64,000 nt of DNA from Candidatus Nomurabacteria bacterium. Its GTDB lineage: Bacteria > Patescibacteriota > Minisyncoccia > Phycocordibacterales > UBA9973. The DNA lies in the NCBI GenBank assembly GCA_021413905.1, contig JAIOPO010000005.1, positions 146,957-210,956 on the forward strand, written 5' to 3'. Position numbers and translations under genes: made by a program. Positions within the stretch are counted from its first letter, which is position 1. Each line of letters opens with the position of its first letter. Of the stretch, positions 1 through 64,000 are shown piece by piece. Under the pieces are notes generated by a model. It was not told where the DNA came from. It searched no databases and saw only the letters and a list, made by a program, of their open reading frames with translations.

Positions 1-3000
1 TTTGAAGAAGATAATATACTAAAAGGAGTCACGCTTAAAATATTACTTTGGTTGCCAGCTGAATCTGTAACTAACAATGTACAATTTGAATGAACACCAA
101 CGCTTAATGATTCAAAATTTAAAATATTTAAACCTGAAGTAGCGCTCAAAGTAACAGCACGACAATCTCCTGTACCATAACTAATAGATCCGGCTTCGGA
201 CGAAGTAAAGACGTAAGAAGGTGTTGAATTTATAGATGAAGATATAGCAGAATTTTCTGAAATTACTGGTGCTAAAGTATCAATATTAAAATTCAAAGAA
301 TCAGTAGGATCAAGTGGTTCATTTAAAACAGAATCAGTCCAACCAGTACCTACAGTAATTACATTAGAAGAATCTTCAATATCATCATCTGGAGTAAAAA
401 TAGCTGTATATATTTTACTATCTCCTGGGTCAACTACAACAGAAGACAATGTTCCATTTGATACAGAAATATCACCATCATCAAAACCAGAAGGTTCACT
501 TGAAAATGTAAATGTCACATTTGCCACATCTCCTATTTTTAAATCATAATCATTCAAAGAAACAACTAAAGTAGGTCTCACGGTATTATAAGTAACAATA
601 TTGTCTGTTGAAGAGGAAGACATATTCGGATTACCATTAGAATTATGAGCGACATCAGAAGAAATAGATACAATAACAGTTCCGTCGACAGCCATATCAG
701 ACACTGCAATATTGAAATTCATATGATCTCCCGAATCTGTTACGACGACAGTACCAGCATTAGCTGTTCCAGATAATGTGACATCTGTTTCATCGAAATC
801 TAAAACGGTCTGAGAAAATACAGCTGTGAAATTTATAGGAGAAATATCTGTTGGATCTCTTGGGTCAGTTTGCTCAACGGTCACAGTCAAACCAGAAGTA
901 TCAATATCAAAAGTATGACCTGAATCTGAATCCATAACATTACTAGATACATCTTCTGCTCCAGAAATAGTAATTGTTTTAGTTAAAGGACCGATAGAAT
1001 CTGGCACAGTAAAATCATAACAAAATGTTTTTGAATTATGTATCAAATCACAAGCGTACATAGCGGTAGTTGAAACATTACCAACATCAATTCCATTAAT
1101 TTCTATATCTGGAACATTAGAAATATCTTCATTAAAAACAACAAATATAGTATGAGGAGTAGTTGTTAATTTATTAAAAGTTTGACTATCAGAACTAACA
1201 GAAACTATATAAGGTTTTGAATTATCATAAATAAAAGACAAGATGTTAGACTGTGTATTCAAATTATTTGAAGCATCTTCTGCAACACCAGCTGGAACAA
1301 AAACATCTACAGCTCCATCACCAGGGGTAACATCAAAAGTATAAACAGAATCATTAACTGCTTGCAAATTTGAAACAACTCCGTTGGCAACAACAATATC
1401 GTTTAACAAATCATCGAAGCCAGTTACTCCCCCAAGAATAGCACTTGAGAATGTAGCAGTTATGTTAAAAGTACTATCGCTCGTAGGAACAGGCGAAAGC
1501 GAAGATGTGGAAGTTAATATAACAGTAGGATTTACTGAATTGTATGTAATATTAATTGTATTAGAAGTTGTACTATTTAAATTTAATGCTAAATCTTGAG
1601 CTGAATTAGTTTTTATAAAAACAGAAATTGCAGAAGTTGGATTTGATGGAGAAATTTCAAAAGTATAATTTTCATCACTACCAATCAAATTACCAGCCAC
1701 CCCACCTGTTACATCTATATCATTAAGATTAAAACCTGTAACATGTTCACTAAACAAAACACTTACAGAAATCGGAGATATATTAGTTGGATCTGAAAAC
1801 GTTGTATTTATTGAAACTGTAGGCAATGTTGTATCAGTATAAATATCAATAGAACCCACATTATCAGGCAATACATCTACCGAAGAATTACCGGCCAAAT
1901 CAGTACCAGTTATTGTTACATTTTCCGGAACCAAACCTTCAGCTAAAACATCTGAAATTATTGTTCTATTGTAAGTATACACATCACCAGAGAGATGAGT
2001 AGTTGTACCAGAAACAACATCGTTATTTGAACCTTCAGAATCTATAGAAATATAAGGCGCTGAATTAAGTGTTTCATCAGATGTAATTTTAATAATATAA
2101 CTACCTGCTTTTAAATATGAATTATTACTCAAAGGGAAAATCAATCCTGTATCTGATGAATCATAATATTCTATATTAAATTTTGGAAAAGAAGTATCTA
2201 TTGTATAAATTTGTCCTGTGGTAAATGGTAAATTAGAAAGACCACCGCCAGTTAAATCAAAAACAATTGCATTACTATCTGCTTGTAATTGAATAGTTCC
2301 TTCTCCAGAATAACTATCTACAGTAACAGTCCAAGTTGTACCAGAACCACTAACATTTGAAATTTGAGCGCCTGAAACTCCAGTATTATTTAAAACAAAA
2401 TCTGAAATATCGACACCTGTTACCGACTCAGAAAAAGTAACAGTAAAATCAACACTTGAGACATTTGTAGGAGATGTGTTAGCTCTAACAATAGAAGTTA
2501 CATAAGGTAATGATGTATCAAAAGTAACATTTGTTGAAGATACAGTAGCAACAATATTACCAGCAACATCAGTTCCATTAAAATCAAAATCATAAATTGC
2601 ACCATCTACTAAAGACTGAGCGACAGTACAACCATTTCCAGTACCAATACTAAAATGATTATGTGTACCACTATTTAATGCTGTATTTCTAAAAGTACAT
2701 AAATGAGGAGAAGCATTATCTACTGAACCACCTATTCTAGTGATAGCAATAGAACCACTCGCTAAAGATTCACTTAATGTATAAGAAATTGAAGAAGATA
2801 TTGTAACACTACTTATAAATCCATTACTAACTGGATTCACGGAAGAAAAAACAGGAGCGGTATTGTCCAAAGTAAAAGTATCTCCGGAAACAGGTGTTGA
2901 TGTTATCAAATTACCGGCCAAATCAGTACCAGTTGAAAAGGAAACTGTTTCAGTTCCATCACCAGAACCAACACTGTAAACATAATAATAGTGAGTACTA

Positions 3001-6000
3001 TCAACGCGCACCATATTTACAGCCGAAATATTATCAGGACCTGAAAGAACTATTTGCATTGCCGGAGAAGTAGCAATAGGTTTATTAAAAGTAGCTGTAA
3101 TGGTTAAAGAGTCCCCCATTTTAACAATTCTATCTGTGTCAGAATATGTTACAGATGCTGTTGGAGCAACATCATCTGTATTTAATTGCCCAACTAAAAG
3201 ATACGATGTATTACTTGAATGATCTGAAGCGGTAGCACATAAATAATCAGTATGAACTCCTGTTATATAAAAATCACTTCCACTAGTAAATAAATTTCCA
3301 TAAGTATCTGAAACATCACAAATATTATCAGAGCTAAAACCATATTGAACAGTTGCAGTATCTAAATCTGTATCCGAAGCTGTGATATTTATAGTATCAG
3401 AAGAAACCGGACCTGTGTCTGTACCAGAATTAATTGTTAACACTGGAGGTAATGGATCTGAAGGTATATTGTCTACAGTTAAACCACTAGAGTAATTACT
3501 ATTACTATCTACTGTAAATATTTTATAAAAATAATTTACTCCATTAGTTAAACCAGTATCAGTAAAATGATTCAAACTACCTGTATACAAAATATTACTT
3601 GAACCCAAAACTCCTGGAGCAGAATAAGAAGCACCTTCGGTAGGAGCATCAGAAATTGATGATGTTTTTCTTAACACAAGAACATTATTAAAATCAATAT
3701 CAGTTGGATTGGTCCAAGTCAAAGAAATTTGTTGACTCCCTGCTGAAGAATTCAAACTAGAAATATCATCAGTAGAAAGATTGTCGATTGTAATCGTAGC
3801 ACTATTATTACCAAAACCTGAAGGGGTATGACTAGACACAAAAGAACTTACAGTACTAGTTACAACATAATCAGCTCCAGGAATAGCCGGCATATTTAAA
3901 TGAGTTTTTGGCGTAATGCGAATTTTAAAAATGGTCGGAGTTGTAGTTACAGGAATAGGTGTTCCTCCTGAAAAATTTATAACATTAGACAAAGGATCAG
4001 TTGCAACATTAAAATAAGTTGTATTATTGTCATCACTAGTAACCCTGACTTCACTAATGCCGACATACACACCACTTGATAATGTTACAGTTAAAGATGT
4101 AACAGAATCAGTCCCAGTAGTTGTATAAAAAGTAAATTTATCTAAATCAACAACAGAAGAACCTGGTGCAACTGTAACGCTAGATGGATCAGTACTACTA
4201 CCTAATATAGTAGAAACTGAAAATACCCAATTTGGATTATTTCCGCCATCAAAATTAGTACTGTCAGAAGCATCTATATAATTAGTAGAAGAATTGGCAT
4301 TAGATCTGGAAACATTTACATAAGAAACACTTTGACTGCCAGAAACATCTAAATACCAATAAGAAGAATTTGTACTTCTAAAGTAGATTTTTGTTCCAGA
4401 ACCTTGTCCATTCCAATTTACATTATTAAATGTATAAGTTGAACCAGCATTATATTGTACACGCACCGAAGCTGTTGTAATGTTGTAATTATTTGTAGAT
4501 TGTAAATTACTTGAGAAAACAACTGATGGTAAAAAATTTGTTAATTCATTGTCTGTAGCATCAGCTCCTGAACTATTTGTAATTGTTAAATTATAAAAAG
4601 ATGAACTGGAAGCAGAAGTCATATTCCCTGACAATGTTTGTGTTGTATTACCATTCAAATTAACTGTGCCATTTTGTGCATTAAAAATACCATTGTTTAT
4701 ATAATCACCTGAAAGATTTAAAGTATAATTTTGCCCAGAAACAGTGTTCAATGTATTATTTGAATCAATAGTCAAAGTACCTAAAATATTTGTTACTCCA
4801 GATAAAGATTTAATTGGAGTACCAGTATTACGAGACAAACGCAACCCTCCATAAGATGGCAAAGAAGAAATAGTTTGATTTACTCCTGCATTATAAATGA
4901 CAGTTGATAATTTATGTAAGGTTGTATGAATATTTGTGAAATTTGTAGGAAATACAGTAGCAGTTGTATTTGAACCAAGTCTTAAAAAAGCACCAGTACT
5001 CATTATAAATTGTTCTCCACTATTTCCTGTAATTTGAAAACCTCCATCATACAAAGTACCATTCAATATTTTCAAATATCCATTCACAGTAATAGCACCT
5101 GTCATTGTAGCTGTTTGCCCACTATTATCAACAACAAAATGATAATAAGTTGTAGATTTTATATTTTGAGAAACAGAATTACTAGTATATTGAACGATGT
5201 TACCATTAGCTGTCGCTGTTAAAGTTGTGATCGTTGGGACTGTTCCAGTAAATGTCAAAATAGCATCGACTCCTTGAGTGATTGTGCCAATTGTCGGTTG
5301 TGAACCTGAAAAAATAAGCCCATTATTAACACCGGTATCATTATTGGCAATATTTGTAATTGTAAAAGATTGAGAACCTGAAACAGTTTGTTCGTTTGTG
5401 TCAAAAGTATAAAGACCTGTTCCAGCATTAAATGTACCGTTATTCGAAAGACCTCCCCTAAAAGTAAAAGCCGGATTAGCTACATTTGTAGTCCATGTAC
5501 CACCACTGTTAACAGTAACAAGTCCTATAAAAATATTTGTTCCTGTAACAGAATTATCATTAAATGTACCGGAAATAGAAGAAGTACTGTTCACAGTCAA
5601 GGAATTTGTAGCAATTTGCAATAAAGTTCCAGAAGAAATAACGAGATCGTTCAAAGAAATACTTTTTGCATTATTACCAAAAGTTGTAATACCAGAAGAA
5701 ACAGTAAAAGTACCAGTTGAGGTAATATTTGAATTTAAAGTAATTGTAGCAGTACCTAGTGTTGATATATTATTCCATGTTATTTTATTACCACCACCCC
5801 TGTCAGTATCTAGATTAGTAGATGCGCTAATATTTAACGTAGATAAACTAGCATCAACAACACCACCATTTGAATTATTATAAGTTAAAGTTTTAGTAGA
5901 TCCATCAAAATATACGTTTGGGTAAGAAACAGTTCCTATATTTATAGTACCTGTTGGTTTGATAGTTAAATTTTTCTGTAAAATACCAGTACCTGTGTTA

Positions 6001-7478
6001 GACCATGTTCCAGAACCATCCATTATAATATTCGCACTTCCTGTGATATTTCCATTTTGAGAATCTTGTTTTAAACTTCCACCAACAGTAATATCTCTAG
6101 GAGTATCTGTGCTAGGTAAAGTAAAACCTCTTATTATAGATCCTCTTTGTGTACTGTTTATACTTGTAGTTTGAAAAGTCAGATCATGATCTATATCTAA
6201 ATCAGCCAAAATAGACAGAGTGTTAGCATTTAAAATAGTAGTAACATCATACCAACTCATATTTGCAGAAGGTGTATTTAAAGTAGTACCTGAACCAGAC
6301 AAAATTAAATTTGAATTGCTAGTATTGATAGTTCCTGAAGTCCAAGACAAAGTACCTTGACCATAACCAATATCTCCACTTACAGTGATAATGCCACTAG
6401 TATTAAAATTTAAATTGGTTCTAAACAAAGAACCTGTTCCAGACAAAGTACCAGTACCGTCCATAATCAAAGTTTGGCTAGTAGCACCAGTTACAGTAAC
6501 ATCTGAATTAATAGTTAAATCTCCTCCAACATTTATATTGTAAGAACCACTCAAATTAAAAGCGCTCGAATTTGTGTAATTCAACCAAACAAGATTTCCA
6601 GACACAACTAAATTATTAGACAAAGTAAAATTACCACTAACAGTATTTGATATCACAGCATTTGCAACTGTAATATTATTCCAACTAATTCCACTAGTAT
6701 TAAAAGTGACTCCATTTCCAATATCAAGCATCAAAGTAGAACCTGTTGTCGTAACAACAGCACCACTAGTGGCTGAAATTGTTATAGAAGTTGGAGCATC
6801 ATAAACGACTGTTCCGGAAATTGTAGTATTTGCAGAAGAAGAAAAATTTATATTCATTCTAATTCCACAATCTTGTTGAACACTGGTTGAGAAGGTCGGC
6901 AAAGATGCATGTTGCCAAACACCCGTACCAGTAAAAATCAAAGTTCGACCTGTTCCTTTTATTTGAGCAGTACCATTCATTGTAATATTTGAAGTAGTAA
7001 GATCGTTTGTTGAAACAGTAAGAATTCTACCAGAAGAAACATCAATTCCGTAAAAAGTTTTCCCCGCAGAAATCAAAGTAGATGTTCCATTAAAAATCCA
7101 TTTATTTGAATTTGGAGTAAATGTCATTCCTGAAGCGAGAGTAACATTTCCGGTTGTTGTAATAGTAGAATTCAAAGTAAAAGTATTTGTGTAACCGGAA
7201 AAATTTACAACACTAGCAAAAGAAGGTGCATCGACTGTAATTTGACCTGAACCAGAATCTAAATTAACAGTATCACCCACTGTTGGATAAGTACCGGCAT
7301 TCGTAGAACTAGCAGATGAAACCGTTGACCAAGTAGAACTACTAGACCAGTTACCACCCACAGAACGAGCGTAATAAGTTGAAGCCTGAGCGATATTTCC
7401 AGAAAAAATAAAACACAAAAATGCAAAAATAAAAAATGCAAAAAATTTGTAATTTATTTTCCAAAAGCCAAGTCTCAT
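1..7478 (-). CDS. Giant secreted surface protein, partial (more than 2,490 aa; C-terminus lies beyond window start). It has a signal peptide, Thr/Ser/Asn/Gly-rich repeats, bacterial Ig-like domains and at least one fibronectin type III module.
   Basis: ATG at 7476-7478 (minus) gives MRLGFWKINYKFFAFFIFAFLCFIFSGNIAQA, a signal peptide. The frame then stays open all the way to position 1. The ORF track shows no complete minus-strand ORF in 1-7258, which is consistent with one long incomplete frame. An FN3-like motif LTWTNP...NYFYKIF is present, along with repeated 'TFDNTAPV / DTTLPTVS' BIg-like segments. Confidence 0.85.
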   Translation of the reverse strand, partial: MRLGFWKINYKFFAFFIFAFLCFIFSGNIAQASTYYARSVGGNWSSSSTWSTVSSASSTNAGTYPTVGDTVNLDSGSGQITVDAPSFASVVNFSGYTNTFTLNSTITTTGNVTLASGMTFTPNSNKWIFNGTSTLISAGKTFYGIDVSSGRILTVSTNDLTTSNITMNGTAQIKGTGRTLIFTGTGVWQHASLPTFSTSVQQDCGIRMNINFSSSANTTISGTVVYDAPTSITISATSGAVVTTTGSTLMLDIGNGVTFNTSGISWNNITVANAVISNTVSGNFTLSNNLVVSGNLVWLNYTNSSAFNLSGSYNINVGGDLTINSDVTVTGATSQTLIMDGTGTLSGTGSLFRTNLNFNTSGIITVSGDIGYGQGTLSWTSGTINTSNSNLILSGSGTTLNTPSANMSWYDVTTILNANTLSILADLDIDHDLTFQTTSINSTQRGSIIRGFTLPSTDTPRDITVGGSLKQDSQNGNITGSANIIMDGSGTWSNTGTGILQKNLTIKPTGTINIGTVSYPNVYFDGSTKTLTYNNSNGGVVDASLSTLNISASTNLDTDRGGGNKITWNNISTLGTATITLNSNITSTGTFTVSSGITTFGNNAKSISLNDLVISSGTLLQIATNSLTVNSTSSISGTFNDNSVTGTNIFIGLVTVNSGGTWTTNVANPAFTFRGGLSNNGTFNAGTGLYTFDTNEQTVSGSQSFTITNIANNDTGVNNGLIFSGSQPTIGTITQGVDAILTFTGTVPTITTLTATANGNIVQYTSNSVSQNIKSTTYYHFVVDNSGQTATMTGAITVNGYLKILNGTLYDGGFQITGNSGEQFIMSTGAFLRLGSNTTATVFPTNFTNIHTTLHKLSTVIYNAGVNQTISSLPSYGGLRLSRNTGTPIKSLSGVTNILGTLTIDSNNTLNTVSGQNYTLNLSGDYINNGIFNAQNGTVNLNGNTTQTLSGNMTSASSSSFYNLTITNSSGADATDNELTNFLPSVVFSSNLQSTNNYNITTASVRVQYNAGSTYTFNNVNWNGQGSGTKIYFRSTNSSYWYLDVSGSQSVSYVNVSRSNANSSTNYIDASDSTNFDGGNNPNWVFSVSTILGSSTDPSSVTVAPGSSVVDLDKFTFYTTTGTDSVTSLTVTLSSGVYVGISEVRVTSDDNNTTYFNVATDPLSNVINFSGGTPIPVTTTPTIFKIRITPKTHLNMPAIPGADYVVTSTVSSFVSSHTPSGFGNNSATITIDNLSTDDISSLNSSAGSQQISLTWTNPTDIDFNNVLVLRKTSSISDAPTEGASYSAPGVLGSSNILYTGSLNHFTDTGLTNGVNYFYKIFTVDSNSNYSSGLTVDNIPSDPLPPVLTINSGTDTGPVSSDTINITASDTDLDTATVQYGFSSDNICDVSDTYGNLFTSGSDFYITGVHTDYLCATASDHSSNTSYLLVGQLNTDDVAPTASVTYSDTDRIVKMGDSLTITATFNKPIATSPAMQIVLSGPDNISAVNMVRVDSTHYYYVYSVGSGDGTETVSFSTGTDLAGNLITSTPVSGDTFTLDNTAPVFSSVNPVSNGFISSVTISSSISYTLSESLASGSIAITRIGGSVDNASPHLCTFRNTALNSGTHNHFSIGTGNGCTVAQSLVDGAIYDFDFNGTDVAGNIVATVSSTNVTFDTSLPYVTSIVRANTSPTNVSSVDFTVTFSESVTGVDISDFVLNNTGVSGAQISNVSGSGTTWTVTVDSYSGEGTIQLQADSNAIVFDLTGGGLSNLPFTTGQIYTIDTSFPKFNIEYYDSSDTGLIFPLSNNSYLKAGSYIIKITSDETLNSAPYISIDSEGSNNDVVSGTTTHLSGDVYTYNRTIISDVLAEGLVPENVTITGTDLAGNSSVDVLPDNVGSIDIYTDTTLPTVSINTTFSDPTNISPISVSVLFSEHVTGFNLNDIDVTGGVAGNLIGSDENYTFEISPSNPTSAISVFIKTNSAQDLALNLNSTTSNTINITYNSVNPTVILTSTSSLSPVPTSDSTFNITATFSSAILGGVTGFDDLLNDIVVANGVVSNLQAVNDSVYTFDVTPGDGAVDVFVPAGVAEDASNNLNTQSNILSFIYDNSKPYIVSVSSDSQTFNKLTTTPHTIFVVFNEDISNVPDIEINGIDVGNVSTTAMYACDLIHNSKTFCYDFTVPDSIGPLTKTITISGAEDVSSNVMDSDSGHTFDIDTSGLTVTVEQTDPRDPTDISPINFTAVFSQTVLDFDETDVTLSGTANAGTVVVTDSGDHMNFNIAVSDMAVDGTVIVSISSDVAHNSNGNPNMSSSSTDNIVTYNTVRPTLVVSLNDYDLKIGDVANVTFTFSSEPSGFDDGDISVSNGTLSSVVVDPGDSKIYTAIFTPDDDIEDSSNVITVGTGWTDSVLNEPLDPTDSLNFNIDTLAPVISENSAISSSINSTPSYVFTSSEAGSISYGTGDCRAVTLSATSGLNILNFESLSVGVHSNCTLLVTDSAGNQSNILSVTPFSILSSS

Positions 7479-7859
7479 ATACATATAATAATAACATTTA
7501 GATAAAAAAATTGAATAAAAAAATACAAAAATTAATGTGTATAACTAAAAAAGTTTTTTTAAAAGAAAATTAATTGAATTAAAAAAAATTATAAACAAAA
7601 ATCCTGTAAAACAAAAAAAATGGCACACATCTCAAACAAAAGACAGAAAACAAAGGAAAACCACAAACAAACAATAAACCGAAGATTAAACAATACCACC
7701 TAATATTTTCTATTTTTTACCTTGCAGGTCTTCAAAGAATATAAATTAAAAAAATATTAAATAAAAAATCGCAAGGATAATAATTTAAAAACTTATATTT
7801 TAAAAGATTCGCAAGGACTGTCCTTGCGAATATACATGTTATATTGATATAATATAAGA

Positions 7860-8489
7860 ATGAAAAGAAGGGATAAATTTATCACAGGTAAATATTATTG
7901 GATCTATAATTCTGGATTAAACAAACAACCAATATTCAATACTGACTCAGACTATCACAGATTTATGATCTTATTGTATTTAGTAAACTCTAAAAACAAG
8001 TCTTTTCGACTTGATGATTTAATCAATAAACAAAAAAAGAGTACTGAAGAAATTTTTACAATAGACAAAGGAGATAAGCTTGTGTCAATAGGTGCTTGGT
8101 GTGTTATGCCAAATTATTTTAATCTATTTATTAAACAAGAAACAGATGGAGGGATATCAAAATTCATGAAAAAACTTTGCACAGGATATTCAATGTATTT
8201 TAATATAAAAGAAAAAAGAAAAGGTCCCCTCTTTGACGGACTATTTAAATCAAAAATGTTAGATGAAAAAAATGCAGAAGAGATGAAAAAATTATTTGCT
8301 TACATTCATTTAAATTTACTTGATATGAAATTTTCAGATTGGGAAAATGAAATAAAAAAATCATCGAATGAGATGGTGAAATTTATCGAGTCATATCCCT
8401 ACTCCAGTTATTTAGATTATGATGACAAAAATAGACCTGAGAAAAAAATCATATCACCAGAGAATTTTCCAAACTATTTAAACAATTAA
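7860..8489 (+). CDS. IS200/RAYT-like Y1 (HUH) transposase homolog with a degenerate HUH motif; possibly inactive or domesticated.
   Basis: WCVMPNYFNLFIKQ aligns to the family motif (A)YCLMPNHxHLL(I), but both His residues are replaced (H->Y and H->N). The C-terminal AYIHLN region retains a Tyr, where the family normally has YIHNNP. The overall order FxDxDY...MPN...GPLFDGxFKS fits PF01797-like proteins. Confidence 0.6.
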   Translation: MKRRDKFITGKYYWIYNSGLNKQPIFNTDSDYHRFMILLYLVNSKNKSFRLDDLINKQKKSTEEIFTIDKGDKLVSIGAWCVMPNYFNLFIKQETDGGISKFMKKLCTGYSMYFNIKEKRKGPLFDGLFKSKMLDEKNAEEMKKLFAYIHLNLLDMKFSDWENEIKKSSNEMVKFIESYPYSSYLDYDDKNRPEKKIISPENFPNYLNN

Positions 8490-8545
8490 AAAATTGTTTT
8501 TTAATAAAAAACAATTTATAATTAAAAAAAGAACATTGTAAAAAA

Positions 8546-9048
8546 ATGGAAAAGTTTAATGAATTCTTCTTGATTCCTGTCAGACCAGAGAATCTTGAAA
8601 AGGCTATACAAATAGCTCGAGAAATATTCCCCTACGAAAATTCTAATGACGGAGAATTTCTTCCGGAAAAAGAATACAAAATGTCTCTAAAGGATTTTAA
8701 AAAATTCTTTAATTTGTTTTTAGTTGAATATGAAAATCAGATTATTGGTATAACTGGTTTTTATCGCAACTACCGAAGACTGAGACAAACCAAAGAATTG
8801 TGGCTTTAGCTACTTTGGAATCAGAAGACAATTCAGAAACAAAGGTCTCGGTAAAAAGGTTCTGCTTATTACATTGGAAACAATTAAAAAATTGTACGGA
8901 AAAAAAATTTGTACAATTAAATTGTATACAACAAACAGAAAAGCGGAAACAAAATCCCACAGACTTTATCGGAGTGTCGGATTTAAAAAATACGCACACC
9001 GAAACACAAAACCTTTTCACACTTATTATTTTAAATTAAAAGTGTGAT
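8546..9048 (+). pseudogene. GNAT family N-acetyltransferase disrupted by a +1 frameshift near 8806.
   Basis: Frame 1 reads ...IIGITGFYRNYRRLRQTKELWL and then stops at 8807-8809. The next frame continues as SYFGIRRQFRNKGLGKKVLLITLE...SHRLYRSVGFKKYA up to the TGA at 9046-9048. That continuation carries the classic GNAT acetyl-CoA motif (R/Q)xxGxG. One extra T in 'cttt ag' breaks the frame. Confidence 0.6.
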
Positions 9049-9057
9049 CATAAAAAA

Positions 9058-9085
9058 AATCCGGACAAAATCCGGATTTTTATTT
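9058..9085. terminator. Bidirectional intrinsic terminator with hairpin tccgga-caaaa-tccgga, an A-run upstream and a T-run downstream.
   Basis: aaaaaaaaTCCGGAcaaaaTCCGGAttttTattt. It serves the plus-strand GNAT gene and the minus-strand tRNA cluster. Confidence 0.6.
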
Positions 9086-9161
9086 TGGGGTGCCCATCGG
9101 GAGTTGAACCCGAATTGAGAGTTCCACAAACTCTAGTGTTAACCATTACACCATGGGCACC
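9086..9161 (-). tRNA. tRNA-His (anticodon GTG) with an extra 5' G(-1) and an encoded CCA.
   Basis: The minus-strand read is gGTGCCCATGGTGTAATGGTtAACACTAGAGTTTGTGGAACTCTCAATTCGGGTTCAACTCCCGATGGGCACcCCA. It folds as a cloverleaf with anticodon loop TTGTGGA and a G-1 typical of tRNA-His. Confidence 0.85.
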
Positions 9162-9264
9162 ATGTGACCTTTCCTTAAAAGGTATTCTTATTTATAACAA
9201 TTTTTTATTCATTAGTCCAGTAAATTTTAAACACTAAAAATAATGAAATTATTGGTATTAATTG

Positions 9265-9348
9265 TGCGCAGGGGGAGATTTGAACTCCCACAAGATTACT
9301 CCTGCTACCACCTCAAGGTAGTGCGTCTACCAATTTCGCCACCTGCGC
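9265..9348 (-). tRNA. tRNA-Leu (anticodon GAG) with a long variable arm.
   Basis: The minus-strand read is GCGCAGGTGGCGAAATTGGTAGACGCACTACCTTGAGGTGGTAGCAGGAGTAATCTTGTGGGAGTTCAAATCTCCCCCTGCGCA. The anticodon loop is TTGAGGT, and the variable arm is of the Leu type. Confidence 0.85.
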
Positions 9349-9378
9349 ATTTACTGAGTCTAGCATATTTCCAAAAAA

Positions 9379-9410
9379 ATAAAACCCCGTTAGGGGTTTT
9401 ATTTTTTTTA
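9379..9410. terminator. Bidirectional intrinsic terminator with hairpin AAAACCCC-gtta-GGGGTTTT flanked by A and T runs; it terminates rplS.
   Basis: aaaaaaataAAACCCCgttaGGGGTTTTattttttttatt, immediately 3' of the rplS stop on the minus strand. Confidence 0.7.
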
Positions 9411-9857
9411 TTATTCAGATTTTGTTTCTTCTATTTCAGCTTCGACTTCTTCTTGAGAACGATTATTTGCTACTGAACGAAGTTTACGGCGAACGTCTTT
9501 GACTGCTTTAGTTCTGACGTAGTAGAGTTTTGATCTGCGAGCACGAGCCTTTTTTGTAACTTCTATCTTTTCAACCATTGGAGAAAACAGAGGGAAAATT
9601 CTTTCTACGCCCACACCACTTGCTACTCTGCGTACTGTAAATGTAGCCCCTATTTCTGTACCATGCTTACGAGCAAGTACTATACCTTCAAAAGCCTGAA
9701 GACGAAACTTTGGAGCTTCACCTTTTTTAGCGCCCTTTTTTTCTTCTAATATTTTAGTCCATACACGAACAGTATCACCTGCTCCGAAATCAAGCTTCTT
9801 GCGAGCTTCAATATCTACCGGACTGAATTTTATTGCACTAATATTACTTTTAACCAT
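9411..9857 (-). CDS. rplS: 50S ribosomal protein L19.
   Basis: The 148-aa product contains GDTVRVW...FEGIVLARKHG...TFTVRR..GVGVERIFPLFSP..IEV...RRSKLYY, which is the canonical L19 pattern. Confidence 0.9.
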   Translation of the reverse strand: MVKSNISAIKFSPVDIEARKKLDFGAGDTVRVWTKILEEKKGAKKGEAPKFRLQAFEGIVLARKHGTEIGATFTVRRVASGVGVERIFPLFSPMVEKIEVTKKARARRSKLYYVRTKAVKDVRRKLRSVANNRSQEEVEAEIEETKSE

Positions 9858-9902
9858 GATTTGAATACTTTATCATAAAAGGTTTTAAAAGGCAAATTGA
9901 AA

Positions 9903-10622
9903 TTATTTTAAAAACTTTTTAAATTCTTTAGGTAAAGTAGACTCTATTTTTAGAGTTTCACCCTTTGGATTTTTGATTTCTATAGAAAGAGAATGCAAAG
10001 CAAGACGATCAATATCTTTCGGGCAAATTCCTTTTGAATTGTATAATCCATCACAAACCACAGGATGACTTATTGATTTTAAATGAACTCTAATTTGATG
10101 TGTCCTACCTGTTTTTGGATGAACTTCCAAAAAAGTAAAATCTTTAAATCTTTTTAAGACTTTAAATTCAGTGATAGCTTCACGCAATTCCCCACGCGCA
10201 CCTCTACCAGCCAGACGTTTCCTGAAATCATTAGGACTGCGACCGATAGGTTTATCAATTATAAATTTATCTTTATTTATTTTTCCTTGAGCCAAAGCGT
10301 AATAAACTTTCTTCACTTCCCTGTTTTGAAATTGCTCTTTTATAAATTCATAAGATTTTTGATTTTTCGCCAAAATTAAAACTCCCGATGTGTCTTTATC
10401 CAATCTATGCACTATACCCGGTCTTTTTATTTCAACGCCATTATACATTGCCGGCTCACCGACATTTTTCATCTTGGGATAATTCTTTAAAACCCAATCA
10501 GTGACAAATTTTTCCTTTTTATTATCGGAATTTGTCCTGAGCATAGCCGAAGGATGCACAGAAATACCAGACGGCTTGTCTATCGCTAAAATATCTTTGT
10601 CTTCGTATAAAATCTTGATCAT
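9903..10622 (-). CDS. RluA-family 23S rRNA/tRNA pseudouridine synthase.
   Basis: The catalytic motif HRLDKDTSGVLILAK is present, the size is 239 aa, and the gene is co-oriented with rplS. Confidence 0.85.
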   Translation of the reverse strand: MIKILYEDKDILAIDKPSGISVHPSAMLRTNSDNKKEKFVTDWVLKNYPKMKNVGEPAMYNGVEIKRPGIVHRLDKDTSGVLILAKNQKSYEFIKEQFQNREVKKVYYALAQGKINKDKFIIDKPIGRSPNDFRKRLAGRGARGELREAITEFKVLKRFKDFTFLEVHPKTGRTHQIRVHLKSISHPVVCDGLYNSKGICPKDIDRLALHSLSIEIKNPKGETLKIESTLPKEFKKFLK

Positions 10623-10769
10623 ATTGAAATCTTATTCGAAATGTTATAGAATTACAAGTGCTTAATGTTTTATGAAATTTTTTAAATAAATAATGAGCAT
10701 TTAGCTGTTTTGGTAGGTATCAAAAAAACTAACCAAGTATATATTGAAAACATAATATAAAACACATTT

Positions 10770-10845
10770 GCGCGGTTAGCTCAGTTGGTAGAGCAACCCG
10801 TTTACACCGGGAAGGTCGCAGGTTCGAGTCCTGCACCGCGCACCA
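10770..10845 (+). tRNA. tRNA-Val (anticodon TAC), CCA encoded.
   Basis: GCGCGGTTAGCTCAGTTGGTAGAGCAACCCGTTTACACCGGGAAGGTCGCAGGTTCGAGTCCTGCACCGCGCACCA; the anticodon loop is TTTACAC. Confidence 0.85.
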
Positions 10846-10866
10846 CCCAGCCTAAAGCAGGGCCAT

Positions 10867-10941
10867 GCCTTCGTAGTTCAATGGATAGAACAGAGCTCTT
10901 CTAAGGCTTTGATGTAGGTTCGATTCCTACCGAAGGCACCA
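10867..10941 (+). tRNA. tRNA-Arg (anticodon TCT), CCA encoded.
   Basis: GCCTTCGTAGTTCAATGGATAGAACAGAGCTCTTCTAAGGCTTTGATGTAGGTTCGATTCCTACCGAAGGCACCA; the anticodon loop is CTTCTAA. Confidence 0.8.
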
Positions 10942-10977
10942 TCAGTTAGTGCAAATTGTCCAAAATGTAACACGGAA

Positions 10978-11256
10978 GTGACACAGAGAATAGAAACAGG
11001 ATATTCATGGAAATGTAATTGCGATGTTGAACTTACCGCAGATGTCCTTGATCATGCAGACAAAGACACCGAACTGTTTCTATTCTCTGGTGATGGCGAT
11101 TTTGAATTCTTGATTGAAAAAATAATTGCCAAAGGTGCAAAAGTGACTATTGTCTCAAGTGCAAAGTTGGTGCCAAAAGGACCAAGATATTCTACTTCTC
11201 GATTATCAACAAAGCTTCGTAAACTTACTCAAGCAAGTGGCAGTTTTTGGAAATAG
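10978..11256 (+). CDS. C-terminal fragment of a NYN/LabA-like domain protein preceded by a short zinc-ribbon; it lacks the N-terminal catalytic half and is a probable gene remnant.
   Basis: FLFSGDGDFEFLIEKIIAKGAKVTIVS matches the second half of the NYN fold. The frame is open upstream into tRNA-Arg (…CPKCNTEV…WKCNC) and has no ATG; the only start candidate is GTG at 10978. The N-terminal Asp-containing region is absent. Confidence 0.4.
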   Translation: MTQRIETGYSWKCNCDVELTADVLDHADKDTELFLFSGDGDFEFLIEKIIAKGAKVTIVSSAKLVPKGPRYSTSRLSTKLRKLTQASGSFWK

Positions 11257-11300
11257 ATAACCTCAAATTTCAAATCAAAAAAGAGGCCTAAAAAAGGAAA

Positions 11301-11324
11301 AAGCCGCGAAGCGCGACTTTTTCT
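11301..11324. terminator. Bidirectional intrinsic terminator (GC hairpin plus T-runs) between convergent genes.
   Basis: aaaaGCCGCGaaGCGCGACtttttc; the complement gives gtcgcgc-ttc-gcggc followed by tttt. Confidence 0.5.
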
Positions 11325-11372
11325 AAGGACAGTATTAGTATAGCAATATGATATTTTTTACTGTAAAAACTT

Positions 11373-12779
11373 CTACCTATGATTAATTGAAATTGAACGA
11401 TTCGTATTCTGAATTTCTTTTAACAACCTATCAAGCATATATTTTGTATTGTGTTCAAAATCTTTATCCGTACTTACAGGAATATCAATATTAATTTCTT
11501 TACCTTGGTTCAGATAGTTTACCTTTTTGTTTTTTAAATCAAAAGATACCACTACATCACTTATGCTTTCTTTACTAAGAGACGCATATGCTTTACTTAT
11601 ATTATCTTCCGTAAGAATTTCAGAAAATGCATTTAAATTCTCATCGGATTTCCTTCCTATAAATTTTTCATTCTTGAAAAAAATTGAAAACAGTATATTT
11701 TTATATTTATCACTATGTGATGAGCCGTAAAGTATCTCTATTTCATCTTTTGGAACACTTGGATTTGAAGTAACTTCCCTTACTTGCATAAGTGTCGGAT
11801 GAGAGTACGACATAGTCATTATAAAATCGGTAATGTCTTTCTTTGCAAGATTAATGTTTTCCTTTGTCTCTTCTTTGTTTAAAGTATGATTCTCAACTTT
11901 AGTTAAATCATCGTGTCCCATTAATTGATTTTCTAAAAATTGTTCTTCTAGTTTAATTTTTAATTTCGCAAGAACCTCTTTACTGATGTGCCTATTTTCA
12001 CCAAGTTCATTAACCCAATCAATACTTAAGTCACTGTCAAAAAAGCTATCAAGATATTTGAAGTCTATTTCTTCAATTGGTTTTGTTATCTCTTCTAATA
12101 ACTTATTTTCGGTAGAATTTTTATCCAGATATTCCTTATTTTCAACAAAATTCTGCATTCTATCATCAAGTTGTGTGTCTTCTTTGGATACTTCTTTTTT
12201 ACCAAGAGTAATTGCTTCTCTCCAAAATTTAGATCTCATTTTACCCAAAGTAAGAACATCTATATCTAAATCTATACTTTTCTCAAAATCATAATGATAT
12301 ATAGAGTTACCAGAATTTATTACGCTAGATACATCAACTCCCATGCTCTCCAGTATTGCCATTGCTTTTAAATTATTTAAGGTAACTTGGTAACTCCCAG
12401 TACGATAACTTTCATTTATTGGAACAAGTGATTCCAGATATTTCATATCTTTAAGAAGTCGAAATACGCAATCTTTCAATTCTTGCTTTTTACTTTCATT
12501 AAAATCAGTCGTTTCAATTCTATTTAAATAAATATTTGCTTCGTTATGTATAGTTTCAAGAGCTGAATTTAATTGACCTTCTTTTAAATTTTGCTCAAAA
12601 ATTGAATAGGCAGGATTTAAAAAATTTCGCTGTATAGCATGAGCTTCTTGATACTCCTTCGTTTCTTTTTCTATTTCTAAATTCTCGACTGCTCTCTGAG
12701 GGTTCTCTTTTCGAGTTTTCTTCAAATCTTTCGCAAGATTGTCACGATATTCCGATGAATTAAAATTTGGTTTTTCCAT
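11373..12779 (-). CDS. Hypothetical acidic protein, 468 aa, no recognisable domain.
   Basis: Long ORF with a Lys/Glu-rich low-complexity composition. It is preceded by a copy of the structured leader RNA (12812-12975). Confidence 0.55.
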   Translation of the reverse strand: MEKPNFNSSEYRDNLAKDLKKTRKENPQRAVENLEIEKETKEYQEAHAIQRNFLNPAYSIFEQNLKEGQLNSALETIHNEANIYLNRIETTDFNESKKQELKDCVFRLLKDMKYLESLVPINESYRTGSYQVTLNNLKAMAILESMGVDVSSVINSGNSIYHYDFEKSIDLDIDVLTLGKMRSKFWREAITLGKKEVSKEDTQLDDRMQNFVENKEYLDKNSTENKLLEEITKPIEEIDFKYLDSFFDSDLSIDWVNELGENRHISKEVLAKLKIKLEEQFLENQLMGHDDLTKVENHTLNKEETKENINLAKKDITDFIMTMSYSHPTLMQVREVTSNPSVPKDEIEILYGSSHSDKYKNILFSIFFKNEKFIGRKSDENLNAFSEILTEDNISKAYASLSKESISDVVVSFDLKNKKVNYLNQGKEINIDIPVSTDKDFEHNTKYMLDRLLKEIQNTNRSISINHR

Positions 12780-12811
12780 AAACTTTGTTGGGTTTTATTA
12801 TGGTGCTGGGA

Positions 12812-12975
12812 AGACAAAAAGCTCCTAGCCAGCGATAGTCCGAAGACTACCCGTAACCGTTTCCAGCTACGACCCAACAAAGGTGAACTCTGACTAGGAG
12901 TTCTTTACCTTTGTTGGGATTCATGTGACCATACCATTTTGACTATAAAAAACTACAGATAAAATGGGTTAGGTC
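12812..12975 (-). ncRNA. Copy 4, diverged, of a novel structured leader RNA motif (see findings); it ends in an intrinsic terminator immediately upstream of the 11373-12779 gene.
   Basis: The minus-strand read is GACCUAACCC...GGUAUGGUC...[cccaacaaaggt...AAAGAACUCCUAGUCAGAGUU...acctttgttggg] UCGUAGCUG-GAAA-CGGUUAC [tagtc-UUCG-gacta] ...GCUGGCUAGGAGCuuuuu. It is co-linear with copies at 27789, 39286 and 58546 and shows compensatory stem changes. Confidence 0.55.
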
Positions 12976-13140
12976 TTATTATTAAATTGACTCTTTAAGA
13001 GTAGCATTTTTGACTAAAAAATGCTATCAACTTTTTGTTTTAAATTTCTAGCTCGCCCCGCCAAAAAATCCGAAAGAGAGTCCGCATTTGCATTAGCGGT
13101 CCCCGCACTTTCCATTCTTGGAAAAGCTCTGTGCTTCGCA

Positions 13141-13172
13141 CAGAGGCGCTTCAGCGCGCGGGGAACGCTAGT
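13141..13172 (-). terminator. Intrinsic terminator of the minus-strand operon ending at 13226 (hairpin with GAAG loop plus T-run).
   Basis: The minus-strand read is CCTCTGTGC-gaag-CACAGAGcttttcc, located 55 nt downstream of the pilM-like stop. Confidence 0.5.
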
Positions 13173-13225
13173 GATTACGATTTTGAAAATAGGTTCTGAT
13201 ATGGTTTAATAAACACACCTTAAAT

Positions 13226-13852
13226 TTATTTACTCAATGCCAGACCGACGGCTTTGGCATAACCCAAAGAATCTATAAATGACATCTCGGGTATGTGTCC
13301 ATGTGGTAAATTAAAATTAGTCCAAATATTTGCAAGCTCTACCTTTTGACGAATACCGACAGATAAATATTCTGCAATATTAGGAACCTTCGCCCCATCT
13401 CCGCATAAAATTATTTTTTTAATTTTCGGTCTTTCTGTATTATCAGCATATTTATTTGTATGCCAATAAATAAATTGCCTCTGAACTTCATCTCTAAATT
13501 TAGAAAGCCATTCTATTCCTTGTACTATTTCAGATTCCCCAATATCTAAAGTAATACTCGATACAGATTTACCATTTACAACAAAATGCATATAGGTACG
13601 AACCTTATTAATTTCTATTATTAAATAATTTTCATCATCTACTTTATTTATTAAAACATTAGCCAAGACTTGACCTTCTTGATTTATTGAAACAGGATAA
13701 TTTCCTTTTTTCTTTATATTTTCCGGAAGCACTCCGCATCCGAAACGACCAATTTTTATTGATTTTCCATTTTTTAAAACTTCAACAAATTTAACAAGTT
13801 CACCTGAATCATCAATACCAAAAAAAGATTTAGAAAAAATATTCTTTAACAT
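13226..13852 (-). CDS. PilM-like actin-fold pilus assembly protein, short form of 208 aa.
   Basis: The N-terminus FGIDDSGELVKFVEVLKNGKSIKIGRFGCGVLPE and the C-terminus IILCGDGAKVPNIAEYLS...ANIW resemble the ends of PilM. The middle domains appear to be missing. Confidence 0.4.
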   Translation of the reverse strand: MLKNIFSKSFFGIDDSGELVKFVEVLKNGKSIKIGRFGCGVLPENIKKKGNYPVSINQEGQVLANVLINKVDDENYLIIEINKVRTYMHFVVNGKSVSSITLDIGESEIVQGIEWLSKFRDEVQRQFIYWHTNKYADNTERPKIKKIILCGDGAKVPNIAEYLSVGIRQKVELANIWTNFNLPHGHIPEMSFIDSLGYAKAVGLALSK

Positions 13853-13855
13853 TCT

Positions 13856-13912
13856 ATTATTATATCCTGTAGTGAAAATTTTACAAAGTTATGCTACGGG
13901 ATTATACATTAT
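13856..13912 (-). repeat. Intergenic imperfect inverted repeat, copy 1 of 2: a 9-bp stem, ATCCCGTAG ... CTACAGGAT, that contains the downstream gene's Shine-Dalgarno sequence.
   Basis: ttatatcctgtagtgaaaattttacaaagttatgctacgggattatac. A near-identical copy lies at 14836-14893. On the mRNA strand the 3' arm ...ACAGGAuauaauaa precedes the ATG. Confidence 0.5.
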
Positions 13913-14498
13913 TCTTTTTAAAGAATGCCAAAAATACTGGAACAAAAGAAAATAAAATGATAAAAAATACAATTGGTAAAATAAAATGATCTATATTCTT
14001 AATACGAGAACTTAAAAAATAACCTGTAAAAACCATCAACAATGTCCAGAGAAATCCTCCGACGATATTATAAAAAAAGAAATCTTTAAATTTCATTTTT
14101 CCTACTCCTGCCAAAATAGGTGTAAATGTACGAACAATTGGTATAAATCTTGCTAAACTAACTGCTTTCTTTCCGTATTTTTCATAAAATTCTGATGTCT
14201 TTTGAATATTTTTTTTATTAAAGAAAAAAGAATTAGGTTTTGAAAAAATCTTTGGACCTATGTAATATCCGAAATAATACCCTACATAATCCCCCGACAC
14301 AGCACATAAAAAAGCACCAATAAAAAGAATATAAATATTAAAATATCCCGCTCCCGCCAAAATACCTGCAGTAAAAAGCAAAGAATCCCCTGGTAAAAAG
14401 AAACCGAAAAACAATCCGGATTCAGCAAAAATAAAAAGAAAAATTCCTAAAATTCCTATAGTTTCTATTAAAGTTTTTATATCAAAAAAATGCATCAA
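13902..14498 (-). CDS. DedA/VTT-family membrane protein.
   Basis: FAESGLFFGFFLPGDSLLFTAGILAG motif, multi-pass membrane protein of 198 aa. Confidence 0.85.
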   Translation of the reverse strand: MMHFFDIKTLIETIGILGIFLFIFAESGLFFGFFLPGDSLLFTAGILAGAGYFNIYILFIGAFLCAVSGDYVGYYFGYYIGPKIFSKPNSFFFNKKNIQKTSEFYEKYGKKAVSLARFIPIVRTFTPILAGVGKMKFKDFFFYNIVGGFLWTLLMVFTGYFLSSRIKNIDHFILPIVFFIILFSFVPVFLAFFKKNNV

Positions 14499-14501
14499 AA
14501 A

Positions 14502-14831
14502 TTATTTTGCTTTAGTTCCCGCAGGAATATCATTATTAGGTAAAAGCAAAGAAAACTTACCATCTTCGGTAGACACTGCTAATATCATCCCATTACTTTC
14601 AAAACCTTTTATCATTCTCGGCTCTAAATTTGTAACAAACATACATTTCTTACCCACCAGCATAGCAAGATCTGGAAAATACATAGAAATACCAGAAACA
14701 ATTTGTCTTGGATTTTCTTCTCCTAAATTCACAGACAATTTTAACAATTTATCTGTATCAGGTATCTTTTCGGCAGACAAAATCTCCCCTACTGCCATCT
14801 CTACTTTTTTAAAATCTTCAAATGAAATCAT
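14502..14831 (-). CDS. csaA: tRNA-binding domain protein (CsaA / EMAP-like).
   Basis: A 109-aa product with ...GEILSAEK...LKLSVNLGEE..RQIVSG....GKK..FVTNLEPR...G.ESNGMIL, a tRNA_bind-fold pattern. Confidence 0.75.
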   Translation of the reverse strand: MISFEDFKKVEMAVGEILSAEKIPDTDKLLKLSVNLGEENPRQIVSGISMYFPDLAMLVGKKCMFVTNLEPRMIKGFESNGMILAVSTEDGKFSLLLPNNDIPAGTKAK

Positions 14832-14835
14832 ATTT

Positions 14836-14893
14836 TTATTATATCCTGTAGTGAAACTTTTATAAAGTTCTACTACGGGATTATATCATTACT
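14836..14893 (-). repeat. Intergenic imperfect inverted repeat, copy 2 of 2, between the ruvX stop and the csaA start.
   Basis: ttattatatcctgtagtgaaacttttataaagttctactacgggattatatc; about 85 percent identical to copy 1. Confidence 0.5.
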
Positions 14894-15341
14894 TTTTTAA
14901 ATTTCTCTTATCTAAATATCTCTGCAATATAAGTGCCGCGGCGGACGCATCTATGCGTCCAGACTTTATTTGTTTTACTTTACTATGTGATTGAGATTGA
15001 TTGAAATCTTTTTTCTGATCTTTTGAATTTCGTGCAGTAACAGATGTCAAAAATTCTTTTTGTTTATGTATTGGTAAATTAAATTTCTCTGTAAGTTCTA
15101 AAATAAAAACATCAATACGAGCAGACAAAGCATTTAATTTTCCGGAAAAATCCACCGACTCTCCGACCACAATTTCTGTAATATTTTCTTTTTTAATTAT
15201 CTCTCCTATTTTTTTATATGTATTTTGATCATTCAAAACTATCTCTTTCGGAAATGCTAAAGTGCCATTTTCATCAGAAATAGCCAAACCTATTCTTTTT
15301 GTCCCATAATCTATACCTAAAAATCGGCCTAATAAATTCAT
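14889..15341 (-). CDS. ruvX: Holliday junction resolvase-like protein RuvX/YqgF.
   Basis: The N-terminal LGIDYGTKRIGLAISD motif is diagnostic of YqgF. Confidence 0.9.
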   Translation of the reverse strand: MNLLGRFLGIDYGTKRIGLAISDENGTLAFPKEIVLNDQNTYKKIGEIIKKENITEIVVGESVDFSGKLNALSARIDVFILELTEKFNLPIHKQKEFLTSVTARNSKDQKKDFNQSQSHSKVKQIKSGRIDASAAALILQRYLDKRNLKK

Positions 15342-15386
15342 ACTGAAATACTAGCATAAAAATAACTTTTCTGATATTATCTAAAT

Positions 15387-15614
15387 ATGAGCTTTAAAAC
15401 AGGAACAAGTTTGATAATAATATTGCTTGCAATATGGAGTCTTTTATGGAAATGTTATTCAACATGGACAGCATCAAAAAAAGATGATAAAAGATGGTTT
15501 ATCATATTAATAATATTAAATACTTTTGGTATTTTAGATATGATTTATGTTTTTGGTGTAGCAAATAAAAAATGGTCTGATGTTAAAAATACATTCAAAA
15601 ATTTTTTGAAATAA
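15387..15614 (+). CDS. Small 2-TM membrane protein, possibly a PLD-nuclease N-terminal (PLDc_N)-like domain.
   Basis: 75 aa with two hydrophobic helices; W..ILIILNTFGILDMIYVFG resembles the PLDc_N motif. Confidence 0.35.
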   Translation: MSFKTGTSLIIILLAIWSLLWKCYSTWTASKKDDKRWFIILIILNTFGILDMIYVFGVANKKWSDVKNTFKNFLK

Positions 15615-15703
15615 AGCAATATAATTAAATCAAAAATATTTTTGGAGGCGTCGCATTGCGCCTCTACGGCGCATCTGCCGAGGAGGCAGAAGTGGATAAT
15701 AAT

Positions 15704-15964
15704 ATGTACTACTTTTATGTATTAAGATTTCATAAAAATAAAAAACTATATTATGGTTTTACAAATGATTTAAAGCGCAGAATAAAAGAACATAGAGCTG
15801 GAAATTCTGATTTTAGTTCTAAAAATGGAATATTTGACTTAATCTTCTATGAAGCTTATATTAGTAAAGAGGATGCTAGAGAAGCAGAAAAATATTTCAA
15901 AACAGGACATGGAAGAGAGGTTTTGAAAAATAAATTGAAAAATTATTTTGGAGGCGTCGCATAG
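15704..15964 (+). CDS. GIY-YIG nuclease superfamily protein (YhbQ/URI-like, about 86 aa); its 3' end overlaps the 5' end of tRNA-Ser.
   Basis: MYYFYVLRF...KLYYGFTNDLKRRIKEHRAG is a GIY-YIG core. The ATG at 15704 is preferred over the upstream TTG at 15656. The stop codon TAG lies inside GGAGGCGTCGCATAG, which is the start of the tRNA. Confidence 0.75.
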   Translation: MYYFYVLRFHKNKKLYYGFTNDLKRRIKEHRAGNSDFSSKNGIFDLIFYEAYISKEDAREAEKYFKTGHGREVLKNKLKNYFGGVA

Positions 15965-16036
15965 TGGTTTAGTGCACCTGTCTTGAAAACAGGAGTACCG
16001 CAAGGTACCGTGAGTTCGAATCTCACCGCCTCCGCC
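15950..16036 (+). tRNA. tRNA-Ser (anticodon TGA) with a long variable arm.
   Basis: GGAGGCGTCGCATAGTGGTTTAGTGCACCTGTCTTGAAAACAGGAGTACCGCAAGGTACCGTGAGTTCGAATCTCACCGCCTCCGCC; the anticodon loop is CTTGAAA. Confidence 0.85.
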
Positions 16037-16112
16037 TTGACAACCTGTTAGTTTCGTGTCCCGACTGCCTGAGGTGGCAGTGCGACCCGAGTGCTACCAT
16101 GGTTGTAACAAA

Positions 16113-16146
16113 AACGGAGCATAATGTGCTCCGTTTTTGTTTTTTC
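16113..16146 (+). terminator. Intrinsic terminator downstream of tRNA-Ser.
   Basis: aACGGAGCAtaatgTGCTCCGTtttttgttttttc. Confidence 0.65.
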
Positions 16147-16199
16147 TTCTATAATTTCTCCGAAAAAATTGAATTTGGTACGTATGCTAGAATTAGCAT

Positions 16200-19100
16200 G
16201 TGGATCAATATATACAGCCCATCACAAAGGTATTCACCTCTTTTGAAGAGGCTAAGAACGATGTCGACCAAAATGGTCACTCGTCTCTTTTCATTGATGA
16301 CCGCAAGATACTCAGCCTTACTGACCTCGCCCAAGGAAACCGTAATTTAATCGTTGGCGAGCCGGGCGTTGGAAAGACCGAGCTTCTGAAGAAATTTAAG
16401 GCGCACCATGACACCCTTGGCGACAAGACATGCTTGGTTAATCTTCGCATCGGAAGTCCGATTGAACAGATTGATTCCTTTTTAAAAGAAACGACAACAG
16501 CAAAAAAGGTTCTCATTCTCGACGCACTCGACGAGGTTCGCTCGTCTATTTTCCCGAATGTGCTTCAAAAAATAGAGACTGTATCAAAAGAGAATCCTGA
16601 TCTGATCATTTATCTGTCTTCTCGCTGGATATTCGTAAGCAAATACGCCAACAGCTTTCCGGACTTTCGATTCATCAGAATTCTGCCGTTCTCGACATGG
16701 CAGGTGAAAAAATATCTCATGCATGCCGGACACACTGAGGCTGATGTCGATGCGCTCCTTGCGCGGATCATGCATTTCAATCACGGAAAGCTTTTGGTTC
16801 AAATTCCTCGGTATCTATTTTTCCTAGTTGCCTTTATAAAAGACAAGACCATCGCAAACGTTTCTCAGATATCGAGAAACGAGCTGTTTGAATACTTCAT
16901 TTACTCCAAGCTCGACATTGAGGACAAAAATCTTAACACCGACACGAAGGCGGTCATCAAGCGCATACTGGAAAAACTCGCACTGACAATGGAAATATAT
17001 CAGGCGAACACCATTACGAAAGATGAGCTTATGACATTCTTCGACGATATCGAGTCAGATCTCAAACTGACCGTGCTTTCACATATTACGCTTGAAGTCT
17101 TTTATGCGAAGACTATTCTTCAGGAAAGTACACAGGATCTCAACAGTGTTGAATTTGAAAACGCCGAATTCCAAGAATATCTCGCGGCAAAGGAAATTAC
17201 ACGCTTCTCCGAACCGCACCGTGTCGCTTTCGACTTCGCCGTCGAGGAAAATATCGATGAGATACTTCCGTCATGGTTCAATACGCTCACGTTTCTCGTC
17301 GATATGATTCCCGACATACTCGAACAGCTCTTGGAATTCTCAGGTCTGAGAAGCGGAACATTCAAGATTGCCGATGAAGGATTTTTAAATTTTCTCGGCA
17401 GAGTGAATCCAACAAGCATCTCGTCTGAATTTCGAAGCCGTATATTCATGGACGTAATCAACTATCACGAAAAGACCTTGCAATGGATTCCGGGGCAACT
17501 GACCCATTCGCTTCCGGGCTTCTTCAGTATTGCTCTTGAGGCAGATCTCAAGCGTCTTGCGGAAAGTGCAGAAAAAGAAACTGGCACAAATTATTTCGTG
17601 AAGCTCGGGAATATTGCGTATACGGTTGCGTACTTGTTTGATGCAAAAGTCGCACTCGACAAACCGTACTGGCGCGAAAAACTAATCTCCTACACAAAAG
17701 ACAAAAATGAAAACGGTGTATTGCAACGCCATGCGCTTTTGGCTCTCGAAAAGCTTGGCGACCCAACCGTCATCGACGAGCTACCGAATCTATTACTCGG
17801 GAATGACGAGCTGGTCGCGCGCGAATTTGTATCTGCCTGCATCGCGCTCGATCCAGACCACCCGAAGAGTGTTATCTATGCGATGCAATTGATAAAAGAT
17901 GGTGAGCTGTCCGGTCGGTATGGACTGTTTGAAATGAAAAAGAAATCATCCATCGTTGCCTTTTTCAAGGAATACATAAAAGATGACAAGTTCAGAAAGG
18001 AATTCCTCGATGATGTCCCTATCCTAGGTGAGCAGGATGTCGCGCTCGTCAAAAACATTGAAGCGATTCTCGATGATGAAATTGCGGAACTGTGTAAGGA
18101 GGTTATTGCAAAATCAATCGAAAGCTACCTCCACCAGTCAATCGACCAGTCTGCGTTCGTGAACGGATTGTTTCAATTGCTCAAGAAAAGGGACTCGGGA
18201 TTCATATCAGAAATAGTCAGACGTTTACACAAGGACGATGAGAAAAAACATACCCTGTACTTCGCCCAAGAAACATTTGCGCGAATACTTGGAAAAGACG
18301 ACATCGTTCCATTCCTCGGTGTCATGATTGAGCTTGGTCAACAGAAGATGGCGATGGATACGATGGTTAGAATTAAATATTCCAAGCGCGATGCCTGCGA
18401 AGAAATGTTCGAGTTTGGAAGAAGCAAGTTGCCGACGGAATATGCTGAGTGGGAGGCGGCTATTCAGCGGGGCACACCTCCGGCGGATACTTCACGGACG
18501 GATAAAATGCTCAAGGAATTCAGATTGTACCTACAACCCAAAAAGGGAGAATTTACGATGGGTGTTTTTCATCATTATATCCACGCCGCTGACACACTCG
18601 ATCCGCTCCTAACGAAAAAGGATAAAGACCGACTGATCGAATTGATTACCGGCAGTGTCTTGAACCAAAATCCGACAGCGCATGGCTTCACTATTCAATC
18701 AGAACATCCAGATGGCGGCACTCAACGATACACTACGAGCCAAGTCGTCCAGATGTTTGGTGATGCTCTCCGCGCCGCTCAGCGACTTGGTGTCGATATC
18801 ACTCCGTACCGAAAAAATATCGCGCTCTATATTCCATTCGCATACAGCGAAGAACTTAAAACTATTTTCGAGCTGATTAAAGACTTCAAGCCGGACGAGC
18901 TTGATCCGGTCATTGCGATATATCAGGAGAAAAAAGATGACCTCTGGCGACACCAACCAGAAAGCTTTGCGAATCTCGCACAACAGTATCATCTAGTTGC
19001 GGCAGTTCCCGTACTCCGCGATTTTGTGAAAGAGTCTCGCTTCCGTATCTACAATAGATGCGAGATGTTGAGGATTATTGATTCTCTTGCACCCGATGCC

Positions 19101-20282
19101 GGTTTTCTCAAGGAGATATTCGATCTTTACATCAACAGCGAAAACGAAAAAGAGATTGCGTATATTGCAAACGGTCTTTTGATTACTTCCCACGCCAACG
19201 CCGACGCTATTAACTGGCGACTCGAGGAAATAAAGAAACGCCCATTTGCTTCAAGTCTTCGACCTTACGGAGTAGTCCATAATGTTGGAGTAGAAGAAAA
19301 CGAGTTGCGTCACGATAAGCCGTTTGCCAAGCCACTCTCCGAACTCAAATATTCGGGATTTGAAGAAAAATATCTCGAACTGCTTGATAGCGCGATTGAG
19401 GTCTGGTCTCGTGGGAAGCAGTTTCAGGAGTACGCACAATATATGTGGGAAATCGTGCATTCCTATTTTGAAAATCTCAAAGAGGATCGAGACTACAGAC
19501 CGCTCAGAATGCTCGAAGAAAAAATTGCTACGCTCAAAAATAAAGAAGGGGCAAACTGGCTCGCTTCAAGCATGGTTCGCTTGCGCCGTTCGTATTTGGC
19601 GTATCTTGGAAAGCCGAAGAATTTCTCTGAGGCAATTCGTAACTACAACAAGGCACGAACATTTGAGGAAAAGAAAATCCGCAATTCTGCCGATTTGTTC
19701 CATCACTTACAAGACGTAATCAGTACCGAAATAAAACAATGGGTTGTTGACGATGGAGCATACAATATCATCGTCTCGAAAAAGAAGTACGCAAAAGAAA
19801 ATAAGGAATATGAAAAGCTTGTGCAAATGACAATCGGATCTGAAATCAGTAACGCATGCAGAGGACGCGGTTTTAGAATTGATCTGGCTCGCGAACAGCA
19901 GAAGCTCGATGGGAAGAAAACAGATTTCATTGTCCGTTACGGCTTCGTGGGTCCTATCGTACTCGAAGTGAAGCTCGGCTCCAGTTCGGATTTAAAAATG
20001 AAAAATCCTGAGAATTCAAAATCCTACGAGAGTATGGGAAATTACATGAAGGGATACGGTGCTTCACACGGTATTTTCCTGATCATGGATGACACTGGCG
20101 CAAAGCACATTATGAGAGCAAAGGAAGTGTTCAACCGTATCCCGAGCGTATCAGCAATGGTTCTCGACTGCTTCACTCCGGCGACAAAAAACCAAGCTCG
20201 AAAAACATCGACAACCAAGAAAAAATTAACAAAGAAAAAGTCTGTTGAAAAAACCAAAAAGGCTACTGCGAAAAAATCATAA
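16200..20282 (+). CDS. STAND/NACHT-type P-loop NTPase of 1360 aa with a central HEAT-repeat region, a C-terminal PD-(D/E)xK nuclease-like domain and a Lys-rich tail. Candidate antiviral NLR-like defense protein.
   Basis: Walker A LIVGEPGVGKTELLKKF and Walker B KKVLILDALDEV are present, followed by LIIYLSSR. HEAT/PBS-lyase-like repeats are seen at LQRHALLALEKLGDPTVIDELPNLLLGNDELVAREFVSA. The C-terminus ...KKTDFIVRYGFVGPIVLEVKLGSS gives a D...ExK arrangement, and the tail is KKKLTKKKSVEKTKKATAKKS. The start is GTG at 16200, directly after an in-frame TAG. Confidence 0.75.
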   Translation: MDQYIQPITKVFTSFEEAKNDVDQNGHSSLFIDDRKILSLTDLAQGNRNLIVGEPGVGKTELLKKFKAHHDTLGDKTCLVNLRIGSPIEQIDSFLKETTTAKKVLILDALDEVRSSIFPNVLQKIETVSKENPDLIIYLSSRWIFVSKYANSFPDFRFIRILPFSTWQVKKYLMHAGHTEADVDALLARIMHFNHGKLLVQIPRYLFFLVAFIKDKTIANVSQISRNELFEYFIYSKLDIEDKNLNTDTKAVIKRILEKLALTMEIYQANTITKDELMTFFDDIESDLKLTVLSHITLEVFYAKTILQESTQDLNSVEFENAEFQEYLAAKEITRFSEPHRVAFDFAVEENIDEILPSWFNTLTFLVDMIPDILEQLLEFSGLRSGTFKIADEGFLNFLGRVNPTSISSEFRSRIFMDVINYHEKTLQWIPGQLTHSLPGFFSIALEADLKRLAESAEKETGTNYFVKLGNIAYTVAYLFDAKVALDKPYWREKLISYTKDKNENGVLQRHALLALEKLGDPTVIDELPNLLLGNDELVAREFVSACIALDPDHPKSVIYAMQLIKDGELSGRYGLFEMKKKSSIVAFFKEYIKDDKFRKEFLDDVPILGEQDVALVKNIEAILDDEIAELCKEVIAKSIESYLHQSIDQSAFVNGLFQLLKKRDSGFISEIVRRLHKDDEKKHTLYFAQETFARILGKDDIVPFLGVMIELGQQKMAMDTMVRIKYSKRDACEEMFEFGRSKLPTEYAEWEAAIQRGTPPADTSRTDKMLKEFRLYLQPKKGEFTMGVFHHYIHAADTLDPLLTKKDKDRLIELITGSVLNQNPTAHGFTIQSEHPDGGTQRYTTSQVVQMFGDALRAAQRLGVDITPYRKNIALYIPFAYSEELKTIFELIKDFKPDELDPVIAIYQEKKDDLWRHQPESFANLAQQYHLVAAVPVLRDFVKESRFRIYNRCEMLRIIDSLAPDAGFLKEIFDLYINSENEKEIAYIANGLLITSHANADAINWRLEEIKKRPFASSLRPYGVVHNVGVEENELRHDKPFAKPLSELKYSGFEEKYLELLDSAIEVWSRGKQFQEYAQYMWEIVHSYFENLKEDRDYRPLRMLEEKIATLKNKEGANWLASSMVRLRRSYLAYLGKPKNFSEAIRNYNKARTFEEKKIRNSADLFHHLQDVISTEIKQWVVDDGAYNIIVSKKKYAKENKEYEKLVQMTIGSEISNACRGRGFRIDLAREQQKLDGKKTDFIVRYGFVGPIVLEVKLGSSSDLKMKNPENSKSYESMGNYMKGYGASHGIFLIMDDTGAKHIMRAKEVFNRIPSVSAMVLDCFTPATKNQARKTSTTKKKLTKKKSVEKTKKATAKKS

Positions 20283-20648
20283 TTCGATTTCATTCTTGAA
20301 CGTGTCGAGCGCCATCTCGAACGCATCGAGTCGCGTGCCGGTGCATAGCCCTCCGCACAAGCTGTCTTCGCCATCTGCCATGGCTTTTTCGCTCTCATAT
20401 ATTTCGTACATATATCCCTCGTTCATCTCGCTCCACTCGATTGAAATATACAGTGGCTTTTCGGCCGTGCTGTGTTTTTTACACCACAGACTGTCATCCG
20501 TCGCTCGCTCGGGACAGATGCGACAAAACTCCCAGTCTTTCCGATCCTCCACGTTCACTTTCTCCCAACATCCGTCGCACAGTCCGTTCTCGAACGGCTC
20601 GCTCATCGAGTTCGACGGACATCCTTTCTGTTTGCAAAAATATGCCAT
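20277..20648 (-). CDS. Small Cys-rich, multi-CxxC zinc-binding protein of 123 aa.
   Basis: Five Cys pairs: FCKQKGC, LCDGCW, FCRICP, WCKKH and LCGGLC. It lies between the NACHT gene and the serine recombinase. Confidence 0.5.
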   Translation of the reverse strand: MAYFCKQKGCPSNSMSEPFENGLCDGCWEKVNVEDRKDWEFCRICPERATDDSLWCKKHSTAEKPLYISIEWSEMNEGYMYEIYESEKAMADGEDSLCGGLCTGTRLDAFEMALDTFKNEIEL

Positions 20649-20649
20649 G

Positions 20650-21993
20650 TTATTTTTCTTCGTTTTCTTTTAGTAAAGTAATTTTCTTGTTGTTCAGTAC
20701 CAATCTCGTCCGCAGGTGACCCATCAGCTCGCGCTTCTCAAGCGGCGTACCCTCGCGGAGGACGTACTTCGCGTACTCTCTTGTATTCACATCGTCCTCG
20801 TTGATTGAATACTTCGGTGTACCTTTGGTCGCCAGTCGTTGTAGCCGGTTGAATCGTTTGATTTCTTCCTCCAGTTTCATTCGCATTCCCAGTTCATTGA
20901 TGCTCACTTGATCAATTACCTTGAACAGTTCCTCGATCAATTCTTCCTCGCGGATGTATTTGTTCTTGCAGTTGCGATCTCTTGCCTTCGAGCAGGAGTA
21001 GTAGACATACTTGGCCGTCGTCGTGTCTTTTAGCTCCTTGTACTTCTCCTGCGCCGTGATACCCGAGCCACATAGTCCGCAGGTAAACAATTTCGTGAAT
21101 GCGAATTCTCGATTTTCTCGCACAATCTTGTCTCGTTTCAGTTGCTCTTGTGCTTTCTCGTACAGTTCTTTCGTTATGATCGGCTCATGCTTCCCGTCGT
21201 ACCAATTGCCGGAGTCTCGGGGATACTCGAATGGTCCGTAGTAAATCGGCATGTTGAATATTCGGTACACTCCGCTCAGTGTCAGCGGCCGATTTCCTCT
21301 GGTGTGGAAATTCAGATCGAATCTGAGCCAGTTGTACACCTTTCGTCCGCTCCACCCCTCGTATGCCACTTTCTCGAACATTTTCCGGACGATCGGGGCG
21401 CGGTCGGGGTCGATTGCGATCTGGCATTTCCGGTCGAGCAGTTTCTGGTTCAGATACCCAAGCGGTGCCATGCCCGGCCAGAGTCCCATCTCAACCCTCG
21501 TTCGCAGTCCGCGCTTCACGTTAATGCCTCGGTTGTCGTTTTCGAGCTTCGCTTGCGAGCCGAGAATCATGAGCAGGAATTTCTCGTTCGGGTTGTTTCC
21601 GAACGTCTGCCCGAAGGTGCGTATCTGGTGCAATTTTCCCGCGTCCATGAGGTCGACAATTTTCCCGAGGTCACCCGCGTTTCTACTAATTCGATCCGGT
21701 GCCCATGTCAGGATGCCGTTGAACTTTCCGGCTCGCAGTTCGTCGATGATCTCGTTGAACACTGGCCGCTGACCCGTCTCTTTCGCGCTGTGACTCTCAC
21801 GCTTCATGGTCACAATCTCCAACCCCTCGCGCTCGGCCAGTTGGAGCATCTCCTTGATCTGGCTGTCGATGCTGAGCACCTGCCTCTCTTCCGACTCTGT
21901 CGATTTTCTCGCGTAGAGGCAGTATTTCATCTTGATCGGGATGACTACTTTGGCCGTCGTCCCTAATGGCGCTTGCGTTTGTGTATGGTTCAT
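20650..21993 (-). CDS. Large serine recombinase, integrase type, copy R1.
   Basis: YARKSTESEERQVLSIDSQ is the resolvase catalytic-Ser region. A recombinase domain follows, then the CGLCGSG...CSKARDRNC zinc ribbon and a C-terminal coiled-coil. The probable start is the M of MNHTQ... at about 21993, although the ORF is open to 22080. It is paralogous to 37815-39134 and 53409-54737. Confidence 0.85.
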   Translation of the reverse strand: MNHTQTQAPLGTTAKVVIPIKMKYCLYARKSTESEERQVLSIDSQIKEMLQLAEREGLEIVTMKRESHSAKETGQRPVFNEIIDELRAGKFNGILTWAPDRISRNAGDLGKIVDLMDAGKLHQIRTFGQTFGNNPNEKFLLMILGSQAKLENDNRGINVKRGLRTRVEMGLWPGMAPLGYLNQKLLDRKCQIAIDPDRAPIVRKMFEKVAYEGWSGRKVYNWLRFDLNFHTRGNRPLTLSGVYRIFNMPIYYGPFEYPRDSGNWYDGKHEPIITKELYEKAQEQLKRDKIVRENREFAFTKLFTCGLCGSGITAQEKYKELKDTTTAKYVYYSCSKARDRNCKNKYIREEELIEELFKVIDQVSINELGMRMKLEEEIKRFNRLQRLATKGTPKYSINEDDVNTREYAKYVLREGTPLEKRELMGHLRTRLVLNNKKITLLKENEEK

Positions 21994-22049
21994 ACATCTA
22001 CAGGAATGACGCAATACCGCTATGGAGTCCAGAGCGTCCCGAGTGGTAG

Positions 22050-22060
22050 GTGTTGGTAAC
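22050..22060. promoter_or_regulatory. Recombinase-associated conserved core GTGTTGGTAAC; putative attachment-site core at the R1 site.
   Basis: The same 11-mer recurs at 27696, 39189, 54793 and as GCTGTTGGTAAC at 58454. The left arm ...GATGACGCAA..AGAGCGTCCC is shared with the R3 site. Confidence 0.45.
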
Positions 22061-22083
22061 TTTTTTCTTGATATACTCACTAT

Positions 22084-22497
22084 ATGTCATACAAAGAACG
22101 AGCGCAGAGTTGGTACAAGCGTGCGATAATGGAAACCGATGAGTTCCTAAAATTCGTCCTACTCTTCATTGCAGTAGAAGCATTGCTTGAAGGGCAAAAA
22201 ATATATGCACTGAAAACCAAACCTAGATTATTAGAGACAATCGACCCGAAAGACATATCGATTCTTCGAGAGGCCTTAGATGCAAGACCACACCAAAATA
22301 TGGACGCGGATGGAGACCAAACATGGAACGGTAGATTGGAAAGTGATACGGACTGGATTGGAATTATTCTATTCTTAGCCCGAGCGAGAAATAATCTTTT
22401 TCATGGCGATAAGGCGTACGACGAGGAACGCGATATCTTTATTGTTACATACGGGAATAAAATGATTGAACCGATCGTAAAAAATTTACTTTCATAA
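22084..22497 (+). CDS. HEPN-like domain protein; putative RNase toxin or Abi component.
   Basis: The C-terminal R-x4-6-H motif ARARNNLFHG sits on a predicted all-helical 137-aa protein. Confidence 0.4.
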   Translation: MSYKERAQSWYKRAIMETDEFLKFVLLFIAVEALLEGQKIYALKTKPRLLETIDPKDISILREALDARPHQNMDADGDQTWNGRLESDTDWIGIILFLARARNNLFHGDKAYDEERDIFIVTYGNKMIEPIVKNLLS

Positions 22498-22821
22498 AAT
22501 ATCAAAAGGATTAAACTCTCGAATTTCTTTTTCAAGTCGATCCATTTCTTTCAGCATCCGCATCATGATTTTAATCGACCGCTTTTTCTTCTGTTCACCA
22601 TGTAGCCCAAGCAAATACTCGGCATCTTCATCGGGGATGAATGACGCGAGCGATATATATGAGGCGCACAAAAGTTGAATGCGCTCCTTGATGGCGCGTT
22701 TCAAATTCCGTTTCGATTCCGGCAAATCCGAAATTTTGTTGAACGCGTATCTTGGCTCGGATTCGTTATTATCGTATTTAAAATGTTGGCTGGCCTTAAT
22801 GACCTCTTCGATGTCGTCCAC
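22492..22821 (-). CDS. Hypothetical protein of 109 aa.
   Basis: ORF only; it is adjacent to the HEPN gene and overlaps it. Confidence 0.35.
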   Translation of the reverse strand: MDDIEEVIKASQHFKYDNNESEPRYAFNKISDLPESKRNLKRAIKERIQLLCASYISLASFIPDEDAEYLLGLHGEQKKKRSIKIMMRMLKEMDRLEKEIREFNPFDIL

Positions 22822-22879
22822 ACCCCATTGGATGACACAGACGGCACAGAATACCTAAGCCTGTCGGAGTTAGTAACTA

Positions 22880-23473
22880 TTACTCGCAAATTCCAGAAGA
22901 TACTTGCAAAGTTCCGCTATCAGAAAAAATACACATCGGGAGTTTCGTCGTATGGTCGTAGACGGTGATACCGCTTGGCTGACCTGTTGATCCGACCGTC
23001 AATTGCCCCATGCTCGCAGTTCCAAATCCTGCGGTGCCGGAAACAGACAAATCGGTATTGATGGTTAGAGAATTTACCGTCCCCGTATCAGTCCTAAAAT
23101 CACTAGCGGAAAGACTGCTCGCGCTGAAGTAGGTTGACGACCCATCAGTCGCGGCTGGAATATAGATAGACTGCAATCCTTGCTTGTCTGGATCATACGT
23201 TAGATTGTTTGAAAATCTGAGAAGTGCGGAGAGTTTATCTTTCGAAATCGTTTGCTCGATCAGCTTATTAAAAACACCTGTGGCGAGATTTGAAATGGAA
23301 TCGTCGGTATAAACTTTCGGGGGAACAATCTTAACTGGAGTCACCTTGCTCTTTATCGGAGCGACCACCTGTTTTGTCGCACTGCCTGTGACGGCGAATG
23401 CCGTGTGTATTTCCGTTGCTGAAAATACAGTGATTAATAAAATGGTAATTGATAGTAATAAAGTTTTACGCAT
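22880..23473 (-). CDS. Secreted hypothetical protein with a signal peptide.
   Basis: MRKTLLLSITILLITVFSATEIHTAFA signal peptide, followed by a Ser/Thr-rich mature part. Confidence 0.55.
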   Translation of the reverse strand: MRKTLLLSITILLITVFSATEIHTAFAVTGSATKQVVAPIKSKVTPVKIVPPKVYTDDSISNLATGVFNKLIEQTISKDKLSALLRFSNNLTYDPDKQGLQSIYIPAATDGSSTYFSASSLSASDFRTDTGTVNSLTINTDLSVSGTAGFGTASMGQLTVGSTGQPSGITVYDHTTKLPMCIFSDSGTLQVSSGICE

Positions 23474-23631
23474 CGCTTAATTTAATTGCAAATAGTTTGC
23501 ATTAGTAATAATGATCCGAGTGTAATCCACAGATAATAGTAAGTCAAGTAGTTGCAAACAATTTGCATTTGTATTATTATAGCCTTGCTGTTGTCATTTC
23601 ACTTATAAGCTATTAATAACTAATAAAAGTC

Positions 23632-24558
23632 ATGAATAAAAAATATGCAATCGGGCTTGTTCTCGGAATAGCGTTCATTGGGATTCTTACTTTGGTAATA
23701 AAAGATGGAAAACATGCCCCATCGGCATCGGTCGGTAAAATACAGGTTTCCACGAGCTTCTATCCTCTCTACTACTTCGCAAGCCGTATTGGTGGCGATA
23801 AAGCAGTCGTGACAAACATCACGCCCGCCGGAGCAGAGCCGCACGACTATGAGCCGACCCCGGGTGCTATCGCGGGAATTGAGAATAGCAAACTTCTCGT
23901 ACTCCAAGGTACTGGTCTTGAGGCATGGGGTGCTGATGTAAAAAAGAATATCGACCCGAACAAAACAACCGTCATCACTGTCGGACAAGACTTGATGACT
24001 CAGAACGTGGTTGAAGATGGAAATACTGTCATTGATCCGCATACATGGCTCGCACCGACGCTTGCCGAGAAAATGGCTGACAAGATTCTTGCTGGATATG
24101 TTTCTGTCGATCCTGCGAATGAAGCGTACTACCAAGAGAATGAGGCACAACTCAAAGCCGAGCTTGCTAGTCTTGATTCTGAATACAAACAAGGACTTGC
24201 AAGCTGTGCATCGAAAGACATTGTTACCTCGCACGCCGCCTTCGGATATCTCGCTACCGTCTATGGTCTCAATCAAGTTCCAATTTCAGGTGTTTCGCCC
24301 GATGCCGAGCCATCACCCAAACAGCTCGCCGATGTTGCCGATTTTGTAAAAAAGAACGGCGTGAAGTATATTTTCTTCGAGAGCTTGGTTTCTCCAAAGC
24401 TGTCCGAGACAATCGCTCGCGAAACAGGTGCACAAACGATGGTGCTTGATCCCATTGAGGGCATCACCCCCGAAGACCTCGCGAAAGGTATAGACTATAT
24501 GAGCGTCATGCGAAGCAATCTGCATAATCTTGAAACAGTACTCGAATGCAAAGCGTAA
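23632..24558 (+). CDS. znuA: Metal (Zn/Mn) ABC transporter substrate-binding protein, ZnuA/TroA family.
   Basis: Signal or anchor sequence, FYPLYYFASRIGGDKAVVTNITPAGAEPHDYEPTP, and the TroA-like fold pattern. Confidence 0.8.
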   Translation: MNKKYAIGLVLGIAFIGILTLVIKDGKHAPSASVGKIQVSTSFYPLYYFASRIGGDKAVVTNITPAGAEPHDYEPTPGAIAGIENSKLLVLQGTGLEAWGADVKKNIDPNKTTVITVGQDLMTQNVVEDGNTVIDPHTWLAPTLAEKMADKILAGYVSVDPANEAYYQENEAQLKAELASLDSEYKQGLASCASKDIVTSHAAFGYLATVYGLNQVPISGVSPDAEPSPKQLADVADFVKKNGVKYIFFESLVSPKLSETIARETGAQTMVLDPIEGITPEDLAKGIDYMSVMRSNLHNLETVLECKA

Positions 24559-25319
24559 ACCATTCAAAAAACATAGTTGAAGTTAAAAACGTATCATTTT
24601 CATATGGGTCTGAACTCGTGCTTGAAAACATCAGCTTCGATGTCCACGAAGGTGATTATCTCGGTATAGTGGGTCCTAATGGTGCGGGCAAGACGACACT
24701 CTTGAAAATCATGCTTGGGCTTTTGAAACCCGCGAGCGGTTCAATCAGCTTGTTCGGTACGTCACTATCGGATTTCAAGGACTGGCGAAAGATCGGCTAT
24801 GTTCCGCAAAAAGCAACTAATTTTGATTCCGGTTTTCCGGTGAGTGTGTACGATGTCGTCCTGATGGGATGTTACAACTACAAAGGTCTGTGTTGTCGTA
24901 TCAATACGGGAGACTGTTCCATTGTGGAACGCGTACTAAAGCAGGTTGGCATGTGGGAGTATAGAGATCGTCTGATTGGCGATCTATCCGGTGGACAGCA
25001 ACAGCGCGTGTTCATTGCCCGCGCTCTTGCGACCGAACCGAAAATAATCTTTCTTGATGAACCAACTACCGGAGTAGACAAGAAAATGCACGACGAATTC
25101 TATGACTTGTTGCGTACACTCAACCGTGATGCGGGATTGACGCTTGTGCTTATCTCTCACGATATCGAAAAGATTACCGAAGAAGCCATGCACATCGCCT
25201 GCATTGATCGAACACTTGTCTGTCATACAAGCCCCGAAGAATTTTTGAAGGAAAGCGAATCAAAAAATATGTTTGGTGAAAAAGTTAAAATCGTTAGTCC
25301 GCATCATCACGCCCATTAA
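24546..25319 (+). CDS. znuC: Metal ABC transporter ATP-binding protein.
   Basis: Walker A GPNGAGKTT, the LSGGQQQR signature and Walker B IIFLDEPT. Confidence 0.85.
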   Translation: MQSVNHSKNIVEVKNVSFSYGSELVLENISFDVHEGDYLGIVGPNGAGKTTLLKIMLGLLKPASGSISLFGTSLSDFKDWRKIGYVPQKATNFDSGFPVSVYDVVLMGCYNYKGLCCRINTGDCSIVERVLKQVGMWEYRDRLIGDLSGGQQQRVFIARALATEPKIIFLDEPTTGVDKKMHDEFYDLLRTLNRDAGLTLVLISHDIEKITEEAMHIACIDRTLVCHTSPEEFLKESESKNMFGEKVKIVSPHHHAH

Positions 25320-25323
25320 ATAT

Positions 25324-26118
25324 ATGAATCTTTTTCAGTACACTTTTATTCTTCACGGACTCTCGGCGGGAATCATCGTTGCGGTCATCGCGCCGATGGT
25401 AGGTATTTTTCTTGTGCTTAAACGGTATTCGCTCATTGCCGACACGCTTGCACACGTTTCGCTCGCAGGAATTGCTATTGGTTTACTTGCAGGCATTAAT
25501 CCGGTCTTTACCGCGCTCGGTGCGACCGTGCTTGGTTCGCTCGGTGTAGAACGCCTCCGAATGTCGAAGAATGTCTACGGCGAATCAGCATTGGCGCTCT
25601 TTCTCTCAGGTTCGCTTGCGCTCGCAATTGTGTTGATCTCACTTGCTCGCGGATTCAATACCAACCTCTTCAATTATCTCTTCGGAAGTATTGTGACTGT
25701 CACAATCGGCGATGTGTACACAATCCTTTGCTTGGCGTTTGTCGTGATTGCAATCCTTGCGTTTTTTTACAGAGAAATAATATATGTCACTTTCGATGAG
25801 GATGCGGCGCAGGTTTCGGGTGTTAACACACGACGAATAAACACTATTCTCATTGTTCTCGCGGCACTTGTTGTGTCGCTCTCCATCCCAATTGTCGGAG
25901 TGCTTCTCATTGGAGCATTGATTGTCATCCCTGTCGTTTCCGCGCTTCAGCTCAGAAAGAACTTCATGAAAACAATTCTGTACGCGGAGATAATTTCCAT
26001 CTTCTCTGTCATTATCGGTATCATCGCCTCGTTCTATTTGAACATTTCCGCCGGAGGCGCGATTGTACTTCTCATGCTCGCAATTTTCTTTGGTATCTAT
26101 ATACTTAAAAAGAGATGA
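25324..26118 (+). CDS. znuB: Metal ABC transporter permease.
   Basis: Polytopic membrane protein immediately downstream. The ORF is open from 25273, but the MNLFQY start at 25324 avoids overlap with znuC. Confidence 0.8.
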   Translation: MNLFQYTFILHGLSAGIIVAVIAPMVGIFLVLKRYSLIADTLAHVSLAGIAIGLLAGINPVFTALGATVLGSLGVERLRMSKNVYGESALALFLSGSLALAIVLISLARGFNTNLFNYLFGSIVTVTIGDVYTILCLAFVVIAILAFFYREIIYVTFDEDAAQVSGVNTRRINTILIVLAALVVSLSIPIVGVLLIGALIVIPVVSALQLRKNFMKTILYAEIISIFSVIIGIIASFYLNISAGGAIVLLMLAIFFGIYILKKR

Positions 26119-26540
26119 AAGCAAAACAAGACTTCAACCAAATACTTCGTACTGCCGGACTAAAATGTACACCGCCTCGCTTGGCAGTGCTCGCTTTTCT
26201 CGCGAGTGGCGGACACTATATTAGTGCACAGGAAATTCATGAAAAATTGGGTAAGAAAAAAGGACTTGACCTTGTAACCGTCTACAGAACGCTCGCTTCA
26301 TTTGAGAAGGCGGGCATCATTAAGCGTGTCGATGTACGCAAGGATGCGATATACTATGAATACAATGAAGGACATCACCACCACATCATTTGCACGAAAT
26401 GCGACAAAGTCGCTGAATTCAGTAATACCGGCGACGAAGCACTTATTGAGAAAGCTCTCAAGCAAGTCAAAGGTTTCAGCTCTATCTCGCACCACTCATT
26501 CGACCTCTTCGGGCTTTGCGACACCTGTGCGAAGAAATAA
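26115..26540 (+). CDS. zur: Fur-family metalloregulator, probable Zur.
   Basis: Winged helix plus the HHHHIICTKCDKVAEF ... CDTC metal sites; its stop overlaps the znuB frame. Confidence 0.8.
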   Translation: MKAKQDFNQILRTAGLKCTPPRLAVLAFLASGGHYISAQEIHEKLGKKKGLDLVTVYRTLASFEKAGIIKRVDVRKDAIYYEYNEGHHHHIICTKCDKVAEFSNTGDEALIEKALKQVKGFSSISHHSFDLFGLCDTCAKK

Positions 26541-27696
26541 GTTAGCGGTTACTCTCGCAGTTTTTGGTCTGCTTGTTTTTTGCGCGAGCGCGATTCCTCA
26601 CAATGCTCACGCTCAGGAACTTATGCAAGATAAGATAACGGTAGTTAGAGCGCGTGTTGATTCCGTTGTTACAAAAGTTCCCGAGGATGTGAAAGGGCTT
26701 GATGTCGCATCTCCCGATCAAACGGTGACGGCTACAATACTTGAGGGCGATCAAGCAGGGCAACAAACCACTTTTGATAATGACTACGTCCAACTGAAAA
26801 GTGGCGATACGTTTTTCCTCAATATCACTGTTCGTGCCGAAGACCAGAGTGTTTATTACAATGTCGAAGATCCTGACAGACTGCCGATACTTGGAATCTT
26901 TGCACTAATTTTTGTTCTCCTTGTGATTCTCATTGGTGGCAAGCAAGGTGTGCGCGGACTTGTCACACTGCTCGGCAGTTTCGTCCTTATTCTCTATGTT
27001 CTCGTTCCGGGCATCCTTCACGGCTATTCTCCGATTCTGATCGCCATCGGAGTATCTTCACTCATTATTATCATCGGTTCATATGTTACGCATGGATTCA
27101 ACAAGACGACATCGTGTGCAGTAGCTGGTATGATTGCCACCGTCATCGTGACAGGAATTCTTGCATACATTGCTGTACACGCAGGACGATTCACTGGATA
27201 CGGCACGGAGGAAGCCACATATCTCAGTATGAATGCGCGCGGGCATATAGACATGCTCGGACTTTTACTCGGAGGAATCATGATCGGGCTTCTCGGCGTA
27301 CTCTATGATGTCGCTATCAGCCAAGCAATAACTGTCGAGGAACTGCATCATATTGCTCCGCATATTGGGAAAGGCGTTATTTTCAAACGCTCCATGCGTG
27401 TCGGGCGCGAACATATTGGTGCACTCGTGAACACTCTTGCAATCGCATATGTCGGTGCCTCACTTCCGCTCTTACTTTTGTTCGCTACACCGCCAGTCGA
27501 TGTCATGCTCACGGTGAATCGAGAAATCTTTGCCGCAGAAATTATCCGTATTCTCATCGGTAGTATTGGACTTGTGCTTGCTGTGCCAATCGTGACGGCT
27601 CTTGCCGTAATGGTTTTGGTTAAAGTAAAAAAAGTTGATGACTCGACAAAAAGGGAGGAGTATAAGGCACTTGAGCATTATTCGCATCATCACTAG
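26527..27696 (+). CDS. YibE/F-like polytopic membrane protein with an N-terminal signal peptide.
   Basis: GTG start giving RRNKLAVTLAVFGLLVFCASAIPHNAHA, followed by more than 8 TM helices. The longer ORF that begins at 26302 overlaps zur and was rejected. Confidence 0.6.
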   Translation: MRRNKLAVTLAVFGLLVFCASAIPHNAHAQELMQDKITVVRARVDSVVTKVPEDVKGLDVASPDQTVTATILEGDQAGQQTTFDNDYVQLKSGDTFFLNITVRAEDQSVYYNVEDPDRLPILGIFALIFVLLVILIGGKQGVRGLVTLLGSFVLILYVLVPGILHGYSPILIAIGVSSLIIIIGSYVTHGFNKTTSCAVAGMIATVIVTGILAYIAVHAGRFTGYGTEEATYLSMNARGHIDMLGLLLGGIMIGLLGVLYDVAISQAITVEELHHIAPHIGKGVIFKRSMRVGREHIGALVNTLAIAYVGASLPLLLLFATPPVDVMLTVNREIFAAEIIRILIGSIGLVLAVPIVTALAVMVLVKVKKVDDSTKREEYKALEHYSHHH

Positions 27697-27706
27697 TGTT
27701 GGTAAC
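27696..27706. promoter_or_regulatory. GTGTTGGTAAC core (putative att core) overlapping the TAG stop codon of the YibE/F gene; followed by the right arm CTCGCTACACAATAA.
   Basis: cactaGTGTTGGTAACctcgctacacaataatc; the right arm is similar to those at 39200 and 58466. Confidence 0.45.
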
Positions 27707-27762
27707 CTCGCTACACAATAATCCCGATCCGAGCTAAGATGGTCGAACCTCGAAAAATGAGG

Positions 27763-27768
27763 TATAAT
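27763..27768 (+). promoter_or_regulatory. -10 box TATAAT driving leader RNA copy 1.
   Basis: gaggTATAATttg lies 20 nt upstream of the GACC 5' motif. A -10 box is positioned equivalently before copies 2 and 3. Confidence 0.5.
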
Positions 27769-27788
27769 TTGTTCACAAATTAATAGGT

Positions 27789-27943
27789 GACCTAACCCCG
27801 AAAGGCCTTGTGGCTTCTCGGATATGGTCAAAAAACCGCTACAGTATAAAAGACTCCTCGTCAGAGTCACTGTAGCGGTCGTATCCGGAAACGGGTATGG
27901 GTTTAGCCGAAAGGCTGAATCGCGATGGCGAGGAGTCTTTTAT
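27789..27943 (+). ncRNA. Structured leader RNA copy 1 of the novel motif: promoter-proximal, covarying helices, GAAA tetraloop hairpins and a terminal intrinsic terminator.
   Basis: GACCUAACCCC[ccga..ucgg]GGAUAUGGUC AAAAAA [ccgctacagt AUAAAAGACUCCUCGUCAGAGUC actgtagcgg] UCGUAUCCG-GAAA-CGGGUAUGG [agcc-GAAA-ggct] ..GGCGAGGAGUCuuuu. The 3' segment CGAGGAGUC is complementary to GACUCCUCG in the apical loop. Confidence 0.6.
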
Positions 27944-27988
27944 CAACGAGACTCTTGGTTCATTCGTAAAACAAAACCGCTACAGTGT

Positions 27989-28459
27989 ATGAATGACCTC
28001 AACAAGTTTTTTGCCACCACAAGTGGCAAGTGTGCGTTCGCAATCATTTTTTTAATAATCGGTTTCTTCGGCGGTATGCAGTACAAGGCATACCAGATCA
28101 AGAGCGTCATCACTGATTCGCTCATGCCTGCGATTACGAGCAGTTTGGATGACGCGAGAACGAAAGCGAGCGACGCGAAAATCCGTGCAATCGTTTCGTC
28201 CGCTCGGGCACAAGGCGAACTGTATTACTCGTCTGGCGGCAACGATACAACCTACAAGGGAGTTTGTTCTGATTCTGAATTTACGCATTTGATTGATGGC
28301 GCGAATAGCACGCCGACCTGTAACGAAGCCAGAGACGGTTCCGCATGGGCAGTCGCCATTCCAATGAGCGACTCATCAACCTATGCTTGTTCTGATTCCA
28401 CTGGCGCATCCATCGTCATTAATTATCCGCTCGGTTCCGCTAGTTCTTGCACGAAGTAG
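27989..28459 (+). CDS. Pilin-like or pseudopilin-like small secreted protein with an atypical N-terminus.
   Basis: Hydrophobic N-terminal helix AFAIIFLIIGFFGG, then ...SSARAQGELYYSSGGN, which resembles the N-terminal helix of Gram-positive/CPR type IV pilins. The C-terminal Cys pairs fit, but the canonical G-FTLIE prepilin site is missing. The in-frame upstream extension from 27824 overlaps the RNA and was rejected. Confidence 0.4.
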   Translation: MNDLNKFFATTSGKCAFAIIFLIIGFFGGMQYKAYQIKSVITDSLMPAITSSLDDARTKASDAKIRAIVSSARAQGELYYSSGGNDTTYKGVCSDSEFTHLIDGANSTPTCNEARDGSAWAVAIPMSDSSTYACSDSTGASIVINYPLGSASSCTK

Positions 28460-28462
28460 TAT

Positions 28463-29167
28463 ATGAAAGACATCCAACAATTTCTTTCAACTATGACGGG
28501 TAAGGTTATTGCAATCGTTCTTGTCCTTGGAGTTGGTCTGTTCATCGGATCGCGCGGGGCGACGCACAAAAACGAGCCTGTCACGGAAACACAGACACAA
28601 GTTGCGGTCGCCGATTCGACCCCGACCGCTCCTGTCGCCGTAGCCGAGACCGCGCCGATTCAGAAAACGACTGCCACTCCGAAAAAATCCGCTCCAGTCG
28701 CGCCCACTCCCGCACCAGTCATCACTCAGCCTGATCCAAAACCGGCACCATCAAAATTGCCAACGCGCATCGACGGCCTCGCAAGCATCAACCCGCTCGC
28801 CGCGCTTCAAGAAAATTGGGATACAGATATCGAGAAGGACGGTCCTGTCATAGATATCTCGTACCTCGATAGCAACGGCGACATGATTTCAAACGATGCC
28901 ACCGCCAAGATGCCCATCTCGGCGGATGTGAAGCTCTACGCCGGAAGCGATCCGCTTTCCAAGAAAACAAAACTTGTTTACTCCGGTCATTTTGATTCCA
29001 ACCAGATCGTCTACAATTTTTCTCCGAAGATTCGCATTCCCGAAGAACAAATAAACATCGATCCGAATACCGATTATGATATCGGACTTGCCACTGTCAC
29101 CATCCACACTCCCGAGCAAGGCGACTTCTCGGCAACTGATTCATTCGTAGTTCTCTACGAGAAGTAA
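28463..29167 (+). CDS. Membrane-anchored secreted protein with a Pro/Thr/Ala-rich linker.
   Basis: N-terminal TM helix, then a low-complexity linker of TPTAPVAVAETAPIQKTTATPKKSAPVAPTPAPV. Confidence 0.5.
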   Translation: MKDIQQFLSTMTGKVIAIVLVLGVGLFIGSRGATHKNEPVTETQTQVAVADSTPTAPVAVAETAPIQKTTATPKKSAPVAPTPAPVITQPDPKPAPSKLPTRIDGLASINPLAALQENWDTDIEKDGPVIDISYLDSNGDMISNDATAKMPISADVKLYAGSDPLSKKTKLVYSGHFDSNQIVYNFSPKIRIPEEQINIDPNTDYDIGLATVTIHTPEQGDFSATDSFVVLYEK

Positions 29168-29170
29168 TAT

Positions 29171-29473
29171 ATGGTCTACGCAATTCTAATTTTCGCTCTC
29201 TACTTTCTTCCGTCCATAAACGCGTACTGGAAAAAGAAACGTAATAAAAGTGCAGTGCTGACGCTCAACTTCTTTCTCGGTTGGACTGTCATCGGGTGGA
29301 TCGTTGCGCTCATTTGGTCGTCCACCAATGACGCTCCGGCGACTGTTGTCATCGAAAAGAATACGCCAGTTAAAAGTACTTCAAACGAATTGGTCGAACT
29401 TCACGCGCTCAAAGAAAAAGGTGTCATTACGCACGAGGAGTTCGAGGCTGGTAAAAAGAAAATTCTAGGGTAA
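29171..29473 (+). CDS. SHOCT-domain membrane protein.
   Basis: N-terminal TM helices plus the C-terminal LKEKGVITHEEFEAGKKKILG SHOCT motif. Confidence 0.65.
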   Translation: MVYAILIFALYFLPSINAYWKKKRNKSAVLTLNFFLGWTVIGWIVALIWSSTNDAPATVVIEKNTPVKSTSNELVELHALKEKGVITHEEFEAGKKKILG

Positions 29474-29507
29474 TATCAAGAATATCTAAAGAAAAAGTAA
29501 AGAAAAT

Positions 29508-30191
29508 ATGAAGACCAAAATCGTAGCAATCTCAATACTCATACTGTCCATATTCGGAGCAACTCCTGCACTGGCTACTTTTGGTATTCAAACTAAGACG
29601 AGCCACTGTGTTGCTGGAGCGACTCCCGACACCGCTTGTTCACCGGGTGCGGTTCTCACTACCGATGCAAATATCGTTTGCGTTTCCGGCTACACAAAGA
29701 AAGTCAGAGACGTTACGACTGCAACCAAGAAAAAGGTGTTCAAGGAATACGGACTCGCATGGAGTACTCGCTCGAATTATGAAGTCGATCACATCATCTC
29801 GCTTGAACTCGGCGGTTCAAATGACATTTCAAATCTCTTTCCAGAGTCGTACACTATATCGAACGGCGCACGCGTGAAAGACACTCTCGAAAACTATCTC
29901 CATTCCCAAGTCTGCTCTGGTGCGATCTCACTCACCGGCGCTCAAAAAGCAATCTCCGGCGATTGGACTGTTGCATACCAAAATTGGAAGAACCCGAAGT
30001 CTGCCGCGAAAACAGTGCAGACAAAATCGACCCAGACGACTATGCCATCCACCGATCCTGCCGTAAAGAAAAGTACCTCCGGTATCTGTCATGCAAGAGG
30101 TACGCGCTACTATGCTTCAACGACTCACTTCACATCCTACACCACCGTCCAAGCTTGCCTAGACAGCAGAGGACGGCTACCATTGAACTAG
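29508..30191 (+). CDS. Secreted HNH endonuclease-domain protein.
   Basis: Signal peptide MKTKIVAISILILSIFGATPALA; the HNH motif is YEVDHIISLELGGSNDISNLFPE. Confidence 0.55.
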   Translation: MKTKIVAISILILSIFGATPALATFGIQTKTSHCVAGATPDTACSPGAVLTTDANIVCVSGYTKKVRDVTTATKKKVFKEYGLAWSTRSNYEVDHIISLELGGSNDISNLFPESYTISNGARVKDTLENYLHSQVCSGAISLTGAQKAISGDWTVAYQNWKNPKSAAKTVQTKSTQTTMPSTDPAVKKSTSGICHARGTRYYASTTHFTSYTTVQACLDSRGRLPLN

Positions 30192-30193
30192 AC

Positions 30194-30739
30194 ATGTCCA
30201 CTTTCACTATCCCATTTCCTGAATACGACATCGCAGAAATTCTACAAAAAGAATTCTCGAAGAAAGAGAATTTTTCCGTTGCCATTCCACTGTCCCGTCA
30301 GCAGAAATTCTACGATCTGCTTCTTGTAAACGGAGCGACAAAGAAATCCGTCACCATCCAAGTCAAAAGCTCACGCACCTACCTCGGCTCTCCAAAGAAC
30401 GAGTACCAGTATTACTCATGGCTCAATTATTTCGATATCAAAGACAATTACAGCGACTTCTACTTCGTCTACATGACGTATCCTCAGCTCGACAAGGACT
30501 TCACGCCCCGCGCGAAGTGGGAGCGCATGATCCTCGTATTCAACCAGAAAGAAATGGTTGAACTGCTCAGTAACGTAAAAACCAAAGCCGGAAAGCAGGA
30601 ACGCTTTTTCTCTTTCGGATTGAACGTGACCGACGGCAAGATTTATGGAGCACGCGGATTCGGACATCTCGACAAGAAGGAATTCTCAAAAAATCTGCTC
30701 GCGAACAAAATCGGAGAAATTCGAAAGAAGCTCAGCTAG
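30194..30739 (+). CDS. Hypothetical protein of 181 aa.
   Basis: ORF starting at the ATG right after the upstream stop. The longer ORF in the track, starting at 29963, overlaps the previous gene. Confidence 0.4.
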   Translation: MSTFTIPFPEYDIAEILQKEFSKKENFSVAIPLSRQQKFYDLLLVNGATKKSVTIQVKSSRTYLGSPKNEYQYYSWLNYFDIKDNYSDFYFVYMTYPQLDKDFTPRAKWERMILVFNQKEMVELLSNVKTKAGKQERFFSFGLNVTDGKIYGARGFGHLDKKEFSKNLLANKIGEIRKKLS

Positions 30740-32194
30740 TTAACCAAACAACAACCCCGGCTTCTTGCCGTATTTTTCAATAATCTGAATCATGGAGATG
30801 GAGAAAGCGTCCACGAGGTCGTCATGGTTCTCCTTGCCGAAGCCGACAAGTTCGTCAATGAGTTCACCGCAACCCTCATTGTAAAAGAAAACCTGCTTTT
30901 TCTTGATCGGCACCGCCGCGATTCGCAGACGCGACGCCTTGTCGGTGACACTCGGCACGCCAATGATGTCGTGGCTCTCCTGCATAAGCTGGACGATGGC
31001 TTCTTGCATGCCGTTGTTTTCCATGAATACTTTGACGGGTACTTTGTTTACCTGCTCCGCGGCAATGGAGTTTTTTAGATGTTCGAGAAGTTCCTTTACT
31101 CCGACTTTCGTATGGAACGGATATGGCTGAACGTACACGCGGAGGTTGTCGCCTCGGTTGTAAACATAGAGAACAACAAAGGCCGGAAAGTCAGCACTCT
31201 CTTTTTGCGAGATGGCGAGGTCTACGCCGATACAGATGCGATCCGGCTTTCCTTTTGGAAGCTCATCGTAGTACTGGATGTCATCAAGCGTTACAATCTG
31301 TTCCTCGCTCGCGACAATCTTCAGCATGTACTCACGCAACCATGCGATTTCATCCATCGTCTTTTCATGCTCGGCTTCAATCGACTCCGGCGTTGGATAT
31401 TTACTCGGCCATAACGGAACGCCTTTCGCATCGACGATTGGGTATTCGCGAAAAACAGGGTTCATACTTTTCAGTTCGCCCCGCTCAATTTTCTTTTCGA
31501 GCCGTCTGAGCACGGAGTCCTCGTGAAGCAAGTTACCGACGGCTATAATACGAGTCTTTTTCGTACCGGCAGGTATTACGTCTCCTGTCAGCCAGTTGAA
31601 CGTCTTGTTACGACCCTCTCTCGTTCGCACCGAATCCAAGTCCTCGATGTCGTCAAGGATGATGAGGTCGGGGCGGTGTTGGTTGTGCCTTGCACCGCGA
31701 ATACTTTGTTCGGTCGAACAGATCATGATCTTCACATTCAGTTTCTTTATGATTATCGCCGTCGCGTTGCCGAGACTGTTCCGCTCTTCCTCAAATGGTC
31801 CTAAGTCTTTTTTCAGAAGCTCGTTGTGCAAAAGTTGCTCCTTTATATTCGACAAGTGTTGTCGGGCTTTCTGCTCGGTCTGACCGCACAAGACAATGAA
31901 CTTTTTCTGCTGTACGCCGAGTATCGACCACAGAACATATGCCGTCGAGACGAGCGTGGATTTTGCCGAGCCACGGAACGCAACAATGACGGCAAGCTTG
32001 ATCTTGTCGTCTTCAAGAATACGGAACATCTCCTCGTGAAAAGGCGCAGTCTCATACTCCATGTATTGAGACATGTATATCGGGAAGAAGAACTCGAAGC
32101 TGTTGCGGACGACTTCCTTGCGGAAGCGTTGATCCTTGAGTATCTTGCCGAAGATGTCGTCCGAGCTATTCTCTTTTTTGCGTTTTTTTGACAT
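30740..32194 (-). CDS. Phage terminase large subunit-like protein (TerL), module A.
   Basis: Walker A AFRGSAKST and Walker B LIILDDIE. The C-terminal RNaseH-like nuclease Asp residues are present at ICIGVDLAISQ and HDDLVDAF. It is paralogous to 40449-42047. Confidence 0.65.
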   Translation of the reverse strand: MSKKRKKENSSDDIFGKILKDQRFRKEVVRNSFEFFFPIYMSQYMEYETAPFHEEMFRILEDDKIKLAVIVAFRGSAKSTLVSTAYVLWSILGVQQKKFIVLCGQTEQKARQHLSNIKEQLLHNELLKKDLGPFEEERNSLGNATAIIIKKLNVKIMICSTEQSIRGARHNQHRPDLIILDDIEDLDSVRTREGRNKTFNWLTGDVIPAGTKKTRIIAVGNLLHEDSVLRRLEKKIERGELKSMNPVFREYPIVDAKGVPLWPSKYPTPESIEAEHEKTMDEIAWLREYMLKIVASEEQIVTLDDIQYYDELPKGKPDRICIGVDLAISQKESADFPAFVVLYVYNRGDNLRVYVQPYPFHTKVGVKELLEHLKNSIAAEQVNKVPVKVFMENNGMQEAIVQLMQESHDIIGVPSVTDKASRLRIAAVPIKKKQVFFYNEGCGELIDELVGFGKENHDDLVDAFSISMIQIIEKYGKKPGLLFG

Positions 32195-32591
32195 GGTTTC
32201 TAATCGACGAGAGCTTCAACGCCGCCTTTATTTGCTTCCGTTCCTCCTTAGTGAGTGCTTCTTCCTCCGCAAGTCCTTTCACTTCGAGCGTGTCGCCGTA
32301 GCGATCGCTGTGCGTCTTCAGATACAAAGCAATAGCCTTAAACTCCTTGTCGCCGATGAGCGAGAAGAGCTGGGTTTCCGCGATGTCGCACATGAAATTG
32401 CGGCCTTCTTCAAGCGCGGCATCCATCGCTTTCTCGAAGGACTTCTTCTCCTTGACCCATCGGTAAATGGTCGCGCGGGAGAGCTTCACCTTTTGGCACG
32501 CCTGCTCTATCACCGGCGTGCGTTTCAGTTGCTCGATGAACGCCTCCTTGAGCGCATCCTGCCGAGCTTTAATTGAATCTTTCCTACTCAT
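32166..32591 (-). CDS. Small HTH protein, putative terminase small subunit, module A.
   Basis: HTH KLSRATIYRWVKE; it overlaps the TerL start and is paralogous to 42028-42423. Confidence 0.45.
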   Translation of the reverse strand: MSRKDSIKARQDALKEAFIEQLKRTPVIEQACQKVKLSRATIYRWVKEKKSFEKAMDAALEEGRNFMCDIAETQLFSLIGDKEFKAIALYLKTHSDRYGDTLEVKGLAEEEALTKEERKQIKAALKLSSIRNHVKKTQKRE

Positions 32592-33348
32592 ATATTTTTT
32601 CGACTTTTAGCTTGGTAAGTTTTTCCCATCGGTCGATGATGGTCTGGCAGTACTCGGTGTCCATCTCGACTCCGATACAGATGCGCTTCGTCTGCTCGCA
32701 GGCAAGGAGCGTCGTGCCACTTCCGAGGAAGCCATCGAACACGACATCGCCGATGCGCGTGCTGTTGAGTACGAGTTGGCGTATTAATCCAATTGGCTTC
32801 GTCGATGGATGCCAAGGACTGCGGTTCGGTCGCGGATGCACGATGACGCTCTTGTCTTTCGATTTGAGAAATTCGTGCGTGCCGTACCATCCGTAGGCGA
32901 TCAGTTCGTGTTGCGGTGCGTAGTCCATGCGACCGATGACGGCATGCGTTTTGACCCAGATGAGCAGTTGCGTGAACTTCATTCCGGCGGCAAGCATGCC
33001 GTTACGAAGCGCGAATATCATCTTGTCGCAGTTGAAGATGTAGAAGGCGTTCTTGCGTTCGAGATGCGGTCGAATTGCTTCGATCCAGTCACGAGAGAAT
33101 GCCTCATATTCGGCATCACTCTGCAAATGATCATTCGCGATTGTCTTGTCTTTGAGCAAAGGCTTGAGAGCTTTCTTACTTTCAGTCAGATTCACACCGT
33201 ATGGCGGATCTGTAATCACTGCCTTGATCTTCCTGTTAGCGACGAGTCTCGCGACCATGTCCTTGTTTCGGGAGTCCGCACAGAGAAGTAAGTGATTTCC
33301 GAGGCGAAAGGTATCGCCGTATTTAATTGAGTTTTGTGATTGGGTCAT
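32584..33348 (-). CDS. DNA methyltransferase (N6-adenine / N4-cytosine, beta class).
   Basis: Motif IV VITDPPYG precedes motif I DGFLGSGTT. It is paralogous to 62235-62984. Confidence 0.85.
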   Translation of the reverse strand: MTQSQNSIKYGDTFRLGNHLLLCADSRNKDMVARLVANRKIKAVITDPPYGVNLTESKKALKPLLKDKTIANDHLQSDAEYEAFSRDWIEAIRPHLERKNAFYIFNCDKMIFALRNGMLAAGMKFTQLLIWVKTHAVIGRMDYAPQHELIAYGWYGTHEFLKSKDKSVIVHPRPNRSPWHPSTKPIGLIRQLVLNSTRIGDVVFDGFLGSGTTLLACEQTKRICIGVEMDTEYCQTIIDRWEKLTKLKVEKIYE

Positions 33349-34648
33349 TGGATATTTTCTTAAATCTGTTAATGATTACTTGGCAGAACACGGGATCCCA
33401 CTCGCAGACGTACGCCGTGCGATTGAGCTGTTCGCATGCCGACAGCATGCTTCCCGAACCGGCCGTCATGTCGAGAACGATGTCGCCGGGCTTTGTACAC
33501 CTACGCAAAATTTTCTCGTGAATTGAGGGCGATTTTTGGGTCGGGTGTTCCATCTCACTTCCGGCCATACGCTTGACCATCCAGATATTGAGCAAGTCGA
33601 GGATGTCTTCGATGAGACGGTTGCCGGTACTGACTTCTTTGTTCTGAACCTCGTTGTAGTTCTTGACCTTGTCCGAGAGGTATGGACGACCCATCGTGCC
33701 GTAGACGACGAATTCTGTTACTTTGTTGAAAGCGTTTTTAGGCGTGGGCGAGGCGTTGTCCTTAATCCAAATACAGAGACGCTTCGAGTCAATCTTCAAT
33801 TCCTTGAACACTGTCTGAAAGAGCCAGACGTAGCGTTCGTCGCACCACCATGCCTGATGGCAGTCCGGCTTTGAGACGGCGAGCGCGTTCTGCATGATGA
33901 CCTGCACGAATGCGCGGTACGCATCGTCCGTCATATTGTCTTTGGTTTTGCCGCCATACCCACCGTTCTTTTTGCCGACACCTTTGTCGTAACTGAGATC
34001 AATGTTGTAAGGTAAATCCGTATCGACGAGGTCTGCTCTCGCGTCTCCCATTAATATCTTTGCCGTCTCGGGGAGCGTTGCATCCCCACAGATTAATTTG
34101 TGGCGACCGAGTTGGAATATATCGCCCATCTGTATCTCCGTCTCTTTCGCTTTCTCGACTTCATCCTCCTCGTTGAAGTTTTCGTTTGCTTCGACTTCGA
34201 GGTTGTCGTCGAAGATGTTACTCAAATCCATTGAGTCGAATCCGGCATTCAAGAGTTCGCCGAGATCGAAGTCTCGGGCGAGAGCCTCCCAGTCCCAAGA
34301 AGCCCCCGACCTATTTGACGTAAGTAGGTAGTCTTTGAACTCTGCCTCTGTTAATTTACGATTCGGTACGCGCACTTCAATTTCTTCCTCGCCTCTGCCA
34401 AGCAGGGAGAGCGCGAGGACGCGCTGATTACCGGCGACGAGCGTGCCGTCCGTGTTGATACATGGCAGTTCTGCGACGTTGAATTTTTTGAGACTGCGCT
34501 TGAGTCCTTCGAGTTGAACGGAGGAAAGCGTACGCGGATTTTTTGAATATGGTACGAGCGAATCCACTTTTCGCTTTTCTGTGTGCCATTCTAATTTTTG
34601 TTGAGACATAGGCTGTTTACTTTTGTTTCTTATTAATAAAGAAGACAA
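33323..34648 (-). CDS. ParB-like nuclease N-terminal domain fused to a DNA methyltransferase.
   Basis: ParB/Srx-like VPYSKNPRTLS...GNQRVLAL. The MTase motifs are TDLPYN and LDMTAGSGSM. It is paralogous to 42410-43690 and 62971-63999. Confidence 0.8.
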   Translation of the reverse strand: MSSLLIRNKSKQPMSQQKLEWHTEKRKVDSLVPYSKNPRTLSSVQLEGLKRSLKKFNVAELPCINTDGTLVAGNQRVLALSLLGRGEEEIEVRVPNRKLTEAEFKDYLLTSNRSGASWDWEALARDFDLGELLNAGFDSMDLSNIFDDNLEVEANENFNEEDEVEKAKETEIQMGDIFQLGRHKLICGDATLPETAKILMGDARADLVDTDLPYNIDLSYDKGVGKKNGGYGGKTKDNMTDDAYRAFVQVIMQNALAVSKPDCHQAWWCDERYVWLFQTVFKELKIDSKRLCIWIKDNASPTPKNAFNKVTEFVVYGTMGRPYLSDKVKNYNEVQNKEVSTGNRLIEDILDLLNIWMVKRMAGSEMEHPTQKSPSIHEKILRRCTKPGDIVLDMTAGSGSMLSACEQLNRTAYVCEWDPVFCQVIINRFKKISNDPITKLN

Positions 34649-34786
34649 AATAAAAGCCGCATTTCTCGATAGAAAGACTTAACGTACCAACTCTTAAGTT
34701 GACGCGCTTAGGCTTTTATTCGAGTTATGCGGTTTACGTTCTAGACGTACACGGCCTAACTGGTTGTCTTTGTGCCAATCAATTCT

Positions 34787-35248
34787 CTAGGAGAACTGAG
34801 CGGCTATGAATTCTTGCACAAGATTCGGATACTTTTCGAGAACTTCGGAGAATTCCATTTCTTGAATAGTCTTGCCGAATTTCTCGCGCTCCGCGTCGTC
34901 CAGTATTCCCGTGAGGGAAGGGACTTCGTCGAAGCTTACTTCTTTCGGAAGGAAATCCGGATTGTTCCTGACTTCGTTCCCAATATATTTTTCGACTTTG
35001 GCTTTGGCGACAAGGTCGCCGGTTTCTCCATCAAAAAATGGTTTCTCTAATTCAATGAACATTGCACTCTGCGGTTTGGACAGCGAGAACTTTTTCTCTG
35101 AGAGATTTACCATGGGGTGTCGACTGCACTCCGCAACACTACCTCTTTTAATTTGGAGAGAAACTTTTTTCGCATCCATATTCCAATTATATGCGGCTCC
35201 GTGACATACGCAATCCCCGGGTGATCGAAACGACACGGTTAGAAACAT
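34787..35248 (-). CDS. Hypothetical protein of 153 aa.
   Basis: ORF only. Confidence 0.35.
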   Translation of the reverse strand: MFLTVSFRSPGDCVCHGAAYNWNMDAKKVSLQIKRGSVAECSRHPMVNLSEKKFSLSKPQSAMFIELEKPFFDGETGDLVAKAKVEKYIGNEVRNNPDFLPKEVSFDEVPSLTGILDDAEREKFGKTIQEMEFSEVLEKYPNLVQEFIAAQFS

Positions 35249-35309
35249 TTGACAATACTTAGTGAAAAAGTAAAGTGTAAGATTTTTCCGACTCTAATTT
35301 TCAGAAAAA

Positions 35310-35990
35310 ATGCTAAAATATTTCTACATGCAATTCGACACAAGTCACTTACTCATCGGAATTTTGAAAGGAATGTGGGCGTTCAAAAAACTCTGGCTAC
35401 TCGCCGGAGGCGTTTTTCTCCTCGCGCTCGCGTTGCAAGTGGTGACCGATTTGCTCAACCGCAAAAGTAGAATTCGCTGGTTCTTCAGCAAGAAAAAGAT
35501 TTTAGATTTACAGCGACTCACTCCATCCGAGTTTGAATCGTACACAGCCGAGTTGTTTCGCTCCCTCGGTTACAAGACGCGAGTCGTCGGCGGTGTCGGT
35601 GACGGGGGCATAGATGTTGAAGCCGAGAAGGACGGAGTTGTCCACTACATCCAGTGCAAGAAGTTCATCACACGCCAAGTGCCGGTCGGTGCAGTACGAG
35701 ACTTCTACGGCGCAATTGCCGACAAGTTAAACGGAGGGAAGGGTTACTTCATTACCACAAACATCTTTACTCTGGATGCCGAGAAATTCGCCGAGGGTAA
35801 GCCGATTGAACTCGTCGACAGATTCAAGCTCATGGACTACCTGCGTCTCGCCAAGGTCGATGCGCCTGTCGGCACCACCAGTTCTGTCTGTCCGAAGTGC
35901 GGCGGACGGCTCGTTGAGCGATCCGGCAAATTCGGTCGTTTCCTTGGCTGTTGCAATTACCCGAAATGCTCTTATACTGTAAAGGCGTAG
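35310..35990 (+). CDS. Membrane-anchored Mrr-like restriction endonuclease catalytic domain with a C-terminal topoisomerase-type zinc ribbon.
   Basis: N-terminal TM LWLLAGGVFLLALALQVV. The Mrr_cat-like segment is GGVGDGGIDVEAEKDGVVHYIQCKKF. The C-terminal zinc ribbon is CPKCGGRLVERSGKFGRFLGCCNYPKC. Confidence 0.6.
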   Translation: MLKYFYMQFDTSHLLIGILKGMWAFKKLWLLAGGVFLLALALQVVTDLLNRKSRIRWFFSKKKILDLQRLTPSEFESYTAELFRSLGYKTRVVGGVGDGGIDVEAEKDGVVHYIQCKKFITRQVPVGAVRDFYGAIADKLNGGKGYFITTNIFTLDAEKFAEGKPIELVDRFKLMDYLRLAKVDAPVGTTSSVCPKCGGRLVERSGKFGRFLGCCNYPKCSYTVKA

Positions 35991-36277
35991 AGGGAGGGTT
36001 TGCATTTTAGAAAACACTTTTGAAATCCGTCAAGACCGTTTTCACCCTCTAAAATTTGTAAATGAGACAGTGCTGAAAACCGCGTTTTTGTGTCTCATCT
36101 GTAACATTCACAAATATGAGACCGCGACCCACAAAGCTAATTTTAACGGGTGCGAGTATCCGAAACAACCCTTGTGGGGGTTGGGAGTCTGGGTACCGTA
36201 CCCACGTACACCGCCATTGACAGGTAGCACGAGATGCACACAAAAAGCACCTACTAGGTGCTTTTTGTGTTTAATAA

Positions 36278-37381
36278 ATGTATGATGATTTCATGGCAAA
36301 ATGTATCTATTGTCTTAAAGATGAAACTAAAACTACTTTCCAATCACGAGAGCATGTTTTGCCTGAGTTTTTAGGACTATATGATCCTCAAACGCCAGTT
36401 TTGAGAGACTGTGTTTGCGATTTATGTAACTCAATTTTTTCTAAATTGGAAACAAAATTTAGAGAGGATACCTTTGAAGGTATCCTAGGTCAAAGGTTAA
36501 ATTTTCAAAACCAAAACAGTATTACCGTTAGGAATAAAAATTTCAAGATCACACCCTTAAGTAAATTCCGGAATCAACTTTTTATGAGAACTTTTTTCTT
36601 ATTAAAAATAGAAAATGAAAAACTTGTTCCCGACTTAAGAGGTCACGTAACTTTAAAAATGAAAAATGGTGGATATAGAGTTTTTCTCTTGGAATCACTA
36701 TCAACACTTAAAAAAGAGTCTTCAAAATTTAATAAAATCAAGAAAGACATCACAAAATTAAGTAAAGAAGATATTTGGATTTTTGTTTCTAAGAAAGAAG
36801 CGTCAATCGAGCAAGTAAAAGATATTCTAAAAAACTATGGTGTAACATATAATGAAAAAGAAAGAGGTTCAGGAGATGATATCTCTGAAACTGTTGAAAT
36901 TGCGGAAAATTATGATGGTACAGTGGATAAGGACATTGTACGAGTAATTGCAAAAATTTGCTTCAATTACCTTTGTTATTGTGCAAGAGAAGACAATCAA
37001 CCTAACATATTATTTCATGAAAACTTTGACTCAATTCGTAGATTTATTTATAAAGGAGAAGGAAGACCACAAAGTTTTTTCAGTATTGATGAGAATCGTA
37101 TTCTTGGAGAAGAAAGTGGTAGTAATAAAAATTACCTAGGACATAGTATCTGTTTTGGTGAGGAGAATGGAAAACTATATTTTCGGATAACATTGTTTGG
37201 TTTTCAGCCCTATAAATTATTTTTAGGTGATATTCCACCAGAACTCAAACATCAATTATTTGGTTGTGCTCATATATTTGATCCATTAGGAAAGAAGATT
37301 CACAACATTGCTCAAAACAGACAACCTATAGCGCTAGATGCTTTAATGCTTTCGTTTGGACTTTTAAAACGTTTTCGTTAG
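36278..37381 (+). CDS. Hypothetical protein of 367 aa with an N-terminal Cys-rich HNH-like segment.
   Basis: CIYCLKDETKTTFQSREHVLPEFLG...CDLCN. Confidence 0.4.
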   Translation: MYDDFMAKCIYCLKDETKTTFQSREHVLPEFLGLYDPQTPVLRDCVCDLCNSIFSKLETKFREDTFEGILGQRLNFQNQNSITVRNKNFKITPLSKFRNQLFMRTFFLLKIENEKLVPDLRGHVTLKMKNGGYRVFLLESLSTLKKESSKFNKIKKDITKLSKEDIWIFVSKKEASIEQVKDILKNYGVTYNEKERGSGDDISETVEIAENYDGTVDKDIVRVIAKICFNYLCYCAREDNQPNILFHENFDSIRRFIYKGEGRPQSFFSIDENRILGEESGSNKNYLGHSICFGEENGKLYFRITLFGFQPYKLFLGDIPPELKHQLFGCAHIFDPLGKKIHNIAQNRQPIALDALMLSFGLLKRFR

Positions 37382-37390
37382 AACTAAAAA

Positions 37391-37822
37391 ATGAATAAGA
37401 AAAACGTATACAAAGATAAGGACGGACGGGATATATTTCAAGTTAATACGATTTTTAATGTGCGTATTGAAAAAACATATTTACATCCCGAATATGATTT
37501 AACTGCTGACACAAATGAAATGACTGACACGGGACTTATGATTGTCTTCAAGCTTGAATCAAAAAACACCACTCTTCCATCATTTGTAGGACGATGGGAT
37601 CATAAACAAGGAGTACTCGATATAGATATATTCAAAGTTAGTAGAAAGATTGTAACCGACTTTCGTGCTGGTAAAAACAACTATGGTGGACATCACCCTT
37701 TACTAATTTCAGAAAGTCCTCGTTTGTTTGCAATAGATATAAATATACCTAAGGGGAAAATAATAGAAGGCGCAATGACTTTTAATATTGGTCACGGACA
37801 TGCTCCTATATTATTTAACTAG
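37391..37822 (+). CDS. Hypothetical protein of 143 aa.
   Basis: ORF only. Confidence 0.35.
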   Translation: MNKKNVYKDKDGRDIFQVNTIFNVRIEKTYLHPEYDLTADTNEMTDTGLMIVFKLESKNTTLPSFVGRWDHKQGVLDIDIFKVSRKIVTDFRAGKNNYGGHHPLLISESPRLFAIDINIPKGKIIEGAMTFNIGHGHAPILFN

Positions 37823-39134
37823 TAAGACTAAGCTTCTTATTCGCCAAACATATCTTACTCTTCAAGCAACCCAACAACTCTCTTTTTTCAATATCAGATC
37901 CTTCTTTTAAAATAAATTTTGCGTATCCTTGTATATCTACATTTGAAACATTAATTTTTTCTTTGGTTCCTAGTAGGAATCTTTGAAATTTAGTAAATCT
38001 TTCGATATCGTTTTTTATCTTTTCTTTGACTTCAAACTCATTGATCGAAATGTCTTCGAGCAGTAATTCAAATTGTTTGATTAACTCTTTCTCTTCAGTA
38101 TAGCCACATTTACAATGTTCGCCTTTGGCTTTAGTACATCCGTAATAAACATAACGATGCACATTTCCATTTTGTTGCTTTTTAAACTTTTCGTCAGCTG
38201 TAATTCCTGATCCGCAAAGCCCACAAGTCATCATTTTTGTAAAAGCGAATTCTTTGTTTTCAACTCTTAACACATTACTTTTTATTTGCTCTTGAACTAA
38301 ATCAAACAATTCTTTTGTAATTAACGGTTCATGTTTTCCTGTATACCAATTACCTGATTTTTTTGGATATTCAAAAACTCCGTAATAGAAAGGATTATCC
38401 AGTATCTTGTAGAGATTACCTAAACTTAAATGTTTTTTACCTACAGCTGTTCTGAAATTTAAATCAAATCTTAGCCAATTGTATATTTTTCTCCCACTAC
38501 ATTTTTCATATGCAACTTTTTCAAACATCTTTTTAATAGTTGACGCTCTTTCAGGATCAATTAACACCTCGCATTTTCTATCTGTCATTTTTTGATTTAA
38601 ATAACCAGTAGGAGCTACTCCAGGTCTTAGCCCCATTTCGGCTCTCGTTCGTAATCCTCTTTTTACATTTACACTTTTATTATCGTTTTCTAGTTTTGCT
38701 TGCGAACACAAAATCATTAAAAGAAATTTTTCATTTGGTGAATTCTTAAAATGTTGCCCATAAGTTCTAATTTCTAAAAGAAATTGCTGATCCATTAAAT
38801 CTACAATACTTCCTAAGTCACCAGCATTTCTACTTAATCTGTCGGGTGCCCAAGTTAGAATTCCATTAAACCTACCATGTCGCACATCTTCTAATATTTC
38901 TTTATATACAGGTCTTTGTCCTGACTCTTTGGCTGAATGTGATTCTCTTCTGATTTCAACAACATCGAGACCTTCTTTTTCAGCTAAACTAAGCATTTCT
39001 TTAACTTGCGAATCAATAGATAAAACTTGACGTTCTTCTGATTCAGTCGATTTTCTAGCATACAGTACGTATTTAATTTTTTGTATTGGTGCAAGAATTT
39101 CTTTTCCAATACGTGCTGACATATATGTTTCCAT
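37815..39134 (-). CDS. Large serine recombinase, integrase type, copy R2.
   Basis: IKYVLYARKSTESEERQVLSIDSQ, the CGLCGSG...C zinc ribbon, and roughly 65-70 percent identity by eye to R1 and R3. Confidence 0.85.
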   Translation of the reverse strand: METYMSARIGKEILAPIQKIKYVLYARKSTESEERQVLSIDSQVKEMLSLAEKEGLDVVEIRRESHSAKESGQRPVYKEILEDVRHGRFNGILTWAPDRLSRNAGDLGSIVDLMDQQFLLEIRTYGQHFKNSPNEKFLLMILCSQAKLENDNKSVNVKRGLRTRAEMGLRPGVAPTGYLNQKMTDRKCEVLIDPERASTIKKMFEKVAYEKCSGRKIYNWLRFDLNFRTAVGKKHLSLGNLYKILDNPFYYGVFEYPKKSGNWYTGKHEPLITKELFDLVQEQIKSNVLRVENKEFAFTKMMTCGLCGSGITADEKFKKQQNGNVHRYVYYGCTKAKGEHCKCGYTEEKELIKQFELLLEDISINEFEVKEKIKNDIERFTKFQRFLLGTKEKINVSNVDIQGYAKFILKEGSDIEKRELLGCLKSKICLANKKLSLTS

Positions 39135-39188
39135 ACATATATTAATGACAGAAAAAGAGCCTTTTGCTAAGGATTAATCATTGGCAAC

Positions 39189-39199
39189 GTGTTGGTAAC
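39189..39199. promoter_or_regulatory. GTGTTGGTAAC core 55 nt upstream of R2, flanked on the right by the arm TTCGCTTAACAAAAATA and leader RNA copy 2.
   Basis: ggcaacGTGTTGGTAACttcgcttaacaaaaatag. Confidence 0.45.
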
Positions 39200-39285
39200 T
39201 TCGCTTAACAAAAATAGTTATATGCGATAGGATTGATGGATTAATACAGACATATGCTGTATTATGTATATATAATTTAATAACC

Positions 39286-39432
39286 GACCTAACCCCTAAA
39301 AGCCTTTGGTTTATAGGATATGGTCAAAATCCTTCCCAGTAAAAAACTCCTCGTCAGAGTTACCTGGGAAGGTCGTATCTGGAAACAGATACGGATCACC
39401 GAAAGGTGGTCGCTGACGGGGAGCTTTTTGTT
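39286..39432 (+). ncRNA. Structured leader RNA copy 2 of the novel motif.
   Basis: GACCUAACCCC[ccua..uagg]GGAUAUGGUC AAAA [ccttcccagt AAAAAACUCCUCGUCAGAGUU acctgggaagg] UCGUAUCUG-GAAA-CAGAUACGG [cacc-GAAA-ggtg] GCUGACGGGGAGCuuuuu. A -10 box TATAAT is at 39271. Confidence 0.6.
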
Positions 39433-39461
39433 TCTCGTCAAATTAAAACCTTCCCAGTTTT

Positions 39462-40427
39462 ATGAAAAATAAAATATGTTTTCTCTCGTTTTTGTTTTTA
39501 GGATTATTAATGCTGTTTTCGACAGCAAGTGCTGATGTTTCATTTAATAAGAATTTATCTTATGGAATGAAGAACAATCCTGATGTTGCAAGATTACAAA
39601 CTTTTTTACAACAGCAAGGATATTATAATGGTCCTGTTTCAGGAAATTACTTTACTCTTACTCAACAAGCGGTAAGAAGTTTTCAGGTAAAAAATAATAT
39701 AAGTCCAGCAAGTGGATATTTTGGGACAATGACTAGAGGTGTAGTTAATTCTATTACTGCAAAAAGTGACTCGGTAAGTTCAATACTTCCTAGTGGATGC
39801 ACTTCAACTTCAATATATAGCATAACAACAGGAGAATCTTGTGTTTCCTTGAATTCGTTATCAGATGCTGCTAAAAAAGCTAAAGAGATTGTTGAAAAAA
39901 CACATCCTGTAGGCGAAACAACAGAACAAGCAAAAGCTAAACTTAACCAGATGTTCAATGATGCTAATAACCAAAGCACCACAGCTCCAATAGATTATGG
40001 TACTTTTTCAAGAGTACAGTTAAGTCAGTATGCTAATAATCCATCAGTATACAAAAGTCAGAAAATAGAAGTTGTTGGAAGTGTTGTATCGTTTCTCCCA
40101 AAGGGTGGTAGTGGTGGAACAACTAATTATATAAACCTTCTAGATCCCATATCTAATGTTCAAGTAATGGCTGAAGTTAAAAGTTCTATTGATTACACTA
40201 TATTGGTTAATAAAGTAAAATCGGGAGATACTTTCAGAGCATACGGAATTGGAACTGCAAGTGGCAACTTTACTAATAAGTATGGATCCACGGTGGTTAT
40301 TTCTGTGTTTCAACTTTTAGCTGCTGATAGTTGTGATTTTGGTTCTTCTGTAACTAATCTTACTTCTGATTCTAGTCCATATGGATGGACATGTAGTGGT
40401 ACAATGCAACATGTGATACCACAATAA
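39462..40427 (+). CDS. Secreted protein with an N-terminal peptidoglycan-binding (PG_binding_1-like) domain.
   Basis: Signal peptide, then VARLQTFLQQQGYYNGPVSGNYFTLTQQAVRSFQ. Confidence 0.65.
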   Translation: MKNKICFLSFLFLGLLMLFSTASADVSFNKNLSYGMKNNPDVARLQTFLQQQGYYNGPVSGNYFTLTQQAVRSFQVKNNISPASGYFGTMTRGVVNSITAKSDSVSSILPSGCTSTSIYSITTGESCVSLNSLSDAAKKAKEIVEKTHPVGETTEQAKAKLNQMFNDANNQSTTAPIDYGTFSRVQLSQYANNPSVYKSQKIEVVGSVVSFLPKGGSGGTTNYINLLDPISNVQVMAEVKSSIDYTILVNKVKSGDTFRAYGIGTASGNFTNKYGSTVVISVFQLLAADSCDFGSSVTNLTSDSSPYGWTCSGTMQHVIPQ

Positions 40428-40448
40428 AGCTATTAAGTAATAAATATG

Positions 40449-42047
40449 CTATCTTTTTCTCATCATCCTCATAAAATTCCGACGTTCATATTCACTTTCT
40501 AACATTAGAGCTACATCTACTTTCTTTTCTTCCTCTTTTCTCACTTCAGGATCCTGTATATCAGAAGCTTTAGGTATTGGTATGGAAGAAGGTATAACCA
40601 AACGATTCGGGTCTCTTTCTGCATCCATAACTGTATGCATTAGCATTGATAAAGCATCCAAGAGATCGTCATATTTTTCATAACCAAATCCATATATTTG
40701 GTTTTCTAATATAGGTATACCTTCTTTTGGAAATAATACTTTTCCTTCCAAAAAATAATTTGTAGTAGCCCTTAATCGTTCAGCCTTATCTTTTGAACCT
40801 GGATTATAAGGAATAACATCTATCCCTTTATCTTTGGCTTGTTGATGTATATAACCTTGCGCGCCAACTTTTTCAACAACCACCTTAGGTGTTAAATTAA
40901 CTGATTTGAAATAATTAACTTCATTTTCAATAAACTTAATTATCTGAGGAAATTCTATTCTTTTATTGAATATCTTAGGTCTGATATAGATTTTTATTTT
41001 ATCCTGATATCCAAAAACATCAGCATAAACTCCAGCAGTAAAATCATTTTTATTACTAGTACCCGTCGCAGGATCAATAGACATAATGGTAAAACGATAA
41101 TCGTTAGCATAATCTAGCGCCGGAATTTTGTCATATCTTTTAATTAATTCATTCCTAATAATCTGCGACTCCTCATTAATTGGATTCAACATAAACTCTC
41201 TTTGCCATGCATTTTCATCATTCATGACCTTAGTTCTTTTTTCCTGATCAATCAATTCTTGAGAATGAAACTTCTCTTTCCATAAAGGAATACCTTTATC
41301 ACCAAAGAAAGGAAATCTTACTGCTTTACCAAATATTTTATTATCCGCAATATCATTGCAAACCCTTATCAACACAGAATCTTGATGAAGTGGCGTACCA
41401 ACTAAAACCATTCTGGCATTTTGATCTCCTGCGGGCAAAACATCTCGCGTTAACCACCGATACATATTATCTCTTTTTTCTTGACTGTCGACTGTTTTAT
41501 CAGTTTCAATATCGTCTAAGATAAATAGTTGTGGTCGGTACTGATTGTATTTAGTACCGCGAATACTTTGTTCTGTTGATCCAATGCCAATTTTTGCTTC
41601 ATACTGAGGCAATATTAATGCTTCTGCGCCCCATTGTCCTTGTATTTCTTTAAAGGGTCCCATATCAGCTTTTAATCTAGAATTATTTTCAAGTTGAAAT
41701 TTAATATCCTGTAATTTTTCTCTAGCCTGTGAATTCGTTCCACCTAAAATCATTACATATTTTTTATTTTGACAACCTAAAATAGACCATATGACATAGC
41801 TCATAGTAATAATTGTTGTTTTTCCACTTCCACGGAATGCCATTATGACTAAATTAGTAAAATTGCTTTCGGTTAGATGAATTATTGATCTATGGAAATC
41901 AGCTGTCGGGTGTGATATGTATTCACTGAAGTAATAATGAAAAAACCAAAAATGACTTTTCTTTACTAATTCTAATCTAAATGCTCTATCATTGATCATT
42001 CTATCAATGATCTTTTTGTATTCCTTTTTAGTTATTTTCTTTTTCAT
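40449..42047 (-). CDS. Phage terminase large subunit-like protein (TerL), module B.
   Basis: Walker A AFRGSGKTT, Walker B LFILDDIE, and nuclease Asp residues at MSIDPATG and YDDLLDAL. Confidence 0.65.
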   Translation of the reverse strand: MKKKITKKEYKKIIDRMINDRAFRLELVKKSHFWFFHYYFSEYISHPTADFHRSIIHLTESNFTNLVIMAFRGSGKTTIITMSYVIWSILGCQNKKYVMILGGTNSQAREKLQDIKFQLENNSRLKADMGPFKEIQGQWGAEALILPQYEAKIGIGSTEQSIRGTKYNQYRPQLFILDDIETDKTVDSQEKRDNMYRWLTRDVLPAGDQNARMVLVGTPLHQDSVLIRVCNDIADNKIFGKAVRFPFFGDKGIPLWKEKFHSQELIDQEKRTKVMNDENAWQREFMLNPINEESQIIRNELIKRYDKIPALDYANDYRFTIMSIDPATGTSNKNDFTAGVYADVFGYQDKIKIYIRPKIFNKRIEFPQIIKFIENEVNYFKSVNLTPKVVVEKVGAQGYIHQQAKDKGIDVIPYNPGSKDKAERLRATTNYFLEGKVLFPKEGIPILENQIYGFGYEKYDDLLDALSMLMHTVMDAERDPNRLVIPSSIPIPKASDIQDPEVRKEEEKKVDVALMLESEYERRNFMRMMRKR

Positions 42048-42423
42048 TTTGAGGTAAAGCTAATAGTAATGCTTGTCGAACAAGTTTTTCTTGTTCGACA
42101 TTAAGTACAGGACTTTCATTTATTATTTTTCCGCTAACTTCGACACGTTCACGAAATTTAGGATTTCTATGTTTTAACCAAAATGAAATCGCTGACCAAT
42201 TCTTTTCACGAATAAGAACAAGTAATTGATTCTCACTCATGTCATTAACCAAGTCTTCACCTTCTTGCAAAGCTATTTCCATTTCCTTTCTAAAAACCTC
42301 ATCTTCTTTCCGCCAGCGATATACTGTATTTCTTGAAAGTCCGATCTGCTCACAAGAAACCTGAATTATTGGAATTTTTTTAAGTTTTTCCAAAAACTCG
42401 TCTTTCTTCCTAGTTTTTTTCAT
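42028..42423 (-). CDS. Small HTH protein, putative terminase small subunit, module B.
   Basis: HTH GLSRNTVYRWRKE. Confidence 0.45.
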   Translation of the reverse strand: MKKTRKKDEFLEKLKKIPIIQVSCEQIGLSRNTVYRWRKEDEVFRKEMEIALQEGEDLVNDMSENQLLVLIREKNWSAISFWLKHRNPKFRERVEVSGKIINESPVLNVEQEKLVRQALLLALPQNEKENN

Positions 42424-43690
42424 AGAATTTTTTTATTATCTTAGCTTTTCGACCAGTCAATTTTTCATATCTCCGTATTGCAAGGTCACAAAAAATTGGC
42501 TCAATTTCAAGTGAGTATACTTTGCGCCCCAATTGTTCGGCGCAGATCATCGTACTTGCAGATCCGGAGAAAGCATCAAAGATAATATCACCTGGCTTTG
42601 TGCAGCGCATAATAAACTTATGGTGCAATTCAGGATTCTTGCTCGTCGGGTGCTCCATTTGATTCGATGGAAGTCTTTTGGTCGCCCAAAGATTCGATAT
42701 GTCTTCAAGGAGTTGGTTGCCCGTGCCTAAATCTTTGTTTTGAATCTCATTTAGATTTTTCTGTAAGTCAGACAAATACGGTGAGCCTTTTGTGCCGTAA
42801 ACACAAAACTCTGTGCATTTATTAAATGCAACAGTAGGGGTCGGAGAAGAATTATTTTTTACCCAAACATTTAATCTTCTATTTTTAATCCCGAGTTCCA
42901 TATACAGAGTTTGGAAAACCCAAACCCATGCTTCGTCTGACCAAAATGCTACATGGATATCTTCGATTGAAACAGCGAGAGAAGACTGTAGTACTTTTCG
43001 GATAAACTCAACATATTCTTTAGGTGGTTGATTGTCGTCAAAAGAACCGCCGTAGTTGCTTTTATTGCCAACTCCTTTGTCATATGAAAGCCCGATATTA
43101 AAAGGTGGATCATTGTATATAGCTGTCGCCCTGTGTTCGCCGAATAATTTTTGCACAGCATGTATATCCGTAGAACTGGCGCAGAGCAATTTGTGATCTC
43201 CCATAACTATGAGATCACCCTTTTGCACGACAGGCTTCTTTATCTTTTTTAATTCTTTCGATACATCAAACTTGTCGTCTTTTGTATCCCTGTCTTCGTC
43301 CCAAGACTTTGCCAATTCTATTTGGTCAAATCCAATATCAGTCAGCAAATCTATTTCAAACGATTTTAACTTCTCAACTTGCCACTCCCCGTCATTTATA
43401 TTGGATTCTAAACCTATTTTTATTCTTTCTTCTTTTGTAAGTTTCCGATTTGGAACAAGTATATTAACTTCCTTAATACCAAGTTTCGTAAGAGCAGTTT
43501 TTCTTTGATTACCTGAAAGAATTGTATTGTCTGTGTCTATTACAATTGAAGCGTGAAATCCTCTTTGGTTAATTCTTTCCGTTAACTTTTCCAAGTCTTC
43601 CTTGCTAATTTTACGCGGATTTTCTTTCCACGTTAATAAATCTTTTACTTTTCTAACTTCTGCGCTCCAAAATAATTTGGATTTATTCAT
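42410..43690 (-). CDS. ParB-like domain fused to a DNA methyltransferase, module B.
   Basis: NDPPFN motif IV and FDAFSGSAST motif I; the N-terminus is ParB-like. Confidence 0.8.
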   Translation of the reverse strand: MNKSKLFWSAEVRKVKDLLTWKENPRKISKEDLEKLTERINQRGFHASIVIDTDNTILSGNQRKTALTKLGIKEVNILVPNRKLTKEERIKIGLESNINDGEWQVEKLKSFEIDLLTDIGFDQIELAKSWDEDRDTKDDKFDVSKELKKIKKPVVQKGDLIVMGDHKLLCASSTDIHAVQKLFGEHRATAIYNDPPFNIGLSYDKGVGNKSNYGGSFDDNQPPKEYVEFIRKVLQSSLAVSIEDIHVAFWSDEAWVWVFQTLYMELGIKNRRLNVWVKNNSSPTPTVAFNKCTEFCVYGTKGSPYLSDLQKNLNEIQNKDLGTGNQLLEDISNLWATKRLPSNQMEHPTSKNPELHHKFIMRCTKPGDIIFDAFSGSASTMICAEQLGRKVYSLEIEPIFCDLAIRRYEKLTGRKAKIIKKFYEKN

Positions 43691-44118
43691 AATGCTTAAA
43701 TAATTAAACTTTTAATACAAGAAAAACCAAGATTACTCTCAGCTCTAACTTTTAAAAGATAAACTTCAAAAAGCTAGAGCTCAACGGCTAAATAATTGTT
43801 GATCTCCACCTTTTTAGAGTTCATCCGATGTGAGCTTGTAGGGATTACTCCCTAGTCTCCAACACACACCAGCACTTACCTAAATAAATGGGGTATTAAA
43901 TTTTTCTTGAGGTTAAAAGAATTTCGACTAAAAAATTATTTTAACCCATATACATTATACTAGCTTTTTTATTTTTTTATCTTTTTTTGAATTAACAAAA
44001 AATCCTTTGTTTACAAGGGTTATATATTAGCAAAGTCCTTAAAAAATATTATGCAATATAATTTTACGTCTTGTAATGGGTAAATTGAGTTATTAACTTG
44101 CGCTAAACATATAATGCT

Positions 44119-44754
44119 GTGTATACTAGTTATACTATGATAAATAACCTGAGTGATAAAGACAAGAGAGCCTTTGCCCTTATCCGCAACAAGGTTATAC
44201 ATTATGGTAAAAGTCCTACCCTTCGTCAGATCAATGAAGTTACGGGTGGAAAGTCCCCACGCTCTGCAAGCCTTGTAATTGATAGACTTGTATTGTCTGG
44301 TCTTATAAAAAAGAATGGAAGAGATATGATGCTTGCAAATACTTACCAAGAAAGCTCTGTAAGTACAATAGATGTACCATTGGTTGGATCTGTTTCGTGT
44401 GGAGTACCAGTTTTTGCAGAAGAAAATATACAAACCTATATTCCTGTTTCAGTAAAACTTGCGAAAAAAGGTTCAGAGTATTTTTTTCTCCGAGCATTTG
44501 GTGATTCAATGAATGAGGCAGGAATAAATAGCGGTGATTTACTTCTTATAAGACAACAAGACACGGCAGAGAGTGGAGATAAGGTTGTTGCGCTCATTAA
44601 TGATGAAGCAACGGTAAAGATTTTTGAAAAGACTCGTGATGCTATTATTCTACGACCAAAATCAAATAATAAAATTCACAAGCCTATTATATTAACAACT
44701 AACTGCATGATCCAAGGAGTAGTCGTTGCGGTGCTTCCAGAGGATCTGTGCTAA
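44119..44754 (+). CDS. LexA/CI-like repressor (wHTH plus S24 peptidase). The preferred start is the ATG at 44137.
   Basis: DNA-binding N-terminus TLRQINEVTGGKSPRSASLVIDRLVLSGLI. The S24 Ser-Lys dyad appears at AFGDSMNEAGI and ATVKIF. A palindrome GTATACTAGTTATAC overlaps the start. Confidence 0.75.
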   Translation: MYTSYTMINNLSDKDKRAFALIRNKVIHYGKSPTLRQINEVTGGKSPRSASLVIDRLVLSGLIKKNGRDMMLANTYQESSVSTIDVPLVGSVSCGVPVFAEENIQTYIPVSVKLAKKGSEYFFLRAFGDSMNEAGINSGDLLLIRQQDTAESGDKVVALINDEATVKIFEKTRDAIILRPKSNNKIHKPIILTTNCMIQGVVVAVLPEDLC

Positions 44755-44969
44755 AAAATATGGCAAAATCAGTAGTAGTAACAAATGAATCAGAGTCTGG
44801 AAGAAATCAGAATTTTCATGACAACAAATCAGGAAAAGATATGACACGAGCTGGGTTCGTAAAAGAAATTGAACAAGGTAATTACGATGATTATCATGTA
44901 CGTATGGTCAACGGTGTAAAAACACCCGTGTCGAACCCTGACGGTAAAGAAGGTAACAATTTGGATTAA
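44748..44969 (+). CDS. Small hypothetical protein of about 70 aa.
   Basis: Short ORF whose start overlaps the repressor's stop; YHVRMVNGVKTPVSNPDGKEGNNLD. Confidence 0.3.
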   Translation: MLKNMAKSVVVTNESESGRNQNFHDNKSGKDMTRAGFVKEIEQGNYDDYHVRMVNGVKTPVSNPDGKEGNNLD

Positions 44970-44974
44970 ATTTT

Positions 44975-45793
44975 ATGGCAGATATTGATTCATACATAGA
45001 AGACCTTAAGAAAAAATCGGAAGAAAGATTTGAGCAATTTAAAATTGTAGACATCAGTAGCATTAAAGAAATATCGAACGATGCCTATCTAGAGAAACCA
45101 ACATGGCTTGGTGGTGATAAAAAGTTTGTATGTTTATTTATTGATCTTGATAAGTCATCCAAGATATCATTCAAAAAACATCCAAAGACGATGGCTAAAA
45201 TATATGATTATTTTACACAGAACATTGTTGATATATTAAATCACCCGACATTCGGAGCCGATTATATTGATATCAAAGGAGACGGAGCATTCGGTATTTT
45301 TGAAGGCGATAAGGCTTCTTACAAAGCACTATACTGTGCTATTACTTTTAAAACCCTATTCGAGCAATCGATTCGAGATAAGTTTAGCGACGAAGAAGAT
45401 CAATTGAGTTGTAAATTTGGAATACATAAAGACAAACTCCTTGTGAGAAAAATAGGAAAGCGAGGACATGGTAATTACAACGAAGTTTGGGCAGGTAGAT
45501 TAGTTAATAACGCTGCGAAGCTAGCAAACCAGGCAAAAGACATCCCTCAAGATATTGCTTATCCTCTCTCACTCCCTATTCTTATATCTGAACAAGTTCA
45601 TAGCGACTTTGAGAAAAATAAAGAGTTCGGATTTTATCACTGCTGTACTGGTAATGGTCAACCTCTGCCAAATCAAATAGAAATGTTCAAAGAGGTCAAT
45701 GATTTTTCTGATGAGACATTGGGTGATAAGTTTTATTACACAAGAGTGATTTGGTGTAAAAATTGCGCTGATAATTACATTAACCTTATCTAG
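44975..45793 (+). CDS. Class III nucleotidyl cyclase-like protein (adenylate/guanylate/pyrimidine cyclase fold), cyclase 1.
   Basis: The metal-binding Asp motifs FIDLDKSSKI and IKGDGAFGIF match the F.DI.GFT and KTIGDAYM patterns of class III cyclases. Confidence 0.55.
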   Translation: MADIDSYIEDLKKKSEERFEQFKIVDISSIKEISNDAYLEKPTWLGGDKKFVCLFIDLDKSSKISFKKHPKTMAKIYDYFTQNIVDILNHPTFGADYIDIKGDGAFGIFEGDKASYKALYCAITFKTLFEQSIRDKFSDEEDQLSCKFGIHKDKLLVRKIGKRGHGNYNEVWAGRLVNNAAKLANQAKDIPQDIAYPLSLPILISEQVHSDFEKNKEFGFYHCCTGNGQPLPNQIEMFKEVNDFSDETLGDKFYYTRVIWCKNCADNYINLI

Positions 45794-45795
45794 AT

Positions 45796-46269
45796 ATGGA
45801 AAACCTAAAATACACCTTCGGACAAGTAAATGATTGGATTAAAACGGCGGATCAAAAAGCCATGATCTTAGGGTCATTTAATATCGCTGGTTTTATATAT
45901 CAACTTGTGAATCTCGACAAATTGGTGTGTGGAAGTATTTATACACTAATATTGTCTATAGTATCAATCGCCGCCACGTTGGTTACTCTATATTTCTGGC
46001 TTAGGATTATCTATCCAAAACTTGATAATAAACACAAGAAGTCCAAAATTTACTTTCAACATATCGCAAACGCCTACGAAAATGATATCGCTTCAGGGAT
46101 AGATGATTTACAAAAGATAGATGATGAGGAATATAAAAAAGATTTGGCTAGCCAGATTGTAATAAATTCAATCATTGCAAAGAAGAAATATGCTTCTATT
46201 CAAAAATTTATTTGGGCTTTTGGAGTTCAGTTAGTCACTCTACTTTTACTGCTAATTAGCCTGATCTAA
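45796..46269 (+). CDS. Small 3-TM membrane protein, SLATT/PycTM-like putative pore-forming effector.
   Basis: 157 aa with two adjacent N-terminal TM helices and a C-terminal TM helix; no nucleotide-binding domain is evident. Confidence 0.45.
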   Translation: MENLKYTFGQVNDWIKTADQKAMILGSFNIAGFIYQLVNLDKLVCGSIYTLILSIVSIAATLVTLYFWLRIIYPKLDNKHKKSKIYFQHIANAYENDIASGIDDLQKIDDEEYKKDLASQIVINSIIAKKKYASIQKFIWAFGVQLVTLLLLLISLI

Positions 46270-46270
46270 G

Positions 46271-47062
46271 ATGTCTGAATTTAAAGACAGTCTTATAAGA
46301 GATACTGACTATTTTTTTGATGGCGATTATGAAATCGTACAAGGTAGAATGATTCCTAGTGTAGATGAAGTAGCCTTTGGTAGGTTTGGGAAGGAAGTTG
46401 AATTAGCCATGCTATTTATTGACGTCAAAGAATCCACAAAAATAGTAGACGCTTTTCGCCTGAAAACTGCGGCTCGTATGTATCAGTCATTTTTAAGAGG
46501 AGTAACTTTGATTGCCCTCAAAAATGGTGGTGAAGTAAGAAGCTTTAATGGTGATGGTGTATTAGTTACCTTTCATGGTGATTCAAAGTGCGACAATGCG
46601 GTTCGGTCTGCATTGCAAATGATGGATTTTGCCAATACAGTCTTGAAACCAAAATTAAGAAGTTATTTCGTTAATAACAAACAAGCACAAAACCTTATTT
46701 TTGATTGTGGTATTGGGATAGATATCGGTAATGTATTTGTAGTGAGAGGTGGTGCTAAGGGTGATGATAATAATGATCTAGTATGGGTCGGCAATCCAAC
46801 AAATTATGCAGTTAAACTTTCAGCGCAATCAAAAGTACAAACACTAGGCAGTCTTGCTACAGCTCCTGTTACAACAGTTTACAATATACATATCACAAAT
46901 CGAGTTTATGTAAACCTCAAACCTGAACTTAAAACAGTAAAAGGTTCTGGCGTTTTTGCTTTCAATATTTGGAACAGACAGCCATCAGCATTGGGAGGTC
47001 TCTTGCCTGGTTCTTTGGCTACAACGACAATTTATCGAACAAATAAAACTTTACCTTTTTAA
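46271..47062 (+). CDS. Class III nucleotidyl cyclase-like protein, cyclase 2.
   Basis: LFIDVKESTKI and FNGDGVLVTFHG motifs. Confidence 0.55.
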   Translation: MSEFKDSLIRDTDYFFDGDYEIVQGRMIPSVDEVAFGRFGKEVELAMLFIDVKESTKIVDAFRLKTAARMYQSFLRGVTLIALKNGGEVRSFNGDGVLVTFHGDSKCDNAVRSALQMMDFANTVLKPKLRSYFVNNKQAQNLIFDCGIGIDIGNVFVVRGGAKGDDNNDLVWVGNPTNYAVKLSAQSKVQTLGSLATAPVTTVYNIHITNRVYVNLKPELKTVKGSGVFAFNIWNRQPSALGGLLPGSLATTTIYRTNKTLPF

Positions 47063-47110
47063 AATTTTTATTTCCTGTGAAAATTAGTACACTTTTGATA
47101 CAATAAACAA

Positions 47111-47614
47111 ATGATCAATTTAATTATCCTTGTATTTTTGATAGCAGTTGTTTTTATCTTTCTTAAAAAATATTTTCCAGACATATTTAATGAAAAAGAT
47201 AAGCCAAGCAAATCTCCGTATAATTACAAGAAAAAAGATTTTTTAATGAGTCGAGCAGAACATGAGTTTTTTGATATTCTTGTTGATATAGTAGGTAATC
47301 AATATTATGTATTTCCACAAATACACCTATCAACTATTTTAGACAATAAGGTTGTAGGACAAAATTGGAGAGGTGCCTTTCGTCACATAGATGAAAAATC
47401 AGTTGATTTTGTTATTTGTGATAAAGCATATATCAAACCAATTCTTGCCATTGAATTAGATGACAAAACACACGAAAGAGAAGATAGAAAAGGACGAGAT
47501 GGAGAAGTAGAGCGTATTCTTAAGGAATCAGGACTATCTCTTTTAAGATTTGGGAATAATGGGAGTTTTAATAAGGAAGAAATAAAAAGATCTATTTCAG
47601 AAAAAATAAAGTAA
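47111..47614 (+). CDS. Membrane-anchored DUF2726-like PD-(D/E)xK nuclease-fold protein.
   Basis: N-terminal TM; ...YVFPQIHL...VDFVICDK...LAIELDDKTHE gives a D...E.D arrangement. Confidence 0.55.
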   Translation: MINLIILVFLIAVVFIFLKKYFPDIFNEKDKPSKSPYNYKKKDFLMSRAEHEFFDILVDIVGNQYYVFPQIHLSTILDNKVVGQNWRGAFRHIDEKSVDFVICDKAYIKPILAIELDDKTHEREDRKGRDGEVERILKESGLSLLRFGNNGSFNKEEIKRSISEKIK

Positions 47615-47629
47615 TAGAAATCTATAGCA

Positions 47630-48610
47630 ATGCCGGACATAAAGAAAAACTTAATGTTGCTAACTGGTGCAGGGTTCACACGAAATTTTGGTGGGTTTTT
47701 AGCACGTGAGATGTGGTCAAAAATATTTAATAATCCAATTGTACAAGCAAGCGCAGAAGCACGAGGATTACTTTTGAATGATTTTGACTTTGAGTCTGTC
47801 TACTCGGCTAAAATGAGCCATGGAGAAGAAACAATAAAGATTATAAGAGAGGCTGTCGAAATGGCATATAAGGATCTTGATGATACAGTAAAAAATTGGG
47901 TTTTTAATCATGGCAATCCAACGGCACTTAATACATACGGGTTAGGTGAGCTTCTTAGTTTTATATCAAGTAGAGGTTCAGATAAAGGATGGTTCTTTAC
48001 CCTCAATCAAGATTTATTTATGGAACGAAAACATAATTACAGATCACCAGGAGCAATGTTTAGTCAGCCTTTTATTGAAGGAGATAATGGTAAAATTGGA
48101 ATTATAACTTTACCCAATGAAAACGGTGTAGAAAAAGTTAAAAATACTTTAAATAATGCAAGTTATATAAAACTACATGGATCATATGGCTGGATTTCAT
48201 CACACGGTGGCAATCAGATGGTAATTGGTAAAAACAAAGTAAATGATATTGATCAAGAACCATTATTAAAATGGTATTTTGAGATTTTTCAAAATCTAAT
48301 TAAAGAAGGTAATAAAAAATTATTAATCATTGGCTATGGGTTTGCCGATAATCATATAAACGACATTCTGCTTAACGGAATACAGGAGCATGGTCTTAGT
48401 TTGTATATAATAAGCACAACTGATCCAGAAACATTTAAAAATAGACTTGAGGGAAAACCGTCACATTTAGGCAGTTGGGAGGTTTCTAAATATTCAAAAA
48501 TATGGGATGGTGTTAAAGGATATTTTCCTTATTCATTAAGAGATATATACCCTCCAGACCAAAGTATTACTACCATATCACTAGAAATTAAAAAGGCTTT
48601 GGAAAGTTAA
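47630..48610 (+). CDS. SIR2_2-family (SIR2-like) protein; putative NADase effector.
   Basis: LLTGAGFTRNFGG, FFTLNQDLFMER, KLHGSYGW and LLIIGYGFADNHI motifs. Confidence 0.55.
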   Translation: MPDIKKNLMLLTGAGFTRNFGGFLAREMWSKIFNNPIVQASAEARGLLLNDFDFESVYSAKMSHGEETIKIIREAVEMAYKDLDDTVKNWVFNHGNPTALNTYGLGELLSFISSRGSDKGWFFTLNQDLFMERKHNYRSPGAMFSQPFIEGDNGKIGIITLPNENGVEKVKNTLNNASYIKLHGSYGWISSHGGNQMVIGKNKVNDIDQEPLLKWYFEIFQNLIKEGNKKLLIIGYGFADNHINDILLNGIQEHGLSLYIISTTDPETFKNRLEGKPSHLGSWEVSKYSKIWDGVKGYFPYSLRDIYPPDQSITTISLEIKKALES

Positions 48611-48673
48611 GTTACAGCTAACTGTAACATTTAAAGTCCAACTTGTGTCACTTTTGTAACTTTTTGAGATGCT

Positions 48674-48763
48674 CGAGACGCGTCGTTATGGTATGATAAA
48701 AAAAGTCTCAAAAGCCTTACAGGTCTTGTTTGCGAAAGGTTCTAACACGAGACCGCCCGCATT
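48674..48763 (+). pseudogene. Degenerate tRNA-Ser-like sequence (pseudo-tRNA) followed by a copy of the tRNA-Ser trailer block.
   Basis: It aligns end to end with tRNA-Ser 15950-16036 (GACGCGTCG.., ..GTCTCAAAAG.., ..ACAGG.., ..GGTTCTAACAC.., ..CCGCCCGCA), but the acceptor ends do not pair. Confidence 0.4.
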
Positions 48764-48832
48764 GACAACCTGTTAGTTTTGATGACCCATTTAGTTATGT
48801 ACTAAGTGCGACCCACAAACCTACATGTTGCA

Positions 48833-48866
48833 GAAAAAAGAACGACAATTGCCGTTCTTTTTTCTT
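48833..48866. terminator. Bidirectional intrinsic terminator.
   Basis: aaaaaAGAACGacaattgCCGTTCTtttttc. Confidence 0.55.
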
Positions 48867-49254
48867 AACTGAAATCTATTTCAAAATTATACATTCCCAT
48901 ACCACAAGTTCCCCTGAGTGGCTCACCAGCTTTAGGTATGCCGATATCAATTATTTCTTCTGCTGATTGAGAGAGAATTTTTTGATAATTAATTGATTTA
49001 ATAACCAAAGAAGCTGAACAGTCGTATGTACCGCTTGTTTTTACAATTAATTTTGTAGGAATACCTGCTTTAGCATTACTTAGTTGTGGAGAATACCCAC
49101 CCTTAGCATCAATTGTTATGTATTGTATCCCGTCTTTTATCTCGGTATTTTGAATTATTTTACTAGAGTCTTTTGTTGTTGATCCACCTGTTAAAACAAT
49201 ACCTATGGCAACAATAAGACCTAGTGTAATGATTATTGAAACTGTTTTGTTCAT
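48865..49254 (-). CDS. Membrane-anchored cupredoxin-like small protein.
   Basis: N-terminal TM and a C-terminal ...TCGMGMYNFEIDF cupredoxin-like end. Confidence 0.4.
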   Translation of the reverse strand: MNKTVSIIITLGLIVAIGIVLTGGSTTKDSSKIIQNTEIKDGIQYITIDAKGGYSPQLSNAKAGIPTKLIVKTSGTYDCSASLVIKSINYQKILSQSAEEIIDIGIPKAGEPLRGTCGMGMYNFEIDFS

Positions 49255-49272
49255 AAAGTAATTATATCAAAA

Positions 49273-50280
49273 TTAAATATTAAATAATGGATTTATAACA
49301 CCAAGACCTGCCAGCCCTGCGAGTAAAGCAAATATACCAAGACCTACAACAACAACTCCCGCAGATTTAAAGAATAAGGGTGCATGTTTACCATGCGCAA
49401 AAGATGCCGATCCAAAAGATAGAATTGAAAGCACTGGTAATGTTCCAAGAGCAAATGTAAACATAATCAATAATCCAGACATAAAAGATCCACTTGAAAT
49501 AGCTGCTACTTGCATAGCCTGTGTAAATCCACATGGTAAGAAGAATGTGGCAAATCCTATAATAAGAGGAGTTAAAGTTTTATGTTCAACCTTTCTAAAG
49601 AAATTAAAAACACCTGAAGGTAAGGTAACATTACTCTTTTTAAAAACTCCTACTAAATTTAAGCCAAGTAGTAGCATAACGATTGAAGCCACAATACCTA
49701 GTATTGCTGAGAATGTGAAACTTATACCAATAGCATTACCTATAAGTCCTAAAACTCCACCCAAAAGAGCAAAGCTGACTAATCTACCAGTATGAAAAAG
49801 TATGAAAGTTTTAGTATCGCTTATATTATCTTCAGAGATTTTCGCAGAAAGAGATAATACTAGACCACCGACAATCGCAAGACAACTTGAAACAGATGCA
49901 ATAAGACCAACGATAAAACTTGTCATTGGAGTAGTCTTACCTCCAATACCTAAATTGAGAATTCCTGATTTTTGTAATATGAAAAATAAGACAAGAAAAA
50001 CTAAACCAATAGGTATAGCTTTCCAAATAACATCATCTTCTTTATTTTTATTAAGTTTTTTTTCAACCGACAAAGAGTATCCATTGGGTTTAATTTTATC
50101 TGCAAGAATGGTTGCGATTTCGTCTATGTTCTGTTCAGTATTCATTTCAACATCTACGGTCTCATTTTTTAGATTTACATTTGATTTAACAACAAAAGAC
50201 TGCTCATTCAAAATATCTTCTATCAAGATTTTACATGATGCGCAGTGTGTTCCAGTTACATAAAATTTGTAATTTTTCAT
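49273..50280 (-). CDS. Heavy-metal-associated (HMA) domain fused to a DsbD/CcdA-like polytopic membrane region.
   Basis: N-terminal GTHCASCKILIE HMA motif; the remainder has 6-8 TM helices. Confidence 0.55.
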   Translation of the reverse strand: MKNYKFYVTGTHCASCKILIEDILNEQSFVVKSNVNLKNETVDVEMNTEQNIDEIATILADKIKPNGYSLSVEKKLNKNKEDDVIWKAIPIGLVFLVLFFILQKSGILNLGIGGKTTPMTSFIVGLIASVSSCLAIVGGLVLSLSAKISEDNISDTKTFILFHTGRLVSFALLGGVLGLIGNAIGISFTFSAILGIVASIVMLLLGLNLVGVFKKSNVTLPSGVFNFFRKVEHKTLTPLIIGFATFFLPCGFTQAMQVAAISSGSFMSGLLIMFTFALGTLPVLSILSFGSASFAHGKHAPLFFKSAGVVVVGLGIFALLAGLAGLGVINPLFNI

Positions 50281-50303
50281 TGTTTTATAAGTTAATATTT
50301 ATT

Positions 50304-50774
50304 TTAATCATAATTGAGCACTATCTTGTCTCCATCTTTCATATAATAATTCCCAAAATCCAATTTATCTACACCATTTACTGTCATCCTTATATTTGAA
50401 CCGAAAGAGTTTATATCCTTATTCCAAATTTTGAAAAACTCACTGAGTTTAGTATCTCTACCTCGAACTACTGATGAAAACTCCAAATGGATAACTCCTA
50501 ACTGTGAATCTTCGTCGTGAGTGTGAATTGGATTATGAACCGCACCAAGTCCAATATTTGCGGGGATTTCTACTTTTTCTCCTTTTATATATATAGAAAG
50601 CTCAGGATGCCAGTGAATTCCGTTTCGAGAAATTATTTCTGATTCATAAGGATTTTCCACACTACTAGATGAGGGTTTGTCTGAATATACGAAATAAACA
50701 AAAACCCCAATGACTAAAATGGCTAGTATCCATATCCAGATATTTTTATTATTTTTCTTGTGCTTATTTTTCAT
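50304..50774 (-). CDS. Membrane-anchored His-rich hypothetical protein.
   Basis: TM anchor, then HWHPE...HNPIHTHDED, which are possible metal ligands. Confidence 0.4.
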   Translation of the reverse strand: MKNKHKKNNKNIWIWILAILVIGVFVYFVYSDKPSSSSVENPYESEIISRNGIHWHPELSIYIKGEKVEIPANIGLGAVHNPIHTHDEDSQLGVIHLEFSSVVRGRDTKLSEFFKIWNKDINSFGSNIRMTVNGVDKLDFGNYYMKDGDKIVLNYD

Positions 50775-50776
50775 AA

Positions 50777-53095
50777 TTATAATCTCTTACTTTTAATTCT
50801 CAGTGAGTTCGACACAACTGACACTGATGACATCGCCATCGCAAATCCTGCAAATACTGGATTAAGCAACCAGCCAAAAATTGGGTAAAAAACTCCAGCC
50901 GCAAGAGGGATTCCTACAATATTGTAAATGAATGCCCAAAAAAGGTTTTGTTTAATTCCTCGCATTGTTATTTTTGATAACCTTATTGCTTTTACAATTT
51001 TTGAAATATCTCCACCCAGGAGTGTAATTCCTGCTGACTCAATGGCAACATCAGTACCTGTACCCATGGCGATACCGACATCGGCTTGAGCTAGTGCAGG
51101 AGCGTCATTTACTCCATCACCCGCCATAGCAACAACATGTCCTTGGGATTGAAGTTCTTGTATTTTTAATAACTTATCTTGAGGTAAAACATGAGCAACA
51201 ACTTCATCGACTCCAACAAGAGATGCGATGTGTTTCGCCGCTTTTTCATCATCGCCTGTAAGCATCACTACTTTAATTCCAAGTTTATGAAGAGCATTAA
51301 TAGCTTCTTTTGATTCAGGTTTTATTTCATCTGCAACCATTACAAAACCAAGAACTTTTTCTTTTGTAGATATAATGACAGGAGTTTTTCCTTGGGATGT
51401 AAACTCTTCTAGCAATGTTTGATCAAAAGAAAGATTTAAATCTTTAATAAGCTTTATATTACCAACAAAATATTCAACCTGCTTAACAGACCCTTTTAGA
51501 CCTTTTCCTTGAATTCCTTCAAAGTTTGAAACTTCTTGTATGGGGATATTCTTCTCTTTTGCATAGTTCACAATTGCGTGTGCGATTGGATGTTCAGATT
51601 TTTTCTCTAGTGTTGCAAGTATTCCTATCAAATCTTCATTACTCATATCTGAGCTATTTTGGATATCAACAAGTGTCGGTTTCCCAATTGTTATCGTTCC
51701 TGTTTTATCCATCATGACAGTATCAACTTTGTGTAATTTCTCTAGCGTAGCCGCATCTTTAATCAGTATTCCTTCCTTTGCTCCTTTACCAACCCCTACA
51801 ATGATTGCAGTCGGGGTAGCAAGTCCAAGTGCACATGGGCATGCAATAACTAATATCCCGACAAAGGATACAAGTCCAAATGAAAGAGCTTGTGAAAATC
51901 CAAGTGAGCCAGTTCCAAACGCCAACCATACCCCCAAAGTCACAAAAGCTAAGATAAGAACTATCGGTACAAAAACGCTTGAAATCTTATCAGCTAATGC
52001 CTGAATAGGGGCTTTACTCCCTTGGGCTTCTTCAACCATGTGTATAATTTGAGCCAGCAATGTTTCTGATCCAACTTTTGTGGCTTTAAAAACAAACGAT
52101 CCACTTGTATTAATTGTTCCTGCGACCACACTATCTCCAATCTTTTTCTGTACTGGCATTGGCTCTCCTGTTACCATTGATTCATCAACAAAAGATGATC
52201 CCTCAGTAATGACTCCGTCTACTGGAATCTTTGTTCCTGGTTTAACAATAATTAAGTCTCCATGCTTAACCTCATTTATAGAAATCTCTACTTCCTTACC
52301 TTCACGCACAACCAAGGCTGTTTTTGCTTGAAGATTTAAAAGTTTTTCTATCGCATCTCCTGTTTTAATTTTTGAACGAGCTTCTAAATATTTACCAAGA
52401 GCGATAAAAGTAATCACTACAATGGTCACATCGTAGTAAGTATGATCTACATTTATAAAAGGTCTGAGTACTTCTTCAAATGCACTGACAGCAAAACTAT
52501 ATAAAAAAGCGGCAACAGTACCGATACCGATAAGTGTATCCATATTAGCTTTGCCATATCTTAAGAAACGATAAAACCCCAGAAGATATGGTTTCCCTAC
52601 AACAAATAGAGTATAGGTCGCAAAAATAGGTAATAGATGGTGAAAAAATTCTTTGAGTGTATAGCTCATCATAGGGACAATACTGTACTGAGCAAGAATA
52701 TCCCAAGTCATGACGAAAACACTAAAGATGGCTAGTGGAATAGCTGACATGACTTTAGATTTCATATCCTTTATCTCTTCAATCTTTTCCTTTTTTGACT
52801 GATTTAATCCTAAATGTTCAGCATGTTCGTTTTCACTCATACCCATAGAACTCGCAGGCATGCTTTCCGTACTATGATCCATAGGTGCTATCAAAGAATA
52901 CCCAAGCGGTTCCAATTTCTTATTAAAAGATTCAGCGTTAGTTTTTGAACTATCAAAAACAATCTTTGCGTTCTCGGTACCATTGTTTACTGAAATATCT
53001 TCCACTCCATCGATTTTTTTTACTGTTCTTTCAATAATACTTGCACACGAAGCACAATGCATACCTTTAATTTTGTATATCTTTGGAGTATTCAT
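50777..53095 (-). CDS. copA: Copper-translocating P1B-type ATPase.
   Basis: HMA motif [12 protein letters not shown]; transmembrane CPC motif; DKTGTIT phosphorylation site; [10 protein letters not shown]. Confidence 0.9.
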
Positions 53096-53098
53096 AAA

Positions 53099-53362
53099 TT
53101 ATTTTCGCTTAAGCTGATAAACTTTTAAAATTTCCTTAGTAGCAACATCGACTTTGCCACTTTTAATTTGACCAACAACACAATGACCAAGGTGGCTCTC
53201 AAGGAGAATATCCTCAATACTTGAAAGACCTTGTTTTACAGCAGAGGTCTGGGTAATGACATCGATACAGTACTTTTCCTCTTCAATCATTTTTTGGATA
53301 CCTCGAACTTGTCCTTCTATTTTTTTGAGCCTTGTTATGAGTTTTTGTTTATCTTTATGCAT
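53099..53362 (-). CDS. csoR: CsoR/RcnR-family copper-sensing repressor. Revised start at MHKDKQ.
   Basis: ...RLKKIEGQVRGIQKMIEEEKYCIDVITQTSAV...HLGHC. The track ORF extends to 53404 but would include the operator palindrome. Confidence 0.8.
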   Translation of the reverse strand: MHKDKQKLITRLKKIEGQVRGIQKMIEEEKYCIDVITQTSAVKQGLSSIEDILLESHLGHCVVGQIKSGKVDVATKEILKVYQLKRK

Positions 53363-53400
53363 AATGCTATTATACCCCCTAGGGGGTATAATAGCAAGTT
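53363..53400 (-). promoter_or_regulatory. csoR-copA promoter with the perfect 20-bp palindrome TATACCCCCTAGGGGGTATA, a CsoR-type operator, lying between a -35 TTGCTA and a -10 TATAAT.
   Basis: The minus-strand read is TTGCTAttaTACCCCCTAGGGGGTATAATagcattATG. The spacer is 17 nt, and the operator matches the ATACCC...GGGTAT CsoR-box style. Confidence 0.55.
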
Positions 53401-53408
53401 TCAAAATG

Positions 53409-54737
53409 TCAGTCTACTAGAGTAATCTTCTTCTCTTTCAGTATCAATCTACTCCTCAAATGTCCCATTAATTCACGCTTCTCAAGTGGTGTACCTTCTC
53501 TCAGCACATACTTGGCATACTCTCTTGTGTTCACATCATCTTCATTGATGTTGTATTTCGGAGTGCCTTTAGTTGCCAACCTCTGCAGTCTGTTAAATCG
53601 CTTGATCTCTTCTTCAAGTTTGATTCGCATACCCAGTTCGTTGATGCTTACCTTATCGATTACTTTGAACAGCTCCTCGATCAATTCTTCTTCTCGTATA
53701 TATTTATTTTTACAATTCCTATCTCTCGCCTTGGAACATGAGTAGTACACATACTTGGCAGTCGTGCCATCTTTGAGTTCCTTATACTTCTCCTGTGCCG
53801 TTATTCCTGACTCGCACATTCCGCAGGTAAATAATTTGGTAAATGCAAACTCTCGATTTTCTCTCACAATCCTATCTCGCTTCAGTTGCTCCTGTGCTTT
53901 TTCAAATAGCTCTTGAGTAATGATCGGCGTATGGCTTCCTTGGTACCAGTTATCGCTATTTCGTGGATACTCGAATGGTCCATAGTAGATCGGCATATTG
54001 AAGATACGATAAACCCCTGAGAGTGTCAGGGGCTTATTTCCTCGGGTATAGAAATTTAGATCAAATCTGAGCCAGTTGTATACTTTTCTTCCACTCCATT
54101 TTTCGTATACCACTTTCTCAAACATTTTCTTGATAATCGGCGCTCGTTCTGGATCAATCACTATTTGGCACTTTCTGTCCATTAGTTTTTGATTCAGGTA
54201 TCCAAGCGGTGCCATTCCAGGCCATAACCCCATCTCCACTCTCGTTCGCAATCCTCGCTTCACATTGATACCTCGATTGTCATTTTCAAGTTTTGCTTGG
54301 CTTCCTAATATCATCAGGAGGAACTTCTCATTTGGATTATTTCCGAATGTCTGCCCAAAAGTTCGTATCATATGCAGTTTTCCTGAATCCATCAGGTCTA
54401 CGATTTTTCCCAAGTCTCCTGCGTTTCTTGAAATTCTATCTGGTGCCCAAGTCAGTATTGCATTGAACTTCTCTTGTTTGAGTTCCTCGATAATTTCATT
54501 GAAGACTGGTCGTTGTCCTGTCTCCTTTGCACTATGGCTCTCACGCTTCATGGTGACCACTTCAAGCCCCTCGCGGTCTGCCAGTTGGAGCATCTCGCTG
54601 ATTTGGCTATCTATGGAAAGCACTTGTCGTTCCTCAGATTCTGTTGATTTTCTTGCGTATAAGCAGTATTTAATCTTCTTTGGTTCAACCTCTGGTTTCT
54701 TTACGCCTTGCTCTTGGTTTGGGTTTTCTATCTTCAC
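53409..54737 (-). CDS. Large serine recombinase, integrase type, copy R3; its stop is 4 nt from the csoR ORF.
   Basis: KYCLYARKSTESEERQVLSIDSQISEMLQLADREGLEVV. It is near-identical to R1 over long stretches and has a zinc ribbon CGMCESG...C. Confidence 0.85.
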   Translation of the reverse strand: MKIENPNQEQGVKKPEVEPKKIKYCLYARKSTESEERQVLSIDSQISEMLQLADREGLEVVTMKRESHSAKETGQRPVFNEIIEELKQEKFNAILTWAPDRISRNAGDLGKIVDLMDSGKLHMIRTFGQTFGNNPNEKFLLMILGSQAKLENDNRGINVKRGLRTRVEMGLWPGMAPLGYLNQKLMDRKCQIVIDPERAPIIKKMFEKVVYEKWSGRKVYNWLRFDLNFYTRGNKPLTLSGVYRIFNMPIYYGPFEYPRNSDNWYQGSHTPIITQELFEKAQEQLKRDRIVRENREFAFTKLFTCGMCESGITAQEKYKELKDGTTAKYVYYSCSKARDRNCKNKYIREEELIEELFKVIDKVSINELGMRIKLEEEIKRFNRLQRLATKGTPKYNINEDDVNTREYAKYVLREGTPLEKRELMGHLRSRLILKEKKITLVD

Positions 54738-54792
54738 AACTACATTGATGACGCAAATCGTCCTAGGAGTCTAGAGCGTCCCACCGCCATAG

Positions 54793-54803
54793 TGTTGGTA
54801 ACT
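54793..54803. promoter_or_regulatory. GTGTTGGTAAC core upstream of R3; the left arm is shared with the R1 site.
   Basis: tgaTGACGCAAatcgtcctaggagtctAGAGCGTCCCaccgccataGTGTTGGTAACtaaaacgcc. Confidence 0.45.
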
Positions 54804-54880
54804 AAAACGCCTTTATTTAAAGGTCGATTTTTGGTAAAATGCATTTACTGGCATAAGAAACTTATGCCCAATATTAAAGT

Positions 54881-57400
54881 ATGAAAATTTTTATTCGCAA
54901 TAATCTATATCGCTCAAAAAAATTTTGGCTCACAAAAAAATGGTTTGAAGAAAAACCAATTTTTAGCTTTTGGGCAAAAATCTTTAAACTCGACTTTAAT
55001 ATAAATAAGGGTAAATATTCGGCACGCTTATTGTGGCCTTCAATTTTTCCCTTCATTCGGACCCTTATCTATTCTGTTTTTATAATCGCAATTTTTGAAA
55101 CGTACAGTTACTTTTTTCCAGTAGACCAAAAGATATTTAGCGATCAAGTTACCGATACACTACTTTCGGCAATTGCCAGTGTTTCCGGTGTATTCCTTGG
55201 TCTTTATTTTACAGCTGTTTCCGGTATTGCTAGTAATTTTTTATTGCGTGCCACTCAAAACATAAGGCGTTACTTCCTCTCAACTCCAATTGGAGAACAA
55301 TACGTTAAAACCGTAGCCCTTACAGGCATCATAAGTATTTTTTACCTCTTGGCAAAATCGTTTGGACACCCAATACATCCAGTTGGCTTAGTATTTCTTT
55401 GTATTGGTGGAGCCTATATCATAATCAGATTTTGGAGTGTTGGATCAAATGTTTTCTATTCATTGGAACCAACTGTTGCCCTGCCTTCAATCGGTAAAAA
55501 CATTGCAGACCTATTGAGGGGGGTTACGCCACCGGGTTTTAAATGGGATAAACCAGCAATACAAAATCATCAAAGACGCCTAGTGTCAGATAATTTAGAG
55601 CTTGCTAAAGACCTTATTAATTTTGGAATTAAAGAGATAAAGCTTTCAAATGAACAATTGCATATTGCTCTTCGTTATTTAGGTGGTTTGCTTTTTTTGT
55701 ATCCTCAATACAAGAAGAAGATACCGACTAATAGCTTTTGGTTCAAAACAAAAAATCAGTACGATAGTTGGACCTTGGCGGATTCAACACAAATCGCTCT
55801 TGCCTTAAACACTGGCACAAGTTTGCAACCCAAGACAATCAAAGATTTTACTTGGTTTGAAGAAGAAACTTTGGATATGAGTGTAAATATTTTTGAGTTT
55901 TACGCCAAAGAGAAAAATGTTGCCTCTGTATTCCAAGGACTAGAACTTTTTGTAGAAATCGCTGAAGTTTATGCGAATGATTTTGATGAGGAAGGACTAA
56001 AGCTTCTTTTACAGAAAACAGAAAAGGTTGCAGGATTGATTGACCTAGAAAAAGTAGCAGATCCAAAAAATGTTCGGTATAAAGAACAAATGGCTTTTAT
56101 TGATACTCAAGGTCGGTTAGCGATAGGAGCGGTGCTTGGATTGGCTAGGTATCTTGATACTGCTTCTGCGGAAAGCTTATCCACGACTATTTCAAATATT
56201 AAATGGTATTCAAATAGAGACATTTATCTTACTGGGTTACCTTTGTCGGTTCTATCGCGTCTGGAATCCACTGCAAGTGATTTAAAGGCTGAAATGCTAA
56301 TTGAGGGTAAGCAACTTTCCCCTGAGTGGTATATACGCACTCTTTGCGTTCAGAAATACTTATTCGCACTCTTAGGTTATTTCAAATATCTAAAGACTCT
56401 TCATTCAACTTACTTTGAACCAAAGCTTGGGAAATTACTTGCCGAGGATCAATTAGGTCTTGCTGTTCAATTGGTGCAACGCTGGATCGAGTTTACTCAC
56501 AAATATAATCGGCTCGTTGGATTGATTGCAAAACATATTGAAGATTGCGTACCTTATCACCAAGTCAAAGATCTTTCTTGGATAGAGTTTAGTGCGGACG
56601 AAGAGTATAAAACCGCAAGGGACCGCGAAAAAGAAGTAACTGATAAAATGATTAGATTATTGCCTCGATTAATGACAATGCCTACCGAAAGCGATATGCC
56701 AGACTACTTTGGGCAAGCTCTTACGCAAGGCGTTCAGGCCTGTTATGAGGCGTGTGAGGAGAACGACCCAGTTAGATTGAAAGCAATATTCCCGGTTGTT
56801 TTTATAGCTTCACTTTCGGCTTTTGATATGACCCGAGTGAGAGTTCAAAACTGGTCCGAAGAACAAAGCAAAATAATCTATTCAACAGAACCTCTTATAA
56901 ATCTCTACGAACTAAGTGGATTTGCTAAATTGTATTCAGAGCTCTACCAAAACACGGAGCTTTGGAATGTTGTGCAAACACCGTGGGACACTTATTTGGG
57001 TGGTATCGATGCAGTACAAGAAATTACACGCATAGCGGCCATTACTAACTATCGATGTGGACTTTTCATGATCATGCCACAAGCAACCTTACGAACAAAC
57101 TGGCAAATGCGATTTAGTAATAAAATGAGAGAACAAGGTTTAGCTGTTTTCCCCGACAGTAGAAGTTATGACTATGTAAATGGCCGAGAAGATCCTGCGC
57201 ATGCGAGCGCGGTTATTCGTGTAGTTACTCGATCAGGTGGTTTGAGTTTATCTACAGGTCAGACTGTATTTTTCGTAACATATTTATCCCAACACCCGGG
57301 GGCAACAGGAATTGATCTACCAGACCAACGCGACATGAGAGAACAAATACAACGAGAAGAAGAAAGATCTAATGAGGAAGAAAACAACGACTATGAATAA
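54881..57400 (+). CDS. Large polytopic-membrane-anchored protein of 839 aa, unknown function.
   Basis: About 6 N-terminal TM helices, then a cytoplasmic region of roughly 600 aa with no recognisable motif and an acidic C-terminal tail. Confidence 0.55.
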   Translation: MKIFIRNNLYRSKKFWLTKKWFEEKPIFSFWAKIFKLDFNINKGKYSARLLWPSIFPFIRTLIYSVFIIAIFETYSYFFPVDQKIFSDQVTDTLLSAIASVSGVFLGLYFTAVSGIASNFLLRATQNIRRYFLSTPIGEQYVKTVALTGIISIFYLLAKSFGHPIHPVGLVFLCIGGAYIIIRFWSVGSNVFYSLEPTVALPSIGKNIADLLRGVTPPGFKWDKPAIQNHQRRLVSDNLELAKDLINFGIKEIKLSNEQLHIALRYLGGLLFLYPQYKKKIPTNSFWFKTKNQYDSWTLADSTQIALALNTGTSLQPKTIKDFTWFEEETLDMSVNIFEFYAKEKNVASVFQGLELFVEIAEVYANDFDEEGLKLLLQKTEKVAGLIDLEKVADPKNVRYKEQMAFIDTQGRLAIGAVLGLARYLDTASAESLSTTISNIKWYSNRDIYLTGLPLSVLSRLESTASDLKAEMLIEGKQLSPEWYIRTLCVQKYLFALLGYFKYLKTLHSTYFEPKLGKLLAEDQLGLAVQLVQRWIEFTHKYNRLVGLIAKHIEDCVPYHQVKDLSWIEFSADEEYKTARDREKEVTDKMIRLLPRLMTMPTESDMPDYFGQALTQGVQACYEACEENDPVRLKAIFPVVFIASLSAFDMTRVRVQNWSEEQSKIIYSTEPLINLYELSGFAKLYSELYQNTELWNVVQTPWDTYLGGIDAVQEITRIAAITNYRCGLFMIMPQATLRTNWQMRFSNKMREQGLAVFPDSRSYDYVNGREDPAHASAVIRVVTRSGGLSLSTGQTVFFVTYLSQHPGATGIDLPDQRDMREQIQREEERSNEEENNDYE

Positions 57401-58439
57401 ATACTTTAAAAAAATTAAAGAGGCAGTGTTGGTCTACTTAAAAGATCCTCTTTTATTGCGAAAGTGGGATCAACCAGATTATTACCGATATAGAGGACGT
57501 GGTGATGATAATAATCAGTTGTCATTCAGGAGTTCACGAAACAGACGTCATGGGTATCATTATCACGGTACGTCTTCAATGTTTATTGAAGATATGTTTA
57601 GCGGAATAATGCCGTTTATGATTTATAGCGGCGTTAGAGAAAAGTATCCTGCAAAAATTGAACCAGCCGCACCCGACAAAGAAGCAATAATTGCTCAAGG
57701 TCTTTCTGGTCGCAGACATCGAACAGCATTAGGTGAAGGTCTTTGTGATTTTATTCGTGATACAGCACATGTGCTTTTTCAAGACGGCGTAGCAATATAC
57801 GAAATTATTTATAAAAAGAACGAAGCTGGAGAAACCGAAAGCTATAGCTTTGAATTAATGGACCATTATGGTCTATATAGATTTTTTGGCAATTACTATC
57901 AATTTGTTTCTTGGGCTGATGCAAAGGCTTCACATACCAAAGTTCAAATAATCAAAATACCGAAAGAAAAAGTATTACGCATCGAGTTCCCAAAAGAACT
58001 CGGTGGGCAAAAACGTATCAATAAAATATTAAAACGATCATGGGAACTCGGACAAGAGATTATTCCTAAATTTCAAATGGACGCAATGGAAAAACAAGAA
58101 AACATTGGCTTTGATTCAAAGATATATACGGAAGCAAAGTATTTAGAAATTGCGACTCTTACAAAAGACTTGGGATGGAACCAGCGTCAGTTATCAACCA
58201 ACCATATTACGGAATATTATGCCCTTCTACGTCTTCTTAGGCAAAAGAAAGTAGAAGCTACTGTTCGAGAAATGATTTTTACCAAACTTAATGAAGCCTT
58301 AAATGGATCAGTTTTAAACTTTGGTGCTCAAGTTTCAATGGATAATCTTTTTACCGCTTCTGATATTGATGTACGTGTCAAAAAACTTAAAGAAGGTAAC
58401 ACAACTTTTATTGATTTGTTCACCGATACAAGTTTTTAA
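57393..58439 (+). CDS. Hypothetical protein of about 348 aa, translationally coupled to the upstream gene.
   Basis: The ATG sits inside the TATGAATAA overlap with the stop of the 54881 gene. The product is Arg/His-rich near its N-terminus. Confidence 0.5.
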   Translation: MNKYFKKIKEAVLVYLKDPLLLRKWDQPDYYRYRGRGDDNNQLSFRSSRNRRHGYHYHGTSSMFIEDMFSGIMPFMIYSGVREKYPAKIEPAAPDKEAIIAQGLSGRRHRTALGEGLCDFIRDTAHVLFQDGVAIYEIIYKKNEAGETESYSFELMDHYGLYRFFGNYYQFVSWADAKASHTKVQIIKIPKEKVLRIEFPKELGGQKRINKILKRSWELGQEIIPKFQMDAMEKQENIGFDSKIYTEAKYLEIATLTKDLGWNQRQLSTNHITEYYALLRLLRQKKVEATVREMIFTKLNEALNGSVLNFGAQVSMDNLFTASDIDVRVKKLKEGNTTFIDLFTDTSF

Positions 58440-58453
58440 GATTTGAAATCTAG

Positions 58454-58465
58454 CTGTTGGTAACT
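58454..58465. promoter_or_regulatory. GCTGTTGGTAAC core variant with right arm TCTACTACACAATAAAC, upstream of leader RNA copy 3; no recombinase is adjacent.
   Basis: atctaGCTGTTGGTAACtctactacacaataaactcg; the right arm is homologous to those at 27707 and 39200. Confidence 0.4.
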
Positions 58466-58545
58466 CTACTACACAATAAACTCGATATAAGCTAAAGTAC
58501 AAAAATACCTGTGAAAATGGTATAATTCGTTTACAACTGAATAAG

Positions 58546-58688
58546 AGACCTAACCCCTCAGGGATTTTCTTGAGGATATGGTCGAAAGCCCTATCAAGCA
58601 TAAAGAACCCGTCATGGGGTCGCTTGATAGGCCGTATTGGGAAACTGGTACGAGAGGTTTCGACCTCTACCCGTGGCGGGCTTTTTGT
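58546..58688 (+). ncRNA. Structured leader RNA copy 3 of the novel motif.
   Basis: GACCUAACCCC[ccuca..ugagg]GGAUAUGGUC GAAA [gccctatcaagc AUAAAGAACCCGUCAUGGGGUC gcttgatagggc] CGUAUUGG-GAAA-CUGGUACGA [gaggt-UUCG-acctc] uACCCGUGGCGGGcuuuuu. An extended -10 box TGgTATAAT is at 58517-58525. Confidence 0.6.
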
Positions 58689-58732
58689 GTAAAAGCTCGA
58701 TACGGAATTATTAACTAAGTCCTATCAAGCAA

Positions 58733-59350
58733 ATGAATAATGAAAATACAGAGCCTGTTAAATCAGTCTCAGGTAGCTTAATAATCCTTTGGCTTCTAGG
58801 TGTATCCGTAGCTATTATGGGTATCGCTGGAGGATCTATCACGGTTATATTAGCTGGGATAATTTTATTACCAATCACTAATACTCTCATCAAGAAGTAT
58901 CTCAAGATAAATCTATCGAGTATGGCTCGGGTCGTAATCGCCGTACTGCTCATTGTCGTAGGTTCTATCGCTTCAAGTTCTCTAGATGAAGCACGCGAGA
59001 AAGTTAGTGAAAATTCTTCAATTGACACAGTTTCTCAAGAAGAAGTTTACAGTGAGATTGCCTCATTTAGTGGCAAGGGCAACCAAGATACAGGATCGTT
59101 TTCTGTTACAGGTAAAAAAGTAAGAATAACAGCAACTACATGTTGTGGTAGCAGTTCATCGGGTACTTATTCAGGAGTGAGCCTCAAAAAAGAAAATGAC
59201 GGTTACACTGGCCCAGGTTTGTCTATTTCTACAGAGGGGTCTGAGAAGGGTCAAGGACAAACGACTTACCGCAATCTTACACCTGGTCAGTATTACATCC
59301 AGGTCATTACTGGAGTTAACTGGGAGGTTAAGGTTGAGCAAGTAAACTAG
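58733..59350 (+). CDS. Membrane protein with 3-4 TM helices and a Ser/Gly/Thr-rich extracellular C-terminal domain.
   Basis: ILWLLGVSVAIMGIAGGSITVILAGIILLPI..., then ...TTCCGSSSSGTYSG. Confidence 0.5.
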   Translation: MNNENTEPVKSVSGSLIILWLLGVSVAIMGIAGGSITVILAGIILLPITNTLIKKYLKINLSSMARVVIAVLLIVVGSIASSSLDEAREKVSENSSIDTVSQEEVYSEIASFSGKGNQDTGSFSVTGKKVRITATTCCGSSSSGTYSGVSLKKENDGYTGPGLSISTEGSEKGQGQTTYRNLTPGQYYIQVITGVNWEVKVEQVN

Positions 59351-59352
59351 CT

Positions 59353-60150
59353 ATGAAACTTCAATTACCAAGTTTCGTCAGTAGGTATTTCAATAGAAAG
59401 GATGGTCTCAAGAAATATCAGGAATCGATCAGTTCGTTCCTCTCTGATAGTGAATTATCTGTTGAAGAAAATGACAAATTAGTCGAGATCCAAAAAGAGT
59501 TTGGTTTATCAGTAGATGATGTGGGTAGTATTCATAAAAAATCAGTCGCTTCCGTATTTACCAGTATTGGTTCCGACAAGCGAATTACCGATGACGAAAA
59601 GAATGCCCTCGAGAAGTTACTTAACCATTTCAATCTAACGAAGAGTGATATCTCTTTCAATCAAGACAGTTTTAACAAGTACTATACGCTCGCACTTGTG
59701 GATAAGGGCGTATTGCCGACGATAGACAATGCTCAAGCTGAAGTAAATATTGTCTTCAAAGAGGGAGAGACTCTCCATTGGGCGGTCGCGGCAAGTATGA
59801 TGAAGCGTAAACGAGTAACTACTCGCGTCAATTATGGAGGATTTACTGGTTCAATAAAAATTATGAAAGGTGTGCGTTATCGTGTTGGTTCAATTGGGGT
59901 ACAGAGTGTATCAAAGGAGATATTAGACAATGAAGATTCTGGTATATTTTATGTGACCAATCAAAGAATTGGATATATAGGTTATCGTAAACAATTTTCA
60001 TTCCCATTTAAGAAGATTGGTTCACTCGAATTACGTTCTGATGGCCTCCACATCTTTAAGGATGGGAAAGAAGCACCGTACATTCTTGAACTGCGTGATT
60101 ACGAAGTGGCGCTAGCAATGATTTCTTCGATTCTTAACAAAGTTGAGTAG
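59353..60150 (+). CDS. Hypothetical protein of 265 aa.
   Basis: ORF; translationally close to the upstream gene. Confidence 0.45.
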   Translation: MKLQLPSFVSRYFNRKDGLKKYQESISSFLSDSELSVEENDKLVEIQKEFGLSVDDVGSIHKKSVASVFTSIGSDKRITDDEKNALEKLLNHFNLTKSDISFNQDSFNKYYTLALVDKGVLPTIDNAQAEVNIVFKEGETLHWAVAASMMKRKRVTTRVNYGGFTGSIKIMKGVRYRVGSIGVQSVSKEILDNEDSGIFYVTNQRIGYIGYRKQFSFPFKKIGSLELRSDGLHIFKDGKEAPYILELRDYEVALAMISSILNKVE

Positions 60151-60156
60151 TGGAGT

Positions 60157-61656
60157 TTATATTCCTAACTTTTTAAACTCATCAGAATACTTTTGTGCAA
60201 TATCAGCTATTTTTTCTACTTTGATTGTATTCAGATCGAAAACAAAGCATTCGTCATTGATATCAAGGATATACTTCAATGATTCTTCAGTGTAAAGATG
60301 TTCTGTCGCCACATCTATGAGTCTTGCAAGGCTCAGGTTCATCAAATCGACTTCTTCTTCGTACAGGTTAACAAATTCTGTATACCTCTCGCTCATGTCT
60401 ACGTCGAACAATGTCGAGGTGTTTTGGGTTAGTTTTTTAAACTGACAAAGTGTCTGATGATTCATAATCGGTGTTGCATTTTTTTCAATAAAAAGAAACA
60501 TGCTTGATATCGGGAATAGAATCTCGATCTGCTTTTTGTATTCCGATATGAAGTCAGTATCTTCACTGCAAGTATATAAACTTTCTCCAGTTACCACTTC
60601 AATTTTTCTAGTCATTTCTAAAAAGTCTTTTTCAACTGTTTTCTTATTCAACTTTTTTGAATCAAAAAGTTCCTCAAAATACTGTTTTGACTTTTGTAGT
60701 TCTTCATACCAAGCCATGAATAATTCCTTATGGTTCTTTTTCGTATTTCCGTTCCATGTATCAAAACGCTCACTCACATAAATTGGTGAGTAGTCATTAA
60801 TAAACAACCCGTCACCTAGCCACTCAAATAGTGTATCCTTAACAAGTTTTTCAATGGATATGTGTCTGCTTTTTGCATATTCTTCAACGAGAGTCAGAAT
60901 GCCATCTTCGGTATCAATATCCTTTTTACAAGACGCAACGCATCTGTCAGTCACTATTTTTCTGAACAAGTCCTTGATTGGAAGTTCTGCGAAGAATGCA
61001 TGAGGAAGAAAGCCGTCCTTTTCAGCCGTACTCTTTTTGATTTTCTTGGCACCCTCGTAATACATTCGGGAATATATGCGATCAACAATCAGGTTCTTAT
61101 CATCACTACTCAATGACCCATCTTTATATCGTTCATACAGGAAGACCTGATCATTCATATACTTTTCACAACCAGTAATTTCTGCATCCAAGAGAAGAAA
61201 GTCATCGCGTATTTCCTTTGAGAGGTTATAAAAAGTGAAAAGGTGCAATAAGTTCTCATATCGCAAGTATGTATTTCGTATGAGAAAGCGTATGCTTTCA
61301 TCGGTAGTAATATCTTTTGTGAACACCCGCTCGGATATATGCTTGAGTCTTTTTGCATAAGAAAGAAAATGATCAAGCATTCTCTGGTTTCGAAGGAGTG
61401 ACAGTTCAGAGCGATACAGGAACATCTGCGTATCCATCTTCATCGTATCTTCAAGCTGAACAATATTTATGTACTTGTTGTATTCACTTGCTTCTGGTCT
61501 GTTCGGATTCCATCCTTTAGTTAGAGCATATATATCAGACTCGGACAGACCATCTTTTCCTGTTTTTTCTCGGTGAATATCATTATGAACAAGTGCTTTC
61601 ACTCGTTCAAATGGAGTTATGTTTGATCTTCTTAAAATATTGGTGAGACTTTTCAT
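60157..61656 (-). CDS. Hypothetical protein of 499 aa with no P-loop; it occupies the position held by TerL in modules A and B.
   Basis: Long ORF; no Walker motifs seen. Confidence 0.5.
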   Translation of the reverse strand: MKSLTNILRRSNITPFERVKALVHNDIHREKTGKDGLSESDIYALTKGWNPNRPEASEYNKYINIVQLEDTMKMDTQMFLYRSELSLLRNQRMLDHFLSYAKRLKHISERVFTKDITTDESIRFLIRNTYLRYENLLHLFTFYNLSKEIRDDFLLLDAEITGCEKYMNDQVFLYERYKDGSLSSDDKNLIVDRIYSRMYYEGAKKIKKSTAEKDGFLPHAFFAELPIKDLFRKIVTDRCVASCKKDIDTEDGILTLVEEYAKSRHISIEKLVKDTLFEWLGDGLFINDYSPIYVSERFDTWNGNTKKNHKELFMAWYEELQKSKQYFEELFDSKKLNKKTVEKDFLEMTRKIEVVTGESLYTCSEDTDFISEYKKQIEILFPISSMFLFIEKNATPIMNHQTLCQFKKLTQNTSTLFDVDMSERYTEFVNLYEEEVDLMNLSLARLIDVATEHLYTEESLKYILDINDECFVFDLNTIKVEKIADIAQKYSDEFKKLGI

Positions 61657-61657
61657 A

Positions 61658-61855
61658 TTATTTTCTCCTTCTTAGTGATTCTTCTAAAAACTCAACACGC
61701 TCCTTCAATTCCGTGTTGACGATGTTTTTGGAAAGTGTAGAGGCAAGCTTGGCGATCATAGATGCTTGCTTGAGTGACATTTCTTTATTTAGTACCTTTC
61801 GTATGGTATCTGAAAGAATGTTATTTATTTCTTCTAGATTAATTGGTTTAGTCAT
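61658..61855 (-). CDS. Small hypothetical protein of 65 aa.
   Basis: Short helical ORF packed between neighbouring genes. Confidence 0.3.
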   Translation of the reverse strand: MTKPINLEEINNILSDTIRKVLNKEMSLKQASMIAKLASTLSKNIVNTELKERVEFLEESLRRRK

Positions 61856-61856
61856 A

Positions 61857-62231
61857 CTAGTTATTTTCTACGATTTCAAACCAAGCTCTCACTTCATGAG
61901 CCTTTCCACTTTTAATAATGTTTTTGTAGAGTGCAAAGATAACATTTGGGGTTAACTTTCTTGCCCAAGAATTTATATCCTGAACTAATCCATCTTTCTC
62001 GAGTCTTTTGTTCCAGTCAGTCAATGTACCAGTATTGACTCCATACTTTTTTGAAAAATCTATCTGTGTTTTTATAGCAAGTAGCTCGAATGCTGATTCT
62101 TCTTCAATACCAAACTTCTCAAGTGCTACCCTCGGTTGTCCTTTTAGGAATGAAGGAAGAGACTTCCAAAGAGCATACCTTTCGTATGTTTGTTTCTTGT
62201 ATGGATCTTTAGAAAAGTCTTCTTCTTGCAT
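61857..62231 (-). CDS. Small HTH protein, possible terminase small subunit analog, module C.
   Basis: Possible HTH KKYGVNTGTLTDWNKRL; it sits immediately downstream of the methyltransferase pair, as TerS does in modules A and B. Confidence 0.35.
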   Translation of the reverse strand: MQEEDFSKDPYKKQTYERYALWKSLPSFLKGQPRVALEKFGIEEESAFELLAIKTQIDFSKKYGVNTGTLTDWNKRLEKDGLVQDINSWARKLTPNVIFALYKNIIKSGKAHEVRAWFEIVENN

Positions 62232-62234
62232 AAG

Positions 62235-62984
62235 TTAAACTTTTACCGCTTTCATTCCCGTGAGTTTTTCGAGTCTTGCGACAGATATCTTTACATACGA
62301 TTCATCAAGCTCGATACCTATACACTTTCGACCTAGGTGCTGGCATGCAATCGCTGTTGATCCGCTACCAAGAAATGGATCGTAAATAATATCTCCGATC
62401 TTAGTTGAGTCAGGAATGATTCTTCTCAGTAACCCAATAGGTTTTTGAGTAGGGTGAAGTTTTGACTTACTTGGTCTAGGATAATAAATTACATTCTTTG
62501 ATTTAGATCTTTCTGTTTTATGTTTTCCAAACCAGCCATAGGCAATCAATTCGTATTGAGATAGGTAGTCCTTGCGACTCATGACGGGCTGATTTTTGAG
62601 CCAAATAATCATTTGGCTGTAATAGAAACCTGCTTGTTTCATTCCAGAACGTAGACTTGGGAACATAGGGTCTGCGTTGAAGATATAGACCACATTGTGC
62701 TCTTCAAGATACGGAATAGTAATACCGAGATATTTCTTGGTAAAGTTTTCATATTCTTCTTCGCTTTGCAGATGATCGCCTGCAATTATTTTTTCATCTT
62801 TAACTCCAAGTTTTGCAAATCCTTTTTTATTCTCGACATACGCGACTCCATAAGGTGGGTCGCAGAGAATTGCTCGTATCTTGTTTTTACCAATCACTTT
62901 CTTAACAAATTCTCTGTCAGTAGAGTCACCGCATCCAATGAAATGATTTCCAACCTGAAAAATATCTCCTTTATTTACTTTCAT
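62235..62984 (-). CDS. DNA methyltransferase (N6A/N4C, beta class), module C.
   Basis: Motif IV ILCDPPYG followed by motif I DPFLGSGST. Confidence 0.85.
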   Translation of the reverse strand: MKVNKGDIFQVGNHFIGCGDSTDREFVKKVIGKNKIRAILCDPPYGVAYVENKKGFAKLGVKDEKIIAGDHLQSEEEYENFTKKYLGITIPYLEEHNVVYIFNADPMFPSLRSGMKQAGFYYSQMIIWLKNQPVMSRKDYLSQYELIAYGWFGKHKTERSKSKNVIYYPRPSKSKLHPTQKPIGLLRRIIPDSTKIGDIIYDPFLGSGSTAIACQHLGRKCIGIELDESYVKISVARLEKLTGMKAVKV

Positions 62985-63999
62985 ATATTTTCTTCGCCTT
63001 AAGGTTTGTAAATTTTTCCCATCGGTCGATCACGATAGTTGCAAAAATTGGATCTTTCTCAACCCCTCGCCAGACACGATTTAATTCTTCACATGCAATC
63101 AAATCAGATCCACTCCCAGCAAACCCACTGAAGACAATATGGAGAGGTGCACTGCAACGCTTGAATGGCTTCTCATTTAAAGCCACAGGCTTCTGCGTAG
63201 GGTGAAGATAGCTTTGCGTGTTATCTCTTTTGACTAACCAAAGATCAATCATGTCTTGTAGTTCATCTAGCACTTGATTTCCAGTGGTTACTTCTTGATT
63301 GAGAATCTCGTTGGCATTTCTGAAATTTGGATTGAGATATGGCTTTCCAACTGTGCCATAGGTACATGGTTCATATAATCTGTTCCAGGCAATTTTAGGA
63401 GTGCAGTTCTGATTGGATTTTATCCAGAGACACACTCTTCTTTTCTTGATTCCGTGCTTGTCATAGAGAGACTGCGTCAATCCTATGCTGTTTGGGTCTG
63501 ACCAATAAAAGAAATGTGAATCTGGCTTGGAGAACTTTTTAGCTGTTTCAACGCTCTTGTCGAGAAATTCATAGTATTCTTTTTCACTTTTATTATCCTT
63601 ATATTCTCCGCCATACTTTCCGCCATATTCCCATGAAATATTAAACGGTGGATCGCAGAAAATGATGTCCGCCAGTTCATCTTTCATCAGCTCTTTTACT
63701 TGGTTTTCATCAGTAGAATCTCCAACCAAAAGCCGATGCTTTCCGAGTTCGTAAATCTCCCCAAGCTTCACTTTTGCAACAGGTGTGTCTTTGATGGCTT
63801 TACCAAGATCAAAGTCATCTTCTGTCATATCAACGTCGTCAAATAAGTTCTGAAGTTCTTCATCCCCAAATCCGACATCAAGAAGTAATCTCATATCAAA
63901 ATCTTTCAAGAGTTCTTCATTCCACGACCCAGTATTCTTGTTAAGTCTCAAGTTGAGTTCCTTCTCTTCTTCGAGTGTTAGTTCTCGTGAAGGAACCAT
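62971..63999 (-). CDS. DNA methyltransferase with a ParB-like N-terminal region, module C; probably 5'-partial, with the ParB part beyond the window end.
   Basis: DPPFN motif IV and FSGFAGSGSD motif I. The N-terminus aligns with residues around 95 onward of the 33323-34648 protein, and the frame reaches the window edge. Confidence 0.75.
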   Translation of the reverse strand: MVPSRELTLEEEKELNLRLNKNTGSWNEELLKDFDMRLLLDVGFGDEELQNLFDDVDMTEDDFDLGKAIKDTPVAKVKLGEIYELGKHRLLVGDSTDENQVKELMKDELADIIFCDPPFNISWEYGGKYGGEYKDNKSEKEYYEFLDKSVETAKKFSKPDSHFFYWSDPNSIGLTQSLYDKHGIKKRRVCLWIKSNQNCTPKIAWNRLYEPCTYGTVGKPYLNPNFRNANEILNQEVTTGNQVLDELQDMIDLWLVKRDNTQSYLHPTQKPVALNEKPFKRCSAPLHIVFSGFAGSGSDLIACEELNRVWRGVEKDPIFATIVIDRWEKFTNLKAKKIYESK

Positions 64000-64000
64000 G

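Follow-up and report, generated by a model that had tools for sequence, protein, structure and literature searches.

Portals of tailed phages are DNA-translocating rings, and the Avs systems show that bacterial immunity can target the portal of a phage and its packaging machinery. Two-gene defence that joins a membrane protein to a soluble partner is represented by Kiwa (KwaA/KwaB), and Zorya has a membrane core, ZorAB. Among mobile systems, integrons combine the recombinase IntI with its attI site and cassettes, and large serine recombinases (LSRs) act in elements such as those of the Bxb1 and phiC31 integrases, SCCmec (ccr) and Tn4451 (TnpX). The locus described here, which lies in a stretch of 64,000 nucleotides from a Candidatus Nomurabacteria bacterium (the window), has something of each: a soluble protein with a portal-like fold (B) is encoded together with a membrane protein (A), and the pair occupies a slot between two short recombinase cores, next to an RNA of the LOOT family. 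We read A–B as a self-contained, horizontally mobile two-protein module that most likely serves in defence against phages or other mobile elements, and put the probability of this reading at about 45%. The locus comprises, in window coordinates:

53409–54737, minus strand: large serine recombinase R3, 442 aa (Pfam Resolvase, Recombinase and Zn_ribbon_recom)
54738–54792, no strand assigned: recombinase-side arm (..AATGACGCA..GGAGTCTAGAGCGTCCC..), separating the R3 start codon from the core
54793–54803, plus strand: left core TGTTGGTAACT, an exact 11-nt repeat
54804–54880, plus strand: cargo 5' region with, as read by eye, a putative hairpin CCTTTATTTAAAGG and T-run (54811–54832) and a putative extended -10-like element TGGTAAAAT (54832–54840)
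54881–57400, plus strand: gene A, an 839-aa ORF encoding a membrane protein
57393–58439, plus strand: gene B, a 348-aa ORF encoding a soluble protein, with its start ATG at 57393
58455–58465, plus strand: right core TGTTGGTAACT, an exact 11-nt repeat
58466–58546, plus strand: LOOT-side arm (..CTACACAATAA..TAAGCTA..), containing TGGTATAAT at 58518–58526
58547–58668, plus strand: LOOT RNA (RF03000), 82.1 bits in Rfam against a gathering score of 46.4

Both genes are called identically, at 839 and 348 aa, in an independent assembly. Their reading frames overlap in ATGAATAA, the 8 shared nucleotides being GACTATGAATAAA, in which B begins with its ATG and A ends with a TAA at 57398–57400. This arrangement recurs across the family: B directly follows A in 41 of the 42 non-redundant loci whose contigs permit the check, 34 of 38 A–B pairs overlap or lie no more than 3 nt apart, and an 8-nt overlap of the form ATGnnTAR is kept in 24 of these 38. 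A single natural fusion of A with B was found, a protein of 1145 aa (P0336). Comparison of neighbours across the loci revealed no conserved third gene. Taken together, these data show that A and B form an obligate, translationally coupled pair that is occasionally fused, and the earlier note was right to treat the two ORFs as a translationally coupled unit.

The most informative feature of the pair, absent from the earlier note, is the portal-like fold of B. When an AlphaFold model of B (pLDDT 85, pTM 0.85) was compared with the PDB by Foldseek, the top 50 matches were all portals or entries containing a portal, among them those of HK97, G20c, P23-45 and 80alpha. The alignments to PDB portals are full-length, with E-values from 3e-4, a probability of 1.0 and TMq of 0.40–0.49. 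In BFVD, all named matches except one are portal, portal-family or upper-collar proteins (best E 6.8e-5). Judged by these whole-model structure searches, the predicted structure of B is folded like a tailed-phage portal; the resemblance is moderate and structural only (TM <0.5, rmsd 8–18 Å). Searches of B against Pfam (portal models such as PF04860 included) and PHROGs gave no portal match at E up to 1, and an hmmsearch of PDB sequences with the B profile returned no portal. Aligned to the HK97 portal with hhalign, the B profile reached a probability of 0.1–0.2%, both against the single sequence and against a 14-sequence profile that is shallow (Neff 1.7) because the homology search yielded only close relatives of HK97; a local G-x-A-Y helix/hairpin stretch that aligned in both runs was set aside as non-evidence. 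B has 132 homologues in a database clustered at 90%, and its profile matches 1127 clusters at 50% identity, in which lengths are conserved and sequences diverged. The best conserved motif, GWNQR (261–265), lies in a short loop that joins the long helices 242–260 and 274–303.

Protein A had been credited with about six N-terminal TM helices; hydropathy and an AlphaFold model give about four, at approximately residues 53–77, 90–121, 136–160 and 167–193, preceded by an amphipathic, basic N terminus. After the TM region (residues 53–193) comes an all-helical domain of about 640 aa, which is probably cytoplasmic, since an N-in/C-in, positive-inside reading places it there. The best conserved segments are TM2 (SGVFLGLYFTA) and PDYFG (607–611), and the family, with 90 homologues in the 90%-clustered database, retains many invariant residues. 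Comparison of A with Pfam, PADLOC, NCBIfam, PHROGs and the PDB gave nothing meaningful, a profile search against PDB sequences gave nothing, and Foldseek returned only generic alpha-solenoid and designed-repeat structures at TM <0.22, so that no fold is assigned. The remote-homology check on predicted structures that the earlier note had recommended thus leads to phage portals for B and to no fold for A, and its statement that neither protein has recognisable motifs is true at the level of sequence (Pfam, PADLOC, NCBIfam and PHROGs). No catalytic or pore motif was found in A or B. Their sole marginal family matches, lectin_4 (E 0.02) and phrog_8044 (E 0.21), were judged to be noise.

The pair is found in the CPR, in many other bacterial phyla and in one archaeon, with a patchy distribution over Patescibacteria, Acidobacteriota, Bacteroidota, Bacillota, Verrucomicrobiota, Omnitrophota and Bathyarchaeia. 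It is also carried on plasmids, in Paenibacillus lautus (pAZOPL1; WP_119851504 and WP_119851503) and Burkholderia glumae (NZ_CP021077; WP_209954640 and WP_209954642), where it lies between IS elements with VapC adjoining. A tblastn search of 50,697 phage genomes gave no match to A or B, pattern scans of IMG/VR revealed nothing, and no phage structural genes (terminase, capsid or tail) were found among the neighbours of the pair.

In the present genome, A–B is the cargo of a slot between an LSR gene and a LOOT gene. The two recombinase core sites that were said to bracket the pair are identical 11-nt cores at 54793 and 58455 (the latter previously placed at 58454), and this supports the structural part of the earlier reading, in which a two-component unit anchored in the membrane has a recombinase site on either side. 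R3, which has paralogues at 20650–22080 and 37815–39134, is divergent from gene A and lies to the left of the core at 54793, outside the core-bounded segment; the A–B segment therefore encodes no recombinase of its own. Positions 22051 and 39190 carry further exact copies of the core. When one mismatch is tolerated, six matches are observed against a shuffle mean of 1.07, and none of 100 shuffles reaches six. The recombinase-side arm is kept at 22051 and 54793 and in loci L001, L005 and L057; at least 118 metagenome stretches have it too, and its junction with variable DNA at the left core recurs in many loci. The LOOT-side arm follows the cores at 27697, 39190 and 58455 in conserved form and is also kept in L001, L128, L096, L093, L068 and L076. 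The complete order of recombinase-side arm, core, cargo, core and LOOT occurs in the window and in L001, L128, L096, L093, L076, L068 and L130, and empty slots are present in L072, L126, L136 and at 39190 in the window. The LSR-core-LOOT junction is thus a general slot, either empty or holding interchangeable cargo.

Elsewhere this cargo consists mostly of restriction-modification or other defence genes. Other metagenome slots, which were retrieved with a relaxed pattern of recombinase-side arm plus core, hold among others Type ISP, MmeI/Eco57I (MmeI-like), HamA, RVT_1 (reverse transcriptase), PD-(D/E)XK and five methylases; a strict metagenome pattern of recombinase-side arm, core and LOOT-side arm, designed for the orthologous empty site, gave 0 matches. 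None of 80 metagenome slot loci contains A–B, so the association of the pair with the slot is known from few lineages only. A second occupied slot in the window (22062–27696) holds a Zn ABC transporter and YibE/F; because the slot also takes such non-defence cargo, occupancy alone is no proof of defence. A model of tandem integrated elements, each running from LOOT to the recombinase gene, fits the intervals 27697–39190 and 39190–54793, but fails on cargos of 0.4–8 kb between the recombinase gene and LOOT on many independent contigs. Starts like the cargo 5' region of A–B are seen in other cargos. A consensus scan for promoters and terminators over 54700–58760 was not above shuffles and did not flag TGGTAAAAT, so that statements on promoters depend on reading by eye.

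What had been called a leader RNA beside the right core is LOOT RNA, which scores 110 bits with our own covariance model and has three further copies in the window. By eye, it has a putative promoter of its own, TGGTATAAT, and on its 3' side a hairpin with a U-run that ends near 58690; with these two elements LOOT looks like a free-standing sRNA gene, separate from the pair, and not like a leader. No complementarity between LOOT and the core was seen by eye, which leaves a role as an RNA guide without support. In the literature we found nothing on a link between LOOT and recombinases, nor on portal-like proteins in defence.

The gene-pair co-occurrence check suggested earlier places A–B in defence contexts, adjoining Type I and Type III operons, toxin–antitoxin genes and recombinases. 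Directly 5' of the pair and in the same direction lie a Type I HsdS-HsdR-YgjP operon at two loci, a Type III Mod-Res operon at two others and a SNF2 gene at one more; the toxin–antitoxin genes close to it are SocA, NERD and MNT, and further neighbours are IIG, methylase and PD-T4-6 genes. LSR genes, at 8 loci, are its only recurrent neighbour. Within the window, the description of the island as dense in defence genes holds at the level of domains (SIR2_2, PycTM, Mrr_cat, GIY-YIG, NYN and five N6_N4 methylases in all), and is tempered by metal transporters and housekeeping genes that the window holds as well. An AAA_21 domain considered as Abi-like was dropped, as it lies in the Zn ABC transporter segment at 22–27 kb and is probably the ABC ATPase. 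PADLOC-DB v2.0 gave 0 families for A and B at E up to 1. The proposal of a defence or abortive-infection system is therefore upheld in part: neither outcome that the earlier note named as refuting it was seen, as the pair occurs in defence contexts and has no homology to a housekeeping membrane complex in Pfam, PADLOC, NCBIfam, PHROGs, the PDB or Foldseek, whereas PADLOC offers no match and the case is one of guilt by association.

Other readings of the pair must be weighed against defence. A–B could be adaptive cargo for the envelope, for stress or for host interaction, unrelated to nucleic acids, with the portal-like fold merely a reused oligomeric scaffold. The transporter cargo of the sister slot, the Cu-resistance genes that the element on the left carries and the lack of any nuclease, ATPase or other nucleic-acid motif in A would all suit such a role. 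We nevertheless consider it unlikely, because the linkage to restriction-modification operons and toxin–antitoxin genes is tight and repeated in unrelated genomes, no metabolic or transport gene recurs beside the pair, and a virus-derived fold better suits a virus-related role. The same fold could also serve a DNA conduit or transfer device, in which a ring of B, held at the membrane by A, forms or gates a channel for uptake or export of DNA to the benefit of the carrier recombinase elements. Portals move DNA, A provides a membrane anchor, and the pair has LSR genes as its sole recurrent neighbour and is borne on plasmids; moreover, such a device would be especially useful in the CPR, which is not known to have classical conjugation systems. 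This possibility is made distinctly unlikely by the lack of a conserved ATPase/motor, relaxase or other transfer gene beside the pair, by a topology of four TM helices per A and a TM-less B that offers no obvious trans-envelope channel, and by the fact that A–B comes last, on the 3' side, in restriction-modification operons, a setting more in keeping with defence add-ons.

A portal fold would likewise be expected if the locus were what is left of a prophage in decay, in which B is a surviving portal gene that merely happens to adjoin the unrelated A. Such a remnant is barely credible for a gene found in some 1100 diverged clusters of conserved length and unmatched by Pfam portal models, next to an A family with many invariant residues; the strict coupling and natural fusion, the conservation of both families and the absence of terminase, capsid and tail genes nearby and of any homologue in the phage genomes searched effectively refute it. 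Finally, A–B might serve CPR bacteria as a housekeeping membrane complex, as at two loci it lies amid MreB, RRF, DnaG and sigma-70 genes. However, at both it directly follows a tRNA gene, and such genes are classic places for islands to insert. The pair is patchy across phyla, present on plasmids and in one archaeon, and set in variable flanks; recombinase cores bound it here, related slots are empty, and no housekeeping family was matched, which together reduce the chance of a housekeeping role to next to nothing.

If A–B is a defence module, B would be expected to oligomerise, its portal-like ring docking on the soluble helical domain of A. The ring would mimic the phage portal and be bound by a phage component that recognises portals, candidates being the terminase-DNA complex, adaptor or neck proteins, and scaffold. 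Capture of this ligand might either sequester the packaging machinery or signal to A, whose highly conserved TM helices could then compromise the membrane and cause abortive infection. In all likelihood the module reached the slot as a circle with a single core, which the LSR would have inserted between the recombinase gene and LOOT; the expected junctions are ..GAAATCTAGC-TGTTGGTAACT-AAAACGCC.. for the circular cargo and ..CCGCCATAG-TGTTGGTAACT-CTACTACAC.. for the empty slot. In its boldest and more doubtful form, this proposal would make B a viral portal captured by the cell and ringed on A as a decoy for phage terminase or neck proteins, and A–B the first case of a portal turned into an immune module. 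It would be carried as one of many interchangeable cargos of a previously undescribed cassette platform of LSR, 11-nt core and LOOT, in which the orphan LOOT motif would for the first time have a biological setting.

A–B is a widespread unnamed module and a good candidate for a new anti-phage system. Were defence its function, it would introduce a principle not seen before, in which the host encodes a mimic of a central part of the virion that acts with a membrane partner. The family would be a large one, with about 1100 clusters at 50% identity; it is spread over many bacterial phyla, reaches at least one archaeon and is abundant in the CPR, bacteria that are still poorly understood. The plasmid homologues in culturable Paenibacillus and Burkholderia make the pair directly testable. 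The LSR-core-LOOT slot is of interest as a natural site of cargo exchange, as a place to find recombinases whose sites are short and defined, and as the first genomic context for LOOT RNA.

The slot resembles an integron in its recombinase gene, adjacent fixed site, interchangeable cargo and occurrence in both empty and occupied states. It differs in that its recombinase is a large serine enzyme, whereas IntI is a tyrosine recombinase, in that 11-nt direct cores bound it in place of attC hairpins, and in that most slots hold one cargo block instead of an array and have a LOOT sRNA gene at the flank. With LSR elements it shares the recombinase family and the short identical flanking cores, one at each junction, and, as for an LSR-mobilised insertion, empty sites occur elsewhere. 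Unlike in those elements, the recombinase gene of the A–B slot lies outside the core-bounded cargo.

As regards the proteins, A–B follows an operon logic like that of Kiwa and Zorya, a TM protein with a cytoplasmic partner, and shares their defence-island location and mobility; the likeness is one of organisation only, as neither A nor B has a PADLOC match (E up to 1) and the fold matches of the two proteins include neither Kiwa nor Zorya. Compared with tailed-phage portals (HK97 gp3/PF04860 type, G20c, P23-45 and phi29-type connectors), the B model aligns over its full length and is near minimal portals in size. In contrast to them, B has no sequence or profile similarity, lies outside head-morphogenesis modules and the searched phage genomes, has a very short loop (about 13 residues) at the clip position and a minimal C-terminal region, and invariably has a membrane protein coupled to it. 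An Avs4-portal complex (8dgf, with the PhiV-1 portal) ranks 47th among the weak PDB matches of B, where it appears because it contains a portal. In Avs, a host protein recognises the portal of the phage; in A–B, the portal-like protein, a putative mimic or decoy, is the product of a host gene.

A, a membrane protein of 839 aa, occurs in obligate pairing with its 348-aa partner B. The window belongs to a CPR bacterium; Candidatus Nomurabacteria GW2011_GWE1_32_28 has a hypothetical protein with 100% identity to A. Both overlapping ORFs described in the earlier note were recovered in the ORF listing, by direct reading and in an independent assembly, and their position between two recombinase cores is confirmed by the exact 11-mers at 54793 and 58455. 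The pair and its surroundings comprise:

54881-57400, plus strand: gene A, 839 aa
57393 (ATG) to 58439, plus strand: gene B, 348 aa, its start 8 nt within A, in GACTATGAATAAA
53409-54737, minus strand: the large serine recombinase (LSR) R3, left of A-B, with Resolvase, Recombinase and Zn-ribbon domains
54793, 58455, 22051 and 39190: exact copies of the 11-mer core TGTTGGTAACT
27697: copy of the core with one mismatch
58547-58668: LOOT RNA (RF03000, by Rfam), about 92 nt past the right core
27789-27921 and 39286-39411: LOOT copies at the same spacing past the cores at 27697 and 39190
12834-12975, minus strand: fourth LOOT

A scan of genome collections placed the A family at 52 loci, in Patescibacteria and, at 23-30% identity, in many other groups, including Acidobacteriota, Rhodothermales, Ignavibacteria, Chthoniobacterales, Omnitrophota, Syntrophomonas, Dendrosporobacter and a Bathyarchaeia archaeon. 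Where the contig permits, a B homologue lies directly 3' of A in 41 of 42 non-redundant loci, the exception being L043. The genes overlap or lie at most 3 nt apart in 34 of 38 adjacent pairs, and the 8-nt ATGnnTAR overlap is kept in 24 of them. The B profile matches 1127 clusters at 50% identity. One such protein, P0336 (L060, 8001-11438), is a single 1145-aa ORF joining A (residues 2-795) and B (860-1142); the only example among 150 representatives listed, it may be genuinely fused or reflect a frameshift artefact where the genes overlap. No third conserved gene accompanies A-B across the loci compared, and LSRs are the sole recurrent neighbour family, in 8 loci.

At the sequence level the two proteins do lack recognisable motifs, as first noted: neither matched Pfam, NCBIfam, PADLOC or PHROGs, nor any PDB sequence in profile searches. 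The structure model of A is confident (pLDDT 83) and all helical, with a basic amphipathic N-terminus, four transmembrane helices (about 53-193) and a helical domain of ~640 residues that, on a positive-inside reading, would be cytoplasmic; hydropathy and the model together give about four membrane helices in place of the six or so counted before. For A, Foldseek returned only generic solenoid matches; its conservation is highest in TM2 (SGVFLGLYFTA) and at the motif PDYFG. The model of B has the fold of a phage portal. It is confident (pLDDT 85, pTM 0.85), and its top 50 matches among PDB structures are all portals or portal-containing entries, including HK97, G20c, P23-45, 80alpha and phage 812, with full-length alignments at probability 1.0 and TM-scores of 0.40-0.49. 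Against a viral structure library, all named matches but one are portals, COG4695 proteins or phi29-type upper collars. At the sequence level B showed no link to portals: by hhalign, a 119-sequence B profile compared with a shallow HK97 portal profile gave a probability of 0.2%. The best-conserved B motif, GWNQR, is located in a short loop joining two long helices in the model, which may correspond to the clip position of a portal.

The bracket around A-B is a general cargo slot. Cores are far more numerous in the window than in shuffled sequence, and alignment of the core regions gives a recombinase-side arm (..AATGACGCA..GAGTCYAGAGCGTCCC..) and a LOOT-side arm (..ACACAA..TAAGCTA..TGGTATAAT..). 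At 54793/58455 these arms flank the A-B segment, and at 22051/27697 (22062-27696) a 5.6-kb zinc-uptake ABC transporter (ZnuA, ABC-3, ABC_tran) plus YibE/F, so slot cargo is not exclusively defence; at 39190 both arms abut with nothing in between, which makes this site an empty slot. The order R-arm–core–A–B–core–LOOT is repeated in L001, at the end of a 209-kb contig, in a genome where A is only 74% identical and the outer flanks differ.

A metagenome scan for the R-arm plus core returned at least 118 stretches, and slots were compared at 80 of these loci. R3-family recombinases lie beside the arm in about half of the 80, some near-identical to R3 (phmmer E near 1e-296), and the DNA past the core varies. 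In six loci with LOOT on the same contig (L128, L096, L093, L076, L068 and L130) a second core stands ~90 nt ahead of LOOT, enclosing 0.36-8 kb of cargo; in L106 the site ahead of LOOT is a diverged variant, and L072, L126 and L136 are empty slots. Among the products of these cargos are DNA methylases, a Type ISP enzyme, MmeI/Eco57I-like enzymes, HamA, a reverse transcriptase, a PD-(D/E)XK nuclease and radical-SAM proteins; A-B is absent from all of them. On the simplest reading, the LSR places cargo circles with one core between LOOT and the recombinase gene itself. The larger segments 27697-39190 and 39190-54793 fit a tandem-element model, which does not account for these short cargos.

The RNA after the right core, previously taken for a leader, looks like a separate sRNA gene, judging by eye from the upstream TGGTATAAT and the terminal hairpin and U-run; a consensus scan was uninformative. 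LOOT genes lie ~90 nt past the att core of R3-family LSRs and diverge from the recombinase gene, and the inserted DNA, where there is any, is variable and sits exactly at that core. The fourth copy has no recognisable core beside it, so LOOT is not always bound to a slot; the 468-aa ORF after it (11373..12779) is not an R3-like recombinase. Directly after the left core, at 54804-54845, we read by eye a hairpin CTAAAAnnCnTTTATTTAAAGG with a T-run and then an extended -10-like TGnTAnAAT. Similar hairpin/T-run starts occur in L093, L128, L096, L062, L067, L070 and L101 despite different cargos, and may represent a recombination arm common to the cargo side, or else an insulator with a promoter.

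Elsewhere in the island, the 15.6-kb segment 39190-54793 has LOOT at its start and R3 at its end; it carries copper-resistance genes (a CopA-type ATPase at 50777-53095, a cupredoxin and DsbD_2+HMA) and a small putative regulator at 53099-53404, and looks like a complete LOOT-to-LSR element in tandem with 27697-39190. A giant ORF of >2514 aa (1-7545, minus strand) extends past the left edge of the window, at 32% GC versus 38% for the whole. The L057 contig (Logan, 12,393 bp) stops ~40 nt past the 3' end of its recombinase gene and L001 ~3.3 kb past its own, which hints at a repeat or strain-variable junction there.

A-B is non-viral and sits in defence-related or mobile surroundings. Homologues of A or B were absent from 50,697 phage genomes and, by pattern scans, from IMG/VR, and no capsid, terminase or tail genes were found near A-B loci. 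Directly upstream of A-B, and co-directional with it, lie:

Type I HsdS-HsdR-YgjP, in L009 and L011
Type III Mod-Res, in L014 and L017
SNF2 helicase, in L045

Other neighbours are toxin-antitoxin genes of SocA/Panacea, NERD and MNT types, Type II and IIG enzymes, PD-T4-6-like kinases, and tyrosine or serine recombinases. A tRNA gene immediately precedes A-B in L003 and L004. A conjugative Burkholderia glumae plasmid has homologues flanked by IS elements and next to a VapC toxin-antitoxin pair, and two Paenibacillus plasmids also carry homologues. In L009 (564-13544) an R3-family recombinase is directly followed by one co-directional string (a 580-aa candidate HsdM, two small ORFs, HsdS, HsdR, YgjP, A and B), placing A-B within a composite Type I restriction-modification cargo; there the arm is recognisable and the core different.

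We tentatively propose, at a probability of roughly 45%, that A-B is a mobile defence module with a portal-like ring mechanism. Restriction-modification, toxin-antitoxin and recombinase neighbours favour the defence role suggested in the earlier note. The analysis shows that the two genes are coupled, that the B model has a portal fold, that the context is non-viral and that the pair is slot cargo; ring formation, contact between A and B, the trigger and the effector step are inferred. On this proposal a portal-like ring of B would be associated with A's soluble domain, and phage components that normally bind portals would engage B, so that packaging machinery might be sequestered or the membrane damaged through A. 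With a zinc transporter in the sister slot, A-B might instead be adaptive cargo unrelated to nucleic acids, which we consider unlikely; a DNA-transfer conduit, for a portal-like protein paired with a membrane protein, seems slightly less likely still. A prophage remnant is very improbable, the portal fold of B standing beside a non-viral context, and a housekeeping complex, for a pair found as slot cargo, is even more so.

In the literature searched we found no published link between portal-like proteins and defence, or between LOOT and recombinases. A two-gene cargo in a defence island is of a familiar kind; what is unfamiliar here is its components and the LSR/LOOT slot.
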